Assembly (NCBI GenBank): GCA_019058315.1
Contig: JAHPZH010000003.1
Span: 396,451-460,450, forward strand
From: Candidatus Helarchaeota archaeon
Lineage (GTDB): Archaea > Asgardarchaeota > Lokiarchaeia > Helarchaeales > RDOG01
Length of the DNA stretch: 64,000 nt
Direction of reading: 5' to 3'
Of the stretch, positions 1-64,000 are shown piece by piece (within the stretch, counting starts at the first letter, position 1; each line of letters starts with the position of its first letter). The notes under the pieces were generated by a model. It had not been told where the DNA came from, ran no database searches, and saw nothing but the letters and a program-made list of their open reading frames with translations. Made by a program: the position numbers and the translations under genes.

Positions 1-221
1 GATTCAGTATCTAAAAACCAAATTGAGTGGATTTTGATAATTCTCTCTTGATTTTTATCATTTTTCAAATATTCTGGATAAGTATACAAAGTTAAATGAC
101 CTCTAGCCTCATCGAAGAAACAAAGAAATATTTCATAAAGTGATTTATCCCGACTAATAATCGGAGTTCTTGATTCTATATCATTATTTTCAATTGGAGA
201 TTCTTTTCTATTTTGAAACAA
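1..221 (-). CDS. uDENN/longin-domain protein, partial (runs off the left edge)
   Basis: Not in the ORF track. Hand translation from TTG at 221: MFQNRKESPIENNDIESRTPIISRDKSLYEIFLCFFDEARGHLTLYTYPEYLKNDKNQERIIKIHSIWFLDTE. The IFLCFFDExxG.....YPE pattern matches the uDENN/longin N-terminal hairpin. Frame is open to the window edge. Confidence 0.7.
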   Translation of the reverse strand, partial: MFQNRKESPIENNDIESRTPIISRDKSLYEIFLCFFDEARGHLTLYTYPEYLKNDKNQERIIKIHSIWFLDTE

Positions 222-244
222 ACTAAACCATCTAATAAGTAATA

Positions 245-679
245 TTAAGAAAATTCTACTTTAAAATGGCGAGAATATCTTTTAAATCGTTCTAAAAATT
301 TCTTTCTAACTACTCCAATAATTATATCATCTCTGGTGACAGCGACCCGTTTAACTTTCGATTTATTTATCAGATCCCGGAACTCCTCAATTGAGTAAAT
401 TGGCTCTTCTGCTTTCACCGATATAAATGGTTTATACATCACATCTTTAGCTTTGAGTATTCGAGGATCTTTTTCTCTTGCAACCAAGTCCCAAATAATT
501 CCATCAGTTATTATACCCACAACTTTATCGTTTTTATCTCTAACAAAAACAGAATCCGTCCATTTATCACGCATCAATTTTGCAACCTGGGGTATAAGAT
601 CATCTATTGAACAAAAAACAACAGTCGGGGACATTATATCTTCAAAAGTAGCTGATTTTTCAGAAGTTTTAGAGGACAT
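245..679 (-). CDS. Stand-alone CBS-pair (Bateman) protein
   Basis: DIMSPTVV...VVGIITDG and DVMYKPFISV...IIGVV form two CBS motifs. Confidence 0.85.
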   Translation of the reverse strand: MSSKTSEKSATFEDIMSPTVVFCSIDDLIPQVAKLMRDKWTDSVFVRDKNDKVVGIITDGIIWDLVAREKDPRILKAKDVMYKPFISVKAEEPIYSIEEFRDLINKSKVKRVAVTRDDIIIGVVRKKFLERFKRYSRHFKVEFS

Positions 680-817
680 GTTTCTATTTCCTATTAAAAA
701 TCTATTAAACTTTTTATTAAAACTTTTCTAATTATTATAATTCAGTATTTCATTAAATATTAAATAATTAGATTTTATTGATTTTAAATTTAAGCATATA
801 ACAATTATATCTTGAAA

Positions 818-1237
818 TTAACTTCTCAAACGTATGGCGTTCATTTTACACGCATTAGCATCCGAATATTTACCTATTCTTTCGTAGCATTCTGCCAAAT
901 TTTCCCAGATGGATGGTTTATCAGGTTTTATATTTATTGCTTTTCTGAAATAGGAAATTGCTTCATCGAATTTTCCCTCTTGGACATGAATAACTCCTAA
1001 ATTATTTAAAGCAACAAATTGTTGGGGATTTAACTCAAGAGATTTATTAAAACATTCCACCGCTTTATTAAAATTATCTAAATTAAGATAAGCAGTGCCT
1101 AAATTATTCCATACCTCAGAATTATTTTTTTCCTTTAAAATTTCTTCATAATATTTTATAGATTCCTCAAATTCACAGTTTTCCATTGCTTTTTTAGCTT
1201 TTTCTTCCAAAGTTTCGTTTGAGGATGAGGATTCCAT
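818..1237 (-). CDS. Tetratricopeptide repeat protein
   Basis: VWNNLGTAY...AVECFNKSLELNP, ALNNLG...A..YF.KAI.I.P, IWENLA: 3-4 TPRs. Confidence 0.9.
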   Translation of the reverse strand: MESSSSNETLEEKAKKAMENCEFEESIKYYEEILKEKNNSEVWNNLGTAYLNLDNFNKAVECFNKSLELNPQQFVALNNLGVIHVQEGKFDEAISYFRKAINIKPDKPSIWENLAECYERIGKYSDANACKMNAIRLRS

Positions 1238-1309
1238 ACCACCACATTTTATTTTGCTCTTAAAAAATTTTCCAAATTCAGAAGATTTAATTCATTTTTA
1301 TAAAAGAAA

Positions 1310-2269
1310 TTATAAAATTGCTGATACTTCAGCTTCCAAATTCTTTAAATTTAATATCATTATCCCTAAGCTAAACTTTTTTGCATTAACAACGGAGAAA
1401 AAAGCCACTTGGGGAGTAATATCAGCTAGAATTATACAATCATTATCTTTGGAACGCCAAAACCGAATATCAGTCTCGTCTGATGATAAAAATCCAATTT
1501 TTTTCATATGTGAAAAGACTTCCTCTTTTTCTTTTTCTGCTTCGACAAGAGCTTTTAGACAAACATATTCTAATTCTTCAGAAGTGAGATATTTTGATTT
1601 ACTAGCTGATGCAATTTCTAATCCATCATCTTTATTAATTAAAATACATGCGTCAGTTTTAGTTTTTTTATTGAATTGATCACATAGATTTTGCAACCGC
1701 GTTTGTTTACCCTTTAAAACTTTTTCATTTCTTATAATATTATCCAATATTTGACCTAATGTCTTACGTGCTGTATTTTTAGGAATAGAACTTGAATATA
1801 TTTGAATCTTTGCTTTTTCCCAAATAAGTTCATGCCCTTTTTTCAATTTATTTTCGATTTGCTTTAAAGTTAGCTTTTTTATGTCATTTTTTGTAGCAAT
1901 CACATAAATTAAGCAAGAGGGATTATATCGTGTTACAATTTGAAATGCTCTCCAAAATTCTAGAATAGCCAGTTCAAATTCCAAAGAGTTAGAAGAGTCG
2001 AGTATAAATAAAAATATATCAATTCTAGAAAATATCTTCGATGACCAACTTTCAGTATAATATTCCTCAATAAATTGCTTTTGACCACCTAAATCAAAAC
2101 TGACTATTTCCAAAAGATTTCGATATTTATAATTTCTAGTCTCCAGAAATTCTGTGGGTTTTAAGTTCTCGATTTCTTCCCATTCTTTCCCCAAAAATAC
2201 ATGTTGTATTAATGAAGTCTTCCCAGAATTCTTTAATCCCATAATAACTAATTTCATTTTACATCCCAA
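1310..2269 (-). CDS. Rag/Gtr1-like small GTPase with C-terminal roadblock domain
   Basis: G1 GLKNSGKTS, G2 PT, G3 DLGGQ, G4 TKND, G5 SSI; C-terminal ACILINKDDGLEIAS...LGIMILNLKNLEAEV is roadblock-like. Confidence 0.85.
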   Translation of the reverse strand: MGCKMKLVIMGLKNSGKTSLIQHVFLGKEWEEIENLKPTEFLETRNYKYRNLLEIVSFDLGGQKQFIEEYYTESWSSKIFSRIDIFLFILDSSNSLEFELAILEFWRAFQIVTRYNPSCLIYVIATKNDIKKLTLKQIENKLKKGHELIWEKAKIQIYSSSIPKNTARKTLGQILDNIIRNEKVLKGKQTRLQNLCDQFNKKTKTDACILINKDDGLEIASASKSKYLTSEELEYVCLKALVEAEKEKEEVFSHMKKIGFLSSDETDIRFWRSKDNDCIILADITPQVAFFSVVNAKKFSLGIMILNLKNLEAEVSAIL

Positions 2270-2384
2270 TTAGAATGTTTTTTTGTCATTTTAGGGCTAG
2301 ATTTTTTGGTAATGGATTTTATAGTTAATTACAGTAGTAAATTTTTTAATTGTTTTTCCTAATCATCAATTTGAGGTTAAAAAT

Positions 2385-3239
2385 TTGACCTATAAATTCG
2401 ACAAATTCCACGGATCCGATGATTATATTGCGGATGAAATGATACAAAGAATAGTCAACGCTGCGATAGCTTTAGAGCGCCCCTTACTTGTTCGGGGAGA
2501 GCCTGGAACTGGAAAGACCTTGTTAGCACACAGTATAGCTGATGCATTAAATAAAAAGCTCATTATTTGGAATATAAAAAGCACTACAAAAGCATCTGAT
2601 GGTCTCTATGTATACGATCAAGTGATGCGGCTTAACGATGCTAGATTTGGTGACCGGGATATTTCTGACATACGTCAATACATTAAATTAGGTAAGCTAG
2701 GAGAAGCCTTCGCCTCTGAAGAGCAAGTCGTATTATTAATTGATGAAATTGATAAAGCAGATATTGAATTCCCTAATGATCTCTTGAATGAATTAGATGA
2801 AATGAGTTTTTATATTAATGAGACAGGTGATGAAATAAAGGCAAAAACTAGACCTATTGTCGTTATCACAAGTAATGCGGAAAAAGAATTACCAGACGCT
2901 TTTTTACGTCGCTGTGTATTTCACTATATTGACTTTCCTGAAAAAAAATTAATGAGAGATATTGTTAAAGTCCACCATCCAAACATACAAGATAAGTTAT
3001 TAGAACAAGTTTTAGATAAATTCTATCACCTAAGGAGTTTGAATTACCTACGTAAAAAACCATCAACCAGTGAACTTATTGATTGGATTGCGATTCTTAT
3101 AAAAGCAGGGATGAGTGAGAAGAAAATTGAAGAAAAAATCCCATTTATCGGATCACTAATTAAGAAAGAACAAGATATGGATGAATATCAGAGAAAGAAA
3201 ACAGTTACTCAACAACCTGGTAGGAGTTATTATTATTAA
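2385..3239 (+). CDS. MoxR/CoxD-family AAA+ ATPase
   Basis: Walker A GEPGTGKT, Walker B LLIDEIDKAD, TSN.EKELPDAFLRRC. Confidence 0.92.
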   Translation: MTYKFDKFHGSDDYIADEMIQRIVNAAIALERPLLVRGEPGTGKTLLAHSIADALNKKLIIWNIKSTTKASDGLYVYDQVMRLNDARFGDRDISDIRQYIKLGKLGEAFASEEQVVLLIDEIDKADIEFPNDLLNELDEMSFYINETGDEIKAKTRPIVVITSNAEKELPDAFLRRCVFHYIDFPEKKLMRDIVKVHHPNIQDKLLEQVLDKFYHLRSLNYLRKKPSTSELIDWIAILIKAGMSEKKIEEKIPFIGSLIKKEQDMDEYQRKKTVTQQPGRSYYY

Positions 3240-4394
3240 ATGTTTCTAGATTTCTTCCTTCTTTTAAGAAAACATAAAGTTCCTGTTACTATTACAGAAT
3301 ATTTAACATTTTTAAAGGCACTTCCCTTGGTGGATTGTGATTTAACCAATTTTTATTATCTAGCGAGGGCTTTCTTAGTTAAAAATGAAGGTTATTTTGA
3401 TATTTATGATCAATGTTTTGCCAATTACTTTAAAGATGTTCCTATGACATTAACCATAGATGAATCTATCCTTGAATGGTTGATGAACCCTAAAAATAGA
3501 AAATATTTAACTGAGGAAGAATTAGCTTTATTAAAATCTCTAGATTTAGAAGAATTAAAAAGATTATTCGAACAAAGGTTAAGGGAACAAAAAGAGCGAC
3601 ATGATGGAGGAGACAAATGGATTGGAACTGGTGGAACATCTCCATTTGGTAGAGAGGGAGTTCATCCTACTGGAATTTCGCTAGGACTTTATCACAACTC
3701 GGGAACAGCAGTTAAATTAGCATTTCAACGTAGATACCAAAATTATCGTCATGATATTGCCTTGAACATTCGCCAGATTCAAATGGCATTAAAAAAATTG
3801 AGACGATTTAAACGTGAAGGACTTGAAGAGGAACTAGACATTGACGAGACAATAGATGAAACTTGCAAGAATTGTGGAGATATAGAATTAATATTCAGAC
3901 CAGAAAGGAAGAATCGTGTGAAGATTTTACTCCTAATGGATGCGGGGGGAAGTATGGACCCTTATGCTAATACTTGCAGTCAACTTTTCTCTGCGGCATA
4001 CAATGTGAAATTTTTTAAAGATTTCAAATATTATTATTTCCACAATTGTGTTTACACTTATTTATATAAAAGTATAGAACAAACTGAAAAATCTAAAATT
4101 GCTACTCAAGATATTATGCGGAAATATGATAAACATTATAAATTGATATTTGTTGGAGATGCTATGATGCATCCAGATGAACTCTTAGCACGCAATGGCA
4201 GCATGTACTATAATGATCCCGATGGAGTTCCAGCAATTTTATGGTTAAAAAGACTAAGAGATCATTTTGAAAAGGCTGTTTGGTTAAATCCTGCTAATTA
4301 TGGAGGTTTTACGAGACAACAAATTGAAAAACTTTTCCCAATGTTTCCACTTACTATTGACGGTTTGGAAGAAGCTATAAGAAAGTTAATCTAA
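3240..4394 (+). CDS. VWA-domain CoxE-like partner of the MoxR ATPase
   Basis: WIGTGGTSPFG, MIDAS DAGGSM, YFHNC, VGDA.M.P, WLNP; starts immediately after the AAA stop codon. Confidence 0.88.
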   Translation: MFLDFFLLLRKHKVPVTITEYLTFLKALPLVDCDLTNFYYLARAFLVKNEGYFDIYDQCFANYFKDVPMTLTIDESILEWLMNPKNRKYLTEEELALLKSLDLEELKRLFEQRLREQKERHDGGDKWIGTGGTSPFGREGVHPTGISLGLYHNSGTAVKLAFQRRYQNYRHDIALNIRQIQMALKKLRRFKREGLEEELDIDETIDETCKNCGDIELIFRPERKNRVKILLLMDAGGSMDPYANTCSQLFSAAYNVKFFKDFKYYYFHNCVYTYLYKSIEQTEKSKIATQDIMRKYDKHYKLIFVGDAMMHPDELLARNGSMYYNDPDGVPAILWLKRLRDHFEKAVWLNPANYGGFTRQQIEKLFPMFPLTIDGLEEAIRKLI

Positions 4395-4433
4395 AAAACC
4401 TAAAGATGTAAAAAAAAATAGTTTAATTATTTT

Positions 4434-4601
4434 TTAATCAAAGTCCCAGATCGTTCTACCTTTAGAAAATTGCATTATGAATTTACAATTTTCACATATC
4501 ATCAATATAACTTTATGTGCAGTGAAACCCCATTTGCTGTCCATTTTTCCTTCTTCTTTTTTAAATTTTGTTCCTTTACAAAGAGGACACTCAAGATCCA
4601 T
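4434..4601 (-). CDS. Small zinc-ribbon protein (55 aa)
   Basis: Not in the ORF track. MDLECPLCKGTKFKKEEGKMDSKWGFTAHKVILMICENCKFIMQFSKGRTIWDFD has CxxC...CxxC; AGGAG RBS upstream. Confidence 0.8.
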   Translation of the reverse strand: MDLECPLCKGTKFKKEEGKMDSKWGFTAHKVILMICENCKFIMQFSKGRTIWDFD

Positions 4602-4687
4602 TTATAAAACTCCTTTTTTTGTTTATTGATATTAAAAAATTAAGATACATTAATAAAAATTATGATTAACGTTTGAATTTTATCATT

Positions 4688-5626
4688 TTACATGATATTC
4701 AAATGTTTTGCTTCACTTTGAGATAATATATCGATTAAGGTATATTCTTTCCATATAGAGGGTCTAAGTCTTGCTAATTCCTTTAATTTATAATCACCCA
4801 GCATTATTTCCCCTAATTTATCTTTAAATTGACTATAGGGAACTTTAACCCTTACGCCTCTTAATTTAGGTACAATGGGGGCAGGTGAAGCAATATCATC
4901 ATATTCAGGCAATTGTCTTTCAATTTCATCTTTAATTGCAAATGGAGATATTAGAAGTGGATCCGCTGCAAGATAACTCCTTCTTTCATCTAAACATAAA
5001 ATTAGTGCTTGTATGATATCGTCTAGCTTATCAATCTGACTTAATAAAGTGAATCTATAGGGTAACCGACCAATTCCAGATATATAATATTTTATTCCAA
5101 GAGAGTCTAATTCTACTTGAGTTAATTTCGGACCTCCTGTTACAACATACGGAATTGATAAGTCAGATATTAATTTTGATTTATAATTAAGTATACAATG
5201 TTTAAAATTTCCTAGAACTATAATAGCTGCATCGTGTTCTTCTATTAATTTAATTTCCTTTGTCGTAATTTGGCAAATTCTCTGTCCTACACCCCTACCT
5301 AACCCAATCATATTATTTTTAGCACCCATTCGTCGAACAAATTCAGCCACATCGCATAAAACATGAGGTAGATGATGTCTAGCTATTGTAGGTGATACAA
5401 CTGCAATCTCTGTGCCGAGCAAAGGTGATTCACGATATGCTGCTTGGAGCTGTAAAATCAAATCTCGAATTAAAGAAGAATCCCTTTCAGGAATAGTAAA
5501 TGTTATAGTGCATTCTTGAGCTAAAATCTTTTTACTAATAGTCCAACCGCCCAAGTCTTCTATTAATTCCATTAATAATTCGTGTTGATATGCGGCTCCT
5601 TCAAAAGTATAGCTTTTTAAATTCAT
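4688..5626 (-). CDS. mmp7: Methanogenesis marker protein 7 (McrC-like MCR activation component)
   Basis: ELIEDLGG, GTEIAVVSPT..RHHLPH..CDVAE, NMIGL.RG.G, IEEHD.A...GNF..CI..K, GRLPYR. Confidence 0.9.
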   Translation of the reverse strand: MNLKSYTFEGAAYQHELLMELIEDLGGWTISKKILAQECTITFTIPERDSSLIRDLILQLQAAYRESPLLGTEIAVVSPTIARHHLPHVLCDVAEFVRRMGAKNNMIGLGRGVGQRICQITTKEIKLIEEHDAAIIVLGNFKHCILNYKSKLISDLSIPYVVTGGPKLTQVELDSLGIKYYISGIGRLPYRFTLLSQIDKLDDIIQALILCLDERRSYLAADPLLISPFAIKDEIERQLPEYDDIASPAPIVPKLRGVRVKVPYSQFKDKLGEIMLGDYKLKELARLRPSIWKEYTLIDILSQSEAKHLNIM

Positions 5627-6435
5627 TTTGTATTTTCCTTTTTCTTTTCCTTCTTCTTCTTTTTTCTTTTCACTTGACCAGAAAGAAATTTAACTGCATC
5701 TACTCTCTGTTTAGTGCTAAATTCTTCGAAATCGTAGGTTTTCCAAGGTGTAAGAATTTTTCTTGTATAACTAGCTCTATCCAACTTTTTATCGAGTGAA
5801 TGTATATATCTTGGGGCTTTTTTTAATGTTTCTAATAATTTAATTGGAATAGGTCGAGGAGGACGTTCTAATATTTTATACACTTTATCTAACCATTCAT
5901 TTTCAATTGGATTTTCTGAAAAAATGAATTTTAATAGCTCAGGAGTAGATAAATTCATTTGAACACGAAATCCTTCCGGAACAATGCGATAAATAAAATC
6001 GGATAATTTATCCATAGTTACTTGTACAGGATCGAAAATTACTGAATTTCTAAGAAGACTTAAATCAATTATTTCGTGGGGAATGACTGATTCCCATCTA
6101 TCAAGTTGATCTACATTTTTTCGTCCTATCTTAGCCCATAAAAATCGGAGTAATTGGGGAGCATATGTTTCATCTCGAATTGTAATATGAATTCCATCTT
6201 CCATCTTTTCAACTTCAGCAATATCATTGATTCTTTTTGGGGCCTCACTACCTTTCCCGAGCTGGATTTGGATGTAAAAAAAAGGAGCTTCATGATCAAT
6301 AATAATTCGAACGTTTTCTATTACAGAAAGCTGAATGTCATTCATATAATACTCAGTAATTACTTGATACGCCATAATTCCATATTCAAAAGGGTCTTTT
6401 TCATCCACCGATTCTACAAAGACTTTAGTAGACAT
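5623..6435 (-). CDS. mmp17: Methanogenesis marker protein 17 with a basic C-terminal extension
   Basis: I.DETYAP.LL..LW...G...V.Q.DR and RIVPEGFRV; lies between mmp15 and mmp7. Confidence 0.82.
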   Translation of the reverse strand: MSTKVFVESVDEKDPFEYGIMAYQVITEYYMNDIQLSVIENVRIIIDHEAPFFYIQIQLGKGSEAPKRINDIAEVEKMEDGIHITIRDETYAPQLLRFLWAKIGRKNVDQLDRWESVIPHEIIDLSLLRNSVIFDPVQVTMDKLSDFIYRIVPEGFRVQMNLSTPELLKFIFSENPIENEWLDKVYKILERPPRPIPIKLLETLKKAPRYIHSLDKKLDRASYTRKILTPWKTYDFEEFSTKQRVDAVKFLSGQVKRKKKKKEKKKENTK

Positions 6436-6444
6436 TTAAACCAC

Positions 6445-7689
6445 TTAAAGTAAACCCGATACTAAAACTGCTGCCCCTACAGCACCACAAAATTGTGAAT
6501 ATGGAGGAACAATTATTTCTCGCCCTAAAACTGCTTTCATTTGTTGAACAAGTCCTTTTAATAAGGATGTGCCACCCACTTCAAGTATTGGTTCCCTCAG
6601 ATCAATTTCTTGTAATTGCTGTTCAAATACTTGTTCAGCAACAGAACGACATGCTGCGGCTGCGACATCAGCTTCAGCTTTACCTTCTGCAAGGGCTGAA
6701 ACTAGGTCCTGCATTCCGAAGATACTACAGTATGAATCCATTGAAACTGTCCCTATTTTTCCTTTAGTTGCAATTTCACCAAATTCTAAAATATCTTTAC
6801 CCAATCTGTGAGCTGCAATTTCAAGGAATCTACCACTAGCACCTGCACATAAGCCACCTACAGTAAAAGCATCAGGTATTCCATTTAATAGAGTAATGAC
6901 TTTGTTATCTAGACCACCAATATCAACAACTGTTGCTTCACCACGTTGTCTATCCGCTAAATAAACTGCACCCTTTGATACAACAGTAAGTTCTTCTTGA
7001 GTTAGTTGTGCTTTTAATTCCTTACCAACTGTAAATCTACCATATCCTGTAACTGCAAGACCTTCAATATCTTTTAAAGTGACTCCAGCAGCCTCTAGAG
7101 CTTTTTCCCTAACTTTGGAGGCAGAACCGACCACATCGTATGTTCTATCCCAATGATATCCAATTATTTCATTATCTTTCATGACTACAGCTTTTGTCGT
7201 AGAAGATCCCGAATCTATCCCTAAAGTTAATCCTTGCTGTTTTTCTCTTGCCAATAATGCTTTTCTTTCTACAACGGTAGTTAATGCTTCCATTCGGATA
7301 AGCAATTCACCTATTTTTGGCATCTCAGTAATTGAATACATAATTACGGGTAAACCCGTTTCTTCAATATATTTACGCAATGCATGACGAACAATCATTC
7401 CTTCTGCGCACCGAAAACAAGAAACAATGAAAACTGAATCAGCTTCAGTATCTCCTCGTGCAATTGATAAAGCTCTTGCTATCATTAATTTGAGATTTGG
7501 ACTTGCAACCTCCAATCCGAATTCATTGACAGCTTCTTTAATATAATCAAGGTCAATTTCTGGTGTAATAAGTTTAGCACCAACTAAATCGGCAGCTTTT
7601 TCCAATTCGTCTTGAACGCCACTCCATTCAGTCCCACAGCTTATCTCTGCAATTTTTATAGGCAAATAAATCACTCTAGGCAAAATCAA
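6445..7689 (-). CDS. mmp15: Methanogenesis marker protein 15 (BadF/BcrAD-type ASKHA ATPase activator); true start probably TTG at 7665
   Basis: [58 protein letters not shown]; GAGTGA RBS precedes TTG at 7665. Confidence 0.92.
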
Positions 7690-7803
7690 TTAAAAAAAAA
7701 AATTAAATCATTTCAACTTATTATGTAACGGAACGAAAATTTAATTAAATATTTTTAGGTTTCTATCAGACTACTTAGATATGAAAAAGTGTAGAGAAAC
7801 AAA

Positions 7804-9285
7804 ATGAAAGCTTGTTTTATTAATCCAGCACCTCGTTCATATATAGTTGAAAGAGGGCATGAGAAAACGGGAGCATATCCTCCTTTAGGTATTCTTTATA
7901 TTATGGCATACCTTAAAAAGGAGGGCTATGATTGTAAATTAATTGATCAGCACGCAACTAAAATCCCAACTGCTCGTGTTCTTGATCAAGTCAAGAAATA
8001 TGACCCCCAAGTAGTCGGTTTTAACAGTTTGACAGATATTAATATGGGACTACGAGCTTCATTTATCGCTAAAAAAATAAAGAATTGGAATCCAAATGTT
8101 AAGATTGTATTTGGAAATTGCCATGCGACCTTTAACCATGATAGAATATTAAAGAAATATTCATTCGTCGATATTTGTGTCAGGGGAGAGGGAGAATTAA
8201 CATTTTATGAATTAATTAGGGCTTTAGAAAAAAATAAAGACCTAAAAGATGTTCTTGGAATCACTTATCGAGATAATGGGAATATTCACATCAATCCAGA
8301 TCGACCTTTGATTAAGGACCTTGATTCCTTACCATTTCCTGATAGAAGAGCATGTGCGGATATAAAATATTCCCAGAATTATGGAGGTTTTAATGCTGAT
8401 TATGGTCGGTTTACAACAATTCAATCAAGTCGTGGTTGCACGTATAATTGTACTTTCTGTTGTCAAAGTAAAATATCTCAACGCAAATGGAGAACTAGAT
8501 CGATTTCACATGTTATTAAGGAATTGGAACAATTAAAAAGTGAGGGGTACACTAATCTATATTGGGTTGACGATAATTTTACAAATAATCCGCGAAGAGC
8601 AATAAAATTGTTTCGTGAAATGCAGAAACGTAGATTTAATTTTATTTGGGTCTGTGATCAAAGAGTAGACCTAGTTAGTAACCCATTGATTCATGAAATG
8701 AGAAAGGCAGGATGTCGCACTATGGCATTAGGCATTGAAAGTGCAAATCAAAGAATATTGGATTATTTAAATAAGGGAATTACCCCAAAGATCGCAATGG
8801 AGGCTTGTAGGAAAGTAAAAAGAATGGGGATAGACTTTATTATGGGATCATTTGTAATTGGTTTTCCTACTGAAACACTTGATGAGATTAAAAAAACCCT
8901 TTTCTTCGCACAAAAATTAGACATTGATATTCCACAATTTCATATTTTTGGAGCCATTCCTGGGACTTCAATTTGGGATAAATTAGTTCAGAATGGAAAA
9001 ATTGATCCCAATAAATATTGGGAGAACGGTGTTAAAACTTTAGTCCCTCCCTTAGAAATAGTTGAAAAAGAAATGCGGAGAGCGTATTTTAATTTTATTA
9101 AACGCCCAAAATATATTTTCGATCAATTTTTACGCACTATAGGAAGTCTACATAGAATAAAAATAATTTTTTCTAATAGAAAAGTTCTCGCAAGCTATAA
9201 AGATTCCAGAAGGTTTTTTGAATTTGCAACTGAAACTTGGACTCATGGAGTTTCTCCAAGTTCTACACAGAATTTAGAAAAATAA
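7804..9285 (+). CDS. Cobalamin-binding radical SAM protein (class B)
   Basis: PPLG..Y, G.H.T, RGEGE, SRGC...CTFC (CxxxCxxC), DDNF, GIES. Confidence 0.92.
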   Translation: MKACFINPAPRSYIVERGHEKTGAYPPLGILYIMAYLKKEGYDCKLIDQHATKIPTARVLDQVKKYDPQVVGFNSLTDINMGLRASFIAKKIKNWNPNVKIVFGNCHATFNHDRILKKYSFVDICVRGEGELTFYELIRALEKNKDLKDVLGITYRDNGNIHINPDRPLIKDLDSLPFPDRRACADIKYSQNYGGFNADYGRFTTIQSSRGCTYNCTFCCQSKISQRKWRTRSISHVIKELEQLKSEGYTNLYWVDDNFTNNPRRAIKLFREMQKRRFNFIWVCDQRVDLVSNPLIHEMRKAGCRTMALGIESANQRILDYLNKGITPKIAMEACRKVKRMGIDFIMGSFVIGFPTETLDEIKKTLFFAQKLDIDIPQFHIFGAIPGTSIWDKLVQNGKIDPNKYWENGVKTLVPPLEIVEKEMRRAYFNFIKRPKYIFDQFLRTIGSLHRIKIIFSNRKVLASYKDSRRFFEFATETWTHGVSPSSTQNLEK

Positions 9286-9308
9286 AACATTTTTAAAATT
9301 TTACTATT

Positions 9309-9992
9309 TCACTTTTTTCCTAATTCTTTCATTTCTCTATCTTCAAGCTTTTTTGAATATTTTTCCCAGACTTGATCTTCTCCTGGTTTTCTTTTCCAAA
9401 CTTTAAAATGACACGTTTCTGCCCCTTTTGGAATTAATTCAGTTACTTCAACATTCATGTTCAAAAAGTTTGAAAAATCAGCACCAGAATATCTTTCTTT
9501 TAATACATCTTGTAAAGAGCTGATAACACCTGCCATAAATCCAGATACTACCCATCTCTGTATTCTACAATCCCTTGCACTATAAATATCTTGATGTGGA
9601 CACCAAATAATATCAAAATAACCCTCATCTTTATTAACTAATTTCACGGAATCCGGAGAGGCGTAGATATTCCGGTTCATCCATGAAAGTATTTTCAACC
9701 ATGTTTCAACTTGATTTTTTTCATCAATTTTTTCTGGTAGAAGGGGTTTTAGATATTTACTGCTCTCTTGTCCTAATTTCATACCATAATCAAAAGATAC
9801 GTTTTTGCAGATTCTTTGTCCTTTTTTTCCGAATTTCTTTTCAACAGCCTTAATTGTATTTAAGAGAATTGTTGCCATTATCTGCCCCCATTTTAATACT
9901 GAAATAGGTTCAAATTCGGCGTCATCTTTAATATCCTTTAAAAATTTTTGTTCTATTTCAGTCAATTCTCTTGTTTGCTTGAATAATTTCAT
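9309..9992 (-). CDS. V4R/ATC-hydrolase-like fold protein
   Basis: AVEKKFG...G.KLG helix, WCP, C, IPKGAETCHF. Confidence 0.65.
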   Translation of the reverse strand: MKLFKQTRELTEIEQKFLKDIKDDAEFEPISVLKWGQIMATILLNTIKAVEKKFGKKGQRICKNVSFDYGMKLGQESSKYLKPLLPEKIDEKNQVETWLKILSWMNRNIYASPDSVKLVNKDEGYFDIIWCPHQDIYSARDCRIQRWVVSGFMAGVISSLQDVLKERYSGADFSNFLNMNVEVTELIPKGAETCHFKVWKRKPGEDQVWEKYSKKLEDREMKELGKK

Positions 9993-10060
9993 AAATAATC
10001 TTTGTTCAGTTTGTTTTTATAACTTTTATGTTGAAATTAGATAATTGCAAAAAAATGAGT

Positions 10061-10564
10061 TTAATGGTCGACTTTTTTAACAATTTTTAAAGCCCAATCT
10101 TCTGCTTTTTTCAAATCTGATTCATCAGGATGACCTTCAGAAGTTTCTCGGACCCAATCAACCTTATCGGGGAATATTTTAGAAAATTCCTTTAAATGAT
10201 TATGTTTCCCTAGACAAGAGTAAGCGCCTAAAAAATTAAGGGAATAGTTATTGCAATAATATTCGGTTATATCAATAGCACCCTTGTAAAATTTTTCTAA
10301 TTGGACTCCATAAGTGATAAATAATGCGATATTTGGGTGGTAATCAGGAGGCATATTTTTAAAGAATTCTTTTACCTTTTTTGGTAAGGTATGAATGTGA
10401 ACAGGGCTTCCTAAGAAGATGGTGTCCCAATTTGTAATTTCTTTATAATTTATTTCATTGATTGTTTTTATTGCCTTTTCTATATCTGGTAAAACATAAA
10501 AAATTCTCTTTGCTACTTTTTCTGTATTACCAGTTTGTGAATAATAAACAACTAATGGTTTCAT
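10061..10564 (-). CDS. Flavodoxin-family protein
   Basis: YYSQTGNTEKVA, FLGSP, C.G, GHPDESDL..A. Confidence 0.9.
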   Translation of the reverse strand: MKPLVVYYSQTGNTEKVAKRIFYVLPDIEKAIKTINEINYKEITNWDTIFLGSPVHIHTLPKKVKEFFKNMPPDYHPNIALFITYGVQLEKFYKGAIDITEYYCNNYSLNFLGAYSCLGKHNHLKEFSKIFPDKVDWVRETSEGHPDESDLKKAEDWALKIVKKVDH

Positions 10565-10716
10565 ATGTAGTCCCTTATCGCATTTAAAAAAATTTACAAA
10601 TTAATTATTGGTTAACCATAAATAATTTTTTGAATATGTAATAAATAATATATCAAAATTTTATAATTGGATCATGTAAAAGTTAAGTCTATATTAATTA
10701 TTTTGTTTGAATAATT

Positions 10717-11316
10717 TCATAAATTATTTTTATTCATTTTGTTTTTATCACCGTCTGCATCATTGATTGATTTACCCCTGCATGTTGGACACCATGAACC
10801 TATTTTAATATTATTAGGTATCGCTTCCCAAATATGTCCTTCCTCACATTGCCATTTTAATTTTGTTTGAGAATTGATATACATAGTTGATAGACATTTG
10901 CCACCTCTTTTCTCTGCTAATTTATGCATTTCTTCGATATTTAAAGGCACATTTCGTGCACAAACTGGGCACCAAGTGCCCCTTTTTATATTATCAGGTG
11001 TGGCTTCCCAGATATGTCCTTCCTTACATTGCCATTTTAATTTTGTTCGAGTATTGATATATATAGTTGATAGACATTTACCACCTTTCTCCTCCGCTAA
11101 TTTATTCATTTCTTCGATAGTCAGTGGTGCATTACCCGCACAAATTGGACACCAATGACCATCTTTAATATGTTTAGGTTTAGCTTCCCAAATATGTCCA
11201 TTTTCACATTCCCATTTTAAATTCGTTGATACATTGATATATTCAGTTGATAGACATTTACCACCCTTTTTTTCTGCCAAATTATTCATTTCTTCAATTG
11301 TTAATTTTCTTGTCAT
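10717..11316 (-). CDS. Triple zinc-ribbon (treble-clef, DUF4379-like) repeat protein
   Basis: Three 60-aa units L.IEEM..LA.K.GGKCLS..YIN..T.LKW.C..GHIWEA.P..IK.G.WCP.C. Confidence 0.85.
   Translation of the reverse strand: MTRKLTIEEMNNLAEKKGGKCLSTEYINVSTNLKWECENGHIWEAKPKHIKDGHWCPICAGNAPLTIEEMNKLAEEKGGKCLSTIYINTRTKLKWQCKEGHIWEATPDNIKRGTWCPVCARNVPLNIEEMHKLAEKRGGKCLSTMYINSQTKLKWQCEEGHIWEAIPNNIKIGSWCPTCRGKSINDADGDKNKMNKNNL
10765..11304 (-). repeat. Three intragenic 180-bp tandem repeats
   Basis: Shared strings such as agttgatagacattt and gcttcccaaatatgtcc recur every 180 bp. Confidence 0.9.
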
Positions 11317-11335
11317 TATAACATCTCATCAAATA

Positions 11336-12781
11336 CTAAGTTTTGATGGTTGTTTCTGATAAAATTTCAGCTAATTCCATAGCACTGTTTGCAGCAAGCT
11401 CAGTACCAATTCCATGACCTCCAGCCTCACAACCAACAATATATAGTCCTTTAATAGGCGTAATTTGTGATGGACGGCGTTCATGGATTTGTTTTACAGT
11501 CTGTGCAACTCCAATTATATTTCCACCTTCTCCAGCATATTGTTCTACCAGGGCAGGAGTGTCTGTTCGATACCACATGACATGCCCTTTAATTTCTGGA
11601 AGACATTCAATTAATGATTCCATACACCCTTCACCCCATCTCTCATATTCTTTTTGACTTAACCCAGGTCTACAACCTGACCCGAAAAATATTAGTTGTT
11701 TTCCTTTTGGGGCAAGTGCTGGATCAAAATTGCTTGGGCTTGTTATCATGCCTCCAAATTTTTCTGGAGGCTCTTTACCTCCCTTTTTAGGCATCATTTT
11801 GAATGATTCTTTAAATGGAACTGGAATATACATTACTAATTTCTGGTCAGTCACAACTTTATCCAAGGCAACCTTTATTGCCATACAATGGGTAGCATAC
11901 TTTAATTTTTTAACTCTTTCAATATAATCTGAAGGAAAATATTTCTCTCCTATTAAATTTAAAACAGTATTTTGGATATCCGCATTACTTATAATTAGAT
12001 CAGATTCGAAATGAGATCCATCTTCTAATTCTACTCCTTTGGCTTGTTCATCTTCAATTATAATCTTCGAAACCTTTGCATCCATTTGAACTTCCCCTCC
12101 ATATTTTTTTATTGCATCAGCATAAGCAGCAGGTATAGCAATGCAACCACCAATGGGATATGCAGATGATTTTGCCTTGGTAACTTGTTGAAAACATCGA
12201 ATAAATTCACCAGCTGAGGCGATGAATGGATCAACACAAAAATATTGCATACAAATTTGGCCTGCAAACATCAATAACATAGGATTTTTTGAATATTTTG
12301 ATACAAAATTTGCCAATTTGGTATAATATAAATCTTCTATTTGGTCCATAGGCATATTCATACAATCGGACCAAAATTTACTGCCAGCTTCTTTTTCTTT
12401 CTTTTTAGCATCTGAATTAACTTTTCCCTTTTTTTTACTACCAAGCATTCCGCTCATTGTATCGCGAGAATAGACCTTTCTTTCACCACAGTAGTTTAGA
12501 ATTGGACGTGGATTTCGAGCAATAACCCATTTTATCGCATTTGGCATTTCTATCATTCGACAGACATCACCAAGATAACCATTTTCTGCTACACCAAAAA
12601 GATGCACCCCGAGATCAATCTTAAATCCTTTGTGGTCATAAGTTGTGCAACGACCACCAATTATTTTATTTTTATCAAAAAGTTTAATCTTATATCCACT
12701 ATGAGCCAATAAAGCTCCAATTGCAGTGCCTCCAACTCCCCCACCCACAATTAAAGCATCATACTTATCAGTATTAGACAT
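11336..12781 (-). CDS. Phytoene-desaturase-family FAD-dependent oxidoreductase
   Basis: IVGGGVGG, IGGRC, D.G.H, YPIGG, DP.LAP.GKQ, TPIKGLYIVG. Confidence 0.88.
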   Translation of the reverse strand: MSNTDKYDALIVGGGVGGTAIGALLAHSGYKIKLFDKNKIIGGRCTTYDHKGFKIDLGVHLFGVAENGYLGDVCRMIEMPNAIKWVIARNPRPILNYCGERKVYSRDTMSGMLGSKKKGKVNSDAKKKEKEAGSKFWSDCMNMPMDQIEDLYYTKLANFVSKYSKNPMLLMFAGQICMQYFCVDPFIASAGEFIRCFQQVTKAKSSAYPIGGCIAIPAAYADAIKKYGGEVQMDAKVSKIIIEDEQAKGVELEDGSHFESDLIISNADIQNTVLNLIGEKYFPSDYIERVKKLKYATHCMAIKVALDKVVTDQKLVMYIPVPFKESFKMMPKKGGKEPPEKFGGMITSPSNFDPALAPKGKQLIFFGSGCRPGLSQKEYERWGEGCMESLIECLPEIKGHVMWYRTDTPALVEQYAGEGGNIIGVAQTVKQIHERRPSQITPIKGLYIVGCEAGGHGIGTELAANSAMELAEILSETTIKT

Positions 12782-12831
12782 TTTTGTTCAACATGAAGTG
12801 AGTTTAAATTTCTTTGGGTAATAATACTTAA

Positions 12832-12942
12832 TTAATCTTCATCTTCTTCTAATTCTTCCTCTAACTCCTCAAGATCGTCTATAAGCTCCTTTAACTTTTT
12901 CTTTTCTTTCTTTTTTTTCTGAATTTTATCTACAAATCCCAC
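12832..12942 (-). CDS. Putative 36-aa charge-polarised microprotein
   Basis: Not in the ORF track. GTG start, MGFVDKIQKKKKEKKKLKELIDDLEELEEELEEDED; AAGGCG upstream; stop codon 50 bp before the oxidoreductase start. Confidence 0.5.
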   Translation of the reverse strand: MGFVDKIQKKKKEKKKLKELIDDLEELEEELEEDED

Positions 12943-13224
12943 GATTTTTACGCCTTATATTTTTTAGAAGATTAATTATTTCTAATAATAAGATTTTTCT
13001 TAATAAGCTTAAGGTGGAATTTGTCAATAAAAGTTGTTTAAATCATTTAAAATAAAAATGAAGAATCATGAAATATATTATCATAATTTCACAACTTAGA
13101 ACGCTTCAAAGTAAAGTTAAGTTAATTTTACCAAAAATTTGAGATGTACTAATTCTAATTTACTTAATACTTTAAATAGTGCCTTTTTTCAATTATTTAT
13201 AAAGTAGATTAGAGGTTTTGTAAA

Positions 13225-13944
13225 TTGGCAGCATTTGGAACTTTATTCACTCCGATAATTTATATTCAATCAATTATGTGGTTTGGATTTATAGTAATTC
13301 TTAGTTATTTAGTTATTAAAAATAAGCTAACATATATTGAACAATTCAGAAGGAGATGGTTAATAGGATTAATCTTTTATTTAATTGCTGTATCAATCCA
13401 TATAATTTTTCATTATATCTTTCAATTTAGTGAACAATTTTACAATGTTTTAGATATGATTATTTTAATGGGTGCAGTGGTTGCTTTCTTATTGATTATT
13501 TCTGGACTTGTTGAATTAAGTAATTATCTATCCTCAATAATTGATCTGGAAGGGATAAAAAATCGAAGAAATACATTCATAATATCATTAATTCCATCAG
13601 CAGGCATTTTCATTTTGAATTTATTTATCAGAGGATTAATAATCGAGCAATTTTTTCTTTCGCTGGTTCTCTTGGTCACATCACTTTGTTATTTCTATGC
13701 TGCTATTTATTCTTATTATTTAGATCGAGAGTTGAAAATCATGAAAATTAATATGATGGTTTACTTTGCCACTGGATTTCTATTGAATGATGTTGACCAA
13801 TTCTTGACGATATTTTGGGGTTATATAGATCAGGGGCTTTATTGGGTTATTCACAATAGTTTTGCTATCATTATGGTTATATTTTTAGTTATTGGATATT
13901 TAAATTTTAAAAATCGAATACAAAACATCAATAAAATGATTTAA
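13225..13944 (+). CDS. Seven-transmembrane membrane protein of unknown function
   Basis: Seven hydrophobic segments; GAGG RBS before TTG. Confidence 0.75.
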   Translation: MAAFGTLFTPIIYIQSIMWFGFIVILSYLVIKNKLTYIEQFRRRWLIGLIFYLIAVSIHIIFHYIFQFSEQFYNVLDMIILMGAVVAFLLIISGLVELSNYLSSIIDLEGIKNRRNTFIISLIPSAGIFILNLFIRGLIIEQFFLSLVLLVTSLCYFYAAIYSYYLDRELKIMKINMMVYFATGFLLNDVDQFLTIFWGYIDQGLYWVIHNSFAIIMVIFLVIGYLNFKNRIQNINKMI

Positions 13945-14261
13945 TTAAATCATTTTTCATCCTGATGATACGAAAATATTTCTTGCATCGCTTCTCATAT
14001 CACTTCTTCGACCACAACAAATAGCAGCAAAGCAATTAGCTGAAAAACATCTTGAATAATTTATCAGGTGTTTATTGATAAGCTGAAATTTTCAGTTGGT
14101 AGACGTATTGTTGCTATTTGGAATTTTTGGATTTACTTATAATCAATTGTCGATTATTCATAAAATTTTTTTTGTGTTAGAAATTATTATAGTCACTCAA
14201 TTTGAAATTAAAAAACCAAAATATTCTAAAAAGAATAATAGATATGTTTTTACGATAAAAA

Positions 14262-14645
14262 ATGAAAAAAGAAATTATTAAAATCAAGGGAATTACTAAT
14301 CCATCTGATCCTTTTAATCATGTTATTAAAGCAGGTAATTTATTATTTCTTTCAAGTCAGTTATCTGCCGATTTAAAAAAGCAAAAAATCCTCAACGGAA
14401 ATATTCGCGAACAGACAAAACAGGCTTTAGAGAATATAAAATTCTTGCTAGAATCTTCTGGATCATCAATGGAAAATATAGTAAAAGTTAAGATATATAT
14501 GAGGAATATTAATGATTTTGACGAAATGAACAAGATATATAGTAAATATTTTGAAAAGGGTCAAGAACCTGCCAGAGTGACGATTCAAGCTGTATCTCCA
14601 ATTAAAAATATTGATATAGAAATCGAAGTAATTGCAGTCTTGTGA
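14262..14645 (+). CDS. ridA: RidA/YjgF enamine-imine deaminase
   Basis: LFLSSQ, EQT.Q.LENI, F..MN.IY..YF....PAR, IEIEVIA. Confidence 0.9.
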   Translation: MKKEIIKIKGITNPSDPFNHVIKAGNLLFLSSQLSADLKKQKILNGNIREQTKQALENIKFLLESSGSSMENIVKVKIYMRNINDFDEMNKIYSKYFEKGQEPARVTIQAVSPIKNIDIEIEVIAVL

Positions 14646-14702
14646 AATTCCCACTAAATTTGGATACAGATTTCTCTTCGAACTGAATTTTTAAGCTTTA
14701 AT

Positions 14703-14730
14703 GGTTGTTTTGCTTCGAAAACACCTTTTT
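14703..14730 (+). terminator. Hairpin plus T-run downstream of ridA
   Basis: gg-t-tgtttt-gcttcg-aaaaca-cc followed by ttttt. Confidence 0.45.
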
Positions 14731-14777
14731 ATCACTAATTCTCTATGCTATTACCTATTTATTTTATATGATTTATT

Positions 14778-15338
14778 TTGGTTTTTATAATGAAGATGAT
14801 TGAGTTGAATAATAGTAAGAATAAGATTTTAGCTTCAACTTTAGTTAAAGATGCAAGCCAAAATACTTTATATAAACAAGCCAAAGAATATTTAATTTAT
14901 CAAATATATCTTGCAGCCGAATACATTTACGATAATTCTGGTATGGATGCAGTGAGAGATTATTTTAATTTCAATCAAAATCAGTATATTAACTTAAAAA
15001 TGAGTAATTTTTATAAAATAATTGGAGGAGTAATTAAAAAGCTTCCTAAAAGTTTAAAATTGAAAGAAGGCTTGAAAATGATGGTTGATCAATTCCAATT
15101 TATAGAACCCCCTAAAAATATTGCAATTGTTAAAAACAATAAATATGGAGCAATATTTGAAGTTATTAAATGCAGTTTAAGAAAAGAATTTAATAAATTA
15201 GCTAAAAAATCAAATAAATTGGAATTAATCGATAAATGCTGTTTATGGTGTATGGCAACTATTAGTTATGCCAAAGAAAATGGTTTTGATTATCAAATAG
15301 AATTGACTAAGAAAGGTTGTTTGAATTATCTAAAATGA
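14778..15338 (+). CDS. Hypothetical protein, V4R/ATC-like fold
   Basis: FEVIKCS, CCLWC, C-terminal KGC strand. Confidence 0.55.
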   Translation: MVFIMKMIELNNSKNKILASTLVKDASQNTLYKQAKEYLIYQIYLAAEYIYDNSGMDAVRDYFNFNQNQYINLKMSNFYKIIGGVIKKLPKSLKLKEGLKMMVDQFQFIEPPKNIAIVKNNKYGAIFEVIKCSLRKEFNKLAKKSNKLELIDKCCLWCMATISYAKENGFDYQIELTKKGCLNYLK

Positions 15339-15352
15339 ATTTATTTTAATAG

Positions 15353-16114
15353 CTATTTATTTTGCATTATGTAAAATACATAACCATAATAATCTGAATA
15401 TTTTCTAAAAAGATCTATTTCCTTCTGTGTTGAATCTAAAAGTTTGTTTATTTCAGAGGCTTTTTCATATTTTTTTCGTAAAAATTTTACTCTTTTTTCA
15501 AGAGGAATATAATAATTTTCCCACCAAGCAGATTTTGGTAGAATGAAATGGTTAATTAATAGATATCCTAAACTATCTATAACTTCGATATTTTGCTTAA
15601 TTGACTGCATAGCAGGATATTCAGCCTGAAAAAAATTTCTAGCTTCTTCCGGACGATCTTTTCTTAGCCAAGATAATTCGGAGACGACTACATAACCTTT
15701 TGGTTTTAAGAATTGTTTTATTTCTTTTAAGCCTTTTTCAAAACCTATAATATAAATTGATCCCTCAGCCCAGATTATATCAAAAATGTTATCTTCGAAA
15801 TCCATTGAGAGCATTGAACTTTTAATAGTCGTAATTCTTTCGAAAACCCCCTCTTTTTTTGCTTTTTTATTTAATCTATCTAAAAATTCTTGATTTATAT
15901 CTAAAGCTTGAATATTGCCTTCCGAAATTTTTGCTAGCTCTACTGTCTGTGCTCCTGATCCGCAACCTAAATCTAGAATTTTAGGATTAAAGGGTAAGTT
16001 TTTTAATAAAGAATAAGCTTTACGTGTAGATTCACTATCACCAGGTCCTTCTCGAGGTAGATTCTCAAAAATTTCAAATAATATTTCTAATTCTTTCGAA
16101 TTAATTCGAGACAC
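15353..16114 (-). CDS. Class I SAM-dependent methyltransferase
   Basis: LPREGPG, ILDLGCGSG, FDIIWAEG, YYGYVFYI. Confidence 0.92.
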   Translation of the reverse strand: MSRINSKELEILFEIFENLPREGPGDSESTRKAYSLLKNLPFNPKILDLGCGSGAQTVELAKISEGNIQALDINQEFLDRLNKKAKKEGVFERITTIKSSMLSMDFEDNIFDIIWAEGSIYIIGFEKGLKEIKQFLKPKGYVVVSELSWLRKDRPEEARNFFQAEYPAMQSIKQNIEVIDSLGYLLINHFILPKSAWWENYYIPLEKRVKFLRKKYEKASEINKLLDSTQKEIDLFRKYSDYYGYVFYIMQNK

Positions 16115-16161
16115 CTAAGGGTAATAATTTCTAATAAATTAGGTCGAATTAGAATTTTTAA

Positions 16162-16668
16162 TCAATCGCTTTCTCGCGTATCGTCTTTTGATTCATCATC
16201 TGACTCTTCTTCTTCGGCCTCTTCTTCTTTTAAAGATTTATAAAAAGAAAATTGAGCCATTTTTTTAGCCTTGTTGATAGTTTCATAAGAATCTAAAATC
16301 CTCATATATGTCTCTCTTTCGCGAAGAATACCTTCAGACATCAAGTATGCAGCCGCAGATGAACGTGAAGGGGCAAGTTCCAACTCTACAAGAGCATCCA
16401 AGATTTTGGAAGTCTTTTCATCTATTCTTGCCATAACATTGGTCGTTCTATTTTTAAGACCGAATTTGGGTTGACTGAAAGCAGATTTTAATTCTTTAGT
16501 AATTTCATCATAGATCCCTTTTTTTTCTTCAGAATATTTGGATGTATCTATATCAGTGGATTCGGTTATTATTTCTTCCAAAGGTTCAATTCCCTCAAAT
16601 TCCTTTTTCAGTTTTTCCAGCTTAGACAAACTACCCTTTTTTTTTGGTTTTACCATTGTATCACTCAA
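16162..16668 (-). CDS. Ribbon-helix-helix (CopG-like) DNA-binding protein
   Basis: RTTNVMARIDE.T...LDALVE......SRS.AA..L..EGI; acidic tail. Confidence 0.75.
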   Translation of the reverse strand: MSDTMVKPKKKGSLSKLEKLKKEFEGIEPLEEIITESTDIDTSKYSEEKKGIYDEITKELKSAFSQPKFGLKNRTTNVMARIDEKTSKILDALVELELAPSRSSAAAYLMSEGILRERETYMRILDSYETINKAKKMAQFSFYKSLKEEEAEEEESDDESKDDTRESD

Positions 16669-16751
16669 GTTATAATATTAAAAAATTACACTTAAATAAT
16701 ATTACTTTTTGTCAATATTAATATCATTACACAATTCCATATATTTAAATA

Positions 16752-16796
16752 GTAAGATGTAATAAATAAAGTAAGTTGATAAGTATTACATCTTAC
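16752..16796. promoter_or_regulatory. Perfect 13-bp inverted repeat (19-bp spacer), putative RHH operator
   Basis: GTAAGATGTAATA (16752-16764) and TATTACATCTTAC (16784-16796) in the divergent intergenic region. Confidence 0.7.
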
Positions 16797-16822
16797 AAAA
16801 AAAAGAGGTTGAAAATAAAAAA

Positions 16823-17356
16823 ATGTCAAGTTTAGTTTTGAATAAAAATGAAACAGATAAAGATGTTTTAAAGAATGTTGCGAATTTTTTTTATGAATCA
16901 ATTAATTCTTTTAAGAGTACATTAAATGAATTATCTGTTTCGATTGAAAATTTTTTAAATTCTTTAGAAAATATTGAAGCACAACTTAATGAACACGGTT
17001 TTGACTATCCAGAAAATTCCTCAAACCTATTATATGAGAGATTAACAAAAAATAAAACCGAACGTGTGGAAAGACAAAAAGAATTTATTTCAAAATTAAC
17101 AGAAGGATTCAACCCTACCCAAGGGGAGACTAACATTTCACAAACTGAAACCATAAAAGAAACTGAACAATTAACTCCTCCACCATCAATTGAATCAATG
17201 CTTAATAAAAATCAATTTAATGACAGGCCTAAACCTCCGATAATTATTGAGCATGAAAAACCAGAATTAACAAAACCTCCGGTATTATCTGAAAACTTAA
17301 AGAAAGAAATGTTAGATAATATAAAAAAAATCAAGAAAATGATGAGAAATCAGTAA
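16823..17356 (+). CDS. Hypothetical protein: helical/coiled-coil N-terminus, proline-rich linker, amphipathic C-terminal helix
   Basis: GAGG RBS; PPPS, PKPP, KPPV; ends LKKEMLDNIKKIKKMMR. Confidence 0.7.
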   Translation: MSSLVLNKNETDKDVLKNVANFFYESINSFKSTLNELSVSIENFLNSLENIEAQLNEHGFDYPENSSNLLYERLTKNKTERVERQKEFISKLTEGFNPTQGETNISQTETIKETEQLTPPPSIESMLNKNQFNDRPKPPIIIEHEKPELTKPPVLSENLKKEMLDNIKKIKKMMRNQ

Positions 17357-17369
17357 CGGGAGGAATCTA

Positions 17370-17594
17370 ATGGAAAATAGCAAGGAAATTGAAATTCCAT
17401 TTAAAAAATCTAATAAAAATTGGAGAACTAAGAAAAGTATACTAAAAGATGGAATAAAAATTCTTGTAAAAAGTTATTTTATTTACGATAAAATCCAGAA
17501 AAACCTCATTTTTACTGAGGAGGATGAACAAGAGTTTATGAACTCAATCGAATTAAATAATAAAACTAAAAAGGCGTATATAAATGCCAAGTAA
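17370..17594 (+). CDS. Small hypothetical protein (74 aa)
   Basis: GGGAGG RBS; operon-like spacing. Confidence 0.65.
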   Translation: MENSKEIEIPFKKSNKNWRTKKSILKDGIKILVKSYFIYDKIQKNLIFTEEDEQEFMNSIELNNKTKKAYINAK

Positions 17595-17793
17595 TGTTGT
17601 GATAGAAGTGGGAGAAACCACTGAAACAGGGAGAAATGGAAAGGATCTCCCAGTCGTAACTAATAAAGTGGGTCAATTTCTAGACTGGTTTGTTAAATCT
17701 CACAAACTTTTAGAATCCATAATCCATGATGCAGGTTTTCTACCTTATAGTTACGAATATTATTTAAAAATTAAAATGGAGGCGAAAATCTAA
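17584..17793 (+). CDS. Small hypothetical protein (69 aa)
   Basis: Overlaps the upstream gene by 11 nt and abuts the downstream ATG. Confidence 0.65.
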   Translation: MPSNVVIEVGETTETGRNGKDLPVVTNKVGQFLDWFVKSHKLLESIIHDAGFLPYSYEYYLKIKMEAKI

Positions 17794-18747
17794 ATGTCAA
17801 GCACTAATCAAGATATAATGGATAATTTTGCGACTGAAATCCCTGGTCTAAATTTTGGCGATGTTATTGAAGTGGGAGCAGGATATGTAGTTCCACTTAT
17901 TGATGATCCTAATGTAGAAAGAGATTATATTACCTTTGAAGAAGCATTAAAAGCAAAAGTTTTGAAATTCACTGATACAGGAAATATTAATCAATTGAAA
18001 ATAAAAAATACTGGAGATAAAGACGTCTTAATTCTTGCAGGACAAATTGTTTCATCCCAAGGAACTCAAGACCGAATTTTTGCTGAAACAACTTTCATAA
18101 TGTCTCATGAGACAGTGACGCTTACTTGTAATTGTTGTGAAGCTTCAAAACCCATTTCAGGCGGAACTGAATTCAAAGGATCTGTAGTTGCTTCTCCTAG
18201 AAATATTAAATATTGCTCTATTATGACCGATGTAGCTCATTACCAACGACAAGACAAGATTTGGAGCAAAGTAGAATCAACTAGAACTAAACTAAAAAAT
18301 CAAGGTGTTTATAAATCTGGAAAAAGCACTGATAAATTGGAAGAAATTGCAGAAGAATCGAAAAAGACAACTAAAAACTTGTTAAATAAAGCAAAGTTAG
18401 TTAATAATCAAAGAGGCGTTGTAGTTCTAAATAACGATGCAAAAATCGTAGGTGTAGAGATTTTTGATAGCCCTGAAACTTATAAGAATCTTCATGAAAA
18501 AATTATCGAGAGTTATTTGGAAGATTTTACAGATAAACCAAAGCCAAAACCTACTGCAGGTCTAAAAACAGTCTTACAAAATGAATTAAAATGCATGTTT
18601 TCAAATCAAATCGAAGTAGATAATAAGAAAGACAGATGTCTCTTCAGAAAAGAAGATATGAAATTAAACGGGGAAGTTATATTTAGTCCGAGTGAAAAAA
18701 AGAAAAAGCAGAAACGAATTGTAATGTTCAGAGCAGGAATGGAGTAA
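17794..18747 (+). CDS. ARPP-1 / DUF6569 family protein
   Basis: YIT.EEA......TDTG.I..L...N.....VLIL.G.I.....QDRI, C.E, Q..IW..V, Q.G........I.G.EIF..P..Y......I..SY. Confidence 0.78.
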   Translation: MSSTNQDIMDNFATEIPGLNFGDVIEVGAGYVVPLIDDPNVERDYITFEEALKAKVLKFTDTGNINQLKIKNTGDKDVLILAGQIVSSQGTQDRIFAETTFIMSHETVTLTCNCCEASKPISGGTEFKGSVVASPRNIKYCSIMTDVAHYQRQDKIWSKVESTRTKLKNQGVYKSGKSTDKLEEIAEESKKTTKNLLNKAKLVNNQRGVVVLNNDAKIVGVEIFDSPETYKNLHEKIIESYLEDFTDKPKPKPTAGLKTVLQNELKCMFSNQIEVDNKKDRCLFRKEDMKLNGEVIFSPSEKKKKQKRIVMFRAGME

Positions 18748-18793
18748 TTTACATTTATTTTTTTATTTTTTTTTTCTTTTATAAAATAATCAG

Positions 18794-19039
18794 ATGATAT
18801 TAATGATTTCATATTATTCCCTTTGTTTATTGAAAGCTCCCAACAAACATAGATATAAAATTTACGCTGAAAAACACCCTGAAAGTGATTATTATCCCAA
18901 ATGGTTAATATTGGAAATGAAACAAATCTATACAAATATTAGATCAGCGGCTTGGAATCTAGAGAATATTCAGCAACGAATGACAAGTGAAGGAATAAAA
19001 TCAGTAATATACTATGAATGTCTAGAAGTAGACTTTTAA
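18794..19039 (+). CDS. Hypothetical protein (81 aa)
   Basis: ORF co-oriented with and following the ARPP-1 operon; no recognisable motif. Confidence 0.45.
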   Translation: MILMISYYSLCLLKAPNKHRYKIYAEKHPESDYYPKWLILEMKQIYTNIRSAAWNLENIQQRMTSEGIKSVIYYECLEVDF

Positions 19040-19137
19040 ATCAGAAATAAAATGAATTTTCTTACTTTATTATATGCAATCTTATGGATTTGCTCTCACT
19101 GGTTTTTAATTAAGATTGAATAATAATTATCTTAAAT

Positions 19138-19839
19138 TTATTTTTGAACTTTTTCAAGATATTCATTAGCTTCTTTGATGAGTGCATCACACTCTTTATG
19201 TACTTCTTCTTTATCTGAGTTGTTTTTTATTTTTTCAAAGAATTTTATATAATCATTATAAAATTTTATGACTTTTTCATCTCCAACAAATTCATCTAGG
19301 GCATGTAAGACATAGCTTTTAAAGATTGGTTCGATTTGTAAAGTGATATAATACAAAGTTTTTAAGTGTTGATTCGCAATTTTTCGTAAAATCCAATATG
19401 CAATATGACATGCTCCCTCAATCGTTTCAAGTATATCTCTATATTTTTTAAAAACATCTGCATCTTCAGGAAAATCTTGTCGTAAAATTTCCTCGATTTT
19501 CTCGCATTCAACTAATGCTCCCATTTCACATGATGCAAAGAGGTACCGAAACCCACTTGGGTCATATTTGCCATCTAAGTAACCAAGAGTGTAAGTTCCT
19601 AGAGCAGCTATTGAATCAACATCAATTCTCTCCTTATGTTTCATCAATAAATCCATAATATTTTCTTGTACTTCTATGATGTCTTTATGTTTCCAAGTAT
19701 ATAAGTGATAAATGCCACATATTTGACGAAAATCTTCCGTTTCTATTTCAACATCCTTAGCTTCGTCTAATGAATCACGTATTGTATTTAAGGTATCAAC
19801 ATATTCCTTAAAAGATTCTGATTTTAATCCTTCTATCAT
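19138..19839 (-). CDS. Hypothetical all-alpha protein
   Basis: 233-aa ORF with AGGT RBS; no recognised motif. Confidence 0.7.
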   Translation of the reverse strand: MIEGLKSESFKEYVDTLNTIRDSLDEAKDVEIETEDFRQICGIYHLYTWKHKDIIEVQENIMDLLMKHKERIDVDSIAALGTYTLGYLDGKYDPSGFRYLFASCEMGALVECEKIEEILRQDFPEDADVFKKYRDILETIEGACHIAYWILRKIANQHLKTLYYITLQIEPIFKSYVLHALDEFVGDEKVIKFYNDYIKFFEKIKNNSDKEEVHKECDALIKEANEYLEKVQK

Positions 19840-19992
19840 TTTTATAACCTATTTTTACTATACAATGGATATTAAATAATTTACAAATTAATTTTTCAAT
19901 TTAAATTCTGAATATTTATATACTTTTAGTCAGATAAATCGAGCTGTTTTAATTTAATATGTTGAAAAAAAAAAGGAATATTATTTGAGAAT

Positions 19993-20252
19993 TTAGGGGA
20001 TAAGGGTTTGGATCAATAGGCTATAATCAACTATAAAACAATTTGAGAAAAATGTGTTTACAGACCAATATTCCACCGATATATTGTGATTTCCAGCCAT
20101 CAAAGTAAAAGTTAAATTTTGGAGATTAAAACTGATAAAACTGCCAGTAGTATAATTGCTTGCTGTAATATGTGTTCTTGAAAAAGTTTCTGATGAACCA
20201 TCAATCTTAAATTGAAATGTAACATCATAATACAAATTTGGTGAAACAGTCT
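19993..20252 (-). pseudogene. Orphan C-terminal beta-sandwich fragment resembling the tail of Asgard collagen-like surface proteins
   Basis: ...FQFKIDG...LMAGNHNISVEYW...YSLLIQTLIP is beta-rich with N-x-S/T sequons; no signal peptide; upstream part overlaps the Rab gene. Family match is from recall. Confidence 0.45.
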
Positions 20253-21155
20253 TTAGACTTTCAAAGAATTTGAAGAAATTTTTTCTAGACTTGAAAAACA
20301 TTTAGGACACACGTATGTTCCGTCATTCCTTACTGAGAAGAATTTATTACAACTTATACATGTAAAAATTACTCCTTTTATTTCAGTGGGCATTGGAACA
20401 TTCAACATCTGGGCAATATAGACGATTTGGTCTTCACACCAACGAGCTCCATCTTCGAATTCAGCTTTTTTAGCCCAATATAACGCTTGTTTAAGAAATT
20501 CCAAAGCTAGTAATTTTCTATTGTCTTGAAAATATTGAATAGCTTGATTTGCGAATTTATCGTATTTTTGAAATGACTCGGTAGTGATAATTTTAGATTG
20601 TTCATATTCGACTCCAACTTCTTTTAATTTATCTGCGTATTTTGGATCTATAATCATCTTGACGAGAGTTTCAAAAATTATATCCACAGATTGCCCTGAT
20701 TTCGCACTAGAGTCAAAATAGATTGTATTGAATTTTTTAGCTAAATTTCTAGCTTCTTCAGTGGTTACTTGGATATCAGGTAAGTCAATTTTATTTCCAA
20801 CTAGAATAAGTGGAATGTTTCCGCTATTATCATATGCTTCTTTAAACCATCTACCTACATTATAAAAACTTCTTCTGTTAGTTTTATCAAAAACAACAAG
20901 ACCGCCAATACTGCCTTGATAATATAATGGGCGAATATAATTAAACTGTTCTTGACCCCCCGTATCCCAAATTTGGAATTTGACTCGATAACCATCAACT
21001 TCCATTAATTTTATACTAAATCCGACACCGATTGTCATTCTATAATCGTCTTTAAATATTCCATCCGTAAACCGGACAGATAAAGCAGTTTTCCCTACCG
21101 CACCGTCTCCCACAACAATAATTTTTAAAAGATAATCATATTTTTCAGATACCAT
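20253..21155 (-). CDS. Rab-like small GTPase with helical hairpin and C-terminal Zn ribbon
   Basis: YDYLLKIIVVGDGAVGKT, TIGVGF, KFQIWDTGGQE, YYQG, GNKID, SAK; CISC...CPKC. Confidence 0.9.
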   Translation of the reverse strand: MVSEKYDYLLKIIVVGDGAVGKTALSVRFTDGIFKDDYRMTIGVGFSIKLMEVDGYRVKFQIWDTGGQEQFNYIRPLYYQGSIGGLVVFDKTNRRSFYNVGRWFKEAYDNSGNIPLILVGNKIDLPDIQVTTEEARNLAKKFNTIYFDSSAKSGQSVDIIFETLVKMIIDPKYADKLKEVGVEYEQSKIITTESFQKYDKFANQAIQYFQDNRKLLALEFLKQALYWAKKAEFEDGARWCEDQIVYIAQMLNVPMPTEIKGVIFTCISCNKFFSVRNDGTYVCPKCFSSLEKISSNSLKV

Positions 21156-21256
21156 TTTTTTCAGCTACTAGCTAATATAATATTTAAATTTTGAAGTTTA
21201 AATTACCTCCAACGTGATTCTTATCCTTTTATTCCTATAAAAACATTATCTTACTA

Positions 21257-21367
21257 GTTTAATGAGATCTTCGCAATCCTTTTCTTATACAGACTACTAA
21301 AGTTCAAATCTAATCAGTTTTAATGAGATTTTCGCAAATTGTTTTAATGATACAATTTTGTTCGCAA
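21257..21367. repeat. Three imperfect direct repeats GTTT(T)AATGA...TTCGCAA in the WD40-Rab intergenic region
   Basis: 21257-21276 gtttaatgagatcttcgcaa; 21317-21337 gttttaatgagattttcgcaa; 21341-21367 gttttaatgatacaattttgttcgcaa. Confidence 0.7.
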
Positions 21368-21465
21368 GTTGAATATTCTTTTTTTAAAAACGAATTGGAA
21401 AAAATTAGGTAATTTATTACTAATTTAATAATGTTTTTCTTAAATTTGGATTTTTTCCTTTTTTA

Positions 21466-24400
21466 TCATTTTCTTTTTTGTTTTGATTTTCTCTTATTTT
21501 TGATTACTTTTTGTTTACCTTTCTTTTTAGCCTCTATTTTTTTAAAATATGCTTCAAGAATTTTGAATGGACTGGTATGATACATTAAAAGGTCTTTTGG
21601 AATATCTAATTTATTATCTTCTAATTCCAGAAATCCCAGTTTTTCACATTTTAAAATTTCCTTCGGGAGTGATGTAAGTTGATTTCCAGATAAGCAGAGT
21701 GAGTATAACTTTTTAAGATTGCCTATTTCTGGTGGAAGGGTTTTTAATTTATTACCACTCAGGTATAAAGATTCCAATTCAGTTAGATCTCCAATTTCTT
21801 TAGGAAGTTCTTCCAAATCGTTATCATAAAATTCAATACCTTTTAGTTTTTTCTGTTTGAATACGAATTTTGGAATTTTATTTAGTCCTGGATTATCACT
21901 TAAAATGATATAGTCAAGATTTTCAAGATTAACCATTTCTTCTGGTAATTTAGTTAATTGATTGTTTCCTAATGACAAATGATGTAGCTTAATTAAATTA
22001 CCAAATGATTTTGGAATCGATTTTAATTTATTTCTATGAAGTTCTAGAGACTCAAGATTTTGTAAATTCCCAAACTCTTCAGGCAACGATTCAAGTTCGT
22101 TATCTGTTAATTGAAGATATCTGAGATTTGTAAGATTCCCGAACTCAGGTGGTAGTGTTTTAAGTTTATTACGATATAAATAAAGAGTTTCAAGATTTTT
22201 TAGATTACCAAATTCGGGAAGTAGTGATTTCAATTTATTACTTTGTGCATTAAGTTGTTTAAGATTCTTCAACTGCCCTATTTCCTTGGGGAGGAATGTA
22301 AAATCATTAGAAGAAAGATTGAGTTCAGTACATTCTTTTAATAACCCAATTTCGGGTGGTAACACAAGCAAACTTCTTACATCGAGAGATTGTCCAGATA
22401 GACTGAAAGATTTTTTTTTCTTTTTTGCAGCTGATTTTATTTTTTTTACGACTCCTATATTATCTTTTTCCTTAACATAAGATATCAGGACCGGATTATC
22501 CCCATATTCCTCATATTTTAAGTTTTGAAGAAGATCTTTTTTTGTTTTTTTATCTGATCTTTCTAAAATGCTTATGATTTCTTCTGGTTGATCATTTTTG
22601 AGATAATAACTTATTAGACTATTGCCAACGTACCATTTTACATTTTTATTTTTATCAGAGATGCTTTTTTGTAAATCGTCAATTATTGGAGTAATTAATT
22701 TCCAATAAGCTTCCGGTGATGTTTTTTGTTTTTTATCACCATATGAATCGTAAATAAACGAGCAAATTTTATAAATAATTGATGCGGCATAACTACGAGT
22801 TTCTGCTTTAGGATTTTTTAATGATTTCGTAATAATTGGGATAGTTAGGGCTAAATCATCGATTTTTTTAGATCTTTCAACTATGGTTTTTGCAGTAACT
22901 AATTGGACATCTTCACTTTCATCAGTAAGGAGTTTTTTTAAGGATGGGAAGAGCGAAGAAATCTTGATACCGTATTTAACACTTGCTAATGTACCAGCTG
23001 TTTCTTGCCTCACATCTTTATTTTTGTGTTTTAGTAACTTTTCAATTTCTTCAAATTTACGTTTATTAGCGTAATGTAGTGTTAGTACATCAGCTACACC
23101 CCAATTTACGGAAAGAGCTTTTTTAAGCTCAGGTAGAAATTTAGCAACATTAAATCCTTCTTTTACTTCATCGCGTAAAAGTAAAATAGCCATATCTTGA
23201 ATTTTTTTATCTTTATGAGTTATTATATTCAACACTGTAGGTAGAGCATCAGATATATTCATCTTATCGCTTCTTGCAGCATGCATGGCACTCAAGGCAC
23301 TTTTTATTATTCCAGCATTTTCATCGGATAGTAACACTGCAAGTGCTGGCATAAAAAATGAAATATCACGTTCATCTCTATCGCTAACCATATCATACCC
23401 GGGAAAAGAGGCGAGCCAATCAGCTGATGATTTTCTCGTAGTAGCATTAAGATCTTTTAACTCATAAGTAGTCTTTCCATACATGCTAAATTTCCAGTCT
23501 CCATAATGGAGACCAAAATGCTTGTAGTAATACATCATTGCATCAGCTGCAGACCATCTAATCGCTAAATTGTCATCATAAAGTGCATCCCTGAGATAAG
23601 GAATGAAAGGTTTTAATTCAACCCGATTTTTTGCAGCTTCCTCTAATAGCAGAATAGTTTTTTGCCTTATTGAAAGTTCTGGACTTTCTAATCGATCAAT
23701 TAATTCTTTTAGAGTTAATTTAACTGTCTCTTGAGTATGACCTTCAATAGTTCGTAAAAGTTTTCCTTTTGACAAATCCCATATTTTAATGATGTGTGCA
23801 GATTTAGTAATAAGGTATTTACCATCAGTAGTAAAATACATCTGCTTTACATAATATTTATATCCTTTGAGCGTGCGGACGTGAGTTCCAGTCTTAAATT
23901 CTTCTAGCCAGACATCTTGGTCATATCCTGCACTAGCTACGATCTTATTATCGGGGGAAACGGCTACGGCATAAAGGGAAGATGGATGTCTACCTAACGT
24001 TCGAATAAGCTTTCCCATTTCAGGATAAAGCTCCCATATTCTCGTATAATGATCACCACCACAACTTACGATAAGTTTTCCATCAGAAGTAAGTGCAACT
24101 GACCACACAATGCCAGAATGAGCTTTGATCGAATGAATTTCTTCTCCAGTTGTAACTTCCCAAATCCTTATCGTTGTGTCCCATGAACCACTAATAACAT
24201 ATCTATCATCTAGAGAGAAAACTACGGATTCGACTTGTTTTTTATGTCCACTTAAAGTTTTGATTTTTTTCCCTGTATTCATGGCCCAAATTTTTATAGT
24301 TTTGTCAACTGAACCGCTTGCAATTAATTTTCCATCAGAAGAAAAAGCAAGTGAAGTTATTGCATTATCATGCCCTGTAAGCGTTTTAATAAGTTTCCCT

Positions 24401-26439
24401 GTTTTAACTTCCCAAATTTTTATACTATTATCATTTCCTGACCCACCACTTACGATAAAGTTACCATCTGGTGATATAGTTACTGATGTAACCACATCTG
24501 TATGTCCCTTGAGAACTTGTTCAAGTTTCCATTTTTCCAAATCCCAAATTTGAACAGTTTTTTTATTAGAACCTACAATAATTTTTTTTCCATTAGGAGA
24601 TACTGCAAACGAATTTGCACCATGAGCTTTTAAATCGTATGTTTGAACGAATTCTCCAATTGGAAATCCCCAGACCTTTATACTCCCATTCCACGATCCA
24701 CTAACAATATATTTACTATCATTAGAAACAGCTACTGTATGAACAGAATTTGTATGTCCCTCAAGTGTAAAAAGAGATTTACCTGTTTTTAAATCCCAAA
24801 ATTTTACTGATTTATCATAAGATCCACTAATAATATATTTTCCATCAGGAGACACACAAACGCATAACACTCCAAGATAATGAGCATCGATAGAATGTTC
24901 TAGCCTCCCGCTATTTAAATCCCATACCTTAACTGTATTATCATCAGACCCGCTGACGATAAAATCAGGAGATATTGAGACTGATAACACATTGTCTTTA
25001 TGCTCCTTAAGCGTCCTAATACAAATCCCAGTCCCAAATTGCCAGACTTTAATAGTCCTATCACGAGAACCACTTACAATATAAACTCCATCTTGGGAGA
25101 CCGTAACTGATTTGACAGAAGCTGTATGACCTTTAAGTGTCTTAACCAGTTCCCCAGTTTCTAGCTCCCAAATTTTTAAAGTAGCGTCAGACGAACCACT
25201 GACGATATTTTTTCCATTAGAGGTAATTTTAACAGAATTTACGTGCCCTTGATGCCCTTCAAGTGTGTGGAGGAGTTTTTTAGTCTTAAATTCCCACACT
25301 CTTATGGAATTATCACGGGATCCGCTTATTATATACTTTCCATTTGGAGAAATATCCACACATAAAACACCAGATGAATGTCCTTCTAGCATATTGACAA
25401 ATTTTCCGCTAGATAATTCCCATATTTTAATTGTTGAGTCATTGGACCCATGAATTATATATTTCCCATCCGAGGAAATTGCTATTGACCAAACTATTTC
25501 GGCAGGATTAAGATTACTTAATGATTTTTCTTTGGCAGATTTTGCTTCTTCGGTACTCCATATCTTAATTGTCTTATCCCCAGATCCGCTTATTATAAAT
25601 TTTCCGTCAAGAGAGAACTTAACAGAACTCACCCAACGACTATGTTTTTTAAATTTGTATAATAATTCTCCTTTATCTATATCCCATAGTATTACAGTTT
25701 GATCTCCTGATCCACTTAGAAGATATTTTCCATCGGGAGATAATGCTAAAGAATATATAAGTGCTTCATGCCCATCAAGAATGTGGATAAATTTTCCAGT
25801 CTTAAAATCCCATACAATTACTGTTTCATCCTCTGATGCACTATAGATATATCTTCCGTCTTTAGAAAGTTCGATTGCACGGATGGCCGCTGAATGACCC
25901 TCAAGTAGACGGAAATCTCCCGTCTCTATATTATATATTCTAAGATCTACGCCGTTGCCATGGAGAAGATATTTTCCATCATTAGAGAATGAGATTGAAG
26001 TTACATAATATTCCATTTTAAATGTTTTAATACATTTTCCAGTCATTAACTCCCATAAAATGAGATTACTATCTTTGGCACCACTAGCTATATATTTTCC
26101 ATCAGGGGAAATGGCGACACATTCTATCCAATCTTCATGGTCTTTTAGAGTATGAATCAATTTGCCTGTTATAAATTCCCATATTTTGATAGTTTTATCC
26201 CAAGATCCACTAACAATATATTTTCCATCAGGAGAGATAGCAATACAATAAACGGTGTTATTATGTGCTTCAATAGTACGGACACATTTCCCGGTAGCAT
26301 ACTCCCATACCTTGATAGTTTTATCATAAGATCCACTTATAATATATTTCCCATCAGGGGAAATTGCGATTGTGGTTATAGAGTCTTCATGTCCAGTAAT
26401 TACCTTTTCCATTTTTTTCAAAATCCAAAAGTCCCCCAT
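21466..26439 (-). CDS. Large WD40 (about 21 repeats) - HEAT/ARM solenoid - LRR protein
   Basis: GH...S.DG..I.SGS.D.TIK.W repeats to about aa 900; HEAT motifs (L.D.N..IR..AA, LL.H..KDVR..A) to about aa 1330; then LxxLxLxxNxLxxLPxEIG LRRs; basic tail. Confidence 0.92.
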   Translation of the reverse strand: MGDFWILKKMEKVITGHEDSITTIAISPDGKYIISGSYDKTIKVWEYATGKCVRTIEAHNNTVYCIAISPDGKYIVSGSWDKTIKIWEFITGKLIHTLKDHEDWIECVAISPDGKYIASGAKDSNLILWELMTGKCIKTFKMEYYVTSISFSNDGKYLLHGNGVDLRIYNIETGDFRLLEGHSAAIRAIELSKDGRYIYSASEDETVIVWDFKTGKFIHILDGHEALIYSLALSPDGKYLLSGSGDQTVILWDIDKGELLYKFKKHSRWVSSVKFSLDGKFIISGSGDKTIKIWSTEEAKSAKEKSLSNLNPAEIVWSIAISSDGKYIIHGSNDSTIKIWELSSGKFVNMLEGHSSGVLCVDISPNGKYIISGSRDNSIRVWEFKTKKLLHTLEGHQGHVNSVKITSNGKNIVSGSSDATLKIWELETGELVKTLKGHTASVKSVTVSQDGVYIVSGSRDRTIKVWQFGTGICIRTLKEHKDNVLSVSISPDFIVSGSDDNTVKVWDLNSGRLEHSIDAHYLGVLCVCVSPDGKYIISGSYDKSVKFWDLKTGKSLFTLEGHTNSVHTVAVSNDSKYIVSGSWNGSIKVWGFPIGEFVQTYDLKAHGANSFAVSPNGKKIIVGSNKKTVQIWDLEKWKLEQVLKGHTDVVTSVTISPDGNFIVSGGSGNDNSIKIWEVKTGKLIKTLTGHDNAITSLAFSSDGKLIASGSVDKTIKIWAMNTGKKIKTLSGHKKQVESVVFSLDDRYVISGSWDTTIRIWEVTTGEEIHSIKAHSGIVWSVALTSDGKLIVSCGGDHYTRIWELYPEMGKLIRTLGRHPSSLYAVAVSPDNKIVASAGYDQDVWLEEFKTGTHVRTLKGYKYYVKQMYFTTDGKYLITKSAHIIKIWDLSKGKLLRTIEGHTQETVKLTLKELIDRLESPELSIRQKTILLLEEAAKNRVELKPFIPYLRDALYDDNLAIRWSAADAMMYYYKHFGLHYGDWKFSMYGKTTYELKDLNATTRKSSADWLASFPGYDMVSDRDERDISFFMPALAVLLSDENAGIIKSALSAMHAARSDKMNISDALPTVLNIITHKDKKIQDMAILLLRDEVKEGFNVAKFLPELKKALSVNWGVADVLTLHYANKRKFEEIEKLLKHKNKDVRQETAGTLASVKYGIKISSLFPSLKKLLTDESEDVQLVTAKTIVERSKKIDDLALTIPIITKSLKNPKAETRSYAASIIYKICSFIYDSYGDKKQKTSPEAYWKLITPIIDDLQKSISDKNKNVKWYVGNSLISYYLKNDQPEEIISILERSDKKTKKDLLQNLKYEEYGDNPVLISYVKEKDNIGVVKKIKSAAKKKKKSFSLSGQSLDVRSLLVLPPEIGLLKECTELNLSSNDFTFLPKEIGQLKNLKQLNAQSNKLKSLLPEFGNLKNLETLYLYRNKLKTLPPEFGNLTNLRYLQLTDNELESLPEEFGNLQNLESLELHRNKLKSIPKSFGNLIKLHHLSLGNNQLTKLPEEMVNLENLDYIILSDNPGLNKIPKFVFKQKKLKGIEFYDNDLEELPKEIGDLTELESLYLSGNKLKTLPPEIGNLKKLYSLCLSGNQLTSLPKEILKCEKLGFLELEDNKLDIPKDLLMYHTSPFKILEAYFKKIEAKKKGKQKVIKNKRKSKQKRK

Positions 26440-26461
26440 TTTTTGCCATATAAACGAAAAA

Positions 26462-27280
26462 TCAAAATTTTACAGAACTACGGCTTTTTGTCCTTACATA
26501 ATCTTGATATTCAACAACTAATTCTCTAAGATTCATTAATTTCATTGCATCTTTATAATCCCCATCTATTTGAATGTCTCCTTTTAGATACATGCGTGAA
26601 GCATTACCCTGACCAGAAAAAAGAGCAATAGCTGATTTATTATCACTCATAGTAATAGTTACATTAGGATCAGGATATTGGACATCCATAACTCCAGAGA
26701 ACGATCCATCTTTAAAATGAAAATAACATTGAGGACCATTAATTACATTAAATTGAATGACAACATTTACACCTTTCATCTCAATTTGAACGTTTTCATC
26801 AACTTCGGTAATTTCTTGGAATCCAATCAAGTGCCCATATAATAAAGTTTTGGCAAGTAAATAATCATCTTGAGATGTTAATTCATCGCCATAATTATAA
26901 TTTGAATATGGTAAAGCTAGATTCATGAGGTCTACACAAATATTCTTAAATTTAGGTTCTTCTTTAAGTATTATTTTTCCTTCTGATTTTAATTGCTCAA
27001 AATTAAGCTGTTCTCTTCTCAATATTTTGAATAAAGTATTTGGGTCATTAAAATGAATTCTCGCTTGATAATCAGGAGCTTTTTTTCGTCTTTCAAAAAT
27101 GATTTTATTATTTTTTATTTCTAGATATTCTACCGGTCCCTCTTCAACTGAAAATTGAATATTTAATTCATAATCCTTTATTTTACTCTTTACGTCATCA
27201 TTATATTTGCCTAATTCACTCATTGTGTATAAGAGAGTGTCTAAGACCATTCTTGATGTAATTAGATCATAATAGTTCAT
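26462..27280 (-). CDS. Tandem SCP2 (sterol carrier/lipid-binding) domain protein
   Basis: Two IQF.V..GP..Y..... units; PNVTITM...A..LFSG.......YLKGDIQIDGD. Confidence 0.8.
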   Translation of the reverse strand: MNYYDLITSRMVLDTLLYTMSELGKYNDDVKSKIKDYELNIQFSVEEGPVEYLEIKNNKIIFERRKKAPDYQARIHFNDPNTLFKILRREQLNFEQLKSEGKIILKEEPKFKNICVDLMNLALPYSNYNYGDELTSQDDYLLAKTLLYGHLIGFQEITEVDENVQIEMKGVNVVIQFNVINGPQCYFHFKDGSFSGVMDVQYPDPNVTITMSDNKSAIALFSGQGNASRMYLKGDIQIDGDYKDAMKLMNLRELVVEYQDYVRTKSRSSVKF

Positions 27281-27440
27281 TTCTAATCTTCCATATTCTT
27301 AATGTAATTTGGAATGAATTAAAAAATTAAAATTTGATTATTTAATATTTTTGAGTTAGTGAAAATGTAAAAAATTGAATATACATTTATTAACAGTTGC
27401 TATGATTAAATTTTAATAGTTTTTAAGAAAAGGGATAAAT

Positions 27441-28319
27441 TTGCCGGAAAAAAAAGTTATAGATTTTCATACTCAAATGACTACAAAGAAAGGAGCTTTA
27501 TTCCCGAAATCAATGAAGCCATTTTTTGAAAAACAATTCAAATGTGAAATGCCCTATTATCAGTCAGAAGAAGAAATGATTGAGGTTTATAAGAAAGCAA
27601 ACATTAAGGCAATATTAGTTCCTCCAACATCAACTAAATCTAATTTCACAAAAATTCGAGAAATCAACGACTATGTTGGAGGACTTATTTCTAAATACCC
27701 AGATGTAATATTAGGAGCATGGGTAATGAATAATATTAAAATTAATGAAGAAGATTGGTTAAAAGAGACGAAAAGATGTATTATTGATCTTGGTTTTTTT
27801 GGTCCATGGCATAATGGAGTCAATACTAATATTCCTGCCACTTCACCAAAATTACAACCATTTTTTGATCTATGTAAAGACCAAAAAGTTCCGGTTAAGC
27901 TAAGTGTAGGTCATACAGCTGCAGGAGCAGGGCTTCCCGGTGGTGGGGGTATGAAGTTGGAGTATGAACGACCTATTCCATATGTAGATAATGTGGCTGC
28001 AGATAATCCTGAATTAATTATAATTTGTGCACACATGCCATGGCCCTTTCATGCAGAAATGGCATCCGTTCTGATCCATAAAGGTAATGTTTATAATGAA
28101 GTACATGGATGGAGTCCGAAATATTTCCCTGAAGATTTTAAAAGAGAAATTAATGGCCGATGTAAAAAAAAGATACTTTTTGGTTCTGACTGGCCTTTTC
28201 TAAAACATGATAGATTATATAAAGATTGGGAATCCGAAAATTATAAACCAGAAGTTTTAGAAAATATATATTATCAAAATGCGGAGAGATTATTTAAAAA
28301 ATTAAAAAAAACAATATAA
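27441..28319 (+). CDS. Amidohydrolase_2 family protein
   Basis: IDFHT, GAGLPGGGG.KL, ICAHMPWP, GWSPKY, FGSDWP. Confidence 0.88.
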   Translation: MPEKKVIDFHTQMTTKKGALFPKSMKPFFEKQFKCEMPYYQSEEEMIEVYKKANIKAILVPPTSTKSNFTKIREINDYVGGLISKYPDVILGAWVMNNIKINEEDWLKETKRCIIDLGFFGPWHNGVNTNIPATSPKLQPFFDLCKDQKVPVKLSVGHTAAGAGLPGGGGMKLEYERPIPYVDNVAADNPELIIICAHMPWPFHAEMASVLIHKGNVYNEVHGWSPKYFPEDFKREINGRCKKKILFGSDWPFLKHDRLYKDWESENYKPEVLENIYYQNAERLFKKLKKTI

Positions 28320-28370
28320 TCAAATAATAAGAGAATTATATGAAATTTAAAAAAATAATAATCAAGAATA

Positions 28371-29495
28371 TTACTTAGAATATGCTTTTTCTAGTAATTC
28401 AAGATGTTTAATTGCAACTTCTTCTCTGATTTTTCTCTGGTTGAATTCCGTTCTGATTTTTTCTATAAGATATTCTGGAAAGAATAAATTTACATTGATA
28501 TTTGACAGTAGAAAAACCCATTCGTTATTTTTATTATCTGTTATCTTTGTAAGAATATTTTTCTCAATCAATTCATTAATAATATTTCTTAATTCTTCTC
28601 CTCCAACTTCTGGCCCCTTAGGGATTTTGTTTAATTTATAGAAATTATCAGTAAATAACTTAAAAACATCATATTTATCGGGATGTTTTAAAATCGAAGC
28701 TATTTTTAAACTATCATCTGTTGAAGGTAGATAACGTGAAAAGAATTCATTTACTTGTTTTAGATATAATTGAGCTACATCTGAAGATGGTCTGTTTTTC
28801 TTTGCAAATTCAATTATTTTTAAGGCAGGACCTCTTAATATTGAAAAATCATTTAATAAAAACAAAAATTGATCACGAAAACCTGCGATCCAATCTTCTT
28901 TAATAATTCCTGTTTGAATAAACGATTCAAGGGAAATATCGAGATTTGTTATAATTTGCTTCAGATTTTCTTCGAGATATATTTTTAATTCTTTTTTAGA
29001 AAGTGGGCTCTCTTGTAATTTTCCTAGAATCTGACGTCCTTTTGGACTGGAATAGATTTGAGCTATTTTCTGTTCTTTATTAAGATTTCCCAAACGTTTT
29101 AGAAAATCAAACATTTTGGCCAAATATTTATCAAGATCTTTATAAATTTCGAATTTTTGAGATGGGTTTTCATTTAGTTTATCTAAATACTGTAAGATAT
29201 TGTTATTAATGTCAGTAACAACATCTCCGAACATCTCTGGGTCTTCACCTAGCTCTAATATTAAATTTATCATATAGGGAACGGGTGATTCAATACCCGT
29301 AAAATGGCTACTAATGTTTGATTGTGCTTTCTCTAGACGAACAATTACATTTCCCTTCTCCCCAGTTCCAGTTATATGAGCATAAAAAACTCGCATCATA
29401 TCGTCAAGATCAATTTCTAGAGTTTCCGGGAATTTTTTATTTAAAACTAATCCTTCTTCCATTGTCCATTCTAAAATTGCAAAACCTTTTGGCAA
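28371..29495 (-). CDS. Longin/uDENN-like N-terminal domain plus probable winged-helix domains
   Basis: MPKGFAILEW.MEEG.VL..KFPE longin start; L.LELGEDP; IL..LQE.P.SK.EL...L and a second helix-turn-wing segment. Confidence 0.6.
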   Translation of the reverse strand: MPKGFAILEWTMEEGLVLNKKFPETLEIDLDDMMRVFYAHITGTGEKGNVIVRLEKAQSNISSHFTGIESPVPYMINLILELGEDPEMFGDVVTDINNNILQYLDKLNENPSQKFEIYKDLDKYLAKMFDFLKRLGNLNKEQKIAQIYSSPKGRQILGKLQESPLSKKELKIYLEENLKQIITNLDISLESFIQTGIIKEDWIAGFRDQFLFLLNDFSILRGPALKIIEFAKKNRPSSDVAQLYLKQVNEFFSRYLPSTDDSLKIASILKHPDKYDVFKLFTDNFYKLNKIPKGPEVGGEELRNIINELIEKNILTKITDNKNNEWVFLLSNINVNLFFPEYLIEKIRTEFNQRKIREEVAIKHLELLEKAYSK

Positions 29496-29512
29496 ATAAA
29501 TTAACTCCTTTA

Positions 29513-32500
29513 TTATTTCTTAAAAGAACTACTTTTTTCTTCTTTTAATGGCATATCTTTTAATATTTTTTCAAGATCAACGGTTTTTAATTGATTATAT
29601 AATTGTGAATTGATAATTAATTCTCTCTTTGAAGTTTGTATTGGTTTTTTTGCTTTTCTTTTTCTAATTTTCTTTTTGAGTTTTCTAATTTTCCGAATTA
29701 TCGGAGGATATCTAAAATATCCAAAATATGCTCCAAAAGAAATTAATAATACAGCAATAACGGCAATTAATAAATAAATTATAGGAGTCCAATCAGTAGC
29801 TGATGGATTAAATATAGGTATATTTTCTTTTTCCTCAATAATTGTTACATTAAGAATTGTTCGATTAATATAAAGGGTTATGTTATCAATTGAGAGTGTT
29901 AAATTATCCGTCAAAATAAAATTATCTGCAAGATTTACTTCTAATGAAAGTGAAATATTTTCATTTTTCACTAAAAGTGGAATGACATTAAATCCACCAG
30001 ATTTTGCATCCTCAAATGAAGTATTTGCACTTGTAAGTTTTATAGTTTCAGGATAAATATTATCATTAATAATAATTTTAAATTCTGAATTTGGAGATTT
30101 ATTTACTGGCCAAAGAGAATCAATTTTATATTGAAATGATAAATTAGCTTCATTTATTATGAAGTCCTTTTCATTGGCTGTTAAATTTTCACTAATTTGG
30201 CTCCAAGAACCCCGGGTATTTTGATCGATGTTTTTATCATATGAAAAAGTCAAATTTATTGCTTTTATATATGTGTAGGCCCATTCATCTACATCCCAAG
30301 CTTCATTATCTTCACACCAAAAATTGATACCCATGGTTATTGTAAAATTAAAACCGTCATTTTCTAAAACTGAAGATAGATAAAATATAAGATCTGATTC
30401 AGTAACATTATTCATAGGGGTGTCTGGAAGGTTTGTATCACCTTCATTAATATAGTTTGCTACTTCATATGTATAATTTCCACTAAGATCCGAAATTCTG
30501 ATGAAAAAATAAACATAATCACCTCTTCCTGTTTGACTTCCCTCATTGTAATCTTCGACATTTGTATTAGGACTAGCACTAATTAATGTTGATAATTCGG
30601 CAGATGTTATTGTATAGTCGCTTATATTGTTGGAGAGCGTTATATTTCTTTTCCAAATGACTCCTGGATCTTGACCTAATTGATCTCCTGCGTTTTCGTT
30701 CCAACTATGGTTTGCAAATGCACCATTACTATCAATCCAACAATAACCAATCTCAGTAGGTTCGATGGTTGTATCATTTGGGAATGTTGGATGGTCCGGA
30801 TCTCTCATCATAGTCCAATCACTAGCTAATGGAGGATTATTGATATAATTTTCATTCATATTCTTGCCTACTACTACATAATTGACATATCCAATGTCCT
30901 CAGTTAAATCTATATCAGATATATCCTCTGTTTTTGAATTGGTCCAATTTTGGGATATATTGAAATCAAAGAACGGATCTTTTATCCATTGTTTTATTTC
31001 TGTATAATCTTTAGTCTGAAGTCTAAAATCTGAAGGATTAGAACCACTTCCTTCATCATTAAAAATAGGAGTTGATATGGGAGATATATTGGAGGTTAAT
31101 AATGAAAATATCGCAAGAAATAGAATACAGAAAAATAAAAGCATCAACAGAATACTTTTTAGTTTATTTTTTGAGGAGCTGGCTTGTTTTTTTAATTGGC
31201 TTGATTCTTGAGCTGGTTTTTGTGAATATTTTTCGATTTTAAATGGTTCTAATTGTTTTTGAAGATTTGTTTGAACAATAGATTCTCTTTTAGAGACGGA
31301 GATTGGATTTTTTGCTTTTCTTTTTTTAATATTTTTCTTTAATTTTCTAATCTTACGAACAGTAGGAGGATATTTAAAATATCCTTGATAAGCTCCAAAA
31401 ACAACTAATAAACCAACAATTACTGTAATTAATAGATAAATTATTGGTGCCCAATCAGGACCTGGAGGAATATATATCGGAGGTAGTGCCTCGGGTGACT
31501 CGAAAATCGTTCGTGTAATGTATAATAATACATTATCAATGGATACTGTTAGATTATCTTCTAAAATAAAATTATCTGCTAAGTATATTTCTAATGAAAG
31601 CAAAATGCTTTTGTTTGCAATTATAAGATTTGTAACATCAAATCCACCACTTTTAGCATCTTGAAATGATAAATCTGCCTTCGATAGTTTTATCGTTTCT
31701 GAATGAGTAATATTATTTATAATAATTTGAATTTCTGAATTTGGAGAGCTATTTTCAGGCCATTCAGCATCTATTTTATATTCAAAATAGAGTTTAGCTT
31801 CATTTATTATGAATTTTCGACCATTTACAGTATCTGTGGTTTGTTTCCAAGAAGCATGGGTATTTTGATTAATCTTTTTTTCATAAGAAAATGTTAAATT
31901 AACTGATTTGATGCGGGCATAATACCATCTATCAGTATCTTGTGACCCAGGACCATTATCTTCACAAAAGAAATTTATTACTAAATATATACTAAAATCA
32001 TTTTCTTGTTCAAAAATCGAAGTTAAATAGAATTTGAGGTTTTCTTCAGGCACTGTATGCATGTAAGTGTCGGATAAGGTGGTATCATTATCATATTGAT
32101 AATATGCGATGTCGTAAACGCGTGTTGCATTAAGATCGGAGATCCTAACAAAGAATCGAACATGATCCCATGTATCTCCAGTTGGTGTTGGTAAACTTGT
32201 ATCATTAAGTCTATCAATATTTGAAGCTGCACTTACATTAAAAACAGAGGAAATAGATGCGGATGTAATTTTATAATCACTCATATTTACAGGAGCTGAT
32301 TCATTTCTTCTCCACATAACACCTGGATCTTGTCCTATATAATCTCCATCAGTCTCATCCCAACTATGATTTGCCATAGCACCAGCTGAATCAATAGTAA
32401 CAATATTGTCTGGATTTATTCCAGGATCTGTTTGATTAGGAAATAGCGGGAAGTCAGGGTCACGCATCATGACCCAATCAGTTTGATTTGGGGGATCATA

Positions 32501-32827
32501 AATATAATTAACAGTTCCTTTTTCTCCTATTATATTATAATTAATCCATCCCGGACCTTCTGTAAGATCCACATCATTAATATCTCCTGTTTTTGAAGTA
32601 TTCCAATATTGATTTATCGGAGAACTGAATGATGGATTTTTAATCCATTGTCCTGTTTCCTGATAGACTTTACTTTGAAGGTTAAAATCATCAATATTAA
32701 GTGGTTTAAATTGAATATAATTGTAATAATTATTAGATATTTGAAATAAATTGAAAGAGGAAAATAACATAAACGTGGAAATAAAGAATAGTGAGAGTAC
32801 CATTAGAAACGTTCTATTTTTCCGCAT
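29513..32827 (-). CDS. Four-TM cell-surface protein made of two tandem paralogous ectodomain modules
   Basis: Both halves share QWIK.P.F, W.MMRDPD.P.FPN, ANHSW.E..GD..GQDPGV.W.RN, F.CEDN, KSGGF.V, DW.PIIYLLI and YF.YPP..RKIRKLKK.I.KRKAK.PI. Confidence 0.88.
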   Translation of the reverse strand: MRKNRTFLMVLSLFFISTFMLFSSFNLFQISNNYYNYIQFKPLNIDDFNLQSKVYQETGQWIKNPSFSSPINQYWNTSKTGDINDVDLTEGPGWINYNIIGEKGTVNYIYDPPNQTDWVMMRDPDFPLFPNQTDPGINPDNIVTIDSAGAMANHSWDETDGDYIGQDPGVMWRRNESAPVNMSDYKITSASISSVFNVSAASNIDRLNDTSLPTPTGDTWDHVRFFVRISDLNATRVYDIAYYQYDNDTTLSDTYMHTVPEENLKFYLTSIFEQENDFSIYLVINFFCEDNGPGSQDTDRWYYARIKSVNLTFSYEKKINQNTHASWKQTTDTVNGRKFIINEAKLYFEYKIDAEWPENSSPNSEIQIIINNITHSETIKLSKADLSFQDAKSGGFDVTNLIIANKSILLSLEIYLADNFILEDNLTVSIDNVLLYITRTIFESPEALPPIYIPPGPDWAPIIYLLITVIVGLLVVFGAYQGYFKYPPTVRKIRKLKKNIKKRKAKNPISVSKRESIVQTNLQKQLEPFKIEKYSQKPAQESSQLKKQASSSKNKLKSILLMLLFFCILFLAIFSLLTSNISPISTPIFNDEGSGSNPSDFRLQTKDYTEIKQWIKDPFFDFNISQNWTNSKTEDISDIDLTEDIGYVNYVVVGKNMNENYINNPPLASDWTMMRDPDHPTFPNDTTIEPTEIGYCWIDSNGAFANHSWNENAGDQLGQDPGVIWKRNITLSNNISDYTITSAELSTLISASPNTNVEDYNEGSQTGRGDYVYFFIRISDLSGNYTYEVANYINEGDTNLPDTPMNNVTESDLIFYLSSVLENDGFNFTITMGINFWCEDNEAWDVDEWAYTYIKAINLTFSYDKNIDQNTRGSWSQISENLTANEKDFIINEANLSFQYKIDSLWPVNKSPNSEFKIIINDNIYPETIKLTSANTSFEDAKSGGFNVIPLLVKNENISLSLEVNLADNFILTDNLTLSIDNITLYINRTILNVTIIEEKENIPIFNPSATDWTPIIYLLIAVIAVLLISFGAYFGYFRYPPIIRKIRKLKKKIRKRKAKKPIQTSKRELIINSQLYNQLKTVDLEKILKDMPLKEEKSSSFKK

Positions 32828-32925
32828 TTAAAAACCTTTTATCCCAATAAACTTGAGTTTTTGGTAATAATCTATATTTAATTAATTATCCATATTTAAG
32901 ATTATATAATACATTTATTTTTTGT

Positions 32926-35067
32926 TTAAGTTTTTTCAATTAATTTATTAATCCAATCTATAATTTTATCTGATAATTCTTGTTTCATATTTTCTGGAAG
33001 TAAGGTATTTATTTTCTTTAAATCTCTGGCCCAAGAAGCGATTTTATGAAACGCCATGGAGAATCCCATCCGCTCTAATAAAGATTCTCGAATTTCATCT
33101 AAAGCTTCACCTATTATAAAGCCAGCACTTGTATTAATTTTGGATTTTACAAGATTAAAGTTTCTTGAAATAAATTCTGATGTGTCTTTTGAAGAGATTA
33201 GCTGAATTTTTTCAACATCACCACTTGGAAGTTCTGCTTCCGGTTCAGGGGCTGGCTTTAAACTTGGTTTAGATATACCTGGTGTTGGAGTTGTTTGTGC
33301 TGGTTTAGTTTTAATCGGTTTTACGGGGGCAGAAATGGATTCTACCTTTAAACTTGGCTTAGGTTCTAAAGTTTTAATTTCTTCAGCTTCTCGCATACTG
33401 GGAATTTTATGAGTAATTTTTTCGCTATTCATCCACACTTCTTCCAGCACGCCTGCAAACATTTTTATGTGTTCATCAAGAATGCTCCCCATACCAGCAA
33501 TCTCATAAGTGTCTAATCCTGGAGAAGCGGATATCACGCAAACCACAACTTCTTCAAAATCTTTATTAATTGCCCAAATATTTTGTCTGGTATAGTTTCT
33601 TATGGAAATATTGCCATGGCTAGCTACATCTTCATATAGTTCTCTATCTGTTGATGGATCTACCCATGTTGAAATCCTTATGTTAACGTGTCTTGGGAGC
33701 TTTTTCAGAGGAATAAAATCTATATCGTGTAATTTTGGAGATATAATATGGACACGCATTTTAGCTCTTGAAACAGAATCATTAATTTGCGCTTGCATCG
33801 CTTCCGCACTTCTAATGAACCAAACATCTTGAAAGGATAGAAGAGAAGCTCGCCGGGCTCGATCCCAAAATTCTTGCATAGTTTTTTCAGAAAGTTCCAG
33901 TTGTTGGAATATTCTTTTCAATATATCAGATTGTAGTGTTTCAAAAATCTCATCTTTAAAAACATTCTTTAACTCATCAAAAGTACCCAAGATATCACTA
34001 CGGACATCTGATAGTTTAGACTCTGTTTCTTTTAATGTATCTTCGAGATTTGTTGTAATTTCTCCAAAGGTTCCTTCAACAGAGGAACTTATTTCACTTG
34101 CAACATCAACTACAGAAAAAAGTCGTTCTTTTAACGTTTTTTCAACATTTTCTGTAATTTTTTCAAATGTGCCCTCAACAGAAGAGCCAATATCACCTGC
34201 AATATCAGCTACGGATAGGATTCTTTCCAAAACTTGGTCTAATGTTTTTTCAATATTATTAACAAACTTCTCCTCAAAGAATTCTTGAATAAATCCAAAT
34301 TCTTCTGAAATTATTTTTGATACAATTTTTTCAGCAAATGATTTTAAAGCACTAATTCTGAATTGTTTTTCAAATACTTGGGCGATTTTTACTTTAATAT
34401 TTTCAAGCCTTTCCTTAAATTGTATAAATTGTGCATTCAGTTCTGTTGAAACCGATCCTTTTAATTTGTTCATGAATTCATCAAACTCTTGTAATTTTTT
34501 AACTTCTTCAAGACCAGATTTCAGAGAACCCAATTGACTCATAACTTGATCTTTTAATGCGTCCATTAATTCATGGAATTCTTGTAATTTTTTAACTTCT
34601 TCAAGGCTAGATTGTAAAGAATTTAATTGTTTACTAATATTTTGAGGAAGTTCGGCTCTCAATTGCTTAAGATATTTTTGATATTCCTCAAGTTTACTTA
34701 CTTTCATAGTTTGACTTTCAAATGTCATAAATCTATTTTCAAGATCCTTTGGGGTTTTTACTTGCATATCCGATATCAATGTTTTAAATTGTGATATTTG
34801 CCCTAAAAGTGCAGAATAGGGAGGTAATGCTACATAATGTGGTGTTTTTCCTGGGACTTCCCTCAAAAGACCTTTAGAAAGTAAGTTATTAACTATTTTA
34901 TCTGCTTCCTCAAATTCAATATTTTGTATAATACAAATTTCACCCTTTGTTACAGTTCCACGACCAGTCATTTTAAAGTAGGTATCAATTTCTTGAGGGA
35001 TTAAGCCCAAAACACCTAATGCTTGTTTAGTTTTTTCGAATGCTGCTTCTTCTTTTTTAGATTCCAA
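32926..35067 (-). CDS. TrmB-like wHTH + long helical repeats + PLD-fold-like domain + Pro-rich linker + C-terminal helical domain
   Basis: LGL...EIDTY...L..KGLL.E.PG....Y.ALPP; AKMRVHIISP...IR.Y....WAI..D.EEV; helical repeats between. Confidence 0.72.
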   Translation of the reverse strand: MESKKEEAAFEKTKQALGVLGLIPQEIDTYFKMTGRGTVTKGEICIIQNIEFEEADKIVNNLLSKGLLREVPGKTPHYVALPPYSALLGQISQFKTLISDMQVKTPKDLENRFMTFESQTMKVSKLEEYQKYLKQLRAELPQNISKQLNSLQSSLEEVKKLQEFHELMDALKDQVMSQLGSLKSGLEEVKKLQEFDEFMNKLKGSVSTELNAQFIQFKERLENIKVKIAQVFEKQFRISALKSFAEKIVSKIISEEFGFIQEFFEEKFVNNIEKTLDQVLERILSVADIAGDIGSSVEGTFEKITENVEKTLKERLFSVVDVASEISSSVEGTFGEITTNLEDTLKETESKLSDVRSDILGTFDELKNVFKDEIFETLQSDILKRIFQQLELSEKTMQEFWDRARRASLLSFQDVWFIRSAEAMQAQINDSVSRAKMRVHIISPKLHDIDFIPLKKLPRHVNIRISTWVDPSTDRELYEDVASHGNISIRNYTRQNIWAINKDFEEVVVCVISASPGLDTYEIAGMGSILDEHIKMFAGVLEEVWMNSEKITHKIPSMREAEEIKTLEPKPSLKVESISAPVKPIKTKPAQTTPTPGISKPSLKPAPEPEAELPSGDVEKIQLISSKDTSEFISRNFNLVKSKINTSAGFIIGEALDEIRESLLERMGFSMAFHKIASWARDLKKINTLLPENMKQELSDKIIDWINKLIEKT

Positions 35068-35300
35068 TTCGTGTCCCCAAATTATATTATATTTAATTTT
35101 TCAATAAATAATTATGCCTATTTTACATCTTCAAGTTAAATAAGCATATAAAATATAATCAAAATTCAATTGTTTTTATTAAAAATTTAACCATATAATA
35201 TTCATTTTTTTATTATAAAAACAAAGTAACCTTTAAAATTTGAAAAATTTCTAAAGTGTGATTGTAATTATAATTTACTAATTTATAAGGTTGAGAAATA

Positions 35301-36059
35301 ATGGGTTTATTAGATAATAAAGTTGCTATCATTACCGCATCTGCAGGGGCAGGTATCGGTCAAGCTACTGTTAGATTAATGGCTAAAGAAGGAGCTAATG
35401 TTGTTGTGACAGATTTTCATGAAAGAAGGACGAATGAAGTTGCTGAAGGCTTAATCAAGGAATATGGAAAAAATAGAGTACTGGGAGTTCCTTGTGATGT
35501 TACAAATTCTAAAAATGTTAATGATATGGTAATGCAAGCATTAGATAAATTCGGGAGAATTGACATCTTAGTAAATAATGCCGGTAGAAATGTGCTAGCT
35601 AAAATTGAAGAAGTAACAGATGAACAATGGGATTTAGTAATGGATGTGAATTTAAAGGGTACTTTTCTTTGCACTAAAGCCGTTGTTCCAATAATGATTA
35701 AGCAGAAATTTGGAAGAATTATTAGTATAGCATCATATGAGGGGTTTACTGGAACCGAATTAGGTGAGGGTCCTTATGTTGCAAGTAAGTCCGGAATTAT
35801 GGGATTTACGAAAGCTCTAGCTCGCGAATTAGCACCTCATGGTATTAATGTTAATGCAATTGCTCCAGGAATTATTCCAAACCCCTTTCTAAAAAAAGTC
35901 TACGGAAGTCTACTTGATGATTTACCAGAAAGAGTCCCGATGGGCAGGGGAGGAAAACCCGAGGAGATTGCAGGAGCATGTGTATTTCTAGCAAGTGATT
36001 TGGGAAATTATGTTCAAGGGGAAACTCTTGTCGTATCAGGAGGGCTATATATTCATTAA
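35301..36059 (+). CDS. Short-chain dehydrogenase/reductase (FabG/IpdF-like 3-oxoacyl reductase)
   Basis: TASAGAGIG, NNAG, catalytic S and YVASK, VNAIAPG. Confidence 0.92.
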   Translation: MGLLDNKVAIITASAGAGIGQATVRLMAKEGANVVVTDFHERRTNEVAEGLIKEYGKNRVLGVPCDVTNSKNVNDMVMQALDKFGRIDILVNNAGRNVLAKIEEVTDEQWDLVMDVNLKGTFLCTKAVVPIMIKQKFGRIISIASYEGFTGTELGEGPYVASKSGIMGFTKALARELAPHGINVNAIAPGIIPNPFLKKVYGSLLDDLPERVPMGRGGKPEEIAGACVFLASDLGNYVQGETLVVSGGLYIH

Positions 36060-36068
36060 GGTGATATT

Positions 36069-36815
36069 ATGGAATTAGATAATAAAGTAGCAATATTAAT
36101 TGGGTTAAATGATGTTGGAATAGCTGTAGCAAAGGGTTTATTAAATGAGGGAGCTGCAGTTGCTGTTTCGGATACAGACCAAACAAAAATAGATATTATT
36201 GCAGAATATGCTAAATCAGTTAGTGGAAAAATTTTGGGAGTAATCTGTGATGTTACTAAAACCGAACAAGTCCAATCATTAATCCAAAAAACACTTGATA
36301 ATTTTAAAAAAATTGATATTTTAATTACTAATTTCTGGGATAGCAAATCGGTTCCTTTTATAGAGGTTACTGAAGAATTTTTCAGCGAACTTCTTGATAA
36401 GAATTTAAAATCGGCTTTTAGATGTGTTAGAGCTACTGTTCCTATTATGAAAAATGCAAAATATGGAAAGATAATCCATATACTGCCCTTGGTTGGCTAT
36501 ACTGGTTCTACTTTAAATGAAGTTCCTTTAAGCACTGCTTCAGCTGCATTAATGGGGCTAACTCGAGCTGTTGCTATGGAAGGTGCAAATGAAAAAATAA
36601 GAGTAAATGCAGTTGCAATTCCTTTAATTGACTCAAAGTCATTTCATGAAATATATACAGAAGATCTAGTTAAAAAAACAAAGGATAAAATACCATTAGG
36701 TGAAATTTGTCAACCAAAAGATGTTGTAGGACCTGTGATTTTTCTTGCATCAAATAGATCAGATTATATTACTGGAGAAATTATGATTATTTCAGGGGGA
36801 TCTTATACACAATAA
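36069..36815 (+). CDS. Degenerate SDR paralogue (probable pseudoenzyme)
   Basis: SDR scaffold (CDVT, IDIL, VNAV, YITGE...SGG) but GLNDVG replaces the Gly motif, TNF replaces NNAG, LSTAS replaces YxxxK. Confidence 0.82.
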   Translation: MELDNKVAILIGLNDVGIAVAKGLLNEGAAVAVSDTDQTKIDIIAEYAKSVSGKILGVICDVTKTEQVQSLIQKTLDNFKKIDILITNFWDSKSVPFIEVTEEFFSELLDKNLKSAFRCVRATVPIMKNAKYGKIIHILPLVGYTGSTLNEVPLSTASAALMGLTRAVAMEGANEKIRVNAVAIPLIDSKSFHEIYTEDLVKKTKDKIPLGEICQPKDVVGPVIFLASNRSDYITGEIMIISGGSYTQ

Positions 36816-36831
36816 TTTTTTTTTCAGGATT

Positions 36832-37224
36832 TTGTTCAATTTTTTAAAAAGATGTGATAAATTGTTAAAGATTTTTTTGAGTGGTAGTTTTAGAGAGAGA
36901 GAAAAAATAGCGGAATGGATGGAAAAATTAAACAATTTAAAAAATATAGAAATAATATATGATTGGACTAAACATGTTTGGGATGAAGATAGAAGAAAGT
37001 ATGCCGAAGAAAATTTGGTAGCTGTCAATGATTGCGATTGTTTTGTCTTTGACGTTGGTGAACAGGGAAGTTTGGGTAAAAGTATATTATTAGGAATTGC
37101 TATAGCGTTTGGAAAAGAAATTTTTGTAATTGGTAAATTTCCTGAAATTATTTTTGCTGAATTAATCGAAGATGATCATAAATTTGGTACTTTCAAAGAG
37201 TTTTATGAATTTATAAGTAGTTAG
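36832..37224 (+). CDS. Nucleoside 2-deoxyribosyltransferase-like protein (start probably a later TTG)
   Basis: KIFLSGSF, YDWT, NL.AV..CD, G...LLGIAIAFGK.IFV; the usual catalytic Glu (ExG) is not evident. Confidence 0.65.
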   Translation: MFNFLKRCDKLLKIFLSGSFREREKIAEWMEKLNNLKNIEIIYDWTKHVWDEDRRKYAEENLVAVNDCDCFVFDVGEQGSLGKSILLGIAIAFGKEIFVIGKFPEIIFAELIEDDHKFGTFKEFYEFISS

Positions 37225-37226
37225 GT

Positions 37227-37715
37227 TTAACCCTCTATTTCTTTGATAACACTCCCACAAAAGTCACACTCACAAGGGGGACTTTTTTTCAAGGGGGCTT
37301 TACAAGCAGGACACTTTGAAAGTATTAATTTCTTTTTGGTTTTAATCCTGAATTTTTTTATTCTATAACTTGGTTTTCTTCTATAACTAACATGAGTTTT
37401 AGTTGGATGTGAATATTGAAACTCTGTGATTGAAATTAGATATGAAAATATTGAAATAACTATACCAATAATTCCCCCACCAATTAAACCAAATCCACTA
37501 TCAGATTTTGGAATAAAAAATTCTCTATAAAAGAAATAATATTGTAATAAAAATTCATGTGGAAGATTTCCATTAGTGAATAAAATATATGCAATATTAT
37601 CTAATTCAGAAGTTTTTTTATTAATATCAGTCAATGTAATAATTCCGAAGATTAATAGAATAAAAAAAAGTGTTAAAAAAATTAAAAGAATAGTTCCTTT
37701 TTTATGCTTCGTCAC
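37227..37715 (-). CDS. Two-TM membrane protein with C-terminal double Zn ribbon
   Basis: Two hydrophobic segments; CPAC...C.CDFCG. Confidence 0.7.
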   Translation of the reverse strand: MTKHKKGTILLIFLTLFFILLIFGIITLTDINKKTSELDNIAYILFTNGNLPHEFLLQYYFFYREFFIPKSDSGFGLIGGGIIGIVISIFSYLISITEFQYSHPTKTHVSYRRKPSYRIKKFRIKTKKKLILSKCPACKAPLKKSPPCECDFCGSVIKEIEG

Positions 37716-37836
37716 TTTTTAATCCCTATGATTCTTCTCTAATAAACGCCTTCAAAAAATAATGTGATTTTAAAAAATCCATTTAATTTATTAATTTAGT
37801 TTATTTAAATTATTTTAAAATTTTCAATAAATTTTT

Positions 37837-38280
37837 TTGGTGAAGGAAGGAACAATGAAAAAACATTTTGTTGTTGCATTAACTAGTTATTTTGCTTCTT
37901 TAATCTGGTCAATTATGATTTTTATACTTTTATTGGAAAAAGATATACTTTTATTCGTAATAATTTATTTGCTTACGATTTTCCCTCTTTTACTCTGTGC
38001 AGCTGGATATACCTATAAATATGCTGGTCAAAATCATAATGCACAATGGTTTTACAAGCATTTTCTGCTTTATTTTATTGGATTTACAATCCCAATTTTT
38101 AATGTTATTTTATGTATAATTTATTTATTTGAATATCAAGATTTGGAAGAGGGAACACTGAGAACAATTGGATATTCAGGTTTATTTTTAATTTTGTTTA
38201 TAATTGCAGTAAGTTTAAGCTATCCAGAAATTCCCAGCCTTTATTTTATGGAGGTTTTTATTAATCCTTCTAAAAATTGA
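37837..38280 (+). CDS. Four-TM membrane protein
   Basis: Four hydrophobic segments. Confidence 0.6.
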   Translation: MVKEGTMKKHFVVALTSYFASLIWSIMIFILLLEKDILLFVIIYLLTIFPLLLCAAGYTYKYAGQNHNAQWFYKHFLLYFIGFTIPIFNVILCIIYLFEYQDLEEGTLRTIGYSGLFLILFIIAVSLSYPEIPSLYFMEVFINPSKN

Positions 38281-38482
38281 ATAATTTACTTGGTTCTCTA
38301 TTCAATAAATTCAATCTTTTTTTTCCTATTTTATTTTGTTGAAAAATTAGGAATGAAAAATAAAAAGAAATCATAGCAAATTGCCTTCTGTATAGCTTTT
38401 CTAAAAGTCAATATTTCATAAATATTTCCATAAAGTTTAAACAGACTAATAATTCAATTGAAATTACTAATGAGGTAATAAT

Positions 38483-38767
38483 ATGGAAGAAAAAAAACAA
38501 ATAGGATACCGTATTGTTGGTAAAATAAAAAGAGTCAAAGGACATTGTAACGCCGGTCATAAGAAAGGAGATACATTTGAACTTAGTGGACACAACACTG
38601 GAGGTCTTTGCGGGTTTTTTTACCATGATATTTTCCCATATATAATTATGCTTCAATTTGGTGGGTCATTTCCAAAGGATTGGGGCGGAAATCAAGATGT
38701 TGTTGAGCTAGAATGTATGGACAGATTTAATGCAGTTAAAATACAATTAAAGCGAATAAAAGAATAA
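38483..38767 (+). CDS. TIGR04076-family protein
   Basis: VKGHCNAGHKKGD.F, GLCG..YH.IFP....LQFGG.FP, CMD..N.V. Confidence 0.85.
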   Translation: MEEKKQIGYRIVGKIKRVKGHCNAGHKKGDTFELSGHNTGGLCGFFYHDIFPYIIMLQFGGSFPKDWGGNQDVVELECMDRFNAVKIQLKRIKE

Positions 38768-38824
38768 ATTCTCTTTTTTTATATTTTATATAAAAATCTG
38801 TCTTAAAATTGAAAATTATCTTAA

Positions 38825-39532
38825 ATGATTTTGATAATGAAACTAGCAATAATTGGCGACTTTAATCCAAAATCCGAAACACATATTGCTTCTAATGAGG
38901 CAATTTTACACTCAAAAGATCTACTTCAATGTGATTTAGATTCATATTGGATAAATACTAAGGATATTACAAAGGAGACATTTTACCAATTCGATGGTTT
39001 TTTAATTGCACCCGGTAGTCCTTACAGCAACATGGATAATGTAATCAATACTATACAGTTTGCCAGAGAAAATAATATACCTTGTTTAGGGACGTGTGGT
39101 GGTTTTCAACATATGGTTATAGAGTATGCACGAAATATTCTCAATTTCAAAAATGCACAACATGAAGAATATGACAAAAATTCATCAGAATTATTTATTA
39201 CCAAGTTATCATGCACTTTAAAAGGACGTGAAATGGAGTTAAATTTGACTCCAAATTCAAAAGTTGCTTCTCTTTATGGTAAAAATAGAGTAATAGAAAA
39301 GTATTATTGTAATTTTGGAGTTAATCCTGATTATCTCCAAATAATAAAAAACGGACCAATTCGTATTGTAGGTTCAGATCGTGAGGGAGAGATCCGAATT
39401 TTAGAATATCCAGATCATGTATTTTTCATCGGAACTCTTTATGTTCCACAAGTACAATCAACCAAGAGGACACCGCACCCCTTAGTGACGGGATTTATAG
39501 AAGCAATAATCAATAAATGCCAAAAATTCTAA
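38825..39532 (+). CDS. Stand-alone CTP-synthase-type glutamine amidotransferase domain
   Basis: IIGDF, PGSPY, GTCGGFQH, YYCNFG.N, HPL; no synthetase domain. Confidence 0.85.
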   Translation: MILIMKLAIIGDFNPKSETHIASNEAILHSKDLLQCDLDSYWINTKDITKETFYQFDGFLIAPGSPYSNMDNVINTIQFARENNIPCLGTCGGFQHMVIEYARNILNFKNAQHEEYDKNSSELFITKLSCTLKGREMELNLTPNSKVASLYGKNRVIEKYYCNFGVNPDYLQIIKNGPIRIVGSDREGEIRILEYPDHVFFIGTLYVPQVQSTKRTPHPLVTGFIEAIINKCQKF

Positions 39533-39556
39533 ATATTTTTTTTATATTTTGAATTT

Positions 39557-40510
39557 ATGGAAGATTTCTATTTTATTAAAGCCGATAAGCCGATGTGGCC
39601 TGCATCAGCAAATGTGTTTGTAATTAAGGATGAAGAAGGCTTAATTTTTATTGATGTGGGTTGCGGATTAAAGAAGTTCACAAAGAAATTATTTAAAAAA
39701 TTAAGAGATTTTAATCTAGATCTATTTGATGTTCATACAATTGCGCTCTCGCATGCACACCCAGATCATATGGGCGCTATGGAAGAGATTTTAAAACTTT
39801 TTAAGGATAATAATAATTCAGATTTGCAAATTCTCATTAATGAAATTGAACGAGAGAGTGCGCTAAATATTGATTTATTAAATGATTCATTTGATATTGA
39901 TTTATTACCAAAATATTTTAATTCTGGACTAGAAGAAAGATTTAAAGGGAAGTTTGATTTAATTCAGAATTTTAAGGTTCTTTGTTCTATGTCACAACTT
40001 CCTAAAGATTGTAATATTGAAATAATTAAGGAGAATGACATTTTAAAATTGGGTCGTTATAATTTTAAAGTCTTAATTACTCCAGGTCATGCCCCAGGAC
40101 ATACTTCTTTTTATGAAATCAATCAAAAATTTTTACTCTCTGGGGATTTAATAGGAGAGAAGGGAACTGCATGGTATTCTCCCAGCTCTGGTGGAGCTAC
40201 GGGATATTTATCTAGTTTGGAAAAAGTAGAAAAATTTCCCATTGAACTTATTTATCCTTCACACGGGAATAAGATAGAGAATATACAACAAAGAATTCAT
40301 GAAATTCGTCAAAAAATCTTGATGAAGGATGATCTTATTTTAAAAGAATTAAAGAAAAAACCTCATACAGTAATGGAACTAACTAATTTATTTTATAAAA
40401 CATCATATTCGCAAATGTTTCCCGGAATTGCTATAATAGAGAGCCATCTAATTAAGTTAGAGCAAGAAGGAAAGATTAAACGTGATAATGGTTTAATTTA
40501 TAAGGTTTGA
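39557..40510 (+). CDS. Metallo-beta-lactamase-fold hydrolase with C-terminal wHTH
   Basis: SHAHPDHMG, TPGHAPGH, SGD, PSHG. Confidence 0.9.
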   Translation: MEDFYFIKADKPMWPASANVFVIKDEEGLIFIDVGCGLKKFTKKLFKKLRDFNLDLFDVHTIALSHAHPDHMGAMEEILKLFKDNNNSDLQILINEIERESALNIDLLNDSFDIDLLPKYFNSGLEERFKGKFDLIQNFKVLCSMSQLPKDCNIEIIKENDILKLGRYNFKVLITPGHAPGHTSFYEINQKFLLSGDLIGEKGTAWYSPSSGGATGYLSSLEKVEKFPIELIYPSHGNKIENIQQRIHEIRQKILMKDDLILKELKKKPHTVMELTNLFYKTSYSQMFPGIAIIESHLIKLEQEGKIKRDNGLIYKV

Positions 40511-40523
40511 TAAAAAAAGAATT

Positions 40524-41546
40524 TTATTTATTTTCTTCCACTTTCCATTCACTAGGTCCCTTTTTCCTTCTTTTAAATGTTACTTTTGGAAATTTTTTCC
40601 ACATACGTTCGCCCCAACGGTAGACTTTCAGCATCGGCCCAAACATGTATTTAACAAATCCCAATCGAAATCCCATTAAATCCTTAAAGTCTTCAACAAA
40701 ATCATCAAATGTTCGTTCTTGAAAATTTAACACTCTTTGCGATTCCTCAGTATCATACCAGTCTAGATAGAAAGGTTCTTTTGAAAAATATTCTTCTGGC
40801 GGTATCGGCATACCAAGAGTCTTCATTAAAATTTCAAGTTGATCTCGCCATACCATTTGGTTTTTTTTACCTCCAGCTATTATGAATTTTTTTTGATAAC
40901 ATTCTTCATTCCGAATCGCATTGATGCACGCTGTTACAATATCGAATACATGAACAAATTCGAGACGATTATCTAGGGGTAGCATGTACATTTGATTATA
41001 ATCTTCCATTTTAATAGACAGATATGCAGCTTCTGCAAACCTTAGAATGGTCCAATTTTTCAACTCAGAATTCTCAATTATTTCTTCACATTTAACTTTA
41101 GTTTCTGTATAAACATCTGTAGGGTTAACTGGATCATCTATAGTGAGAGGGGGTGTGCGATCTTGTGTATGACCAAAAACAGAAACACTTGAAGAGAAAA
41201 TTAAATGAATATTCGGGTTCAGAGTCTGAATTGCTTTCACTATGTTGGCGGTTCCTTCAATATTCACTTTTTTTGCTAAATCAGGCATATCCTCTGTTTT
41301 AGGATGTAAAATTGCAGCAAGGTGGCAAACAGTATCAACATCCCAAATACATTTCAAACAATCCCCATAATCTATAATATTTCCATAGACTATTTCAGCA
41401 TCCTTTAATTTTGGACTCTTCGCACGGTTTTTCGTTCTTTTATTTTCTATATCTAAAATTTTTACTTTATAACCTTCTTCCAAAGCCCTTTCTGCTAAAT
41501 ATGCCCCTATACCACCAAGACCGCCTGTTACTAATATTTTAGTCAT
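40524..41546 (-). CDS. NAD-dependent epimerase/dehydratase
   Basis: TGGLGGIG, HLAA, SSS, YTETK. Confidence 0.9.
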   Translation of the reverse strand: MTKILVTGGLGGIGAYLAERALEEGYKVKILDIENKRTKNRAKSPKLKDAEIVYGNIIDYGDCLKCIWDVDTVCHLAAILHPKTEDMPDLAKKVNIEGTANIVKAIQTLNPNIHLIFSSSVSVFGHTQDRTPPLTIDDPVNPTDVYTETKVKCEEIIENSELKNWTILRFAEAAYLSIKMEDYNQMYMLPLDNRLEFVHVFDIVTACINAIRNEECYQKKFIIAGGKKNQMVWRDQLEILMKTLGMPIPPEEYFSKEPFYLDWYDTEESQRVLNFQERTFDDFVEDFKDLMGFRLGFVKYMFGPMLKVYRWGERMWKKFPKVTFKRRKKGPSEWKVEENK

Positions 41547-41839
41547 ATAAATTACCTATAAATCATTTAATTTTTAAAGTTTATATTTGAAACTTCTTGT
41601 TATTTGCTAATATCTTAAATCAAAGGCAGATTATAAATTATTACATTAAAGAAACCTAATCCAATTTAATAAGATTTGTCTATTTCTGATTTGTAAAAAA
41701 ATTTGAATTTATTCAATAGAGATTTTTGTGTATAAAATATCTGATTAAAAGCTTTGAGTCCAAGATTATTACTAAATTTTATAAATCAGTAAATTAAATG
41801 TTATAAAAATAATTGAAAAAAATACTAATGGGGCTAATT

Positions 41840-42202
41840 ATGAGTAAAATTGATGAAGTAAAGAAAATCTTAATGGAGCTAGAAGAAAAAGTAACTGATG
41901 TAAAAGGTTCGGCAGTTATTAGAACGAATGGCTTAATTATCGCTTCTGCTTTACCTAGCGAAGCAAATGAAAGAATGATTGCAGCTATGTCTGCTGCGCT
42001 TCTCGGAACATCGAAGAGAGCTGCTGAAGCATTATTTCAAGGAACATTTGCTAGTCTAAATCTAGAGTTGGACAAAGGAAATATGTTTTTGATGGGGGCT
42101 GGAAGAGTAATTCTAGTAGCATTAACTAAAAAAGAACCTAATATTGGGTTAATTACTTTAGAAATGGAAGATACAAGTAAAAAATTAGCAGAATTGTTTT
42201 AA
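41840..42202 (+). CDS. Roadblock/LC7 (MglB-like) protein, copy 1
   Basis: GSAVIRTNGLIIAS.LP, IAAMSAALLG, PNIGL; start moved to ATG 41840 by alignment with copy 2. Confidence 0.9.
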   Translation: MSKIDEVKKILMELEEKVTDVKGSAVIRTNGLIIASALPSEANERMIAAMSAALLGTSKRAAEALFQGTFASLNLELDKGNMFLMGAGRVILVALTKKEPNIGLITLEMEDTSKKLAELF

Positions 42203-42218
42203 TTAAGGATGATTTAAA

Positions 42219-42671
42219 ATGGAAAGTCAATTAAAATTTGTGGCTTCTCTCTTTAAAATGGCAATTAAGGAGTTCTTGAACGTAATGGGACCTGAGTCAA
42301 TCCAAACAATTTTTAGATTGATGGGAGAAACTCAGGGGGAGAGGGTAGAGCGAGTCATGAGGAAGAAATATAAGACAGACAGTTGGACAAAAGACGATTT
42401 TATTCCAAAACTCATAAAGGATCTCATCGAGCCAACTTTAGGAGAAGGAAATGTGGAATATAAGATAGATGGCAATGATATAACCATTAGTTTAGCTGTA
42501 TGCCCTTTTCAGAGAGCTGGGATGAGTATTACAAGTAAGCTTTATTGCACTTATACCGAAGGAATGATTGAAACCGCAATACAAAAAGCCTTAAAAAACA
42601 TCGAATTTACAACTAAAGAGTTAAAAGCATCAGGAAATAAAAATTGTGTTTTTCAAATTAAAGTGAAGTAA
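42219..42671 (+). CDS. V4R/Bet3-like fold protein, copy 1
   Basis: F...G...G helix, CPF, C.YTEGMI, ASG...C.F. Confidence 0.8.
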   Translation: MESQLKFVASLFKMAIKEFLNVMGPESIQTIFRLMGETQGERVERVMRKKYKTDSWTKDDFIPKLIKDLIEPTLGEGNVEYKIDGNDITISLAVCPFQRAGMSITSKLYCTYTEGMIETAIQKALKNIEFTTKELKASGNKNCVFQIKVK

Positions 42672-42727
42672 TTTTAAATATCCTACCTTTTTTATTTTTA
42701 TAGTGATATATCAAAGAGCATCAGAAA

Positions 42728-43474
42728 ATGATACGTTACTTTTTAATTCTAAAACGCTCTGGTGAAAATATCTATAAAAATTGTTTTGGTAATGTTGATA
42801 TTGATGAAAATGTAGTAAGTGGTTTTTTCTCGGCTTTTTTTACATTTACTCAAACTCTTTTTAGTGCAGATGTTCAAGATATAGAATTGGGTCCATATTC
42901 CATGTTATTTGAAATTGTAGAAAAAGAGATAATATTAGTCGCTATTTATGACAAAGCAGATTCTTTAATAAACGTTCAACAAAAATTAACTGATTTAAAA
43001 AACGTAATTAGCTTAGAATATGGAAGAAAAATAAAACAGAACGTTTGTGATACTGATGATTTTAAAGGAATAAATAGAATAGTTGAAAAGATAATTCTAG
43101 AGGAAAAGAAAGTTCAATTGGATGAAAAATCAAAGGCTCAATATACGCAATTATTAGGAGATTTTCGTTCAAATAATGAAATTGAAGATTGCTCTTTAAT
43201 CTCAATTACAGGAATCCCCTTGATATATGAAACGAAGAGAGAATTTTTAGATCTAATAATAAAACAGATGGATGCATTTTGGAAATTTAAGAGTGAGGTT
43301 TTAGACCAAATCATACTTTCATATGAAAATAGATATATAATTTTGGTTAAAATTAATGAAAATTTAGTTTTATCTGCTTTAATAAGAAGAAATACACCTA
43401 TAGGTCTTGCAACAATGCTAATTGAGGAGTATGCAACTAAAATAGCAAATATAGCAGATAGTAGGATATTTTAA
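42728..43474 (+). CDS. Longin + roadblock two-domain protein
   Basis: YFLILKRSGENIY...VVSGFFSAFFTF (longin); CSLISITGIPL...LVLSALIRRNTPIGLA (roadblock). Confidence 0.75.
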   Translation: MIRYFLILKRSGENIYKNCFGNVDIDENVVSGFFSAFFTFTQTLFSADVQDIELGPYSMLFEIVEKEIILVAIYDKADSLINVQQKLTDLKNVISLEYGRKIKQNVCDTDDFKGINRIVEKIILEEKKVQLDEKSKAQYTQLLGDFRSNNEIEDCSLISITGIPLIYETKREFLDLIIKQMDAFWKFKSEVLDQIILSYENRYIILVKINENLVLSALIRRNTPIGLATMLIEEYATKIANIADSRIF

Positions 43475-43498
43475 TGATAATTTCATTAGCTGGTTAAA

Positions 43499-43915
43499 AT
43501 GGGATTATTGTCTAGATTAAGGGAAATATTTTCTAGAAAATCACTTGATTCATTCAAAGAAATAGAATCTGAATTTGTTAAATTGAAGAAAAAAAGCAAT
43601 TCTGAGATTATTGCTTTAATTGGTATTGGTGGAAAACCAAAGGGTTTGCCATTAGTGTATGTATCAGAAGATGAGAAAGTTTTAAAGCGTTATGTTGCTA
43701 GGATAGCTGAATTAGTAAATCCACTTAATAATATAACGAATGATAAAAAAGTTAAGGATGTTGTTATTTTTTATGAGGATAGGGCTTTATATTTCAACCC
43801 ATTTATGGAAGATATTAGTTTTTTTGCAATATATAAAAATAGAAACGATTTATCAATTCTCCGTCAATGGATTGACGATAAATCACAAGAATTGAAAGAT
43901 ATTTTTCATACCTAA
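43499..43915 (+). CDS. Divergent roadblock/profilin-like protein
   Basis: IIALIG....KGLPLV, helix, beta meander, terminal helix. Confidence 0.6.
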   Translation: MGLLSRLREIFSRKSLDSFKEIESEFVKLKKKSNSEIIALIGIGGKPKGLPLVYVSEDEKVLKRYVARIAELVNPLNNITNDKKVKDVVIFYEDRALYFNPFMEDISFFAIYKNRNDLSILRQWIDDKSQELKDIFHT

Positions 43916-44039
43916 ATGGTAACATATTAAAAAGATAAATTTGTACTTTTAACTAATTCAATCAAATTATATTGATTTTTGAATATTATAAGATGCAAGA
44001 AAAAGTAATATGGGATAAATAAAAAAGGTGGTTATATAA

Positions 44040-44402
44040 GTGAGTAAAGTAGACGAAGCGCAGAAGATATTGATGGATCTTGAGGAGAGAGTTCCTGATA
44101 TAAAAGGATCTGCAATTATTAGGACTAATGGTTTAATTATAACATCTGCATTACCAAGTGAAGCAAATGAGAGAATGATCGCAGCTATGTCAGCTGCGCT
44201 TCTTGGCACCTCGAAGAGAGCTGCTGAAGCATTATTTCAAGGAACATTTACTAGTCTCAATTTAGAGCTTGATAAAGGTAATATGTTTCTAATGGGAGCA
44301 GGTAAAGTTATCTTAGTAGCATTAACAAAAAAAGATCCTAATATTGGATTAGTTACATTAGAAATGGAAGATACTAGTAAAAGATTAACTGATGTTTTCT
44401 AA
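44040..44402 (+). CDS. Roadblock/LC7 protein, copy 2
   Basis: 103 of 120 aa identical to copy 1 (hand count). Confidence 0.9.
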   Translation: MSKVDEAQKILMDLEERVPDIKGSAIIRTNGLIITSALPSEANERMIAAMSAALLGTSKRAAEALFQGTFTSLNLELDKGNMFLMGAGKVILVALTKKDPNIGLVTLEMEDTSKRLTDVF

Positions 44403-44420
44403 AATTCGAGTGATCAGAAA

Positions 44421-44879
44421 TTGGAAAGCCAATTAAAGTTCGTAGCCGCACTCTTCAAAATGGCTATGAAAGAATTTGACAGAGTTATGGGACCAGAGTC
44501 AATTCAAACTATTTTTCGATTAATTGGGGAAAATCAAGGAGAATCTATCGAGTCAAGAATGAAAAAGAAGTATAATGTTGATAAATGGACACCCGAAAAC
44601 TTCGCCGAAAATTTAGTAAAGGATGTTCTTGAGCCAGTTCTGGGAAAGGGAAAAGTCAAATATGAAATTAAAGGAGATGAGTTAATATTTGATATTGGAG
44701 TTTGTCCCTTTAGAAGAGCAGGTATAAATATATCTAGCCAAGTTTTTTGTAATTATACGGAGGGGTTGATTGAGACCTCAGCCAAAAAAGCTTTAACAGA
44801 AAATATTGAATTTAACCCTCAACATTCAATTGCTAAGGGAGATTCAAGCTGTTTATTTAAACTTAAAATCAAAAAGTAA
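44421..44879 (+). CDS. V4R/Bet3-like fold protein, copy 2
   Basis: MESQLKFVA.LFKMA.KEF..VMGPESIQTIFRL shared with copy 1; same three Cys. Confidence 0.8.
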   Translation: MESQLKFVAALFKMAMKEFDRVMGPESIQTIFRLIGENQGESIESRMKKKYNVDKWTPENFAENLVKDVLEPVLGKGKVKYEIKGDELIFDIGVCPFRRAGINISSQVFCNYTEGLIETSAKKALTENIEFNPQHSIAKGDSSCLFKLKIKK

Positions 44880-45050
44880 GTATAATTTCAAATTTGGGTT
44901 TTTAACCTAATTAATTATCTATTTTTTCTGCAAAAATTTTTTTAAATAATTTTAAAAATAATGAATAGAATATATAAATCCATAAATTAAACTAAAAATT
45001 TTCATTATTCGGTTTATTATTTCAATAAAGAATATTGAAGGGTAGAAAAA

Positions 45051-46955
45051 TTGAGTTATAACGCGGAATTTGACTTTAAGATTAAAGATATTTATTCTGG
45101 TTCTTCTGAAACTTTTCCAACCCTAGAGGAGATATTTTCATCAAAATATAGGATTAAAATTCTAAATGTTCTAGCAGATGAAGATGATTTAAGTATAACT
45201 GAAATTTCAAACCGCTGTGACATACCGTACCTTACTTGTGCGACGCATTTGAAATATTTAAGTTCTCAGAATATCCTTAAAGAGAGACTTGAAGAGAAAA
45301 TTGAAATTTATCAATTTCGTAAAGAAAATGAAAATATTAGAGCGTTAAAGCATTTTATCAAACTTTGGAATTTCTATACAGAAGAGGCACATTATGAAGG
45401 ACATAAAAGAAAGACAGAAGCTTGGAAAACCCGGCATATTTATATTAATGGTAGGCCCGCACATTCAATTGAAGAAGCTAAAAATAATCTTCGAAAATAC
45501 TTAGAAAAGCATAAAGAATTACCCCCACATCCAGAAATTCCAGAAAATGCAAAGAAAGCCCTTGCCAAAGTTGAAAAAGATAAAGAACGATATCGAGTTT
45601 ATTTTGATTTATTGAGTGATAAGAGCCTTCATTTTTTAGATATACACACAAAAAATAAGCACATTGAAGCAAAATGGATAGTTGTACCACGAATTATTGA
45701 GAGTCTGCAGGATAAATGGTCAGTAGAAGAAGCATTAGAAGCACTTGAGATTGAAATGAAGTCAAGTCATTATCGCATAGTAAATGAGCTTTATGTTAAT
45801 ATTCTTGATACTTTAAATCAAGAAGAGGAAGTTGAGCTATTGAGAAAATACTGGCAACTTATCATTGAAAAACATAAAGAGATTTTACAACCTTATTTCT
45901 GGAGTGATATTCCAAAAATTGTGAGGAATTCACTTCATCAATCAACTGCTATAGTGCGTGCTATGGCATTTGATACAAATAGTAAAGATCCTCAATATAA
46001 TGCCGAATCTAAAAGACTTCTTGAAAAAATGGTAGATTTATTTTCTGAAAAAAATGAAAAAGATGAATGGCATTATCTTATCGGCACTTTATTATTTGAT
46101 AGGTATTATTACTTTCCCAGTTTTAGTGGTAGGGGCTTAGCTGAAATGTTTAATATGTATTATTCTCATAAAACACTCAATGCTTCAGCAATAGTTATGT
46201 TTAATCGAATTATTGATACTTCGCACTGGGCCGATACAGTTGCGACCCGAATATTAGAAGATCGTAGTCCAATGGAGATTGGGGAGTGGTTAAGTGAAGA
46301 TTTAAGGGGATTAATGGCGGCTCATCTAGTAAAGGGATATGTACAAAAGGATGAAATATATTACTTTTTAAAAACCCTCAAAACTTCCATCTATGATTTA
46401 ATTAAAGGTAGAGCTAGTTTTGGTAAAATACTTTTAGTATTGATGAAAGTTCATAATTCACTCAAAGAAAAAGTAGAGCAGACCCTAATGAACTTTGTAA
46501 CCTCTAGTGATTTAAAATCACTAGGTGGTAAAGGATTTATTGAATCAATAATGAGATTTAATAAAGATGAGAAGGAGAAAATTTTAGATTTTCTTTCTGA
46601 AGAAGGTCGTGGTTCATATCTACTTCAACTTCTTAAGTTATCAAATCCAAATTCCGAAACCTTTTCTGATATTGAAAATAAAGATGAAAAACAAGATCTG
46701 GCTAAGTTGGCTCGCAACGAGTTAGAACAAGTAGTGAATATGGTTAATAAAATTTGGGCCAAAGATGATACAATAATGGCTGGCTTTAAAGATACTGATG
46801 AAAAAACTTTAGAATGGGCGACAATTGATTGTTTAAAAATGATTCAACAGATTCTTGAAGACGGTTGGACTTTCCCTGAAGAGACCAATTTAATAATAAA
46901 ATGTAAAAATGCTATTGAATTAATAAAAAAAGGTAATGGTTCAGCACTGTTTTAA
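45051..46955 (+). CDS. ArsR-like winged-HTH fused to a large unknown helical domain
   Basis: EEIFSSK.RIKIL.VL.....LSITEI...C......HL..L....IL.E; remaining ~520 aa unrecognised. Confidence 0.7.
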   Translation: MSYNAEFDFKIKDIYSGSSETFPTLEEIFSSKYRIKILNVLADEDDLSITEISNRCDIPYLTCATHLKYLSSQNILKERLEEKIEIYQFRKENENIRALKHFIKLWNFYTEEAHYEGHKRKTEAWKTRHIYINGRPAHSIEEAKNNLRKYLEKHKELPPHPEIPENAKKALAKVEKDKERYRVYFDLLSDKSLHFLDIHTKNKHIEAKWIVVPRIIESLQDKWSVEEALEALEIEMKSSHYRIVNELYVNILDTLNQEEEVELLRKYWQLIIEKHKEILQPYFWSDIPKIVRNSLHQSTAIVRAMAFDTNSKDPQYNAESKRLLEKMVDLFSEKNEKDEWHYLIGTLLFDRYYYFPSFSGRGLAEMFNMYYSHKTLNASAIVMFNRIIDTSHWADTVATRILEDRSPMEIGEWLSEDLRGLMAAHLVKGYVQKDEIYYFLKTLKTSIYDLIKGRASFGKILLVLMKVHNSLKEKVEQTLMNFVTSSDLKSLGGKGFIESIMRFNKDEKEKILDFLSEEGRGSYLLQLLKLSNPNSETFSDIENKDEKQDLAKLARNELEQVVNMVNKIWAKDDTIMAGFKDTDEKTLEWATIDCLKMIQQILEDGWTFPEETNLIIKCKNAIELIKKGNGSALF

Positions 46956-46989
46956 TTTACTTTATTCTATAAAAGTTTTATAATGAGAT

Positions 46990-47505
46990 TTACTCTTCAA
47001 TCGTGAATTCCCAAGCACACCAATAATCTTCTGGGTGATCGTCGGGAGGGCATGCAATACAACGAGTTTTTATTCTGGGATCGATTGTTTTTGCAAAATT
47101 ACCATATTCTACCAGACCAACAGGTTTACATGGAAAATCAGTCAGTCCTTTTCGCTTTCTTGCGGATTGAACTCGACAATCATTCATGCGAAAAACACAC
47201 CTCTTCTCGCTAATTTCAATAGTTTCTTGGATATTTACATGTGCATATAAACGATATTTTAAAGCTTTAACCAGTCCAGGGATTCCACTACCCCGCTTAA
47301 TATTCATACGTTTCATTATCCTGGTAGCTTCAAGGACTGTAAATTTTTCCCATGCGTTTCTATCCAATTCAATTGCTTTATCTATGCCCAGCTCTTTTTC
47401 CACCTCTAGAAACCATAAACCATCATGTGCTAGCCAATTTTTAGCAGCATCAGTTAACAATCCAATTAATTCTTCTTTTGTGAGCTTGAATAATTCGGAA
47501 CTCAA
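46990..47505 (-). CDS. DUF6125-family (V4R-like) protein
   Basis: NWLAHDGLWF..VE, CRVQ.AR.RKGL..FPCK, C..CPPD.HP..YWC.WEF. Confidence 0.85.
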   Translation of the reverse strand: MSSELFKLTKEELIGLLTDAAKNWLAHDGLWFLEVEKELGIDKAIELDRNAWEKFTVLEATRIMKRMNIKRGSGIPGLVKALKYRLYAHVNIQETIEISEKRCVFRMNDCRVQSARKRKGLTDFPCKPVGLVEYGNFAKTIDPRIKTRCIACPPDDHPEDYWCAWEFTIEE

Positions 47506-47604
47506 TTCTAATCACTTCAAATTAATAATTTTTGATAAATTTATAAATTTGTAAGGTAATAATTTACCATTTACTGATGAATAAAAAACAAAATTTATGT
47601 AGGT

Positions 47605-48780
47605 TTGATGATAATGGCGATTCCACCAGATATAGATCAAGAGGAAATTGATGCTGTCGTTAAAGTATTAAAAAGTAAAAAATTAACCGCTTTATCAGGA
47701 CGTCAGATTAAAAAATTTGAAAAACAATTCGCAAAATATTGCGGGACAAAATATGCAATTGCTGTAAATTCTGGTACAGCTGCCATTCATGTCGCACTTG
47801 CAGCATTAGAAGTTGGTCCAGGAGATGAGGTAATTGTACCTCCTTATACGTTCGTTGCATCTGCCACACCAGTCCTTCATAATAACGCGATCCCTATTTT
47901 TGCTGATATTGATAAAAAAACTTACTGTCTAGATCCTGAAGATGTTAAAAAGAGGATTTCAGATAAAACTGTTGGAATTATTCCAGTTCACTTATTTGGA
48001 CACCCTGCAGAAATGGATAGCATTCTTGAAATTGCTGAAAAACATAATTTGTTTGTATTGGAGGATTCGTGTCAAGCTCATGGCGCAGAATATAAAGGAA
48101 AGAAAGTGGGTTCACTAGGGAATGCTGGATGTTTCAGTTTCTTTGAATCCAAAAATATGATGACGGGAGAAGGTGGGATCATAACCACTAATGACGATGA
48201 ATTACTAGAACAAGCGAGATTAATACGATGGCATGGAGAACCAGCTCAATATCGTTATAAACGATTAGGGTATAATTATCGAATGACCGAAATTCAAGCC
48301 GCTCTTGGTCTTGTACAACTTAAGAAATTAGATAAATTTAATGAAATAAGAATTAAAAACGCTGATTATCTAAATGAAAAATTGGAACCGATTGAAGGGA
48401 TTCAAATCCCATATGTTGCTCCAGAAGTTAAACATGTTTTCCATGTTTACGCACCATTACTTAAAGCTGATAAAATTGGTATTTCAAATGATGAATTTAT
48501 GAAACGATTGCAAGAAATTATTCCATTTATAAGACCAATTTATCCAGATCCCTTATATACCGAATCAATTTTCGTTGAAAAAAATGCCTATAAATATAAA
48601 TGTCCGTTTTCTTGCCCTTATTACGATAAAGAGCTTGATTATTCAAAAATTTCTCTTCCAGTTGTGGAAGAAATTTGTGAACGGATTATTGGACTTCCCA
48701 CAATGCCTGGAATCACTGGAAAACTGCTAGATGAAGTTATAAAAAATATTCGGAAGATTATAAAAGAAATTAAAAAATAA
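47605..48780 (+). CDS. DegT/DnrJ/EryC1/StrS PLP aminotransferase
   Basis: NSGTAA, TFVAS, VHLFG, EDSCQAHG, FSFF.SK...GEGG, GYNYRM. Confidence 0.93.
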   Translation: MMIMAIPPDIDQEEIDAVVKVLKSKKLTALSGRQIKKFEKQFAKYCGTKYAIAVNSGTAAIHVALAALEVGPGDEVIVPPYTFVASATPVLHNNAIPIFADIDKKTYCLDPEDVKKRISDKTVGIIPVHLFGHPAEMDSILEIAEKHNLFVLEDSCQAHGAEYKGKKVGSLGNAGCFSFFESKNMMTGEGGIITTNDDELLEQARLIRWHGEPAQYRYKRLGYNYRMTEIQAALGLVQLKKLDKFNEIRIKNADYLNEKLEPIEGIQIPYVAPEVKHVFHVYAPLLKADKIGISNDEFMKRLQEIIPFIRPIYPDPLYTESIFVEKNAYKYKCPFSCPYYDKELDYSKISLPVVEEICERIIGLPTMPGITGKLLDEVIKNIRKIIKEIKK

Positions 48781-48940
48781 GAAAAATTTTAACGACAGAT
48801 TATTAATAATAGGTAAAATTATAACGAAAAAAATAAAAACTTGGCAGAAATAATGCATTATGCTAATGGCATCACATATATAATGAGAATATTAAATTTG
48901 GCTTAAAAAGTAAAATGTTGAGCGCACGGTAGATAAAAAG

Positions 48941-58675: not shown

Positions 58676-59881
58676 ATGGAAGATATGAGAGAAGTTGCAA
58701 TAATTGGAGTCGGAAGGACTGAATTTCAACCAAAAAGTAGCTTTGCAGCAAGTGGAGGAGCTGCAGTAGAAGCAGCATATATGGATGTTAAAGGAAAAGG
58801 AAAAATTTTAGCAAAAGAAGATATTGAATTGGCATTTTTTGGCTGTACCACGAATATCGGTAATGCTGGTCAAATGGCAGTTCAGAAAGCTGATATGTTA
58901 GGAATGGGAGTCTTCAATATCGATAATGGATTTGTTACTGGAACCCAAGCATTGTATACTGCTTGGAGGTCTGTTGCAAGTGGTCTTCATGATATTGTGC
59001 TTGCTTTTGGTGCAGGGACTATGAAACCCGGTCAAGTTTCAATAAGTGCTGGGGGACAAGCATGGTGGTTTGAAGATACTGGTAAACCTTCGCCTTATAT
59101 TAGATTATATGCGCAATTAGCCAGGAAATATATGAAAGATTATAATATAACAAAAGAAATTCTAGCTAAAATCTCGGTTAAGAACCATAAAAATGGGAAA
59201 TTAAACCCAAATGCTTTGATAAAGGAAGAACTCACATTAGATCAGATTTTAAATTCAGATATAATTGCAGAACCATTAACCAAATATATGTGTGCACCTA
59301 CGGCATGCGGTGGAGTATGTTTAATATTGGCACCCGCTACTCAAGGTTATTATTATAGTAAAAATCCCATTAAAATTAAGGGATGTGCTATAACAAGCGG
59401 AAAGCCAGGGCTATCAACAATGGATTCTGCCTATGATGCTTTTACTCGTGCAATGCAAGAAGCTTGTCTTCAAGTGAGTCCATGGTTTAGCGCAAAAAAC
59501 ATAGATATTGCTCAGATTCATGATGCATTTTCAATAACAGAACTTATTACTTTGGAAGCTCTTGGGTTCTGTAAACGGGGAGAAGCAGCTAAATTCTATG
59601 AAAATGAGGCTACTTCATTAGAAGGAGAAATCCCTGTAAATACTGATGGAGGATTCATGGCAAACGGTTTAGTTCTAGGAGCTTCAGATTTAGCTCAAGT
59701 TGTTGAAAATGTTCTTCAATTAAGAGGAGATGCTGGGGATAGACAAGTTAAAAAAGAAAATATGAAATATGCCCTTTCAACAATGGGTGCAAGTGGCGGA
59801 AGTGGTTTTTGTGGTGGCATTGCAGGTCGTGGCTTTGGAACTGGTGGAGGATATGAAGTTACAATTTTAGAAAAATATTAA
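58676..59881 (+). CDS. SCP-x-type thiolase paralogue lacking the catalytic Cys and His
   Basis: DNGFVTG replaces N.C.SG; ANGLVLGAS replaces KGHP.GAT; IHDAF...E retained. Confidence 0.82.
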   Translation: MEDMREVAIIGVGRTEFQPKSSFAASGGAAVEAAYMDVKGKGKILAKEDIELAFFGCTTNIGNAGQMAVQKADMLGMGVFNIDNGFVTGTQALYTAWRSVASGLHDIVLAFGAGTMKPGQVSISAGGQAWWFEDTGKPSPYIRLYAQLARKYMKDYNITKEILAKISVKNHKNGKLNPNALIKEELTLDQILNSDIIAEPLTKYMCAPTACGGVCLILAPATQGYYYSKNPIKIKGCAITSGKPGLSTMDSAYDAFTRAMQEACLQVSPWFSAKNIDIAQIHDAFSITELITLEALGFCKRGEAAKFYENEATSLEGEIPVNTDGGFMANGLVLGASDLAQVVENVLQLRGDAGDRQVKKENMKYALSTMGASGGSGFCGGIAGRGFGTGGGYEVTILEKY

Positions 59882-59932
59882 TTTTTCTTTTTTTACCAAT
59901 ATTTTAATCAATTCATTTAGGGTTAATTTGAT

Positions 59933-60229
59933 ATGGAAGGTTTAATGAAAGAATTAAAAGACCTTCGTTATGTCATAAGCGAAACAGCGGCAAACATCAA
60001 GAGTCGTTCTTTATTATATAAGGATTTAGATGATCTTGAAGTTATTAAAAAAAGTAATCTCATTGAAGCACCGATTTGTAATAAAATTGAAGAATTATTA
60101 GATATCGAACAAAAAATAATTATAAACACTCCTTATCCAGAAAAAAAAATTGAAGAAATCTTAAACGATATTCAAGATGTTCAGCTTTATATTAATATTC
60201 ATTATTATCAATGGCTTCAATTCTTTTGA
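59933..60229 (+). CDS. Hypothetical helical protein
   Basis: 98-aa ORF co-oriented after the thiolases. Confidence 0.55.
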   Translation: MEGLMKELKDLRYVISETAANIKSRSLLYKDLDDLEVIKKSNLIEAPICNKIEELLDIEQKIIINTPYPEKKIEEILNDIQDVQLYINIHYYQWLQFF

Positions 60230-60263
60230 AAATTGTAGATTTTAAACTTCAATTTTTTCAATT

Positions 60264-61151
60264 TCAAATTGAAAATTGATCTTTTTTTGTAACAGGTACA
60301 GTTCTGATTCTAAATTCAAACGGTCCTTCTTCGAAAATTTTTCTATCAGTCTTCCATGAAAATAAACAGGGATCTGTCCCAAGAAAAAAAGGATTCAATT
60401 CAATTAAAATTACTTTGTCTTTTAAAATTGCAAAGTCAATTATGAAAGATTCTAAGGTAATTTTATTTTTGATAGTATTATAGAATTCTTTGATCCTTTT
60501 TTCAATTATTGGAATTTGTTTTGGTAAATTTGGGAAAAGGAGATAATGGTAATATTGAGAAATGGAATTTAAATTCTTTTTATGGATAAAACCTCGAAAT
60601 TCCATATCAATCGGAATATCAATCCATTCTCTTATGAATATTTTTTGAGTGAATCCTTTCTTTTTAGAAAATTGTAATGCTGTTACAAGATCATCATATA
60701 CCCTTTGACTATCAAGCAAGAGATCCATGGCTTCTTTTCCAGAGGATACTTTTAGACCGAGAATTGAAGATTTTACAATAGCAATTAATCTAGAATTTTC
60801 ATCCCCGTTACCTTTTTTTAGTTCCTCTTGAAATATTTCATCACTCTTTTTTCGAGCTATCCGACTATCTTTAGGACTACGGGTTGATAAACGAACAAAT
60901 GCCCCTTTTTTTTGGTCCTGAAAATTATTTATAATGTCATCAATGCGTTTTTCGGTTTTTTTTAATAATTTTTCCTCCTCAAGAGTAACTTTACCTTCTC
61001 CTTTTGATTTTTTGTAATAATGAACAAATGCATTGGCTAATTCGATTGACATAGGGAAGAAAATTGTATTCATTGTATAAGATTTGAGAGAATCATACCA
61101 GTTTTCTATATTCGTTTCATTTGAAATACGAAAAATATCTTCTTCATTCAT
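60264..61151 (-). CDS. Cdc123/D123-like (R2K clade) ATP-grasp protein
   Basis: IENWY, GAFVRLSTRSPKD, S.RV..DL, IREW..I...MEFRGF, ISQY, FIIDF, IELNPF, TD.CLFSW, FEFR. Confidence 0.82.
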   Translation of the reverse strand: MNEEDIFRISNETNIENWYDSLKSYTMNTIFFPMSIELANAFVHYYKKSKGEGKVTLEEEKLLKKTEKRIDDIINNFQDQKKGAFVRLSTRSPKDSRIARKKSDEIFQEELKKGNGDENSRLIAIVKSSILGLKVSSGKEAMDLLLDSQRVYDDLVTALQFSKKKGFTQKIFIREWIDIPIDMEFRGFIHKKNLNSISQYYHYLLFPNLPKQIPIIEKRIKEFYNTIKNKITLESFIIDFAILKDKVILIELNPFFLGTDPCLFSWKTDRKIFEEGPFEFRIRTVPVTKKDQFSI

Positions 61152-61280
61152 TTTTATTCTCCTAAAAGTAACAAACCAACTATCGAAACAAATATTACAT
61201 AAAAAAAAATATGAGATATAATTATTCTTTTCAACAATTTGGAATTTGAAAATTCTTCTTATTAATAAGTTTCTAAAAAA

Positions 61281-62012
61281 GTGATAAAAATGGGTTTGAA
61301 GGACTTTTTAGAGAAGATTACAGAATTTTTTGATCCGATTTTTGATAGGATGAACACAGGTTATTTTGGCATCTTGGTAGCTATTACTGGAGTAGCAACT
61401 ATTTCAATAGCTTCTATTTTATATGCCATGGTTGAACCATTTACCATCTTTTCGCATTGGATAAGTAATTTAGGTGGTGCTTGGACTAACTTATATCAAT
61501 CACCAAATGGCTCGAATATCGTTTTTTCAATAGGATTAATTATTTTGTGTATTTTTGTGATACCTTTTATTGTATATTTAGTAAAAATATTTGTTTCTAG
61601 AGATTTAAATTCGCCATTAATCTTTTTTGCCCTTGGATCTGGACTAATTACACTCATTGGACTTTTGGGCGTTGCATTTTTTGATATGAAAAGTCAACCT
61701 CTTATACATACGCTCAGTGCTGTAGCATTTTTTATTGGTGGGTTGTTTATGGTTTTCTTCTTCAGTCTTACCATGTTTTTTGATACAAAAATCTCAAGTA
61801 TTCATCCATTATTTGGAATAATAGTCGTAGGAGTAGGTTTCATATTTTTATTACCTTTTGTTCCCCTACTACTTCAAGGCGCAGACCTTGTGAGTCTTAT
61901 CGTTTCTACAGAACCAAGAATGGCTTTTTCGAGATTTTGGGAGTGGATGTATGTTTTTGCATTATTCGCTTGGATCTTTGATATGGGAGTTTTTACCTTA
62001 AAACTCGAATAA
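61281..62012 (+). CDS. DUF998/Frag1-like multi-TM protein
   Basis: WISNLG, F..GLI, H...A..FF, RFWEW; 5-6 TMs. Confidence 0.72.
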   Translation: MIKMGLKDFLEKITEFFDPIFDRMNTGYFGILVAITGVATISIASILYAMVEPFTIFSHWISNLGGAWTNLYQSPNGSNIVFSIGLIILCIFVIPFIVYLVKIFVSRDLNSPLIFFALGSGLITLIGLLGVAFFDMKSQPLIHTLSAVAFFIGGLFMVFFFSLTMFFDTKISSIHPLFGIIVVGVGFIFLLPFVPLLLQGADLVSLIVSTEPRMAFSRFWEWMYVFALFAWIFDMGVFTLKLE

Positions 62013-62093
62013 CTTACTAAAGTTACTCCATATATTAATTACTTTTTTTTATTTTTTCTCCTTTTATAATTCTGTTTTTATATTTCTAATTAA

Positions 62094-63086
62094 TTATGTC
62101 GCAGGGTAAAAAGCATAATATTTTAAACTATCCAATTCTAATCCAGCAACATAAGGTAAAAACTCATTTTCTACGCATTTTGAATAAGAATCATATGTTA
62201 AGTTAATAGGACTTGGGTAATCAACTACTAATACTGTTTTATTAGCTGCCAGTGCAATATTTAAATTTAAAATGCCTTGTTGACGCCAAGTGGCATCCGT
62301 GGGTTCATCTTCAAGATAAAATAAATCTTCACGACCAATTCCGTCGATATTATTTAAATATGTAGAATTTGAAAGAAGTTCGTCAGCGTTTTGAACAAAA
62401 ATAGTAAAATTATCTGCCACTTGTGATTTAGCATACTGTGAAATATTAATTACAAAATCCATCATTAACCAATCAGCATGAGGTATTGTGTCATTATAAT
62501 AATCATAAGCATCAATAATATCTAAATATATTCCATCAAATCCAGCTGAAATTATACGATCTAAATATTCAAACATAATATTTTGCCAGCCTACATACCA
62601 ATATTTAACCTTAAAATTTCCTGGCCAATCAGGATTTTCCGCATCTAACCAAATGGGATTTCCCACAGTCCATGTACTGTTCCAATAAAACCTGTAATCC
62701 TCAGCTTCGCCGATACTAAAATAAGAAATCAGAAGTTTTTTTGTATTTCCTATCGATTTCATATAACTAATATTAGCACTTGAGAATTCTCCTTCTTCAC
62801 ACCCATCTGAAGAATAATCTATTACGATAAGATCGTATTTTGAATTATTAATTTCATCCATATCGATATTTTGCAATAAATATGCCCAATCGTCAATGAT
62901 TGTTCCATTTATATCAAATTCAGTTCTATTTAATTTTTCGAATACAAAATAATCTGAATTATATTCCGTATCCAAAATTGGAAGAAAAATTGCATTATTT
63001 TTATTTAAGGCCATTAAGAGAATTATACCAGAAAAAGCAAAAAAAGTAATTGAAATTAAAATTGGAATTACATTTTTTCCACTCAT
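62094..63086 (-). CDS. Secreted GH114-like endo-alpha-1,4-polygalactosaminidase (MJ1477/TM1410-like)
   Basis: N-terminal TM; WAY.LQ, SY.SIGEAEDYR.YW, ENP.W.GN..V.YW, GFDG.YLD..D, QN, ED. Confidence 0.88.
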   Translation of the reverse strand: MSGKNVIPILISITFFAFSGIILLMALNKNNAIFLPILDTEYNSDYFVFEKLNRTEFDINGTIIDDWAYLLQNIDMDEINNSKYDLIVIDYSSDGCEEGEFSSANISYMKSIGNTKKLLISYFSIGEAEDYRFYWNSTWTVGNPIWLDAENPDWPGNFKVKYWYVGWQNIMFEYLDRIISAGFDGIYLDIIDAYDYYNDTIPHADWLMMDFVINISQYAKSQVADNFTIFVQNADELLSNSTYLNNIDGIGREDLFYLEDEPTDATWRQQGILNLNIALAANKTVLVVDYPSPINLTYDSYSKCVENEFLPYVAGLELDSLKYYAFYPAT

Positions 63087-63252
63087 TGTAAATCAATCCT
63101 AATATAATAATTTCTAATTGTAATATGAGCTATAGGTTAGGAATGTGTACGAATTATTCTTTAAATTTTTTTGCTCTAATTGAAATTTTTTACTTTAAAG
63201 CTAAAATTAATAAAATAAATGAAAGAAATAATAAATAATCGTATTTGTTGAT

Positions 63253-64000
63253 TTATACTATTCGATCACCTGCTTTTGGAGGCATCGAACAATAAATTTC
63301 TTCGATATCAAGAATTCCAATTGGAATTCCTTCGTATTCTTGAATTTCTTGAAATGTACCTCTTACCAGATACATCATAATTTCTAAACTCATCCCATAG
63401 CATGCCATAAAAGTTCCAGGCTTAATTCTTAAAAATTCTTCCTTAAGAATTGATGGAGTAAAAACTAGGCGATTTTGATTTACAGGTAAAAGTTCCATCG
63501 TCGGAATCATCATGGGATAACCATCTTCATCTATGAAAGAGATAAATTTTATATTGGATTTGGCCTTAAACACTTTCTCAACCATGGTTGGCATTAAATT
63601 TGGTTTATCTCTATCAGCTTTTCCCTCTTTTACGAAATTTTTAATGATTTTAGCAATTTTTCTATCAGTTTTTACTGGAGTATTTGGTGCAATGACTTTT
63701 TTCACATCTATAAAACCAACACGTGCGATCCCTGTATATGCGTTATTTTTAAAAAGCGGCTTTAGGTTGAAATACTCGTAATCTTTGCCTTCATATTCCC
63801 AATGAGTAAAATCACCTTTTACAACCCAGTTATTATTTTCAAGAGTCAAAAAATCTACACTGCATTTGATATTTTGTTCTAAATATTTTTTAGATCTCCC
63901 ATAGATAAATTCAGCAAACATTAATGTTTTATTATCTTTAGCTTCAAAAGAATTTATAAAAACTAGATTAGGTTTTTGATTTTCGTCTATCGTAGCTAGA
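63253..64000 (-). CDS. Tandem pyridoxamine-5'-phosphate-oxidase-like FMN-binding protein, partial (start beyond window)
   Basis: Frame is open upstream of 63921 (LATIDENQKPNLVFINSFEAKD); F..GRSK; second domain KFISFIDEDGYP; YCSMPP..GDRI. Confidence 0.78.
   Translation of the reverse strand, partial: LATIDENQKPNLVFINSFEAKDNKTLMFAEFIYGRSKKYLEQNIKCSVDFLTLENNNWVVKGDFTHWEYEGKDYEYFNLKPLFKNNAYTGIARVGFIDVKKVIAPNTPVKTDRKIAKIIKNFVKEGKADRDKPNLMPTMVEKVFKAKSNIKFISFIDEDGYPMMIPTMELLPVNQNRLVFTPSILKEEFLRIKPGTFMACYGMSLEIMMYLVRGTFQEIQEYEGIPIGILDIEEIYCSMPPKAGDRIV

What the first reader, a model, noticed from the sequence alone, without database searches (positions are those of the whole stretch)
1..2269. Rag GTPase - TPR - CBS - uDENN/longin run: possible prokaryotic nutrient/energy-sensing module
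Seen: four co-oriented minus-strand genes with gaps of 72, 138 and 23 bp. They encode a Rag-like GTPase with C-terminal roadblock, a TPR protein, a stand-alone CBS pair, and an unannotated ORF starting YEIFLCFFDEARGHLTLYTYPE. Known: eukaryotic Rag GTPases are regulated by longin/DENN GAPs (NPRL2 of GATOR1, folliculin), and CBS pairs are the adenylate sensor of AMPK-gamma. Inference: these parts could form an energy-charge-responsive Rag switch resembling the input layer of TORC1.
Basis: partly seen in the sequence, partly recalled or inferred. Interest (0 to 1): 0.75.

Follow-up and report, generated by a model that had tools for sequence, protein, structure and literature searches.

The report
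Asgard Rag GTPase, longin and CBS module
The four genes are real and are the front end of a gene module kept together in several Asgard archaeal lineages: a CBS sensor protein, a folliculin/NPRL2-like longin protein, a redox flavoprotein, a Rag-type GTPase and an arrestin-like protein.

Summary
Four co-oriented minus-strand genes sit at the stated coordinates, with gaps of 72, 138 and 23 bp.

The cut ORF was recovered from the genome. It is a 631-aa protein with four parts:
- a longin domain. AF2 pLDDT is 84.5, and the best solved matches are NPRL2, a Lokiarchaeal longin and FLCN (Z 10.3-10.4);
- a helical stretch;
- a small beta-sandwich;
- four CBS domains.

It has no DENN domain and matches no Pfam or PDB sequence family.

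It comprises a CBS pair, the longin protein, an FrhB-like FeS flavoprotein, a second Rag-type GTPase ("GTP2", G000:C11:392049-392960, 3.5 kb outside the window) and an arrestin-like protein. These recur together in at least 8 Asgard families.

The beta-sandwich occurs in only three proteins of this 5.8-Mb genome, all in this cluster. Longin and GTP2 orthologues co-occur: both 88, longin only 15, GTP2 only 2, neither 196, of 301 genomes.

The window's own GTPase ("GTP1") has no homologue above 42% identity in other genomes. It is missing beside the module in a relative whose module proteins are 78-90% identical. The TPR gene is order-specific. hdrA and a second frhB adjoin the module in 7 of 13 loci.

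Binding, GAP/GEF activity and adenylate sensing remain untested. This scan found the same module earlier on other DNA.

The parts
1310..2269 (-). GTP1: a Rag/Gtr1-like small GTPase of 319 aa (315 aa from the ATG at 2257). It is a lineage-specific neighbour, not a conserved member of the module.
   Evidence: Pfam Gtr1_RagA 6.9e-23. The best solved relatives are RagA and Gtr1 at about 5e-9. G4 reads TKND, not the Rag-type HKxD, and GTP1 is 23% identical to GTP2. The nearest homologues in other genomes are 37-42% identical and sit in unrelated contexts.
818..1237 (-). Small TPR protein of 139 aa with about three TPR repeats. It is attached to the module only within this order.
   Evidence: Pfam TPR_1 1.8e-29. 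Orthologues lie upstream of the CBS gene in L052 (69% identity) and in L032/G297. It is not seen beside the module in the other families sampled.
245..679 (-). Stand-alone CBS pair (Bateman module) of 144 aa. It is a conserved upstream neighbour of the longin gene.
   Evidence: Pfam CBS 6e-14, two stretches. Orthologues lie directly upstream of the longin gene in L032, L035, L037, L038, L052, L053 and L055.
1..221 (-). First 73 codons of the 631-aa longin - helical - beta-sandwich - 4xCBS protein. The whole gene is G000:C11:394776-396671 = L001:8326-10221, minus strand. The rest of the module continues beyond the window start on the same strand: FrhB-like with beta-sandwich (L001:6578-8059), the Rag-type GTPase GTP2 (L001:5599-6510) and the arrestin-like protein with beta-sandwich (L001:4411-5571). 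After these come hdrA, mvhD and frhB1.
   Evidence: ORF and translation. The AF2 model has pLDDT 84.5, with a longin beta-beta-alpha-beta-beta-beta-alpha at 30-142, helices at 149-221 and a beta-sandwich at 250-337. VIA matches are NPRL2, Loki longin and FLCN at Z 10.3-10.4. Pfam CBS x4 scores 4.7e-43.

Best explanation
The locus lies in a Helarchaeota-like Asgard archaeon. That assignment rests on the source names of the closest homologues. The window holds the 5' end of a conserved multi-gene module.

Core members of the module:
1. A CBS-pair protein.
2. A longin protein with an FLCN/NPRL2-like fold, followed by a helical hairpin and a private Ig-like beta-sandwich. In this order it is also fused to two Bateman modules (four CBS domains).
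3. An FrhB/FdhB-family FeS flavoprotein that ends in the same beta-sandwich.
4. A RagA/Gtr1-like GTPase with a roadblock C-terminal domain (GTP2).
5. An arrestin-like protein that ends in the same beta-sandwich.

Inferred mechanism:
- GTP2 is the nucleotide switch.
- The longin protein is its regulator or platform, GAP- or GEF-like, as in FLCN-FNIP and GATOR1.
- The CBS modules feed in an adenosyl-ligand (energy) signal.
- The FrhB-like protein feeds in or receives a redox (F420/ferredoxin) signal.
- The shared beta-sandwich docks the three carriers onto one common partner.
- The arrestin-like protein is an adaptor or effector.

The frequent neighbour hdrA-mvhD-frhB suggests the output or input concerns electron-bifurcating redox metabolism.

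The window's own GTPase (GTP1) is a recent, divergent, lineage-specific addition. The TPR gene is an order-level addition.

Shown: gene content, folds, synteny, the privacy of the shared domain, and co-occurrence. Inferred: every physical interaction and every activity.
For: Full ORF and domains.

Longin fold. The AF2 model has pLDDT 84.5 with beta-beta-alpha-beta-beta-beta-alpha topology. VIA-wide top matches are NPRL2 8fw5_B (Z 10.4, 129 aligned), Loki longin 8yqg_B (Z 10.4) and FLCN 6nzd_H (Z 10.3). A near-invariant Gly (38/39) sits in the beta1-beta2 loop, where the GAP longins carry their GP motif (PMC12290439).

GTP2.
- Orthologues are 46-90% identical.
- They carry G4 HKYD and G5 TSIY.
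- The AF2 model shows a G domain plus an alpha-beta-beta-alpha-beta-beta-beta-alpha C-terminal domain.
- Full-length Foldseek hits are LokiRagO 1.8e-16, RagA and Gtr1.
- The profile hits LokiRagO at 2.4e-29, and RagA (9e-20) more strongly than RagC (3e-12).

Synteny. The longin gene lies within about 12 kb of FrhB and GTP2 in families f1, f2, f3, f4, f11, f21, f22 and f25 and in two metagenome contigs. A CBS gene, adjacent or fused, accompanies it except in f4 and f21. The arrestin-like gene accompanies it except in f25.

Fusion versus split. Longin and the four CBS domains are one gene here and two adjacent genes in G297.

Private domain. The beta-sandwich HMM hits only the three cluster proteins in G000 (3e-29, 2e-21, 4e-9; the next hit is 7e-4). 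It hits only the cognate loci in G038, G006, G147 and G259.

Co-occurrence over 301 Asgard genomes: both 88, longin only 15, GTP2 only 2, neither 196. The same families carry both.

HdrA. HdrA (NCBIfam HdrA2, 1e-159 to 3e-265) and a second FrhB lie within 10 kb in 7 of 13 loci.

GTP1 is not conserved beside the module.
Against: - No interaction or activity has been shown.
- The longin domain has no sequence-level link to the FLCN, NPR2 or DENN families. None of 39 members hit these Pfam models at E<=1, and the profile found no PDB relative.
- Its structural scores tie within about 1 Z unit with non-GAP longins: BLOC-3 9.4, Sec22 9.3, VAMP7 9.2, DENND1A 9.1.
- The Pro of the GP motif is His in 29 of 39 members.
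- The candidate arginine (R88) is Arg in 19 and Lys in 9 of 39. Its spatial equivalence to the FLCN/NPRL2 finger was not verified.
- In family f4 the longin gene and the FrhB-GTP2-arrestin triad lie 10-62 kb apart, so operon linkage is not universal.
- Related genomes are not independent samples.
- Eukaryotic Rags work as heterodimers of two paralogues, whereas only one Rag-like gene is conserved here.
- The arrestin call rests on a sub-threshold Pfam hit (1e-3) and language-model leads.
Confidence: 0.6

Rival explanations
1. The window's own GTPase (GTP1), the TPR protein, the CBS pair and the longin protein form the functional unit, an energy-charge-responsive Rag switch.
For: The four genes are co-oriented with gaps of 72, 138 and 23 bp. 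GTP1 is Rag/Gtr1-like by Pfam and PDB sequence search. Elsewhere in this genome a GTP1 paralogue is followed by a TPR gene, and that locus also holds a weak Folliculin-Pfam longin.
Against: GTP1 has no homologue above 42% identity in the 5.8-billion-protein set, apart from its own record and a 99%-identical partial fragment. The module proteins of close relatives are 78-90% identical. In L052 the 526 bp upstream of the TPR gene hold no GTP1. G297, G240, L053, L055 and all other loci lack it. Its nearest relatives sit in unrelated contexts. GTP2 is the GTPase that co-occurs with the longin family.
Confidence: 0.1
2. The module is not a signalling switch. It is an accessory or assembly set for an HdrA-MvhD-FrhB electron-bifurcating complex. 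FrhB-beta would be an alternative electron-input subunit. The GTPase, longin and arrestin-like proteins would act as assembly, targeting or scaffolding factors held together by the shared beta-sandwich.
For: hdrA and frhB1 lie within 10 kb of the module in G000, L052, L032, L038, L057, L056/L041 and L047, covering five families. The FrhB-like member keeps its ferredoxin, FrhB_N and FrhB_C domains (4.9e-42 and 1.8e-22) and matches NCBIfam FrhB at 1e-72.
Against: HdrA is not near the module in L035, L039/40/50, L053 or L055. Rag-type GTPases and longins are known as regulatory switches, not metallo-enzyme maturases (established knowledge of the families). The CBS fusion points to ligand sensing.
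Confidence: 0.2
3. The adjacency is inherited gene order without a joint function. These would be unrelated genes that happen to be neighbours in one Asgard clade.
For: Asgard genomes carry very many Rag-like GTPases (54 Gtr1_RagA matches in G000), so a GTPase near any given gene is unsurprising. Tran et al. 2024 (PMC10933270) found that MK-D1 GTPases are generally not in operons with longin or roadblock genes.
Against: A domain found in only three proteins of the genome, all within 6 kb, is hard to explain without a joint function. The set persists through rearrangements, strand inversions, insertion of a C25 peptidase gene, and gene fusion or fission. Co-occurrence at family level is near-perfect.
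Confidence: 0.07

Closest known systems
Eukaryotic Rag/Gtr GTPases with their longin-domain GAP complexes: GATOR1 (NPRL2-NPRL3, SEACIT in yeast) for RagA/Gtr1 and FLCN-FNIP (Lst7-Lst4) for RagC/Gtr2
   Same: GTP2 has a Rag-type G domain (HKxD, TSIY, DxGGQ) plus a roadblock C-terminal domain. The partner gene starts with a longin domain whose best solved matches are NPRL2 and FLCN. A conserved Gly sits in the beta1-beta2 loop where the GP motif lies. In family f25, two tandem longin paralogues recall the heterodimeric longin pairs.
   Different: - There is no sequence-level membership in the Folliculin or NPR2 Pfam families.
- There is no DENN or NPRL2 C-terminal domain. Helices and a private beta-sandwich follow the longin domain instead.
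- The motif is GH rather than GP.
- The arginine finger is not established.
- Only one Rag-like paralogue is conserved.
- CBS, FrhB and arrestin-like partners have no counterpart in GATOR1 or FLCN.
- No TOR kinase context was examined.
Asgard NPRL2-like and FLCN/SMCR8-type longin proteins (Liu et al. 2020/2021, bioRxiv 10.1101/2020.10.19.343400; Traffic 2025, PMC12290439)
   Same: These are Asgard longin proteins with GAP-longin-like folds, often fused to prokaryotic signalling or sensor domains. The papers propose them as regulators of Asgard Rag or Arf GTPases.
   Different: In the text I could read, those papers do not describe this family, its CBS fusion, its beta-sandwich, or its linkage to FrhB, a specific Rag-like GTPase and an arrestin-like gene. 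The operon described there pairs a DENN protein with a Rab-like GTPase, not a Rag-like one. The published Asgard FLCN-type longins keep GP plus Arg. This family has GH.
Solved Asgard Rag-like GTPases LokiRagO (8yl2) and LokiRagM (8zla, 9m28)
   Same: They are the best structural and sequence matches of GTP2 (Foldseek 1.8e-16; profile 2.4e-29). They share the G domain plus roadblock architecture.
   Different: Identity is only 23-25%. LokiRagO is described as a homotetramer. The oligomeric state of GTP2 is unknown, and no paper on these entries was found in the held library.
AMPK gamma subunit and other Bateman-module adenylate sensors
   Same: These are tandem CBS pairs. The four CBS domains of the 631-aa protein carry G-h-h-(T/S)-x-x-D type motifs (GIITNRD, GIITERD, GIISNTD), read directly. 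From my own knowledge of the family, these motifs are typical of ribose-binding CBS sites.
   Different: There is no kinase partner, and ligand identity was not tested. CBS domains also bind SAM, NAD and metal ions, so 'energy charge' is only one option.

Membership tests
Rag/Gtr GTPase family | Pfam Gtr1_RagA G domain above the gathering score | tested here: met
   GTP1 scores 81.7 bits and GTP2 65.9 bits against a cut-off of 22. RagA and Gtr1 are the best solved relatives of both.
Rag/Gtr GTPase family | Rag-type G4 HKxD and G5 TSI(W/Y) motifs | tested here: met
   This is met for GTP2, where HKYD and TSIY are invariant in 13 orthologues. It is not met for GTP1, which has TKND and SSIP. That HKxD is the Rag-type motif comes from my own knowledge.
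Rag/Gtr GTPase family | C-terminal roadblock domain | tested here: met
   The GTP2 AF2 model shows alpha-beta-beta-alpha-beta-beta-beta-alpha at 176-302. Full-length Foldseek alignments to RagA, Gtr1 and LokiRagO span about 300 columns. GTP1 was not folded. It is assumed from its length and its alignment to GTP2.
Rag/Gtr GTPase family | Obligate heterodimer of two paralogues (A/B-type with C/D-type) | not tested
   Only one Rag-like gene is conserved in the module. GTP1 and GTP2 occur together only in G000. No dimer was modelled.
Longin domain fold | beta-beta-alpha-beta-beta-beta-alpha topology and structural match to solved longins | tested here: met
   Secondary structure elements run from 30 to 142. 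Z is 9-10.4 to NPRL2, Loki longin, FLCN, Npr2, Sec22, VAMP7 and Lst4.
GAP-type longins (FLCN, NPRL2, SMCR8, C9orf72) | GP motif before beta2 (PMC12290439) | tested here: inconclusive
   Gly41 is present in 38 of 39 members at the beta1-beta2 loop. The next residue is His in 29 of 39 and Pro in only 1 of 39.
GAP-type longins (FLCN, NPRL2, SMCR8, C9orf72) | Catalytic arginine finger next to the GP motif | tested here: inconclusive
   The candidates are R88 at the beta3-beta4 turn (Arg 19, Lys 9 of 39) and R40 (Arg 19, Lys 6). Their spatial equivalence to FLCN R164 or NPRL2 R78 could not be checked without coordinates.
GAP-type longins (FLCN, NPRL2, SMCR8, C9orf72) | Sequence-profile membership (Pfam Folliculin PF11704, NPR2 PF06218) | tested here: not met
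   None of the 39 family members hits these models at E<=1. The Folliculin model hits two other ORFs of G000, but not this one.
DENN proteins (uDENN-cDENN-dDENN) | Core DENN and dDENN domains after the longin/uDENN | tested here: not met
   Residues 149-221 are helices and residues 250-337 are an Ig-like beta-sandwich. There is no DENN Pfam hit.
CBS/Bateman modules | Tandem CBS domains above the Pfam cut-off | tested here: met
   The 144-aa protein has 2 stretches at 52.6 bits. The 631-aa protein has 4 stretches at 145.7 bits.
CBS/Bateman modules | Adenylate (AMP/ADP/ATP) binding as in AMPK gamma | not testable with these tools
   This needs ligand-binding assays.
FrhB/FdhB family | FrhB_FdhB_N and FrhB_FdhB_C domains | tested here: met
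   The scores are 1.8e-22 and 4.9e-42. NCBIfam PRK09325 scores 1e-72, which at 244.6 bits is just under its cut-off of 269.
Arrestin/Vps26 fold | Arrestin N and C beta-sandwich lobes | tested here: inconclusive
   Pfam Arrestin_C scores 1e-3 at 19.8 bits, below the cut-off of 27.7. Atlas feature scores to arrestin and Vps26 clusters are 0.84-0.86. The protein was not folded.
TORC1 input pathway | Presence of TOR kinase, Raptor and Ragulator partners | not tested
   These were not searched for here. Liu et al. (10.1101/2020.10.19.343400) state that Asgard archaea lack the TOR kinase domain.

The most novel reading that the evidence does not exclude
This module is a pre-eukaryotic form of the Rag-longin switch. 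It would read cellular energy through CBS-bound adenosyl ligands and redox state through an FrhB-type F420/ferredoxin flavoprotein next to HdrA, rather than reading amino acids. A private 'ear' domain would assemble sensors and an arrestin-like effector on one Rag-type GTPase. That would make it a direct mechanistic ancestor or sister of the GATOR1/FLCN-Rag axis.
Probability: 0.2. Interest if true: 0.85.

Novelty: new variant of a known kind. Interest (0 to 1): 0.65.

Why it matters
Asgard genomes carry dozens of small GTPases and longin or roadblock proteins. Which regulator serves which GTPase is mostly unknown, because the genes are rarely in operons (Tran et al. 2024, PMC10933270).

This module names one cognate set: one Rag-type GTPase, one FLCN/NPRL2-like longin protein, CBS sensors, a redox flavoprotein and an arrestin-like protein. 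Synteny, gene fusion, a private shared domain and co-occurrence tie them together.

That makes an old question testable with a handful of recombinant proteins: what did the Rag-longin switch do before TOR and lysosomes existed? It also corrects the target. GTP2, not the GTPase in the window, is the one to express.

Tried and rejected
- Complex prediction of the longin protein (residues 25-350, alignment A1) with GTP2 (alignment A3) returned 'no answer' (ipSAE 0.01). This is evidence neither for nor against binding.
- The search for related loci with A1 failed because the alignment has no stretch conserved enough. The genome search was used instead.
- A Pfam scan of all 39 family members and a PDB profile search found no sequence relatives of the longin-helical-beta-sandwich region.
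- Foldseek against the PDB was dominated by the beta-sandwich: RhoGDI, GH2 Ig-like, C2 and PDE-delta at E 3e-4 or weaker. I treat these as a generic Ig-like fold, not as evidence of a lipid-binding GDI function.
- The Atlas fold search returned only the family's own unnamed Asgard clusters.
- The NPR2 Pfam model found nothing in G000, but it also rang in no control genome, so that result is uninformative.
- I considered GTP1-TPR to be a duplicated unit of the GTPase-TPR pair on contig C3. The TPR genes are not specifically related, and the TPR gene occurs without GTP1 in relatives. I dropped the idea.
Full report
OBSERVATION

The gaps are 72, 138 and 23 bp.

Pfam confirms a Gtr1/RagA-type GTPase (6.9e-23), TPR repeats (1.8e-29) and a CBS pair (6e-14). 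It finds nothing for the 73-aa fragment.

The window is G000:C11:396451-460450, in a 5.8-Mb, roughly 30% GC genome. I fetched the 10 kb upstream as L001, so window coordinate = L001 coordinate minus 10000.

THE CUT ORF

The cut ORF is a 631-aa protein (L001:8326-10221, minus strand). Its C-terminal 280 residues are four CBS domains (4.7e-43). Residues 1-350 match no Pfam family.

Database searches show that residues 1-350 form an Asgard-restricted family, with about 80 clusters at 50% identity. The family exists in two forms:
- a stand-alone protein of about 348 aa, with source names Lokiarchaeota, Sigynarchaeota, Thorarchaeota and Helarchaeota;
- a CBS-fused form of about 630 aa, named mostly Helarchaeota.

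The closest relatives are 78-88% identical.

An AF2 model built on 39 homologues is confident (pLDDT 84.5). It shows:
- a longin beta-beta-alpha-beta-beta-beta-alpha unit at 30-142;
- helices at 149-221;
- a disordered linker;
- a seven-stranded beta-sandwich at 250-337.

An exhaustive structural comparison puts NPRL2 (8fw5_B, Z 10.4), a Lokiarchaeal longin (8yqg_B, Z 10.4), FLCN (6nzd_H, Z 10.3) and yeast Npr2 in the SEA complex (Z 9.6) at the top for residues 28-192. BLOC-3, Sec22, VAMP7, DENND1A, FNIP2 and Lst4 follow within about one Z unit.

The fold call is therefore secure. The specific kinship to GAP-type longins is favoured but not decided.

At sequence level the family has a near-invariant motif, F-L-x-Y-F-D-E-x-R-G-H-x-P-L-x-x-Y-P. 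G41 is present in 38 of 39 members and P49 in 37 of 39. The Gly lies in the beta1-beta2 loop. This is where the GP motif lies that a 2025 study found specific to FLCN, NPRL2, SMCR8 and C9orf72 and to some Asgard longins (PMC12290439). In this family the Pro is His in 29 of 39.

A basic residue at the beta3-beta4 turn (R88: Arg 19, Lys 9 of 39) is a candidate arginine finger. I could not verify its spatial equivalence.

The protein is not a DENN protein, since nothing after the longin domain resembles cDENN or dDENN. No member hits Folliculin, NPR2 or uDENN profiles, and the family profile finds no PDB relative.

WHAT LIES BEYOND THE WINDOW EDGE

Four further features follow downstream on the same strand:
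- an FrhB/FdhB-family protein of 493 aa, with ferredoxin, FrhB_N and FrhB_C domains plus an extra C-terminal domain;
- a second Gtr1/RagA-type GTPase of 303 aa, which I call GTP2;
- a 386-aa protein with a sub-threshold Arrestin_C hit;
- then hdrA, split by an in-frame stop, and a second frhB.

GTP2 orthologues are 46-90% identical across Asgard families. Their invariant motifs are GxxGCGKT, DFGGQ, HKYD and TSIY. The AF2 model shows a G domain plus a roadblock-type C-terminal domain. It aligns over its full length to LokiRagO, RagA and Gtr1. The profile prefers LokiRagO (2.4e-29) and RagA/Gtr1 (about 1e-19) over RagC/Gtr2 (about 1e-11).

A PRIVATE SHARED DOMAIN

An HMM of the beta-sandwich (residues 246-342) searched against all ORFs of G000 hits three proteins:
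- the longin protein at 3e-29;
- the FrhB-like protein, residues 394-483, at 2e-21;
- the arrestin-like protein, residues 298-386, at 4e-9.

The next hit is only 7e-4.

The same holds in other genomes. In G038, G006 and G147 the domain occurs only in the cognate longin, FrhB and arrestin-like genes. In G259 it occurs in two tandem longin paralogues and FrhB. In G210 it occurs only in the longin gene.

A domain confined to three neighbouring proteins is strong evidence that they act together.

SYNTENY

I compared 13 loci that capture the module, drawn from at least eight GTDB families and two metagenome contigs. Gene orders are as follows:
- G000: GTP1 - TPR - CBS - [longin-beta-CBS4] - FrhB-beta - GTP2 - Arr-beta.
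- L052, a close relative whose module proteins are 78-90% identical: the same order, but the 526 bp upstream of TPR hold no GTP1.
- G297: TPR - CBS - longin-beta - CBS4 as a separate gene - FrhB - GTP2 - Arr.
- L053: thioredoxin-like - CBS - [longin-CBS4] - FrhB - GTP2 - Arr.
- L055: FrhB - CBS - [longin-CBS4], convergent with GTP2 - Arr.
- G038 and G076: CBS - longin - (C25 peptidase) - FrhB - GTP2 - Arr.
- G006: the two halves lie 6.6 kb apart.
- f25 genomes: longin' - longin - CBS - FrhB, convergent with GTP2, with no arrestin-like gene.
- G025: longin - HdrA ... FrhB, convergent with GTP2 - Arr.
- G147 (f4): Arr - GTP2 - FrhB lies divergent to hdrA - frhB1 - frhB - hdrA2 - longin.

In other f4 genomes the longin gene and GTP2 lie 10-62 kb apart on the same contig.

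CO-OCCURRENCE

Among 301 Asgard genomes the longin family was found in 103 and GTP2 orthologues (E<=1e-50) in 90. The same families carry both: f2, f3, f4, f11, f21, f22 and f25. Neither was found in f8 (0/28), f10 (0/76), f15 (0/19) and others.

At genome level the counts are both 88, longin only 15, GTP2 only 2, neither 196. Related genomes are not independent samples, so I read this as about seven families against about twenty.

THE WINDOW'S OWN GTPASE

GTP1 is only 23% identical to GTP2, and its G4 motif reads TKND.

Its best homologues in the 5.8-billion-protein set are 36-43% identical, apart from its own record and a 99%-identical partial fragment. Within the same order the best are 37-42%. 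That is no better than its own paralogues on contig C3, at 41% and 37%. Two of its homologues examined sit in unrelated neighbourhoods.

GTP1 is therefore a divergent, lineage-specific paralogue that landed next to the module. The TPR gene is conserved with the module only within this order.

REDOX CONTEXT

HdrA homologues (NCBIfam HdrA2, 1e-159 to 3e-265) and a second FrhB gene lie within 10 kb of the module in 7 of 13 loci. These are G000, L052, G297, G076, G006, G147 and G025.

Together with the FrhB-like member, this suggests that the module is tied to F420/ferredoxin-linked electron-bifurcating metabolism. It motivates the rival reading that the set is an accessory of an Hdr complex.

MECHANISM

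What is shown: the genes, their folds, their linkage, the private domain and the fusion/fission of longin with CBS.

What is inferred:
- GTP2 is the switch.
- The longin protein is its GAP- or GEF-like regulator.
- The CBS modules, whose GIIT/SxxD motifs are of the ribose-binding type by my own knowledge, bring an adenosyl-ligand input.
- FrhB brings a redox input.
- The beta-sandwich docks the carriers on a common partner.
- The arrestin-like protein is an adaptor.

The one complex-prediction job gave no answer and counts neither way.

COMPARISON WITH WHAT IS KNOWN

Liu et al. (10.1101/2020.10.19.343400) already reported abundant NPRL2-like longins in Asgard archaea. Some of these were fused to signalling domains. 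The paper also reported FLCN-like proteins.

The Traffic 2025 paper proposed that GP-motif Asgard longins may be GAPs for Rag or Arf proteins. Tran et al. 2024 noted that GTPases and regulators are rarely in operons.

I found no paper in the held library describing this module, its CBS fusion or the shared domain. I rate it a new variant of a known kind.

This scan has reported the same module on other genomes. My results were reached before those look-ups and agree with them. What is new for this window:
- GTP1 is excluded as a member of the module.
- The TPR gene is shown to be an order-level member.
- The recurrent hdrA neighbourhood is documented.
- The GH variant of the GP motif is described.

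Noticed in passing
G000:C3:345000-357000 (L060): This is a second Rag-longin neighbourhood in the same genome. It holds two Rag-like GTPases of 306 and 310 aa, which are the closest paralogues of GTP1. One of them is followed by a 455-aa TPR protein. A 311-aa ORF 2 kb away has a weak Pfam Folliculin hit (E 0.002, below cut-off). A further Folliculin hit above the cut-off lies at G000:C1:34600-34791.
   Followed up: partly
L001:2081-3754 (G000:C11:388531-390204), minus strand: hdrA is split into two ORFs in the same frame by a single in-frame stop. The same split appears in L052, L032, L056 and L057.
   Followed up: partly
L039:9811-11906, L040:9839-12033, L050:8445-10557: In family f25 two paralogues of the longin-beta-sandwich protein (about 312 and 344 aa) sit in tandem and the arrestin-like gene is missing. 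The pair recalls the heterodimeric longin pairs FLCN-FNIP and NPRL2-NPRL3.
   Followed up: partly
L035:8059-10080, L038:6930-9545, L037:2639-5188: A large secreted Peptidase_C25 (gingipain-family) protein of 673-871 aa (2e-64) is inserted between the longin gene and FrhB in families f22 and f11.
   Followed up: partly
window 4688-6435: McrC (Pfam MCR_C, 2.2e-94) and DUF2113 (3.7e-42) sit side by side on the minus strand in an Asgard genome. This would fit an alkyl/methyl-CoM reductase system.
   Followed up: no
window 2385-4394: A MoxR-type AAA ATPase and a CoxE-like VWA protein lie divergent from GTP1. A MoxR orthologue also lies 7-9 kb from the longin gene in six f4 loci (L034, L036, L041, L042, L043, L049). 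This suggests an old synteny block.
   Followed up: partly
whole genome G000: There are 54 matches to Gtr1_RagA at E<=1e-3, of which about 25 are strong. This is a very large Rag/Arf-like GTPase complement, so GTPase adjacency alone carries little weight in this genome.
   Followed up: yes

What the first reader, a model, noticed from the sequence alone, without database searches (positions are those of the whole stretch)
20253..26439. 1657-aa triple beta-propeller + alpha-solenoid + LRR scaffold upstream of a Rab-like GTPase
Seen: about 21 WD40s in three blocks of seven, about 430 aa of HEAT repeats, then about 11 LRRs, with no enzymatic domain. The LRRs have an N-cap (KKIKSAAKKK...LSGQSL) and a C-cap (NKLDIPKDLL...ILEAYF). 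The next co-oriented gene, 310 bp away, is the Rab-like GTPase. Known: propeller followed by solenoid is the protocoatomer layout (COPI/II, clathrin, nucleoporins), and this type of LRR C-cap directly precedes the Roc GTPase in Roco proteins. Inference: a coat/tether-like scaffold, or a split Roco-like sensor with its GTPase in trans. The very regular WD40s suggest recent repeat amplification, so convergence is plausible.
Basis: partly seen in the sequence, partly recalled or inferred. Interest (0 to 1): 0.7.

Follow-up and report, generated by a model that had tools for sequence, protein, structure and literature searches.

The report
Asgard WD40-HEAT-LRR fusion scaffold protein
One Asgard (Lokiarchaeia-class) archaeon has fused three WD40 propellers onto a conserved but unstudied HEAT-plus-LRR protein, making a 1657-residue docking scaffold with no enzyme part; its link to the neighbouring Rab-like GTPase is unproven, and it is neither a vesicle-coat ancestor nor a split Roco protein.

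Summary
ORF 21466-26439(-) encodes 1657 aa: 21 WD40 repeats folding as three 7-bladed propellers, about 436 aa of HEAT hairpins, 12 LRRs with N- and C-caps, and a polybasic tail. No enzymatic domain was found. A Rab-like GTPase follows 310 bp downstream.

The C-terminal 754 aa belong to a conserved, unnamed HEAT-LRR family of about 630-850 aa. Named members are mainly Asgard; one Spirochaete lineage also has it. No member carries WD40, so the propeller-solenoid order is a fusion found only in this genome, not protocoatomer heritage. The genome has no COR domain, so "split Roco" fails. The WD40 repeats average 38% identity, so amplification was not recent.

GTPase linkage is weak. The spacer has T-runs, a TATA-like box and TTGCGAA boxes shared with the GTPase's paralogues. 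Relatives have this GTPase subfamily but not the scaffold. Only 1 of 30 LRR regions in the genome lies near a GTPase. However, the one other archaeal family locus with context also has a small GTPase two genes downstream.

Most likely this is a multivalent cytosolic interaction scaffold. The scan noted this stretch before only on this same DNA. Interest is modest.

The parts
21466..26439 (-). Whole scaffold gene, 1657 aa (P0001). An alternative start at Met10 (26412) is possible.
25555..26409 (-). WD40 propeller 1 (residues 11-295, 7 blades)
   Evidence: 28 strands in the AF2 model; repeats 1-7; Pfam WD40 and propeller models
24667..25494 (-). WD40 propeller 2 (residues 316-591, 7 blades)
23743..24618 (-). 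WD40 propeller 3 (residues 608-899, 7 blades, including the closing strand LSKGKLLRTIEGH)
22423..23730 (-). HEAT/ARM solenoid (residues 904-1339, 24 helices). It begins exactly where stand-alone family members begin.
   Evidence: Pfam; family alignment; AF2 pLDDT 92.7
23365..23385 (-). Family-invariant SDRDERD motif (residues 1019-1025) in a long, lower-confidence loop between HEAT helices. Candidate binding site (inference).
   Evidence: invariant columns D117-R121; loop with pLDDT about 60; position
22999..23019 (-). Family-invariant (D)KDVRQE(T/A) HEAT motif (residues 1141-1147)
22411..22446 (-). Basic linker KKIKSAAKKKKK before the LRR N-cap; a basic linker is also seen in the two family members compared (P0126, P0128)
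21571..22410 (-). 12 leucine-rich repeats (23-aa LxxLPxEIGxL type) with the N-cap SFSLSGQSL
   Evidence: Pfam LRR_8 and LRR_14; 12 strands; Z 32 to Leptospira LRR proteins, Z 29-30 to SHOC2, Z 27 to C. tepidum Roco LRR
21469..21570 (-). LRR C-cap (…NKLDIPKDLL…KILEAYF) running into a long helix, then a 25-aa polybasic tail with 15 K/R. Among the aligned family members (A1) only this protein has the polybasic tail.
21156..21465 (-). 310-bp spacer. T6 and T5 runs lie 62-80 nt after the scaffold stop codon. Three TTGCGAA boxes lie at 21361-21367, 21331-21337 and 21270-21276. A TATA-like TTTAAATATTATATTA lies 18-33 nt before the GTPase ATG.
   Evidence: boxes shared with GTPase paralogues
20253..21155 (-). 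Rab-like small GTPase (P0002, 300 aa): G domain at residues 1-170, then a helical extension with a CxxC…CxxC zinc ribbon
   Evidence: Pfam Ras 170 bits, Roc 107 bits; best PDB matches are Rabs; the extension is specific to this order, with 4 copies in this genome
26462..27280 (-). Upstream co-oriented gene for an SCP2-domain protein (P0003); it ends 22 bp before the scaffold ATG

Best explanation
The gene encodes a cytosolic, non-enzymatic, multivalent docking scaffold made by a gene fusion specific to this genome. Its conserved core is the C-terminal HEAT-LRR module, which belongs to an unnamed family whose named members are mainly Asgard.

Inferred: this core binds one or more partner proteins through the concave LRR face and through an invariant, exposed SDRDER loop in the HEAT solenoid.

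Shown: three canonical 7-bladed WD40 propellers have been joined exactly at the N-terminus of that module.

Inferred: the propellers add three further docking platforms. A polybasic tail found only in this protein among the aligned family members may bring the assembly to acidic membranes or nucleic acid.

The downstream Rab-like GTPase is most likely transcribed from its own regulated promoter and is not an obligate partner. The propeller-solenoid order and the Roco-type LRR cap are products of domain shuffling, not signs of coat or Roco ancestry.
For: - Architecture and folds are confirmed.
- The C-terminal 754 aa align full length (28-43% identity) with nine HEAT-LRR proteins of about 690-850 aa. 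They share invariant DRDER and K..RQE..G columns and the IL.YF cap. Named members come from Promethearchaeota, Hodarchaeota and Helarchaeota MAGs, plus a Spirochaete bin.
- No WD40 was found in the ten family members scanned or by tblastn in any fetched family locus.
- No 911-2900 aa protein with this HEAT module was found. There is no paralogue in the genome and no match in its order.
- The fusion point coincides with the N-termini of the stand-alone proteins.
- GC3 is uniform across the modules and neighbouring genes. No near-identical DNA repeat exists that could cause a misjoin.
- The spacer has terminator-like T-runs, a TATA-like box and TTGCGAA boxes. The GTPase's two closest paralogues carry the same boxes at the same distance from their starts.
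- The GTPase subfamily occurs in 5 of 6 relatives in the order, none of which gave a match to the HEAT module.
- Only 1 of 30 LRR regions and 1 of 21 WD40 regions in the genome lie within 3 kb of a G domain; the random expectation is 7.8%.
- No defence-system or enzyme family hits.
Against: - No binding partner is identified, so the function rests on fold classes only.
- The other archaeal HEAT-LRR locus with context (G282) also has a co-oriented Ras-like GTPase, 1.5 kb and two genes downstream. With 52 and 96 GTPases per genome, two such proximities by chance have a probability of roughly 0.005. This figure is my own estimate, made after seeing the data, with n=2.
- The bacterial loci say little about linkage. 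No homologue of this GTPase was found within 8 kb of the family gene there, and whether those bacteria encode Rab-like GTPases at all was not checked.
- Promoter and terminator calls rest on sequence motifs only.
Confidence: 0.58

Rival explanations
1. GTPase platform in trans. The HEAT-LRR module binds the adjacent Rab-like GTPase in its GTP form and acts as its effector or regulator scaffold. This would resemble SHOC2 binding MRAS through its LRR, or the LRRK2 armadillo domain binding Rab29/Rab12. The propellers would recruit downstream clients.
For: - A co-oriented Rab-like GTPase lies 310 bp downstream.
- G282 has the order HEAT-LRR, DEAD-box helicase, Ras-like GTPase, all co-oriented with short gaps.
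- The LRR is structurally close to SHOC2 (Z 29-30).
- Among the listed Foldseek matches, LRRK2 in Rab29/Rab12 complexes and LRRC8 channel subunits gave alignments long enough to span helical region plus LRR.
- The LRR cap is of the kind that abuts Roc GTPases.
Against: - The two GTPases are only 33% identical, and the G282 one lacks the C-terminal extension.
- The GTPase has its own cis-elements, shared with its paralogues.
- Its subfamily exists in relatives that lack the scaffold.
- Its paralogues are not near LRR or WD40 genes.
- The bacterial family loci have no small GTPase within 8 kb.
- The LRRK2 alignment has an rmsd above 40 A, so it shows only the same order of fold types.
Confidence: 0.24
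2. Conflict-system or signalling sensor. The repeat arrays would serve as the ligand-sensing part of an NTPase-dependent defence or signalling system, as WD40, LRR, HEAT and TPR arrays do in STAND/NLR proteins, with the NTPase and effector encoded elsewhere.
For: The all-repeat make-up and the patchy distribution across archaea and a Spirochaete lineage are typical of mobile sensor modules. LRR hits include NACHT, TIR, CHAT and Roco fusions.
Against: No STAND NTPase or effector domain is found in the protein or its neighbours. PADLOC gives no hits. The family's HEAT-LRR core is conserved along its full length rather than hypervariable.
Confidence: 0.08
3. Protocoatomer-like coat or tether. The propeller-then-solenoid layout would reflect kinship with, or the function of, COPI/COPII/clathrin/nucleoporin-type membrane-curving scaffolds.
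For: The domain order is propellers followed by an alpha-solenoid. A polybasic tail and an adjacent SCP2 lipid-binding gene could suggest membranes. Adaptin_N gives a near-threshold hit (35.7 bits against a cut-off of 37).
Against: - The layout was found in this genome only; every relative of the solenoid examined lacks a propeller.
- The solenoid is made of canonical short HEAT repeats and continues into an LRR, which no coat protein has.
- No coat or nucleoporin family passes a cut-off.
- Repeat architectures converge easily (preprint 10.64898/2026.10.28.762692).
Confidence: 0.04
4. Split Roco protein. The LRR with its cap would be the N-terminal half of a Roco GTPase whose Roc domain is now a separate gene.
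For: The cap motif N.L..P…IL.YF matches Roco proteins, where the P-loop follows about 20 residues later. The GTPase also matches the Pfam Roc model at 107 bits.
Against: - There is no COR domain in either protein or anywhere in the 94%-complete genome, while the control genome M. acetivorans scores.
- The Ras model scores higher than Roc, and the best solved matches are Rabs.
- Every full-length HEAT-LRR member aligned that keeps the cap ends there, so termination after the cap is the family's normal state and not a recent split.
- The cap also precedes non-Roc sequence in P0006.
Confidence: 0.03
5. Assembly or annotation artefact. Two genes (WD40 and HEAT-LRR) would have been joined by a misassembly or a lost stop codon.
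For: The fusion is seen in one genome only. The exact protein is not in the 15-billion-protein collection with either tested start, although both neighbours are.
Against: The frame stays open across a clean domain boundary. The contig is 844 kb, in a 12-contig assembly. No near-identical repeats exist that could cause a misjoin, and GC3 is homogeneous.
Confidence: 0.03

Closest known systems
Unnamed HEAT-LRR family, annotated only as 'leucine-rich repeat domain-containing protein' (e.g. MHA1680131.1 and MHA1731674.1 Promethearchaeota, MFX0098429.1 Hodarchaeota, MBD3188425.1, and the Spirochaetes ADurb.Bin133 contig MWDO01000018.1)
   Same: Full-length co-linear alignment of the C-terminal 754 aa at 28-43% identity. 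Shared features are the invariant SDRDER loop, the DKDVRQE HEAT motif, the LRR N-cap, the IL.YF C-cap and, in two members compared, a basic linker.
   Different: All other members are about 630-850 aa and lack WD40. This protein adds 903 aa of triple propeller at the N-terminus. Among the aligned members only it has the polybasic tail.
SHOC2 (LRR scaffold of the SHOC2-MRAS-PP1C holophosphatase)
   Same: Same 23-24-residue LRR type. Strong sequence match (E about 1e-66) and structure match (Z 29-30, rmsd 2-3 A over about 285 residues). SHOC2 is a non-enzymatic scaffold that binds a Ras-family GTPase in trans.
   Different: SHOC2 has about 20 LRRs and an N-terminal disordered MRAS/PP1C-binding region, with no HEAT or WD40. 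No PP1-type phosphatase partner is evident here. The LRR similarity is generic; Leptospira LRR proteins score higher.
LRRK2 N-terminal ARM-ANK-LRR region and bacterial Roco LRRs
   Same: A helical solenoid followed by an LRR of the same type. Foldseek aligns LRRK2 co-linearly over 960-1040 columns. The LRRs score Z 26-27. The cap motif is shared with Roco proteins. In the matched entries LRRK2 is in complex with Rab29 or Rab12 (entry titles).
   Different: No ANK, Roc, COR or kinase domains. COR is absent from the genome. The WD40 is N-terminal and triple rather than C-terminal and single. The global superposition is poor (rmsd above 40 A).
Protocoatomer proteins (COPI alpha/beta', clathrin heavy chain, Sec31, Nup/HOPS-type propeller-solenoid proteins)
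   Same: The order is N-terminal beta-propeller(s) and then an alpha-solenoid.
   Different: No sequence family match. The solenoid is of HEAT type and continues into an LRR. The layout arose by a fusion found only in this genome.
Prokaryotic consensus-like WD40 propellers (PkwA/WDR5-like)
   Same: Canonical GH…WD repeats of 42 aa in 7-blade units. They are 40-46% identical to about 20 other propeller genes of the same genome.
   Different: This is the only triple array in the genome, and the only one joined to HEAT-LRR.

Membership tests
Unnamed Asgard-dominated HEAT-LRR family | Co-linear HEAT solenoid plus LRR, with the invariant SDRDER and DKDVRQE motifs and the IL.YF cap | tested here: met
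   Alignment A1: 28-43% identity over the full length to nine HEAT-LRR members, with the invariant columns listed. phmmer E-values of 2e-79 to 1e-35.
Unnamed Asgard-dominated HEAT-LRR family | Stand-alone architecture of about 630-850 aa with no other domain | tested here: not met
   This protein carries 903 extra N-terminal residues of WD40.
WD40 repeat / 7-bladed beta-propeller (PF00400) | Repeats of about 42 aa matching the WD40 model and folding into closed 7-blade propellers | tested here: met
   680 bits and 19 stretches; 21 repeats; three blocks of 27-28 strands.
Roco proteins | Roc GTPase and COR domain in tandem on the same polypeptide | tested here: not met
   No G domain in the scaffold. 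COR-A (PF16095) has no match in the whole genome, while the control genome scores.
Roco proteins | LRR whose C-terminal cap directly precedes the Roc P-loop | tested here: inconclusive
   The cap motif is shared with Roco hits. Here and in the family members that keep the cap, the protein ends after it. The motif also precedes non-Roc sequence.
Roco proteins | G domain of Roc type | tested here: not met
   The neighbouring GTPase scores 170 bits with Ras against 107 with Roc. Its best solved matches are Rabs.
Protocoatomer (coat/nucleoporin propeller-solenoid proteins) | N-terminal beta-propeller followed by an alpha-solenoid | tested here: met
   Models. This is layout only.
Protocoatomer (coat/nucleoporin propeller-solenoid proteins) | Detectable kinship of the solenoid or propeller with coat, adaptor or nucleoporin families | tested here: inconclusive
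   Adaptin_N scores 35.7 bits, below its cut-off of 37. The fold searches were filled by LRR matches, so the HEAT part was barely tested.
Protocoatomer (coat/nucleoporin propeller-solenoid proteins) | Propeller-solenoid architecture inherited, meaning shared by relatives | tested here: not met
   Relatives of the solenoid lack propellers. No fused form was found at 911-2900 aa.
Protocoatomer (coat/nucleoporin propeller-solenoid proteins) | Self-assembly into a membrane coat or scaffold | not testable with these tools
   Needs biochemistry or imaging.
SHOC2-type Ras-effector LRR scaffolds | LRR horseshoe that binds a GTP-loaded Ras-family GTPase together with PP1C | not testable with these tools
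   Only fold and sequence similarity of the LRR is shown.
STAND/NLR-type sensors | Central NACHT/NB-ARC-type NTPase before the repeat array | tested here: not met
   No NTPase family appears in the complete Pfam list for residues 880-1657 or among the 25 best families for the whole protein. PADLOC gives no hits.
Rab-like small GTPases (the neighbouring gene) | Ras-superfamily G domain with G1-G5 motifs and best similarity to Rabs | tested here: met
   GDGAVGKT, DTGGQE, NKID and SAK are read in the sequence. Pfam Ras E=3e-50. Top PDB hits are Sec4, Rab35, Thorarchaeota Rab, Rab11 and Rab8. There is no C-terminal prenylation Cys motif; a zinc ribbon takes its place.

The most novel reading that the evidence does not exclude
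The HEAT-LRR family would be an Asgard-born docking platform for Rab-like GTPases, a prokaryotic counterpart of the way the LRRK2 armadillo domain and the SHOC2 LRR bind Rab/Ras proteins in trans. In this lineage it would have been welded to three propellers to give a coat- or tether-like machine that acts at membranes through its polybasic tail and the SCP2 lipid-binding neighbour.
Probability: 0.1. Interest if true: 0.7.

Novelty: new variant of a known kind. Interest (0 to 1): 0.3.

Why it matters
Asgard genomes are unusually rich in LRR and alpha-solenoid proteins of unknown function (preprint 10.64898/2026.10.28.762692). Propeller-solenoid layouts in them are often read as forerunners of eukaryotic coats.

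This case shows that such a layout can arise by a fusion found in a single genome, so it should not be counted as protocoatomer evidence. It also defines a compact, conserved HEAT-LRR family with an invariant exposed SDRDER loop and a high-confidence model. That family is a tractable target for finding what Asgard LRR proteins bind, small GTPases included.

Tried and rejected
The contexts of family members P0124, P0126, P0127, P0128 and P0133 could not be read. This is the main gap in the GTPase-linkage test.
- Searching with HEAT+LRR together was swamped by generic LRR proteins. Only the HEAT part alone found the family.
- A search for fused forms of similar length found none.
- Genome and metagenome scans gave few extra loci. 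Three were the same Spirochaete DNA and two were short contigs.
- The Acetofilamentum copy is interrupted by a stop codon and was left out.
- A small HMM of the cap was too weak to survey cap usage; it gave one hit.
- The family tree is star-like and gives no direction of transfer.
- The ESM Atlas returned only generic HEAT clusters with scores below 0.9.
- A PDB sequence search with the HEAT part found only designed repeat proteins.
- Fold searches of the 754-aa model were filled by LRR matches, so the HEAT part's nearest folds remain untested.
- PADLOC and NCBIfam found nothing above their cut-offs.
- The upstream neighbour in G282 is unrelated to the SCP2 gene here.
- The small ORFs downstream of the GTPase have no paralogues, so they are not conserved partners of it.

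Full report
**What is there.** The window has about 30% G+C. One uninterrupted minus-strand ORF at 21466-26439 gives a 1657-aa protein.
- Pfam assigns the first ~900 residues to WD40 and to many 7-blade propeller models.
- Residues ~904-1330 match HEAT, HEAT_2, HEAT_EZ and Cnd1. Residues ~1344-1632 match LRR_8, LRR_14 and LRR_4.
- Pfam, NCBIfam and PADLOC show no enzymatic domain. There is no hydrophobic stretch of 15 or more residues.
- I parsed 21 WD40 units of 40-46 aa plus a trailing closing strand.
- A single-sequence AlphaFold2 model of residues 1-905 (mean pLDDT 82.7, pTM 0.43) has 28, 27 and 28 strands in three blocks. Low-confidence linkers at 301-313 and 593-607 separate them, so there are three 7-bladed propellers.
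- A model of the C-terminal 754 aa built on a 35-row alignment is confident (pLDDT 92.7, pTM 0.78). It shows 24 helices, then 12 LRR strands, then a long terminal helix.
- The tail of 25 residues holds 15 Lys/Arg.

**The organism.**
- The window lies on an 844-kb contig of a 5.79-Mb, 12-contig genome that is 94% complete.
- The genome has 96 Ras-family matches.
- Relatives of the HEAT-LRR part are named by their depositors as Promethearchaeota, Hodarchaeota and Helarchaeota.
- Earlier notes of this scan call the organism an Asgard archaeon.
- Its GTDB class also holds closed genomes of 4.4 and 6.0 Mb. I take the class to be Lokiarchaeia; that is an inference, not a tool result.

**The repeats are not freshly amplified.**
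- Pairwise identity among the 21 WD40 units averages 38%, with a maximum of 57%. Identity at lag 7 (41%) is not above identity at lags 1-3 (38%).
- At the DNA level the gene matches itself and other propeller genes at no more than 83% over 76 nt.
- About 20 other propeller genes of the genome are 40-46% identical to it.

These are simply consensus-like prokaryotic WD40s.

**The key result: a known core with a propeller addition found only here.**
- A search with HEAT+LRR together returned only generic LRR proteins, each covering about a third of the query.
- The HEAT part alone has no paralogue in the genome and no match in its order. An exhaustive phmmer search found 26 proteins at E<1e-30. 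Many are 690-850 aa long with the match at their N-terminus.
- Pfam shows these to be HEAT followed by LRR.
- Nine such HEAT-LRR proteins align with the window's C-terminal 754 aa over the full length at 28-43% identity.
  - Invariant columns include D-R-D-E-R (residues 1020-1024 here) and K..RQE..G (the DKDVRQE motif).
  - The LRR N-cap (LSGQSL) and the IL.YF C-cap are conserved.
  - A basic linker before the N-cap is also seen in P0126 and P0128.
- The SDRDER motif sits in a long loop of lower confidence between two HEAT helices. That placement marks it as a candidate binding element (inference).
- Stand-alone proteins begin exactly where the WD40 region ends here.
- No WD40 was found in the members scanned or in any fetched family locus. 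No protein of 911-2900 aa with this HEAT module was found.
- Among 400 genomes of the phylum only one (G282) has a HEAT-LRR form. Three others have HEAT-only relatives.
- A Spirochaete bin carries a 634-aa member. An Acetofilamentum MAG carries a stop-interrupted copy.
- The tree is unresolved.

The propeller-then-solenoid order is thus a fusion seen in this genome only.

**Is the fusion an artefact?**
- Against an artefact:
  - The frame is open across a clean domain boundary.
  - GC3 is uniform across the three modules and neighbouring genes (0.18-0.24).
  - No near-identical repeat exists elsewhere in the genome that could cause a misjoin.
- For caution: the exact protein is absent from the large protein collection with either tested start, although both neighbours are present.
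- Read mapping could not be done.

**The GTPase link.**
- The gene 310 bp downstream (20253-21155) has all the G motifs. It scores 170 bits with Pfam Ras and matches Rabs best in the PDB.
- It carries a 130-aa extension ending in a zinc ribbon. That extension is confined to this order, with four copies here and one each in five of six relatives.
- Those relatives gave no match to the HEAT module. The closest one shows no scaffold beside its GTPase.
- The spacer contains, in order after the scaffold stop codon:
  - T6 and T5 runs 62-80 nt downstream of it;
  - three TTGCGAA boxes;
  - a TATA-like element 18-33 nt before the GTPase ATG.
- The two closest GTPase paralogues carry twin TTGCGAA boxes at about -150 and -120 from their starts, as here. 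The spacer therefore looks like the GTPase's own regulatory region, duplicated together with the gene.
- Genome-wide, only 1 of 30 LRR regions and 1 of 21 WD40 regions lie within 3 kb of a G domain, and both are this gene. Random segments do so 7.8% of the time, and 3.7% within 1 kb.
- The Spirochaete gene follows a HerA-like helicase and has no small GTPase within 8 kb.
- Against pure chance: in G282 the order is HEAT-LRR, DEAD-box helicase, 173-aa Ras-like GTPase, all co-oriented. That genome has 52 Ras-family matches in 4.2 Mb. I estimate two such proximities to be jointly unlikely, at roughly 0.005. This is a post-hoc figure with n=2.
- The two GTPases are only 33% identical.

I therefore keep a GTPase-platform reading as the main rival at about one in four.

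**Roco and coat readings.**
- Roco proteins among the LRR hits end their LRR with N.L..PP.EI…AI..Y[FL] about 20 residues before the Roc P-loop. The window's cap fits this pattern.
- Against a split Roco:
  - COR is absent from the whole genome, while the control genome scores.
  - The family members that keep the cap end right after it.
  - The same cap precedes non-Roc sequence in a CHAT-containing protein.
  - The LRR is closest to Leptospira LRR proteins (Z 32) and SHOC2 (Z 29-30). C. tepidum Roco scores Z 27 and LRRK2 Z 26.
- Foldseek aligns full-length LRRK2 co-linearly over 960-1040 columns, but with rmsd above 40 A. That shows the same order of fold types and nothing more.
- For the coat idea, no coat or nucleoporin family passes a cut-off; Adaptin_N scores 35.7 against 37. 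The layout is also not inherited. A recent preprint makes the same caution about convergence of Asgard solenoids.

**Verdict.** This is a real and unusual fusion of three ordinary repeat folds. Its conserved core is an uncharacterised HEAT-LRR family whose named members are mainly Asgard. Most likely it is a multivalent cytosolic docking scaffold (confidence about 0.58). A working relationship with Rab-like GTPases is possible but unproven. Protocoatomer and split-Roco ancestry are not supported.

Noticed in passing
window 21270-21367 (-); also G000 C11 about 642260-642290 and C5 about 58730-58760: TTGCGAA boxes lie upstream of the Rab-like GTPase. Twin boxes sit at about -150 and -120 upstream of its two closest paralogues, which share the zinc-ribbon extension. 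This looks like a cis-regulatory element specific to this GTPase subfamily. The factor that binds it is unknown.
   Followed up: partly
window 20256-20645 (-): The GTPase carries a 130-aa C-terminal extension: a helical part plus a CxxC…CxxC zinc ribbon with a weak A2L_zn_ribbon hit. The extension was found only in this order, with four copies in this genome and one of them holding stop codons. It replaces the usual prenylation tail.
   Followed up: partly
window 28371-29495 (-); G000 C11:123572-124639, C6:277301-278365, C1:444912-445976: The 374-aa protein, which has no Pfam hit and which another reader called longin plus winged helix, has about nine paralogues. Three of them lie directly beside divergent Ras-superfamily GTPases with open frames of 528-573 aa. 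The copy in this window has no such neighbour.
   Followed up: partly
window 26462-27280 (-): A 272-aa protein with a Pfam SCP2 lipid-binding domain in its C-terminal half ends 22 bp before the scaffold start codon, with a TTTATAT element in the gap. A paralogue on C2 (45% identical) is not near any LRR or WD40 region of the genome.
   Followed up: partly
window 32926-35067 (-): A 713-aa protein has an N-terminal TrmB-type winged helix and a long coiled-coil-like remainder. Here the TrmB-like gene lies about 12 kb from the GTPase.
   Followed up: no
L019 (G282) 7968-12244: The genes for HEAT-LRR, a DEAD-box helicase and a 173-aa Ras-like GTPase are co-oriented, with gaps of 206 and 68 nt. In the Spirochaete locus L017 the HEAT-LRR gene instead follows a HerA-like helicase by 5 bp. 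A helicase neighbour is present in both loci.
   Followed up: no
L018 7875-9998: The Acetofilamentum copy of the HEAT-LRR gene is split by one in-frame stop codon. It may be a pseudogene or a sequencing error.
   Followed up: no
G123-G127 (family f21), e.g. L009, L010: Giant open frames of 2200-2870 aa in another Asgard family give weak HEAT matches to this solenoid (E about 1e-4). Their architecture was not examined.
   Followed up: no
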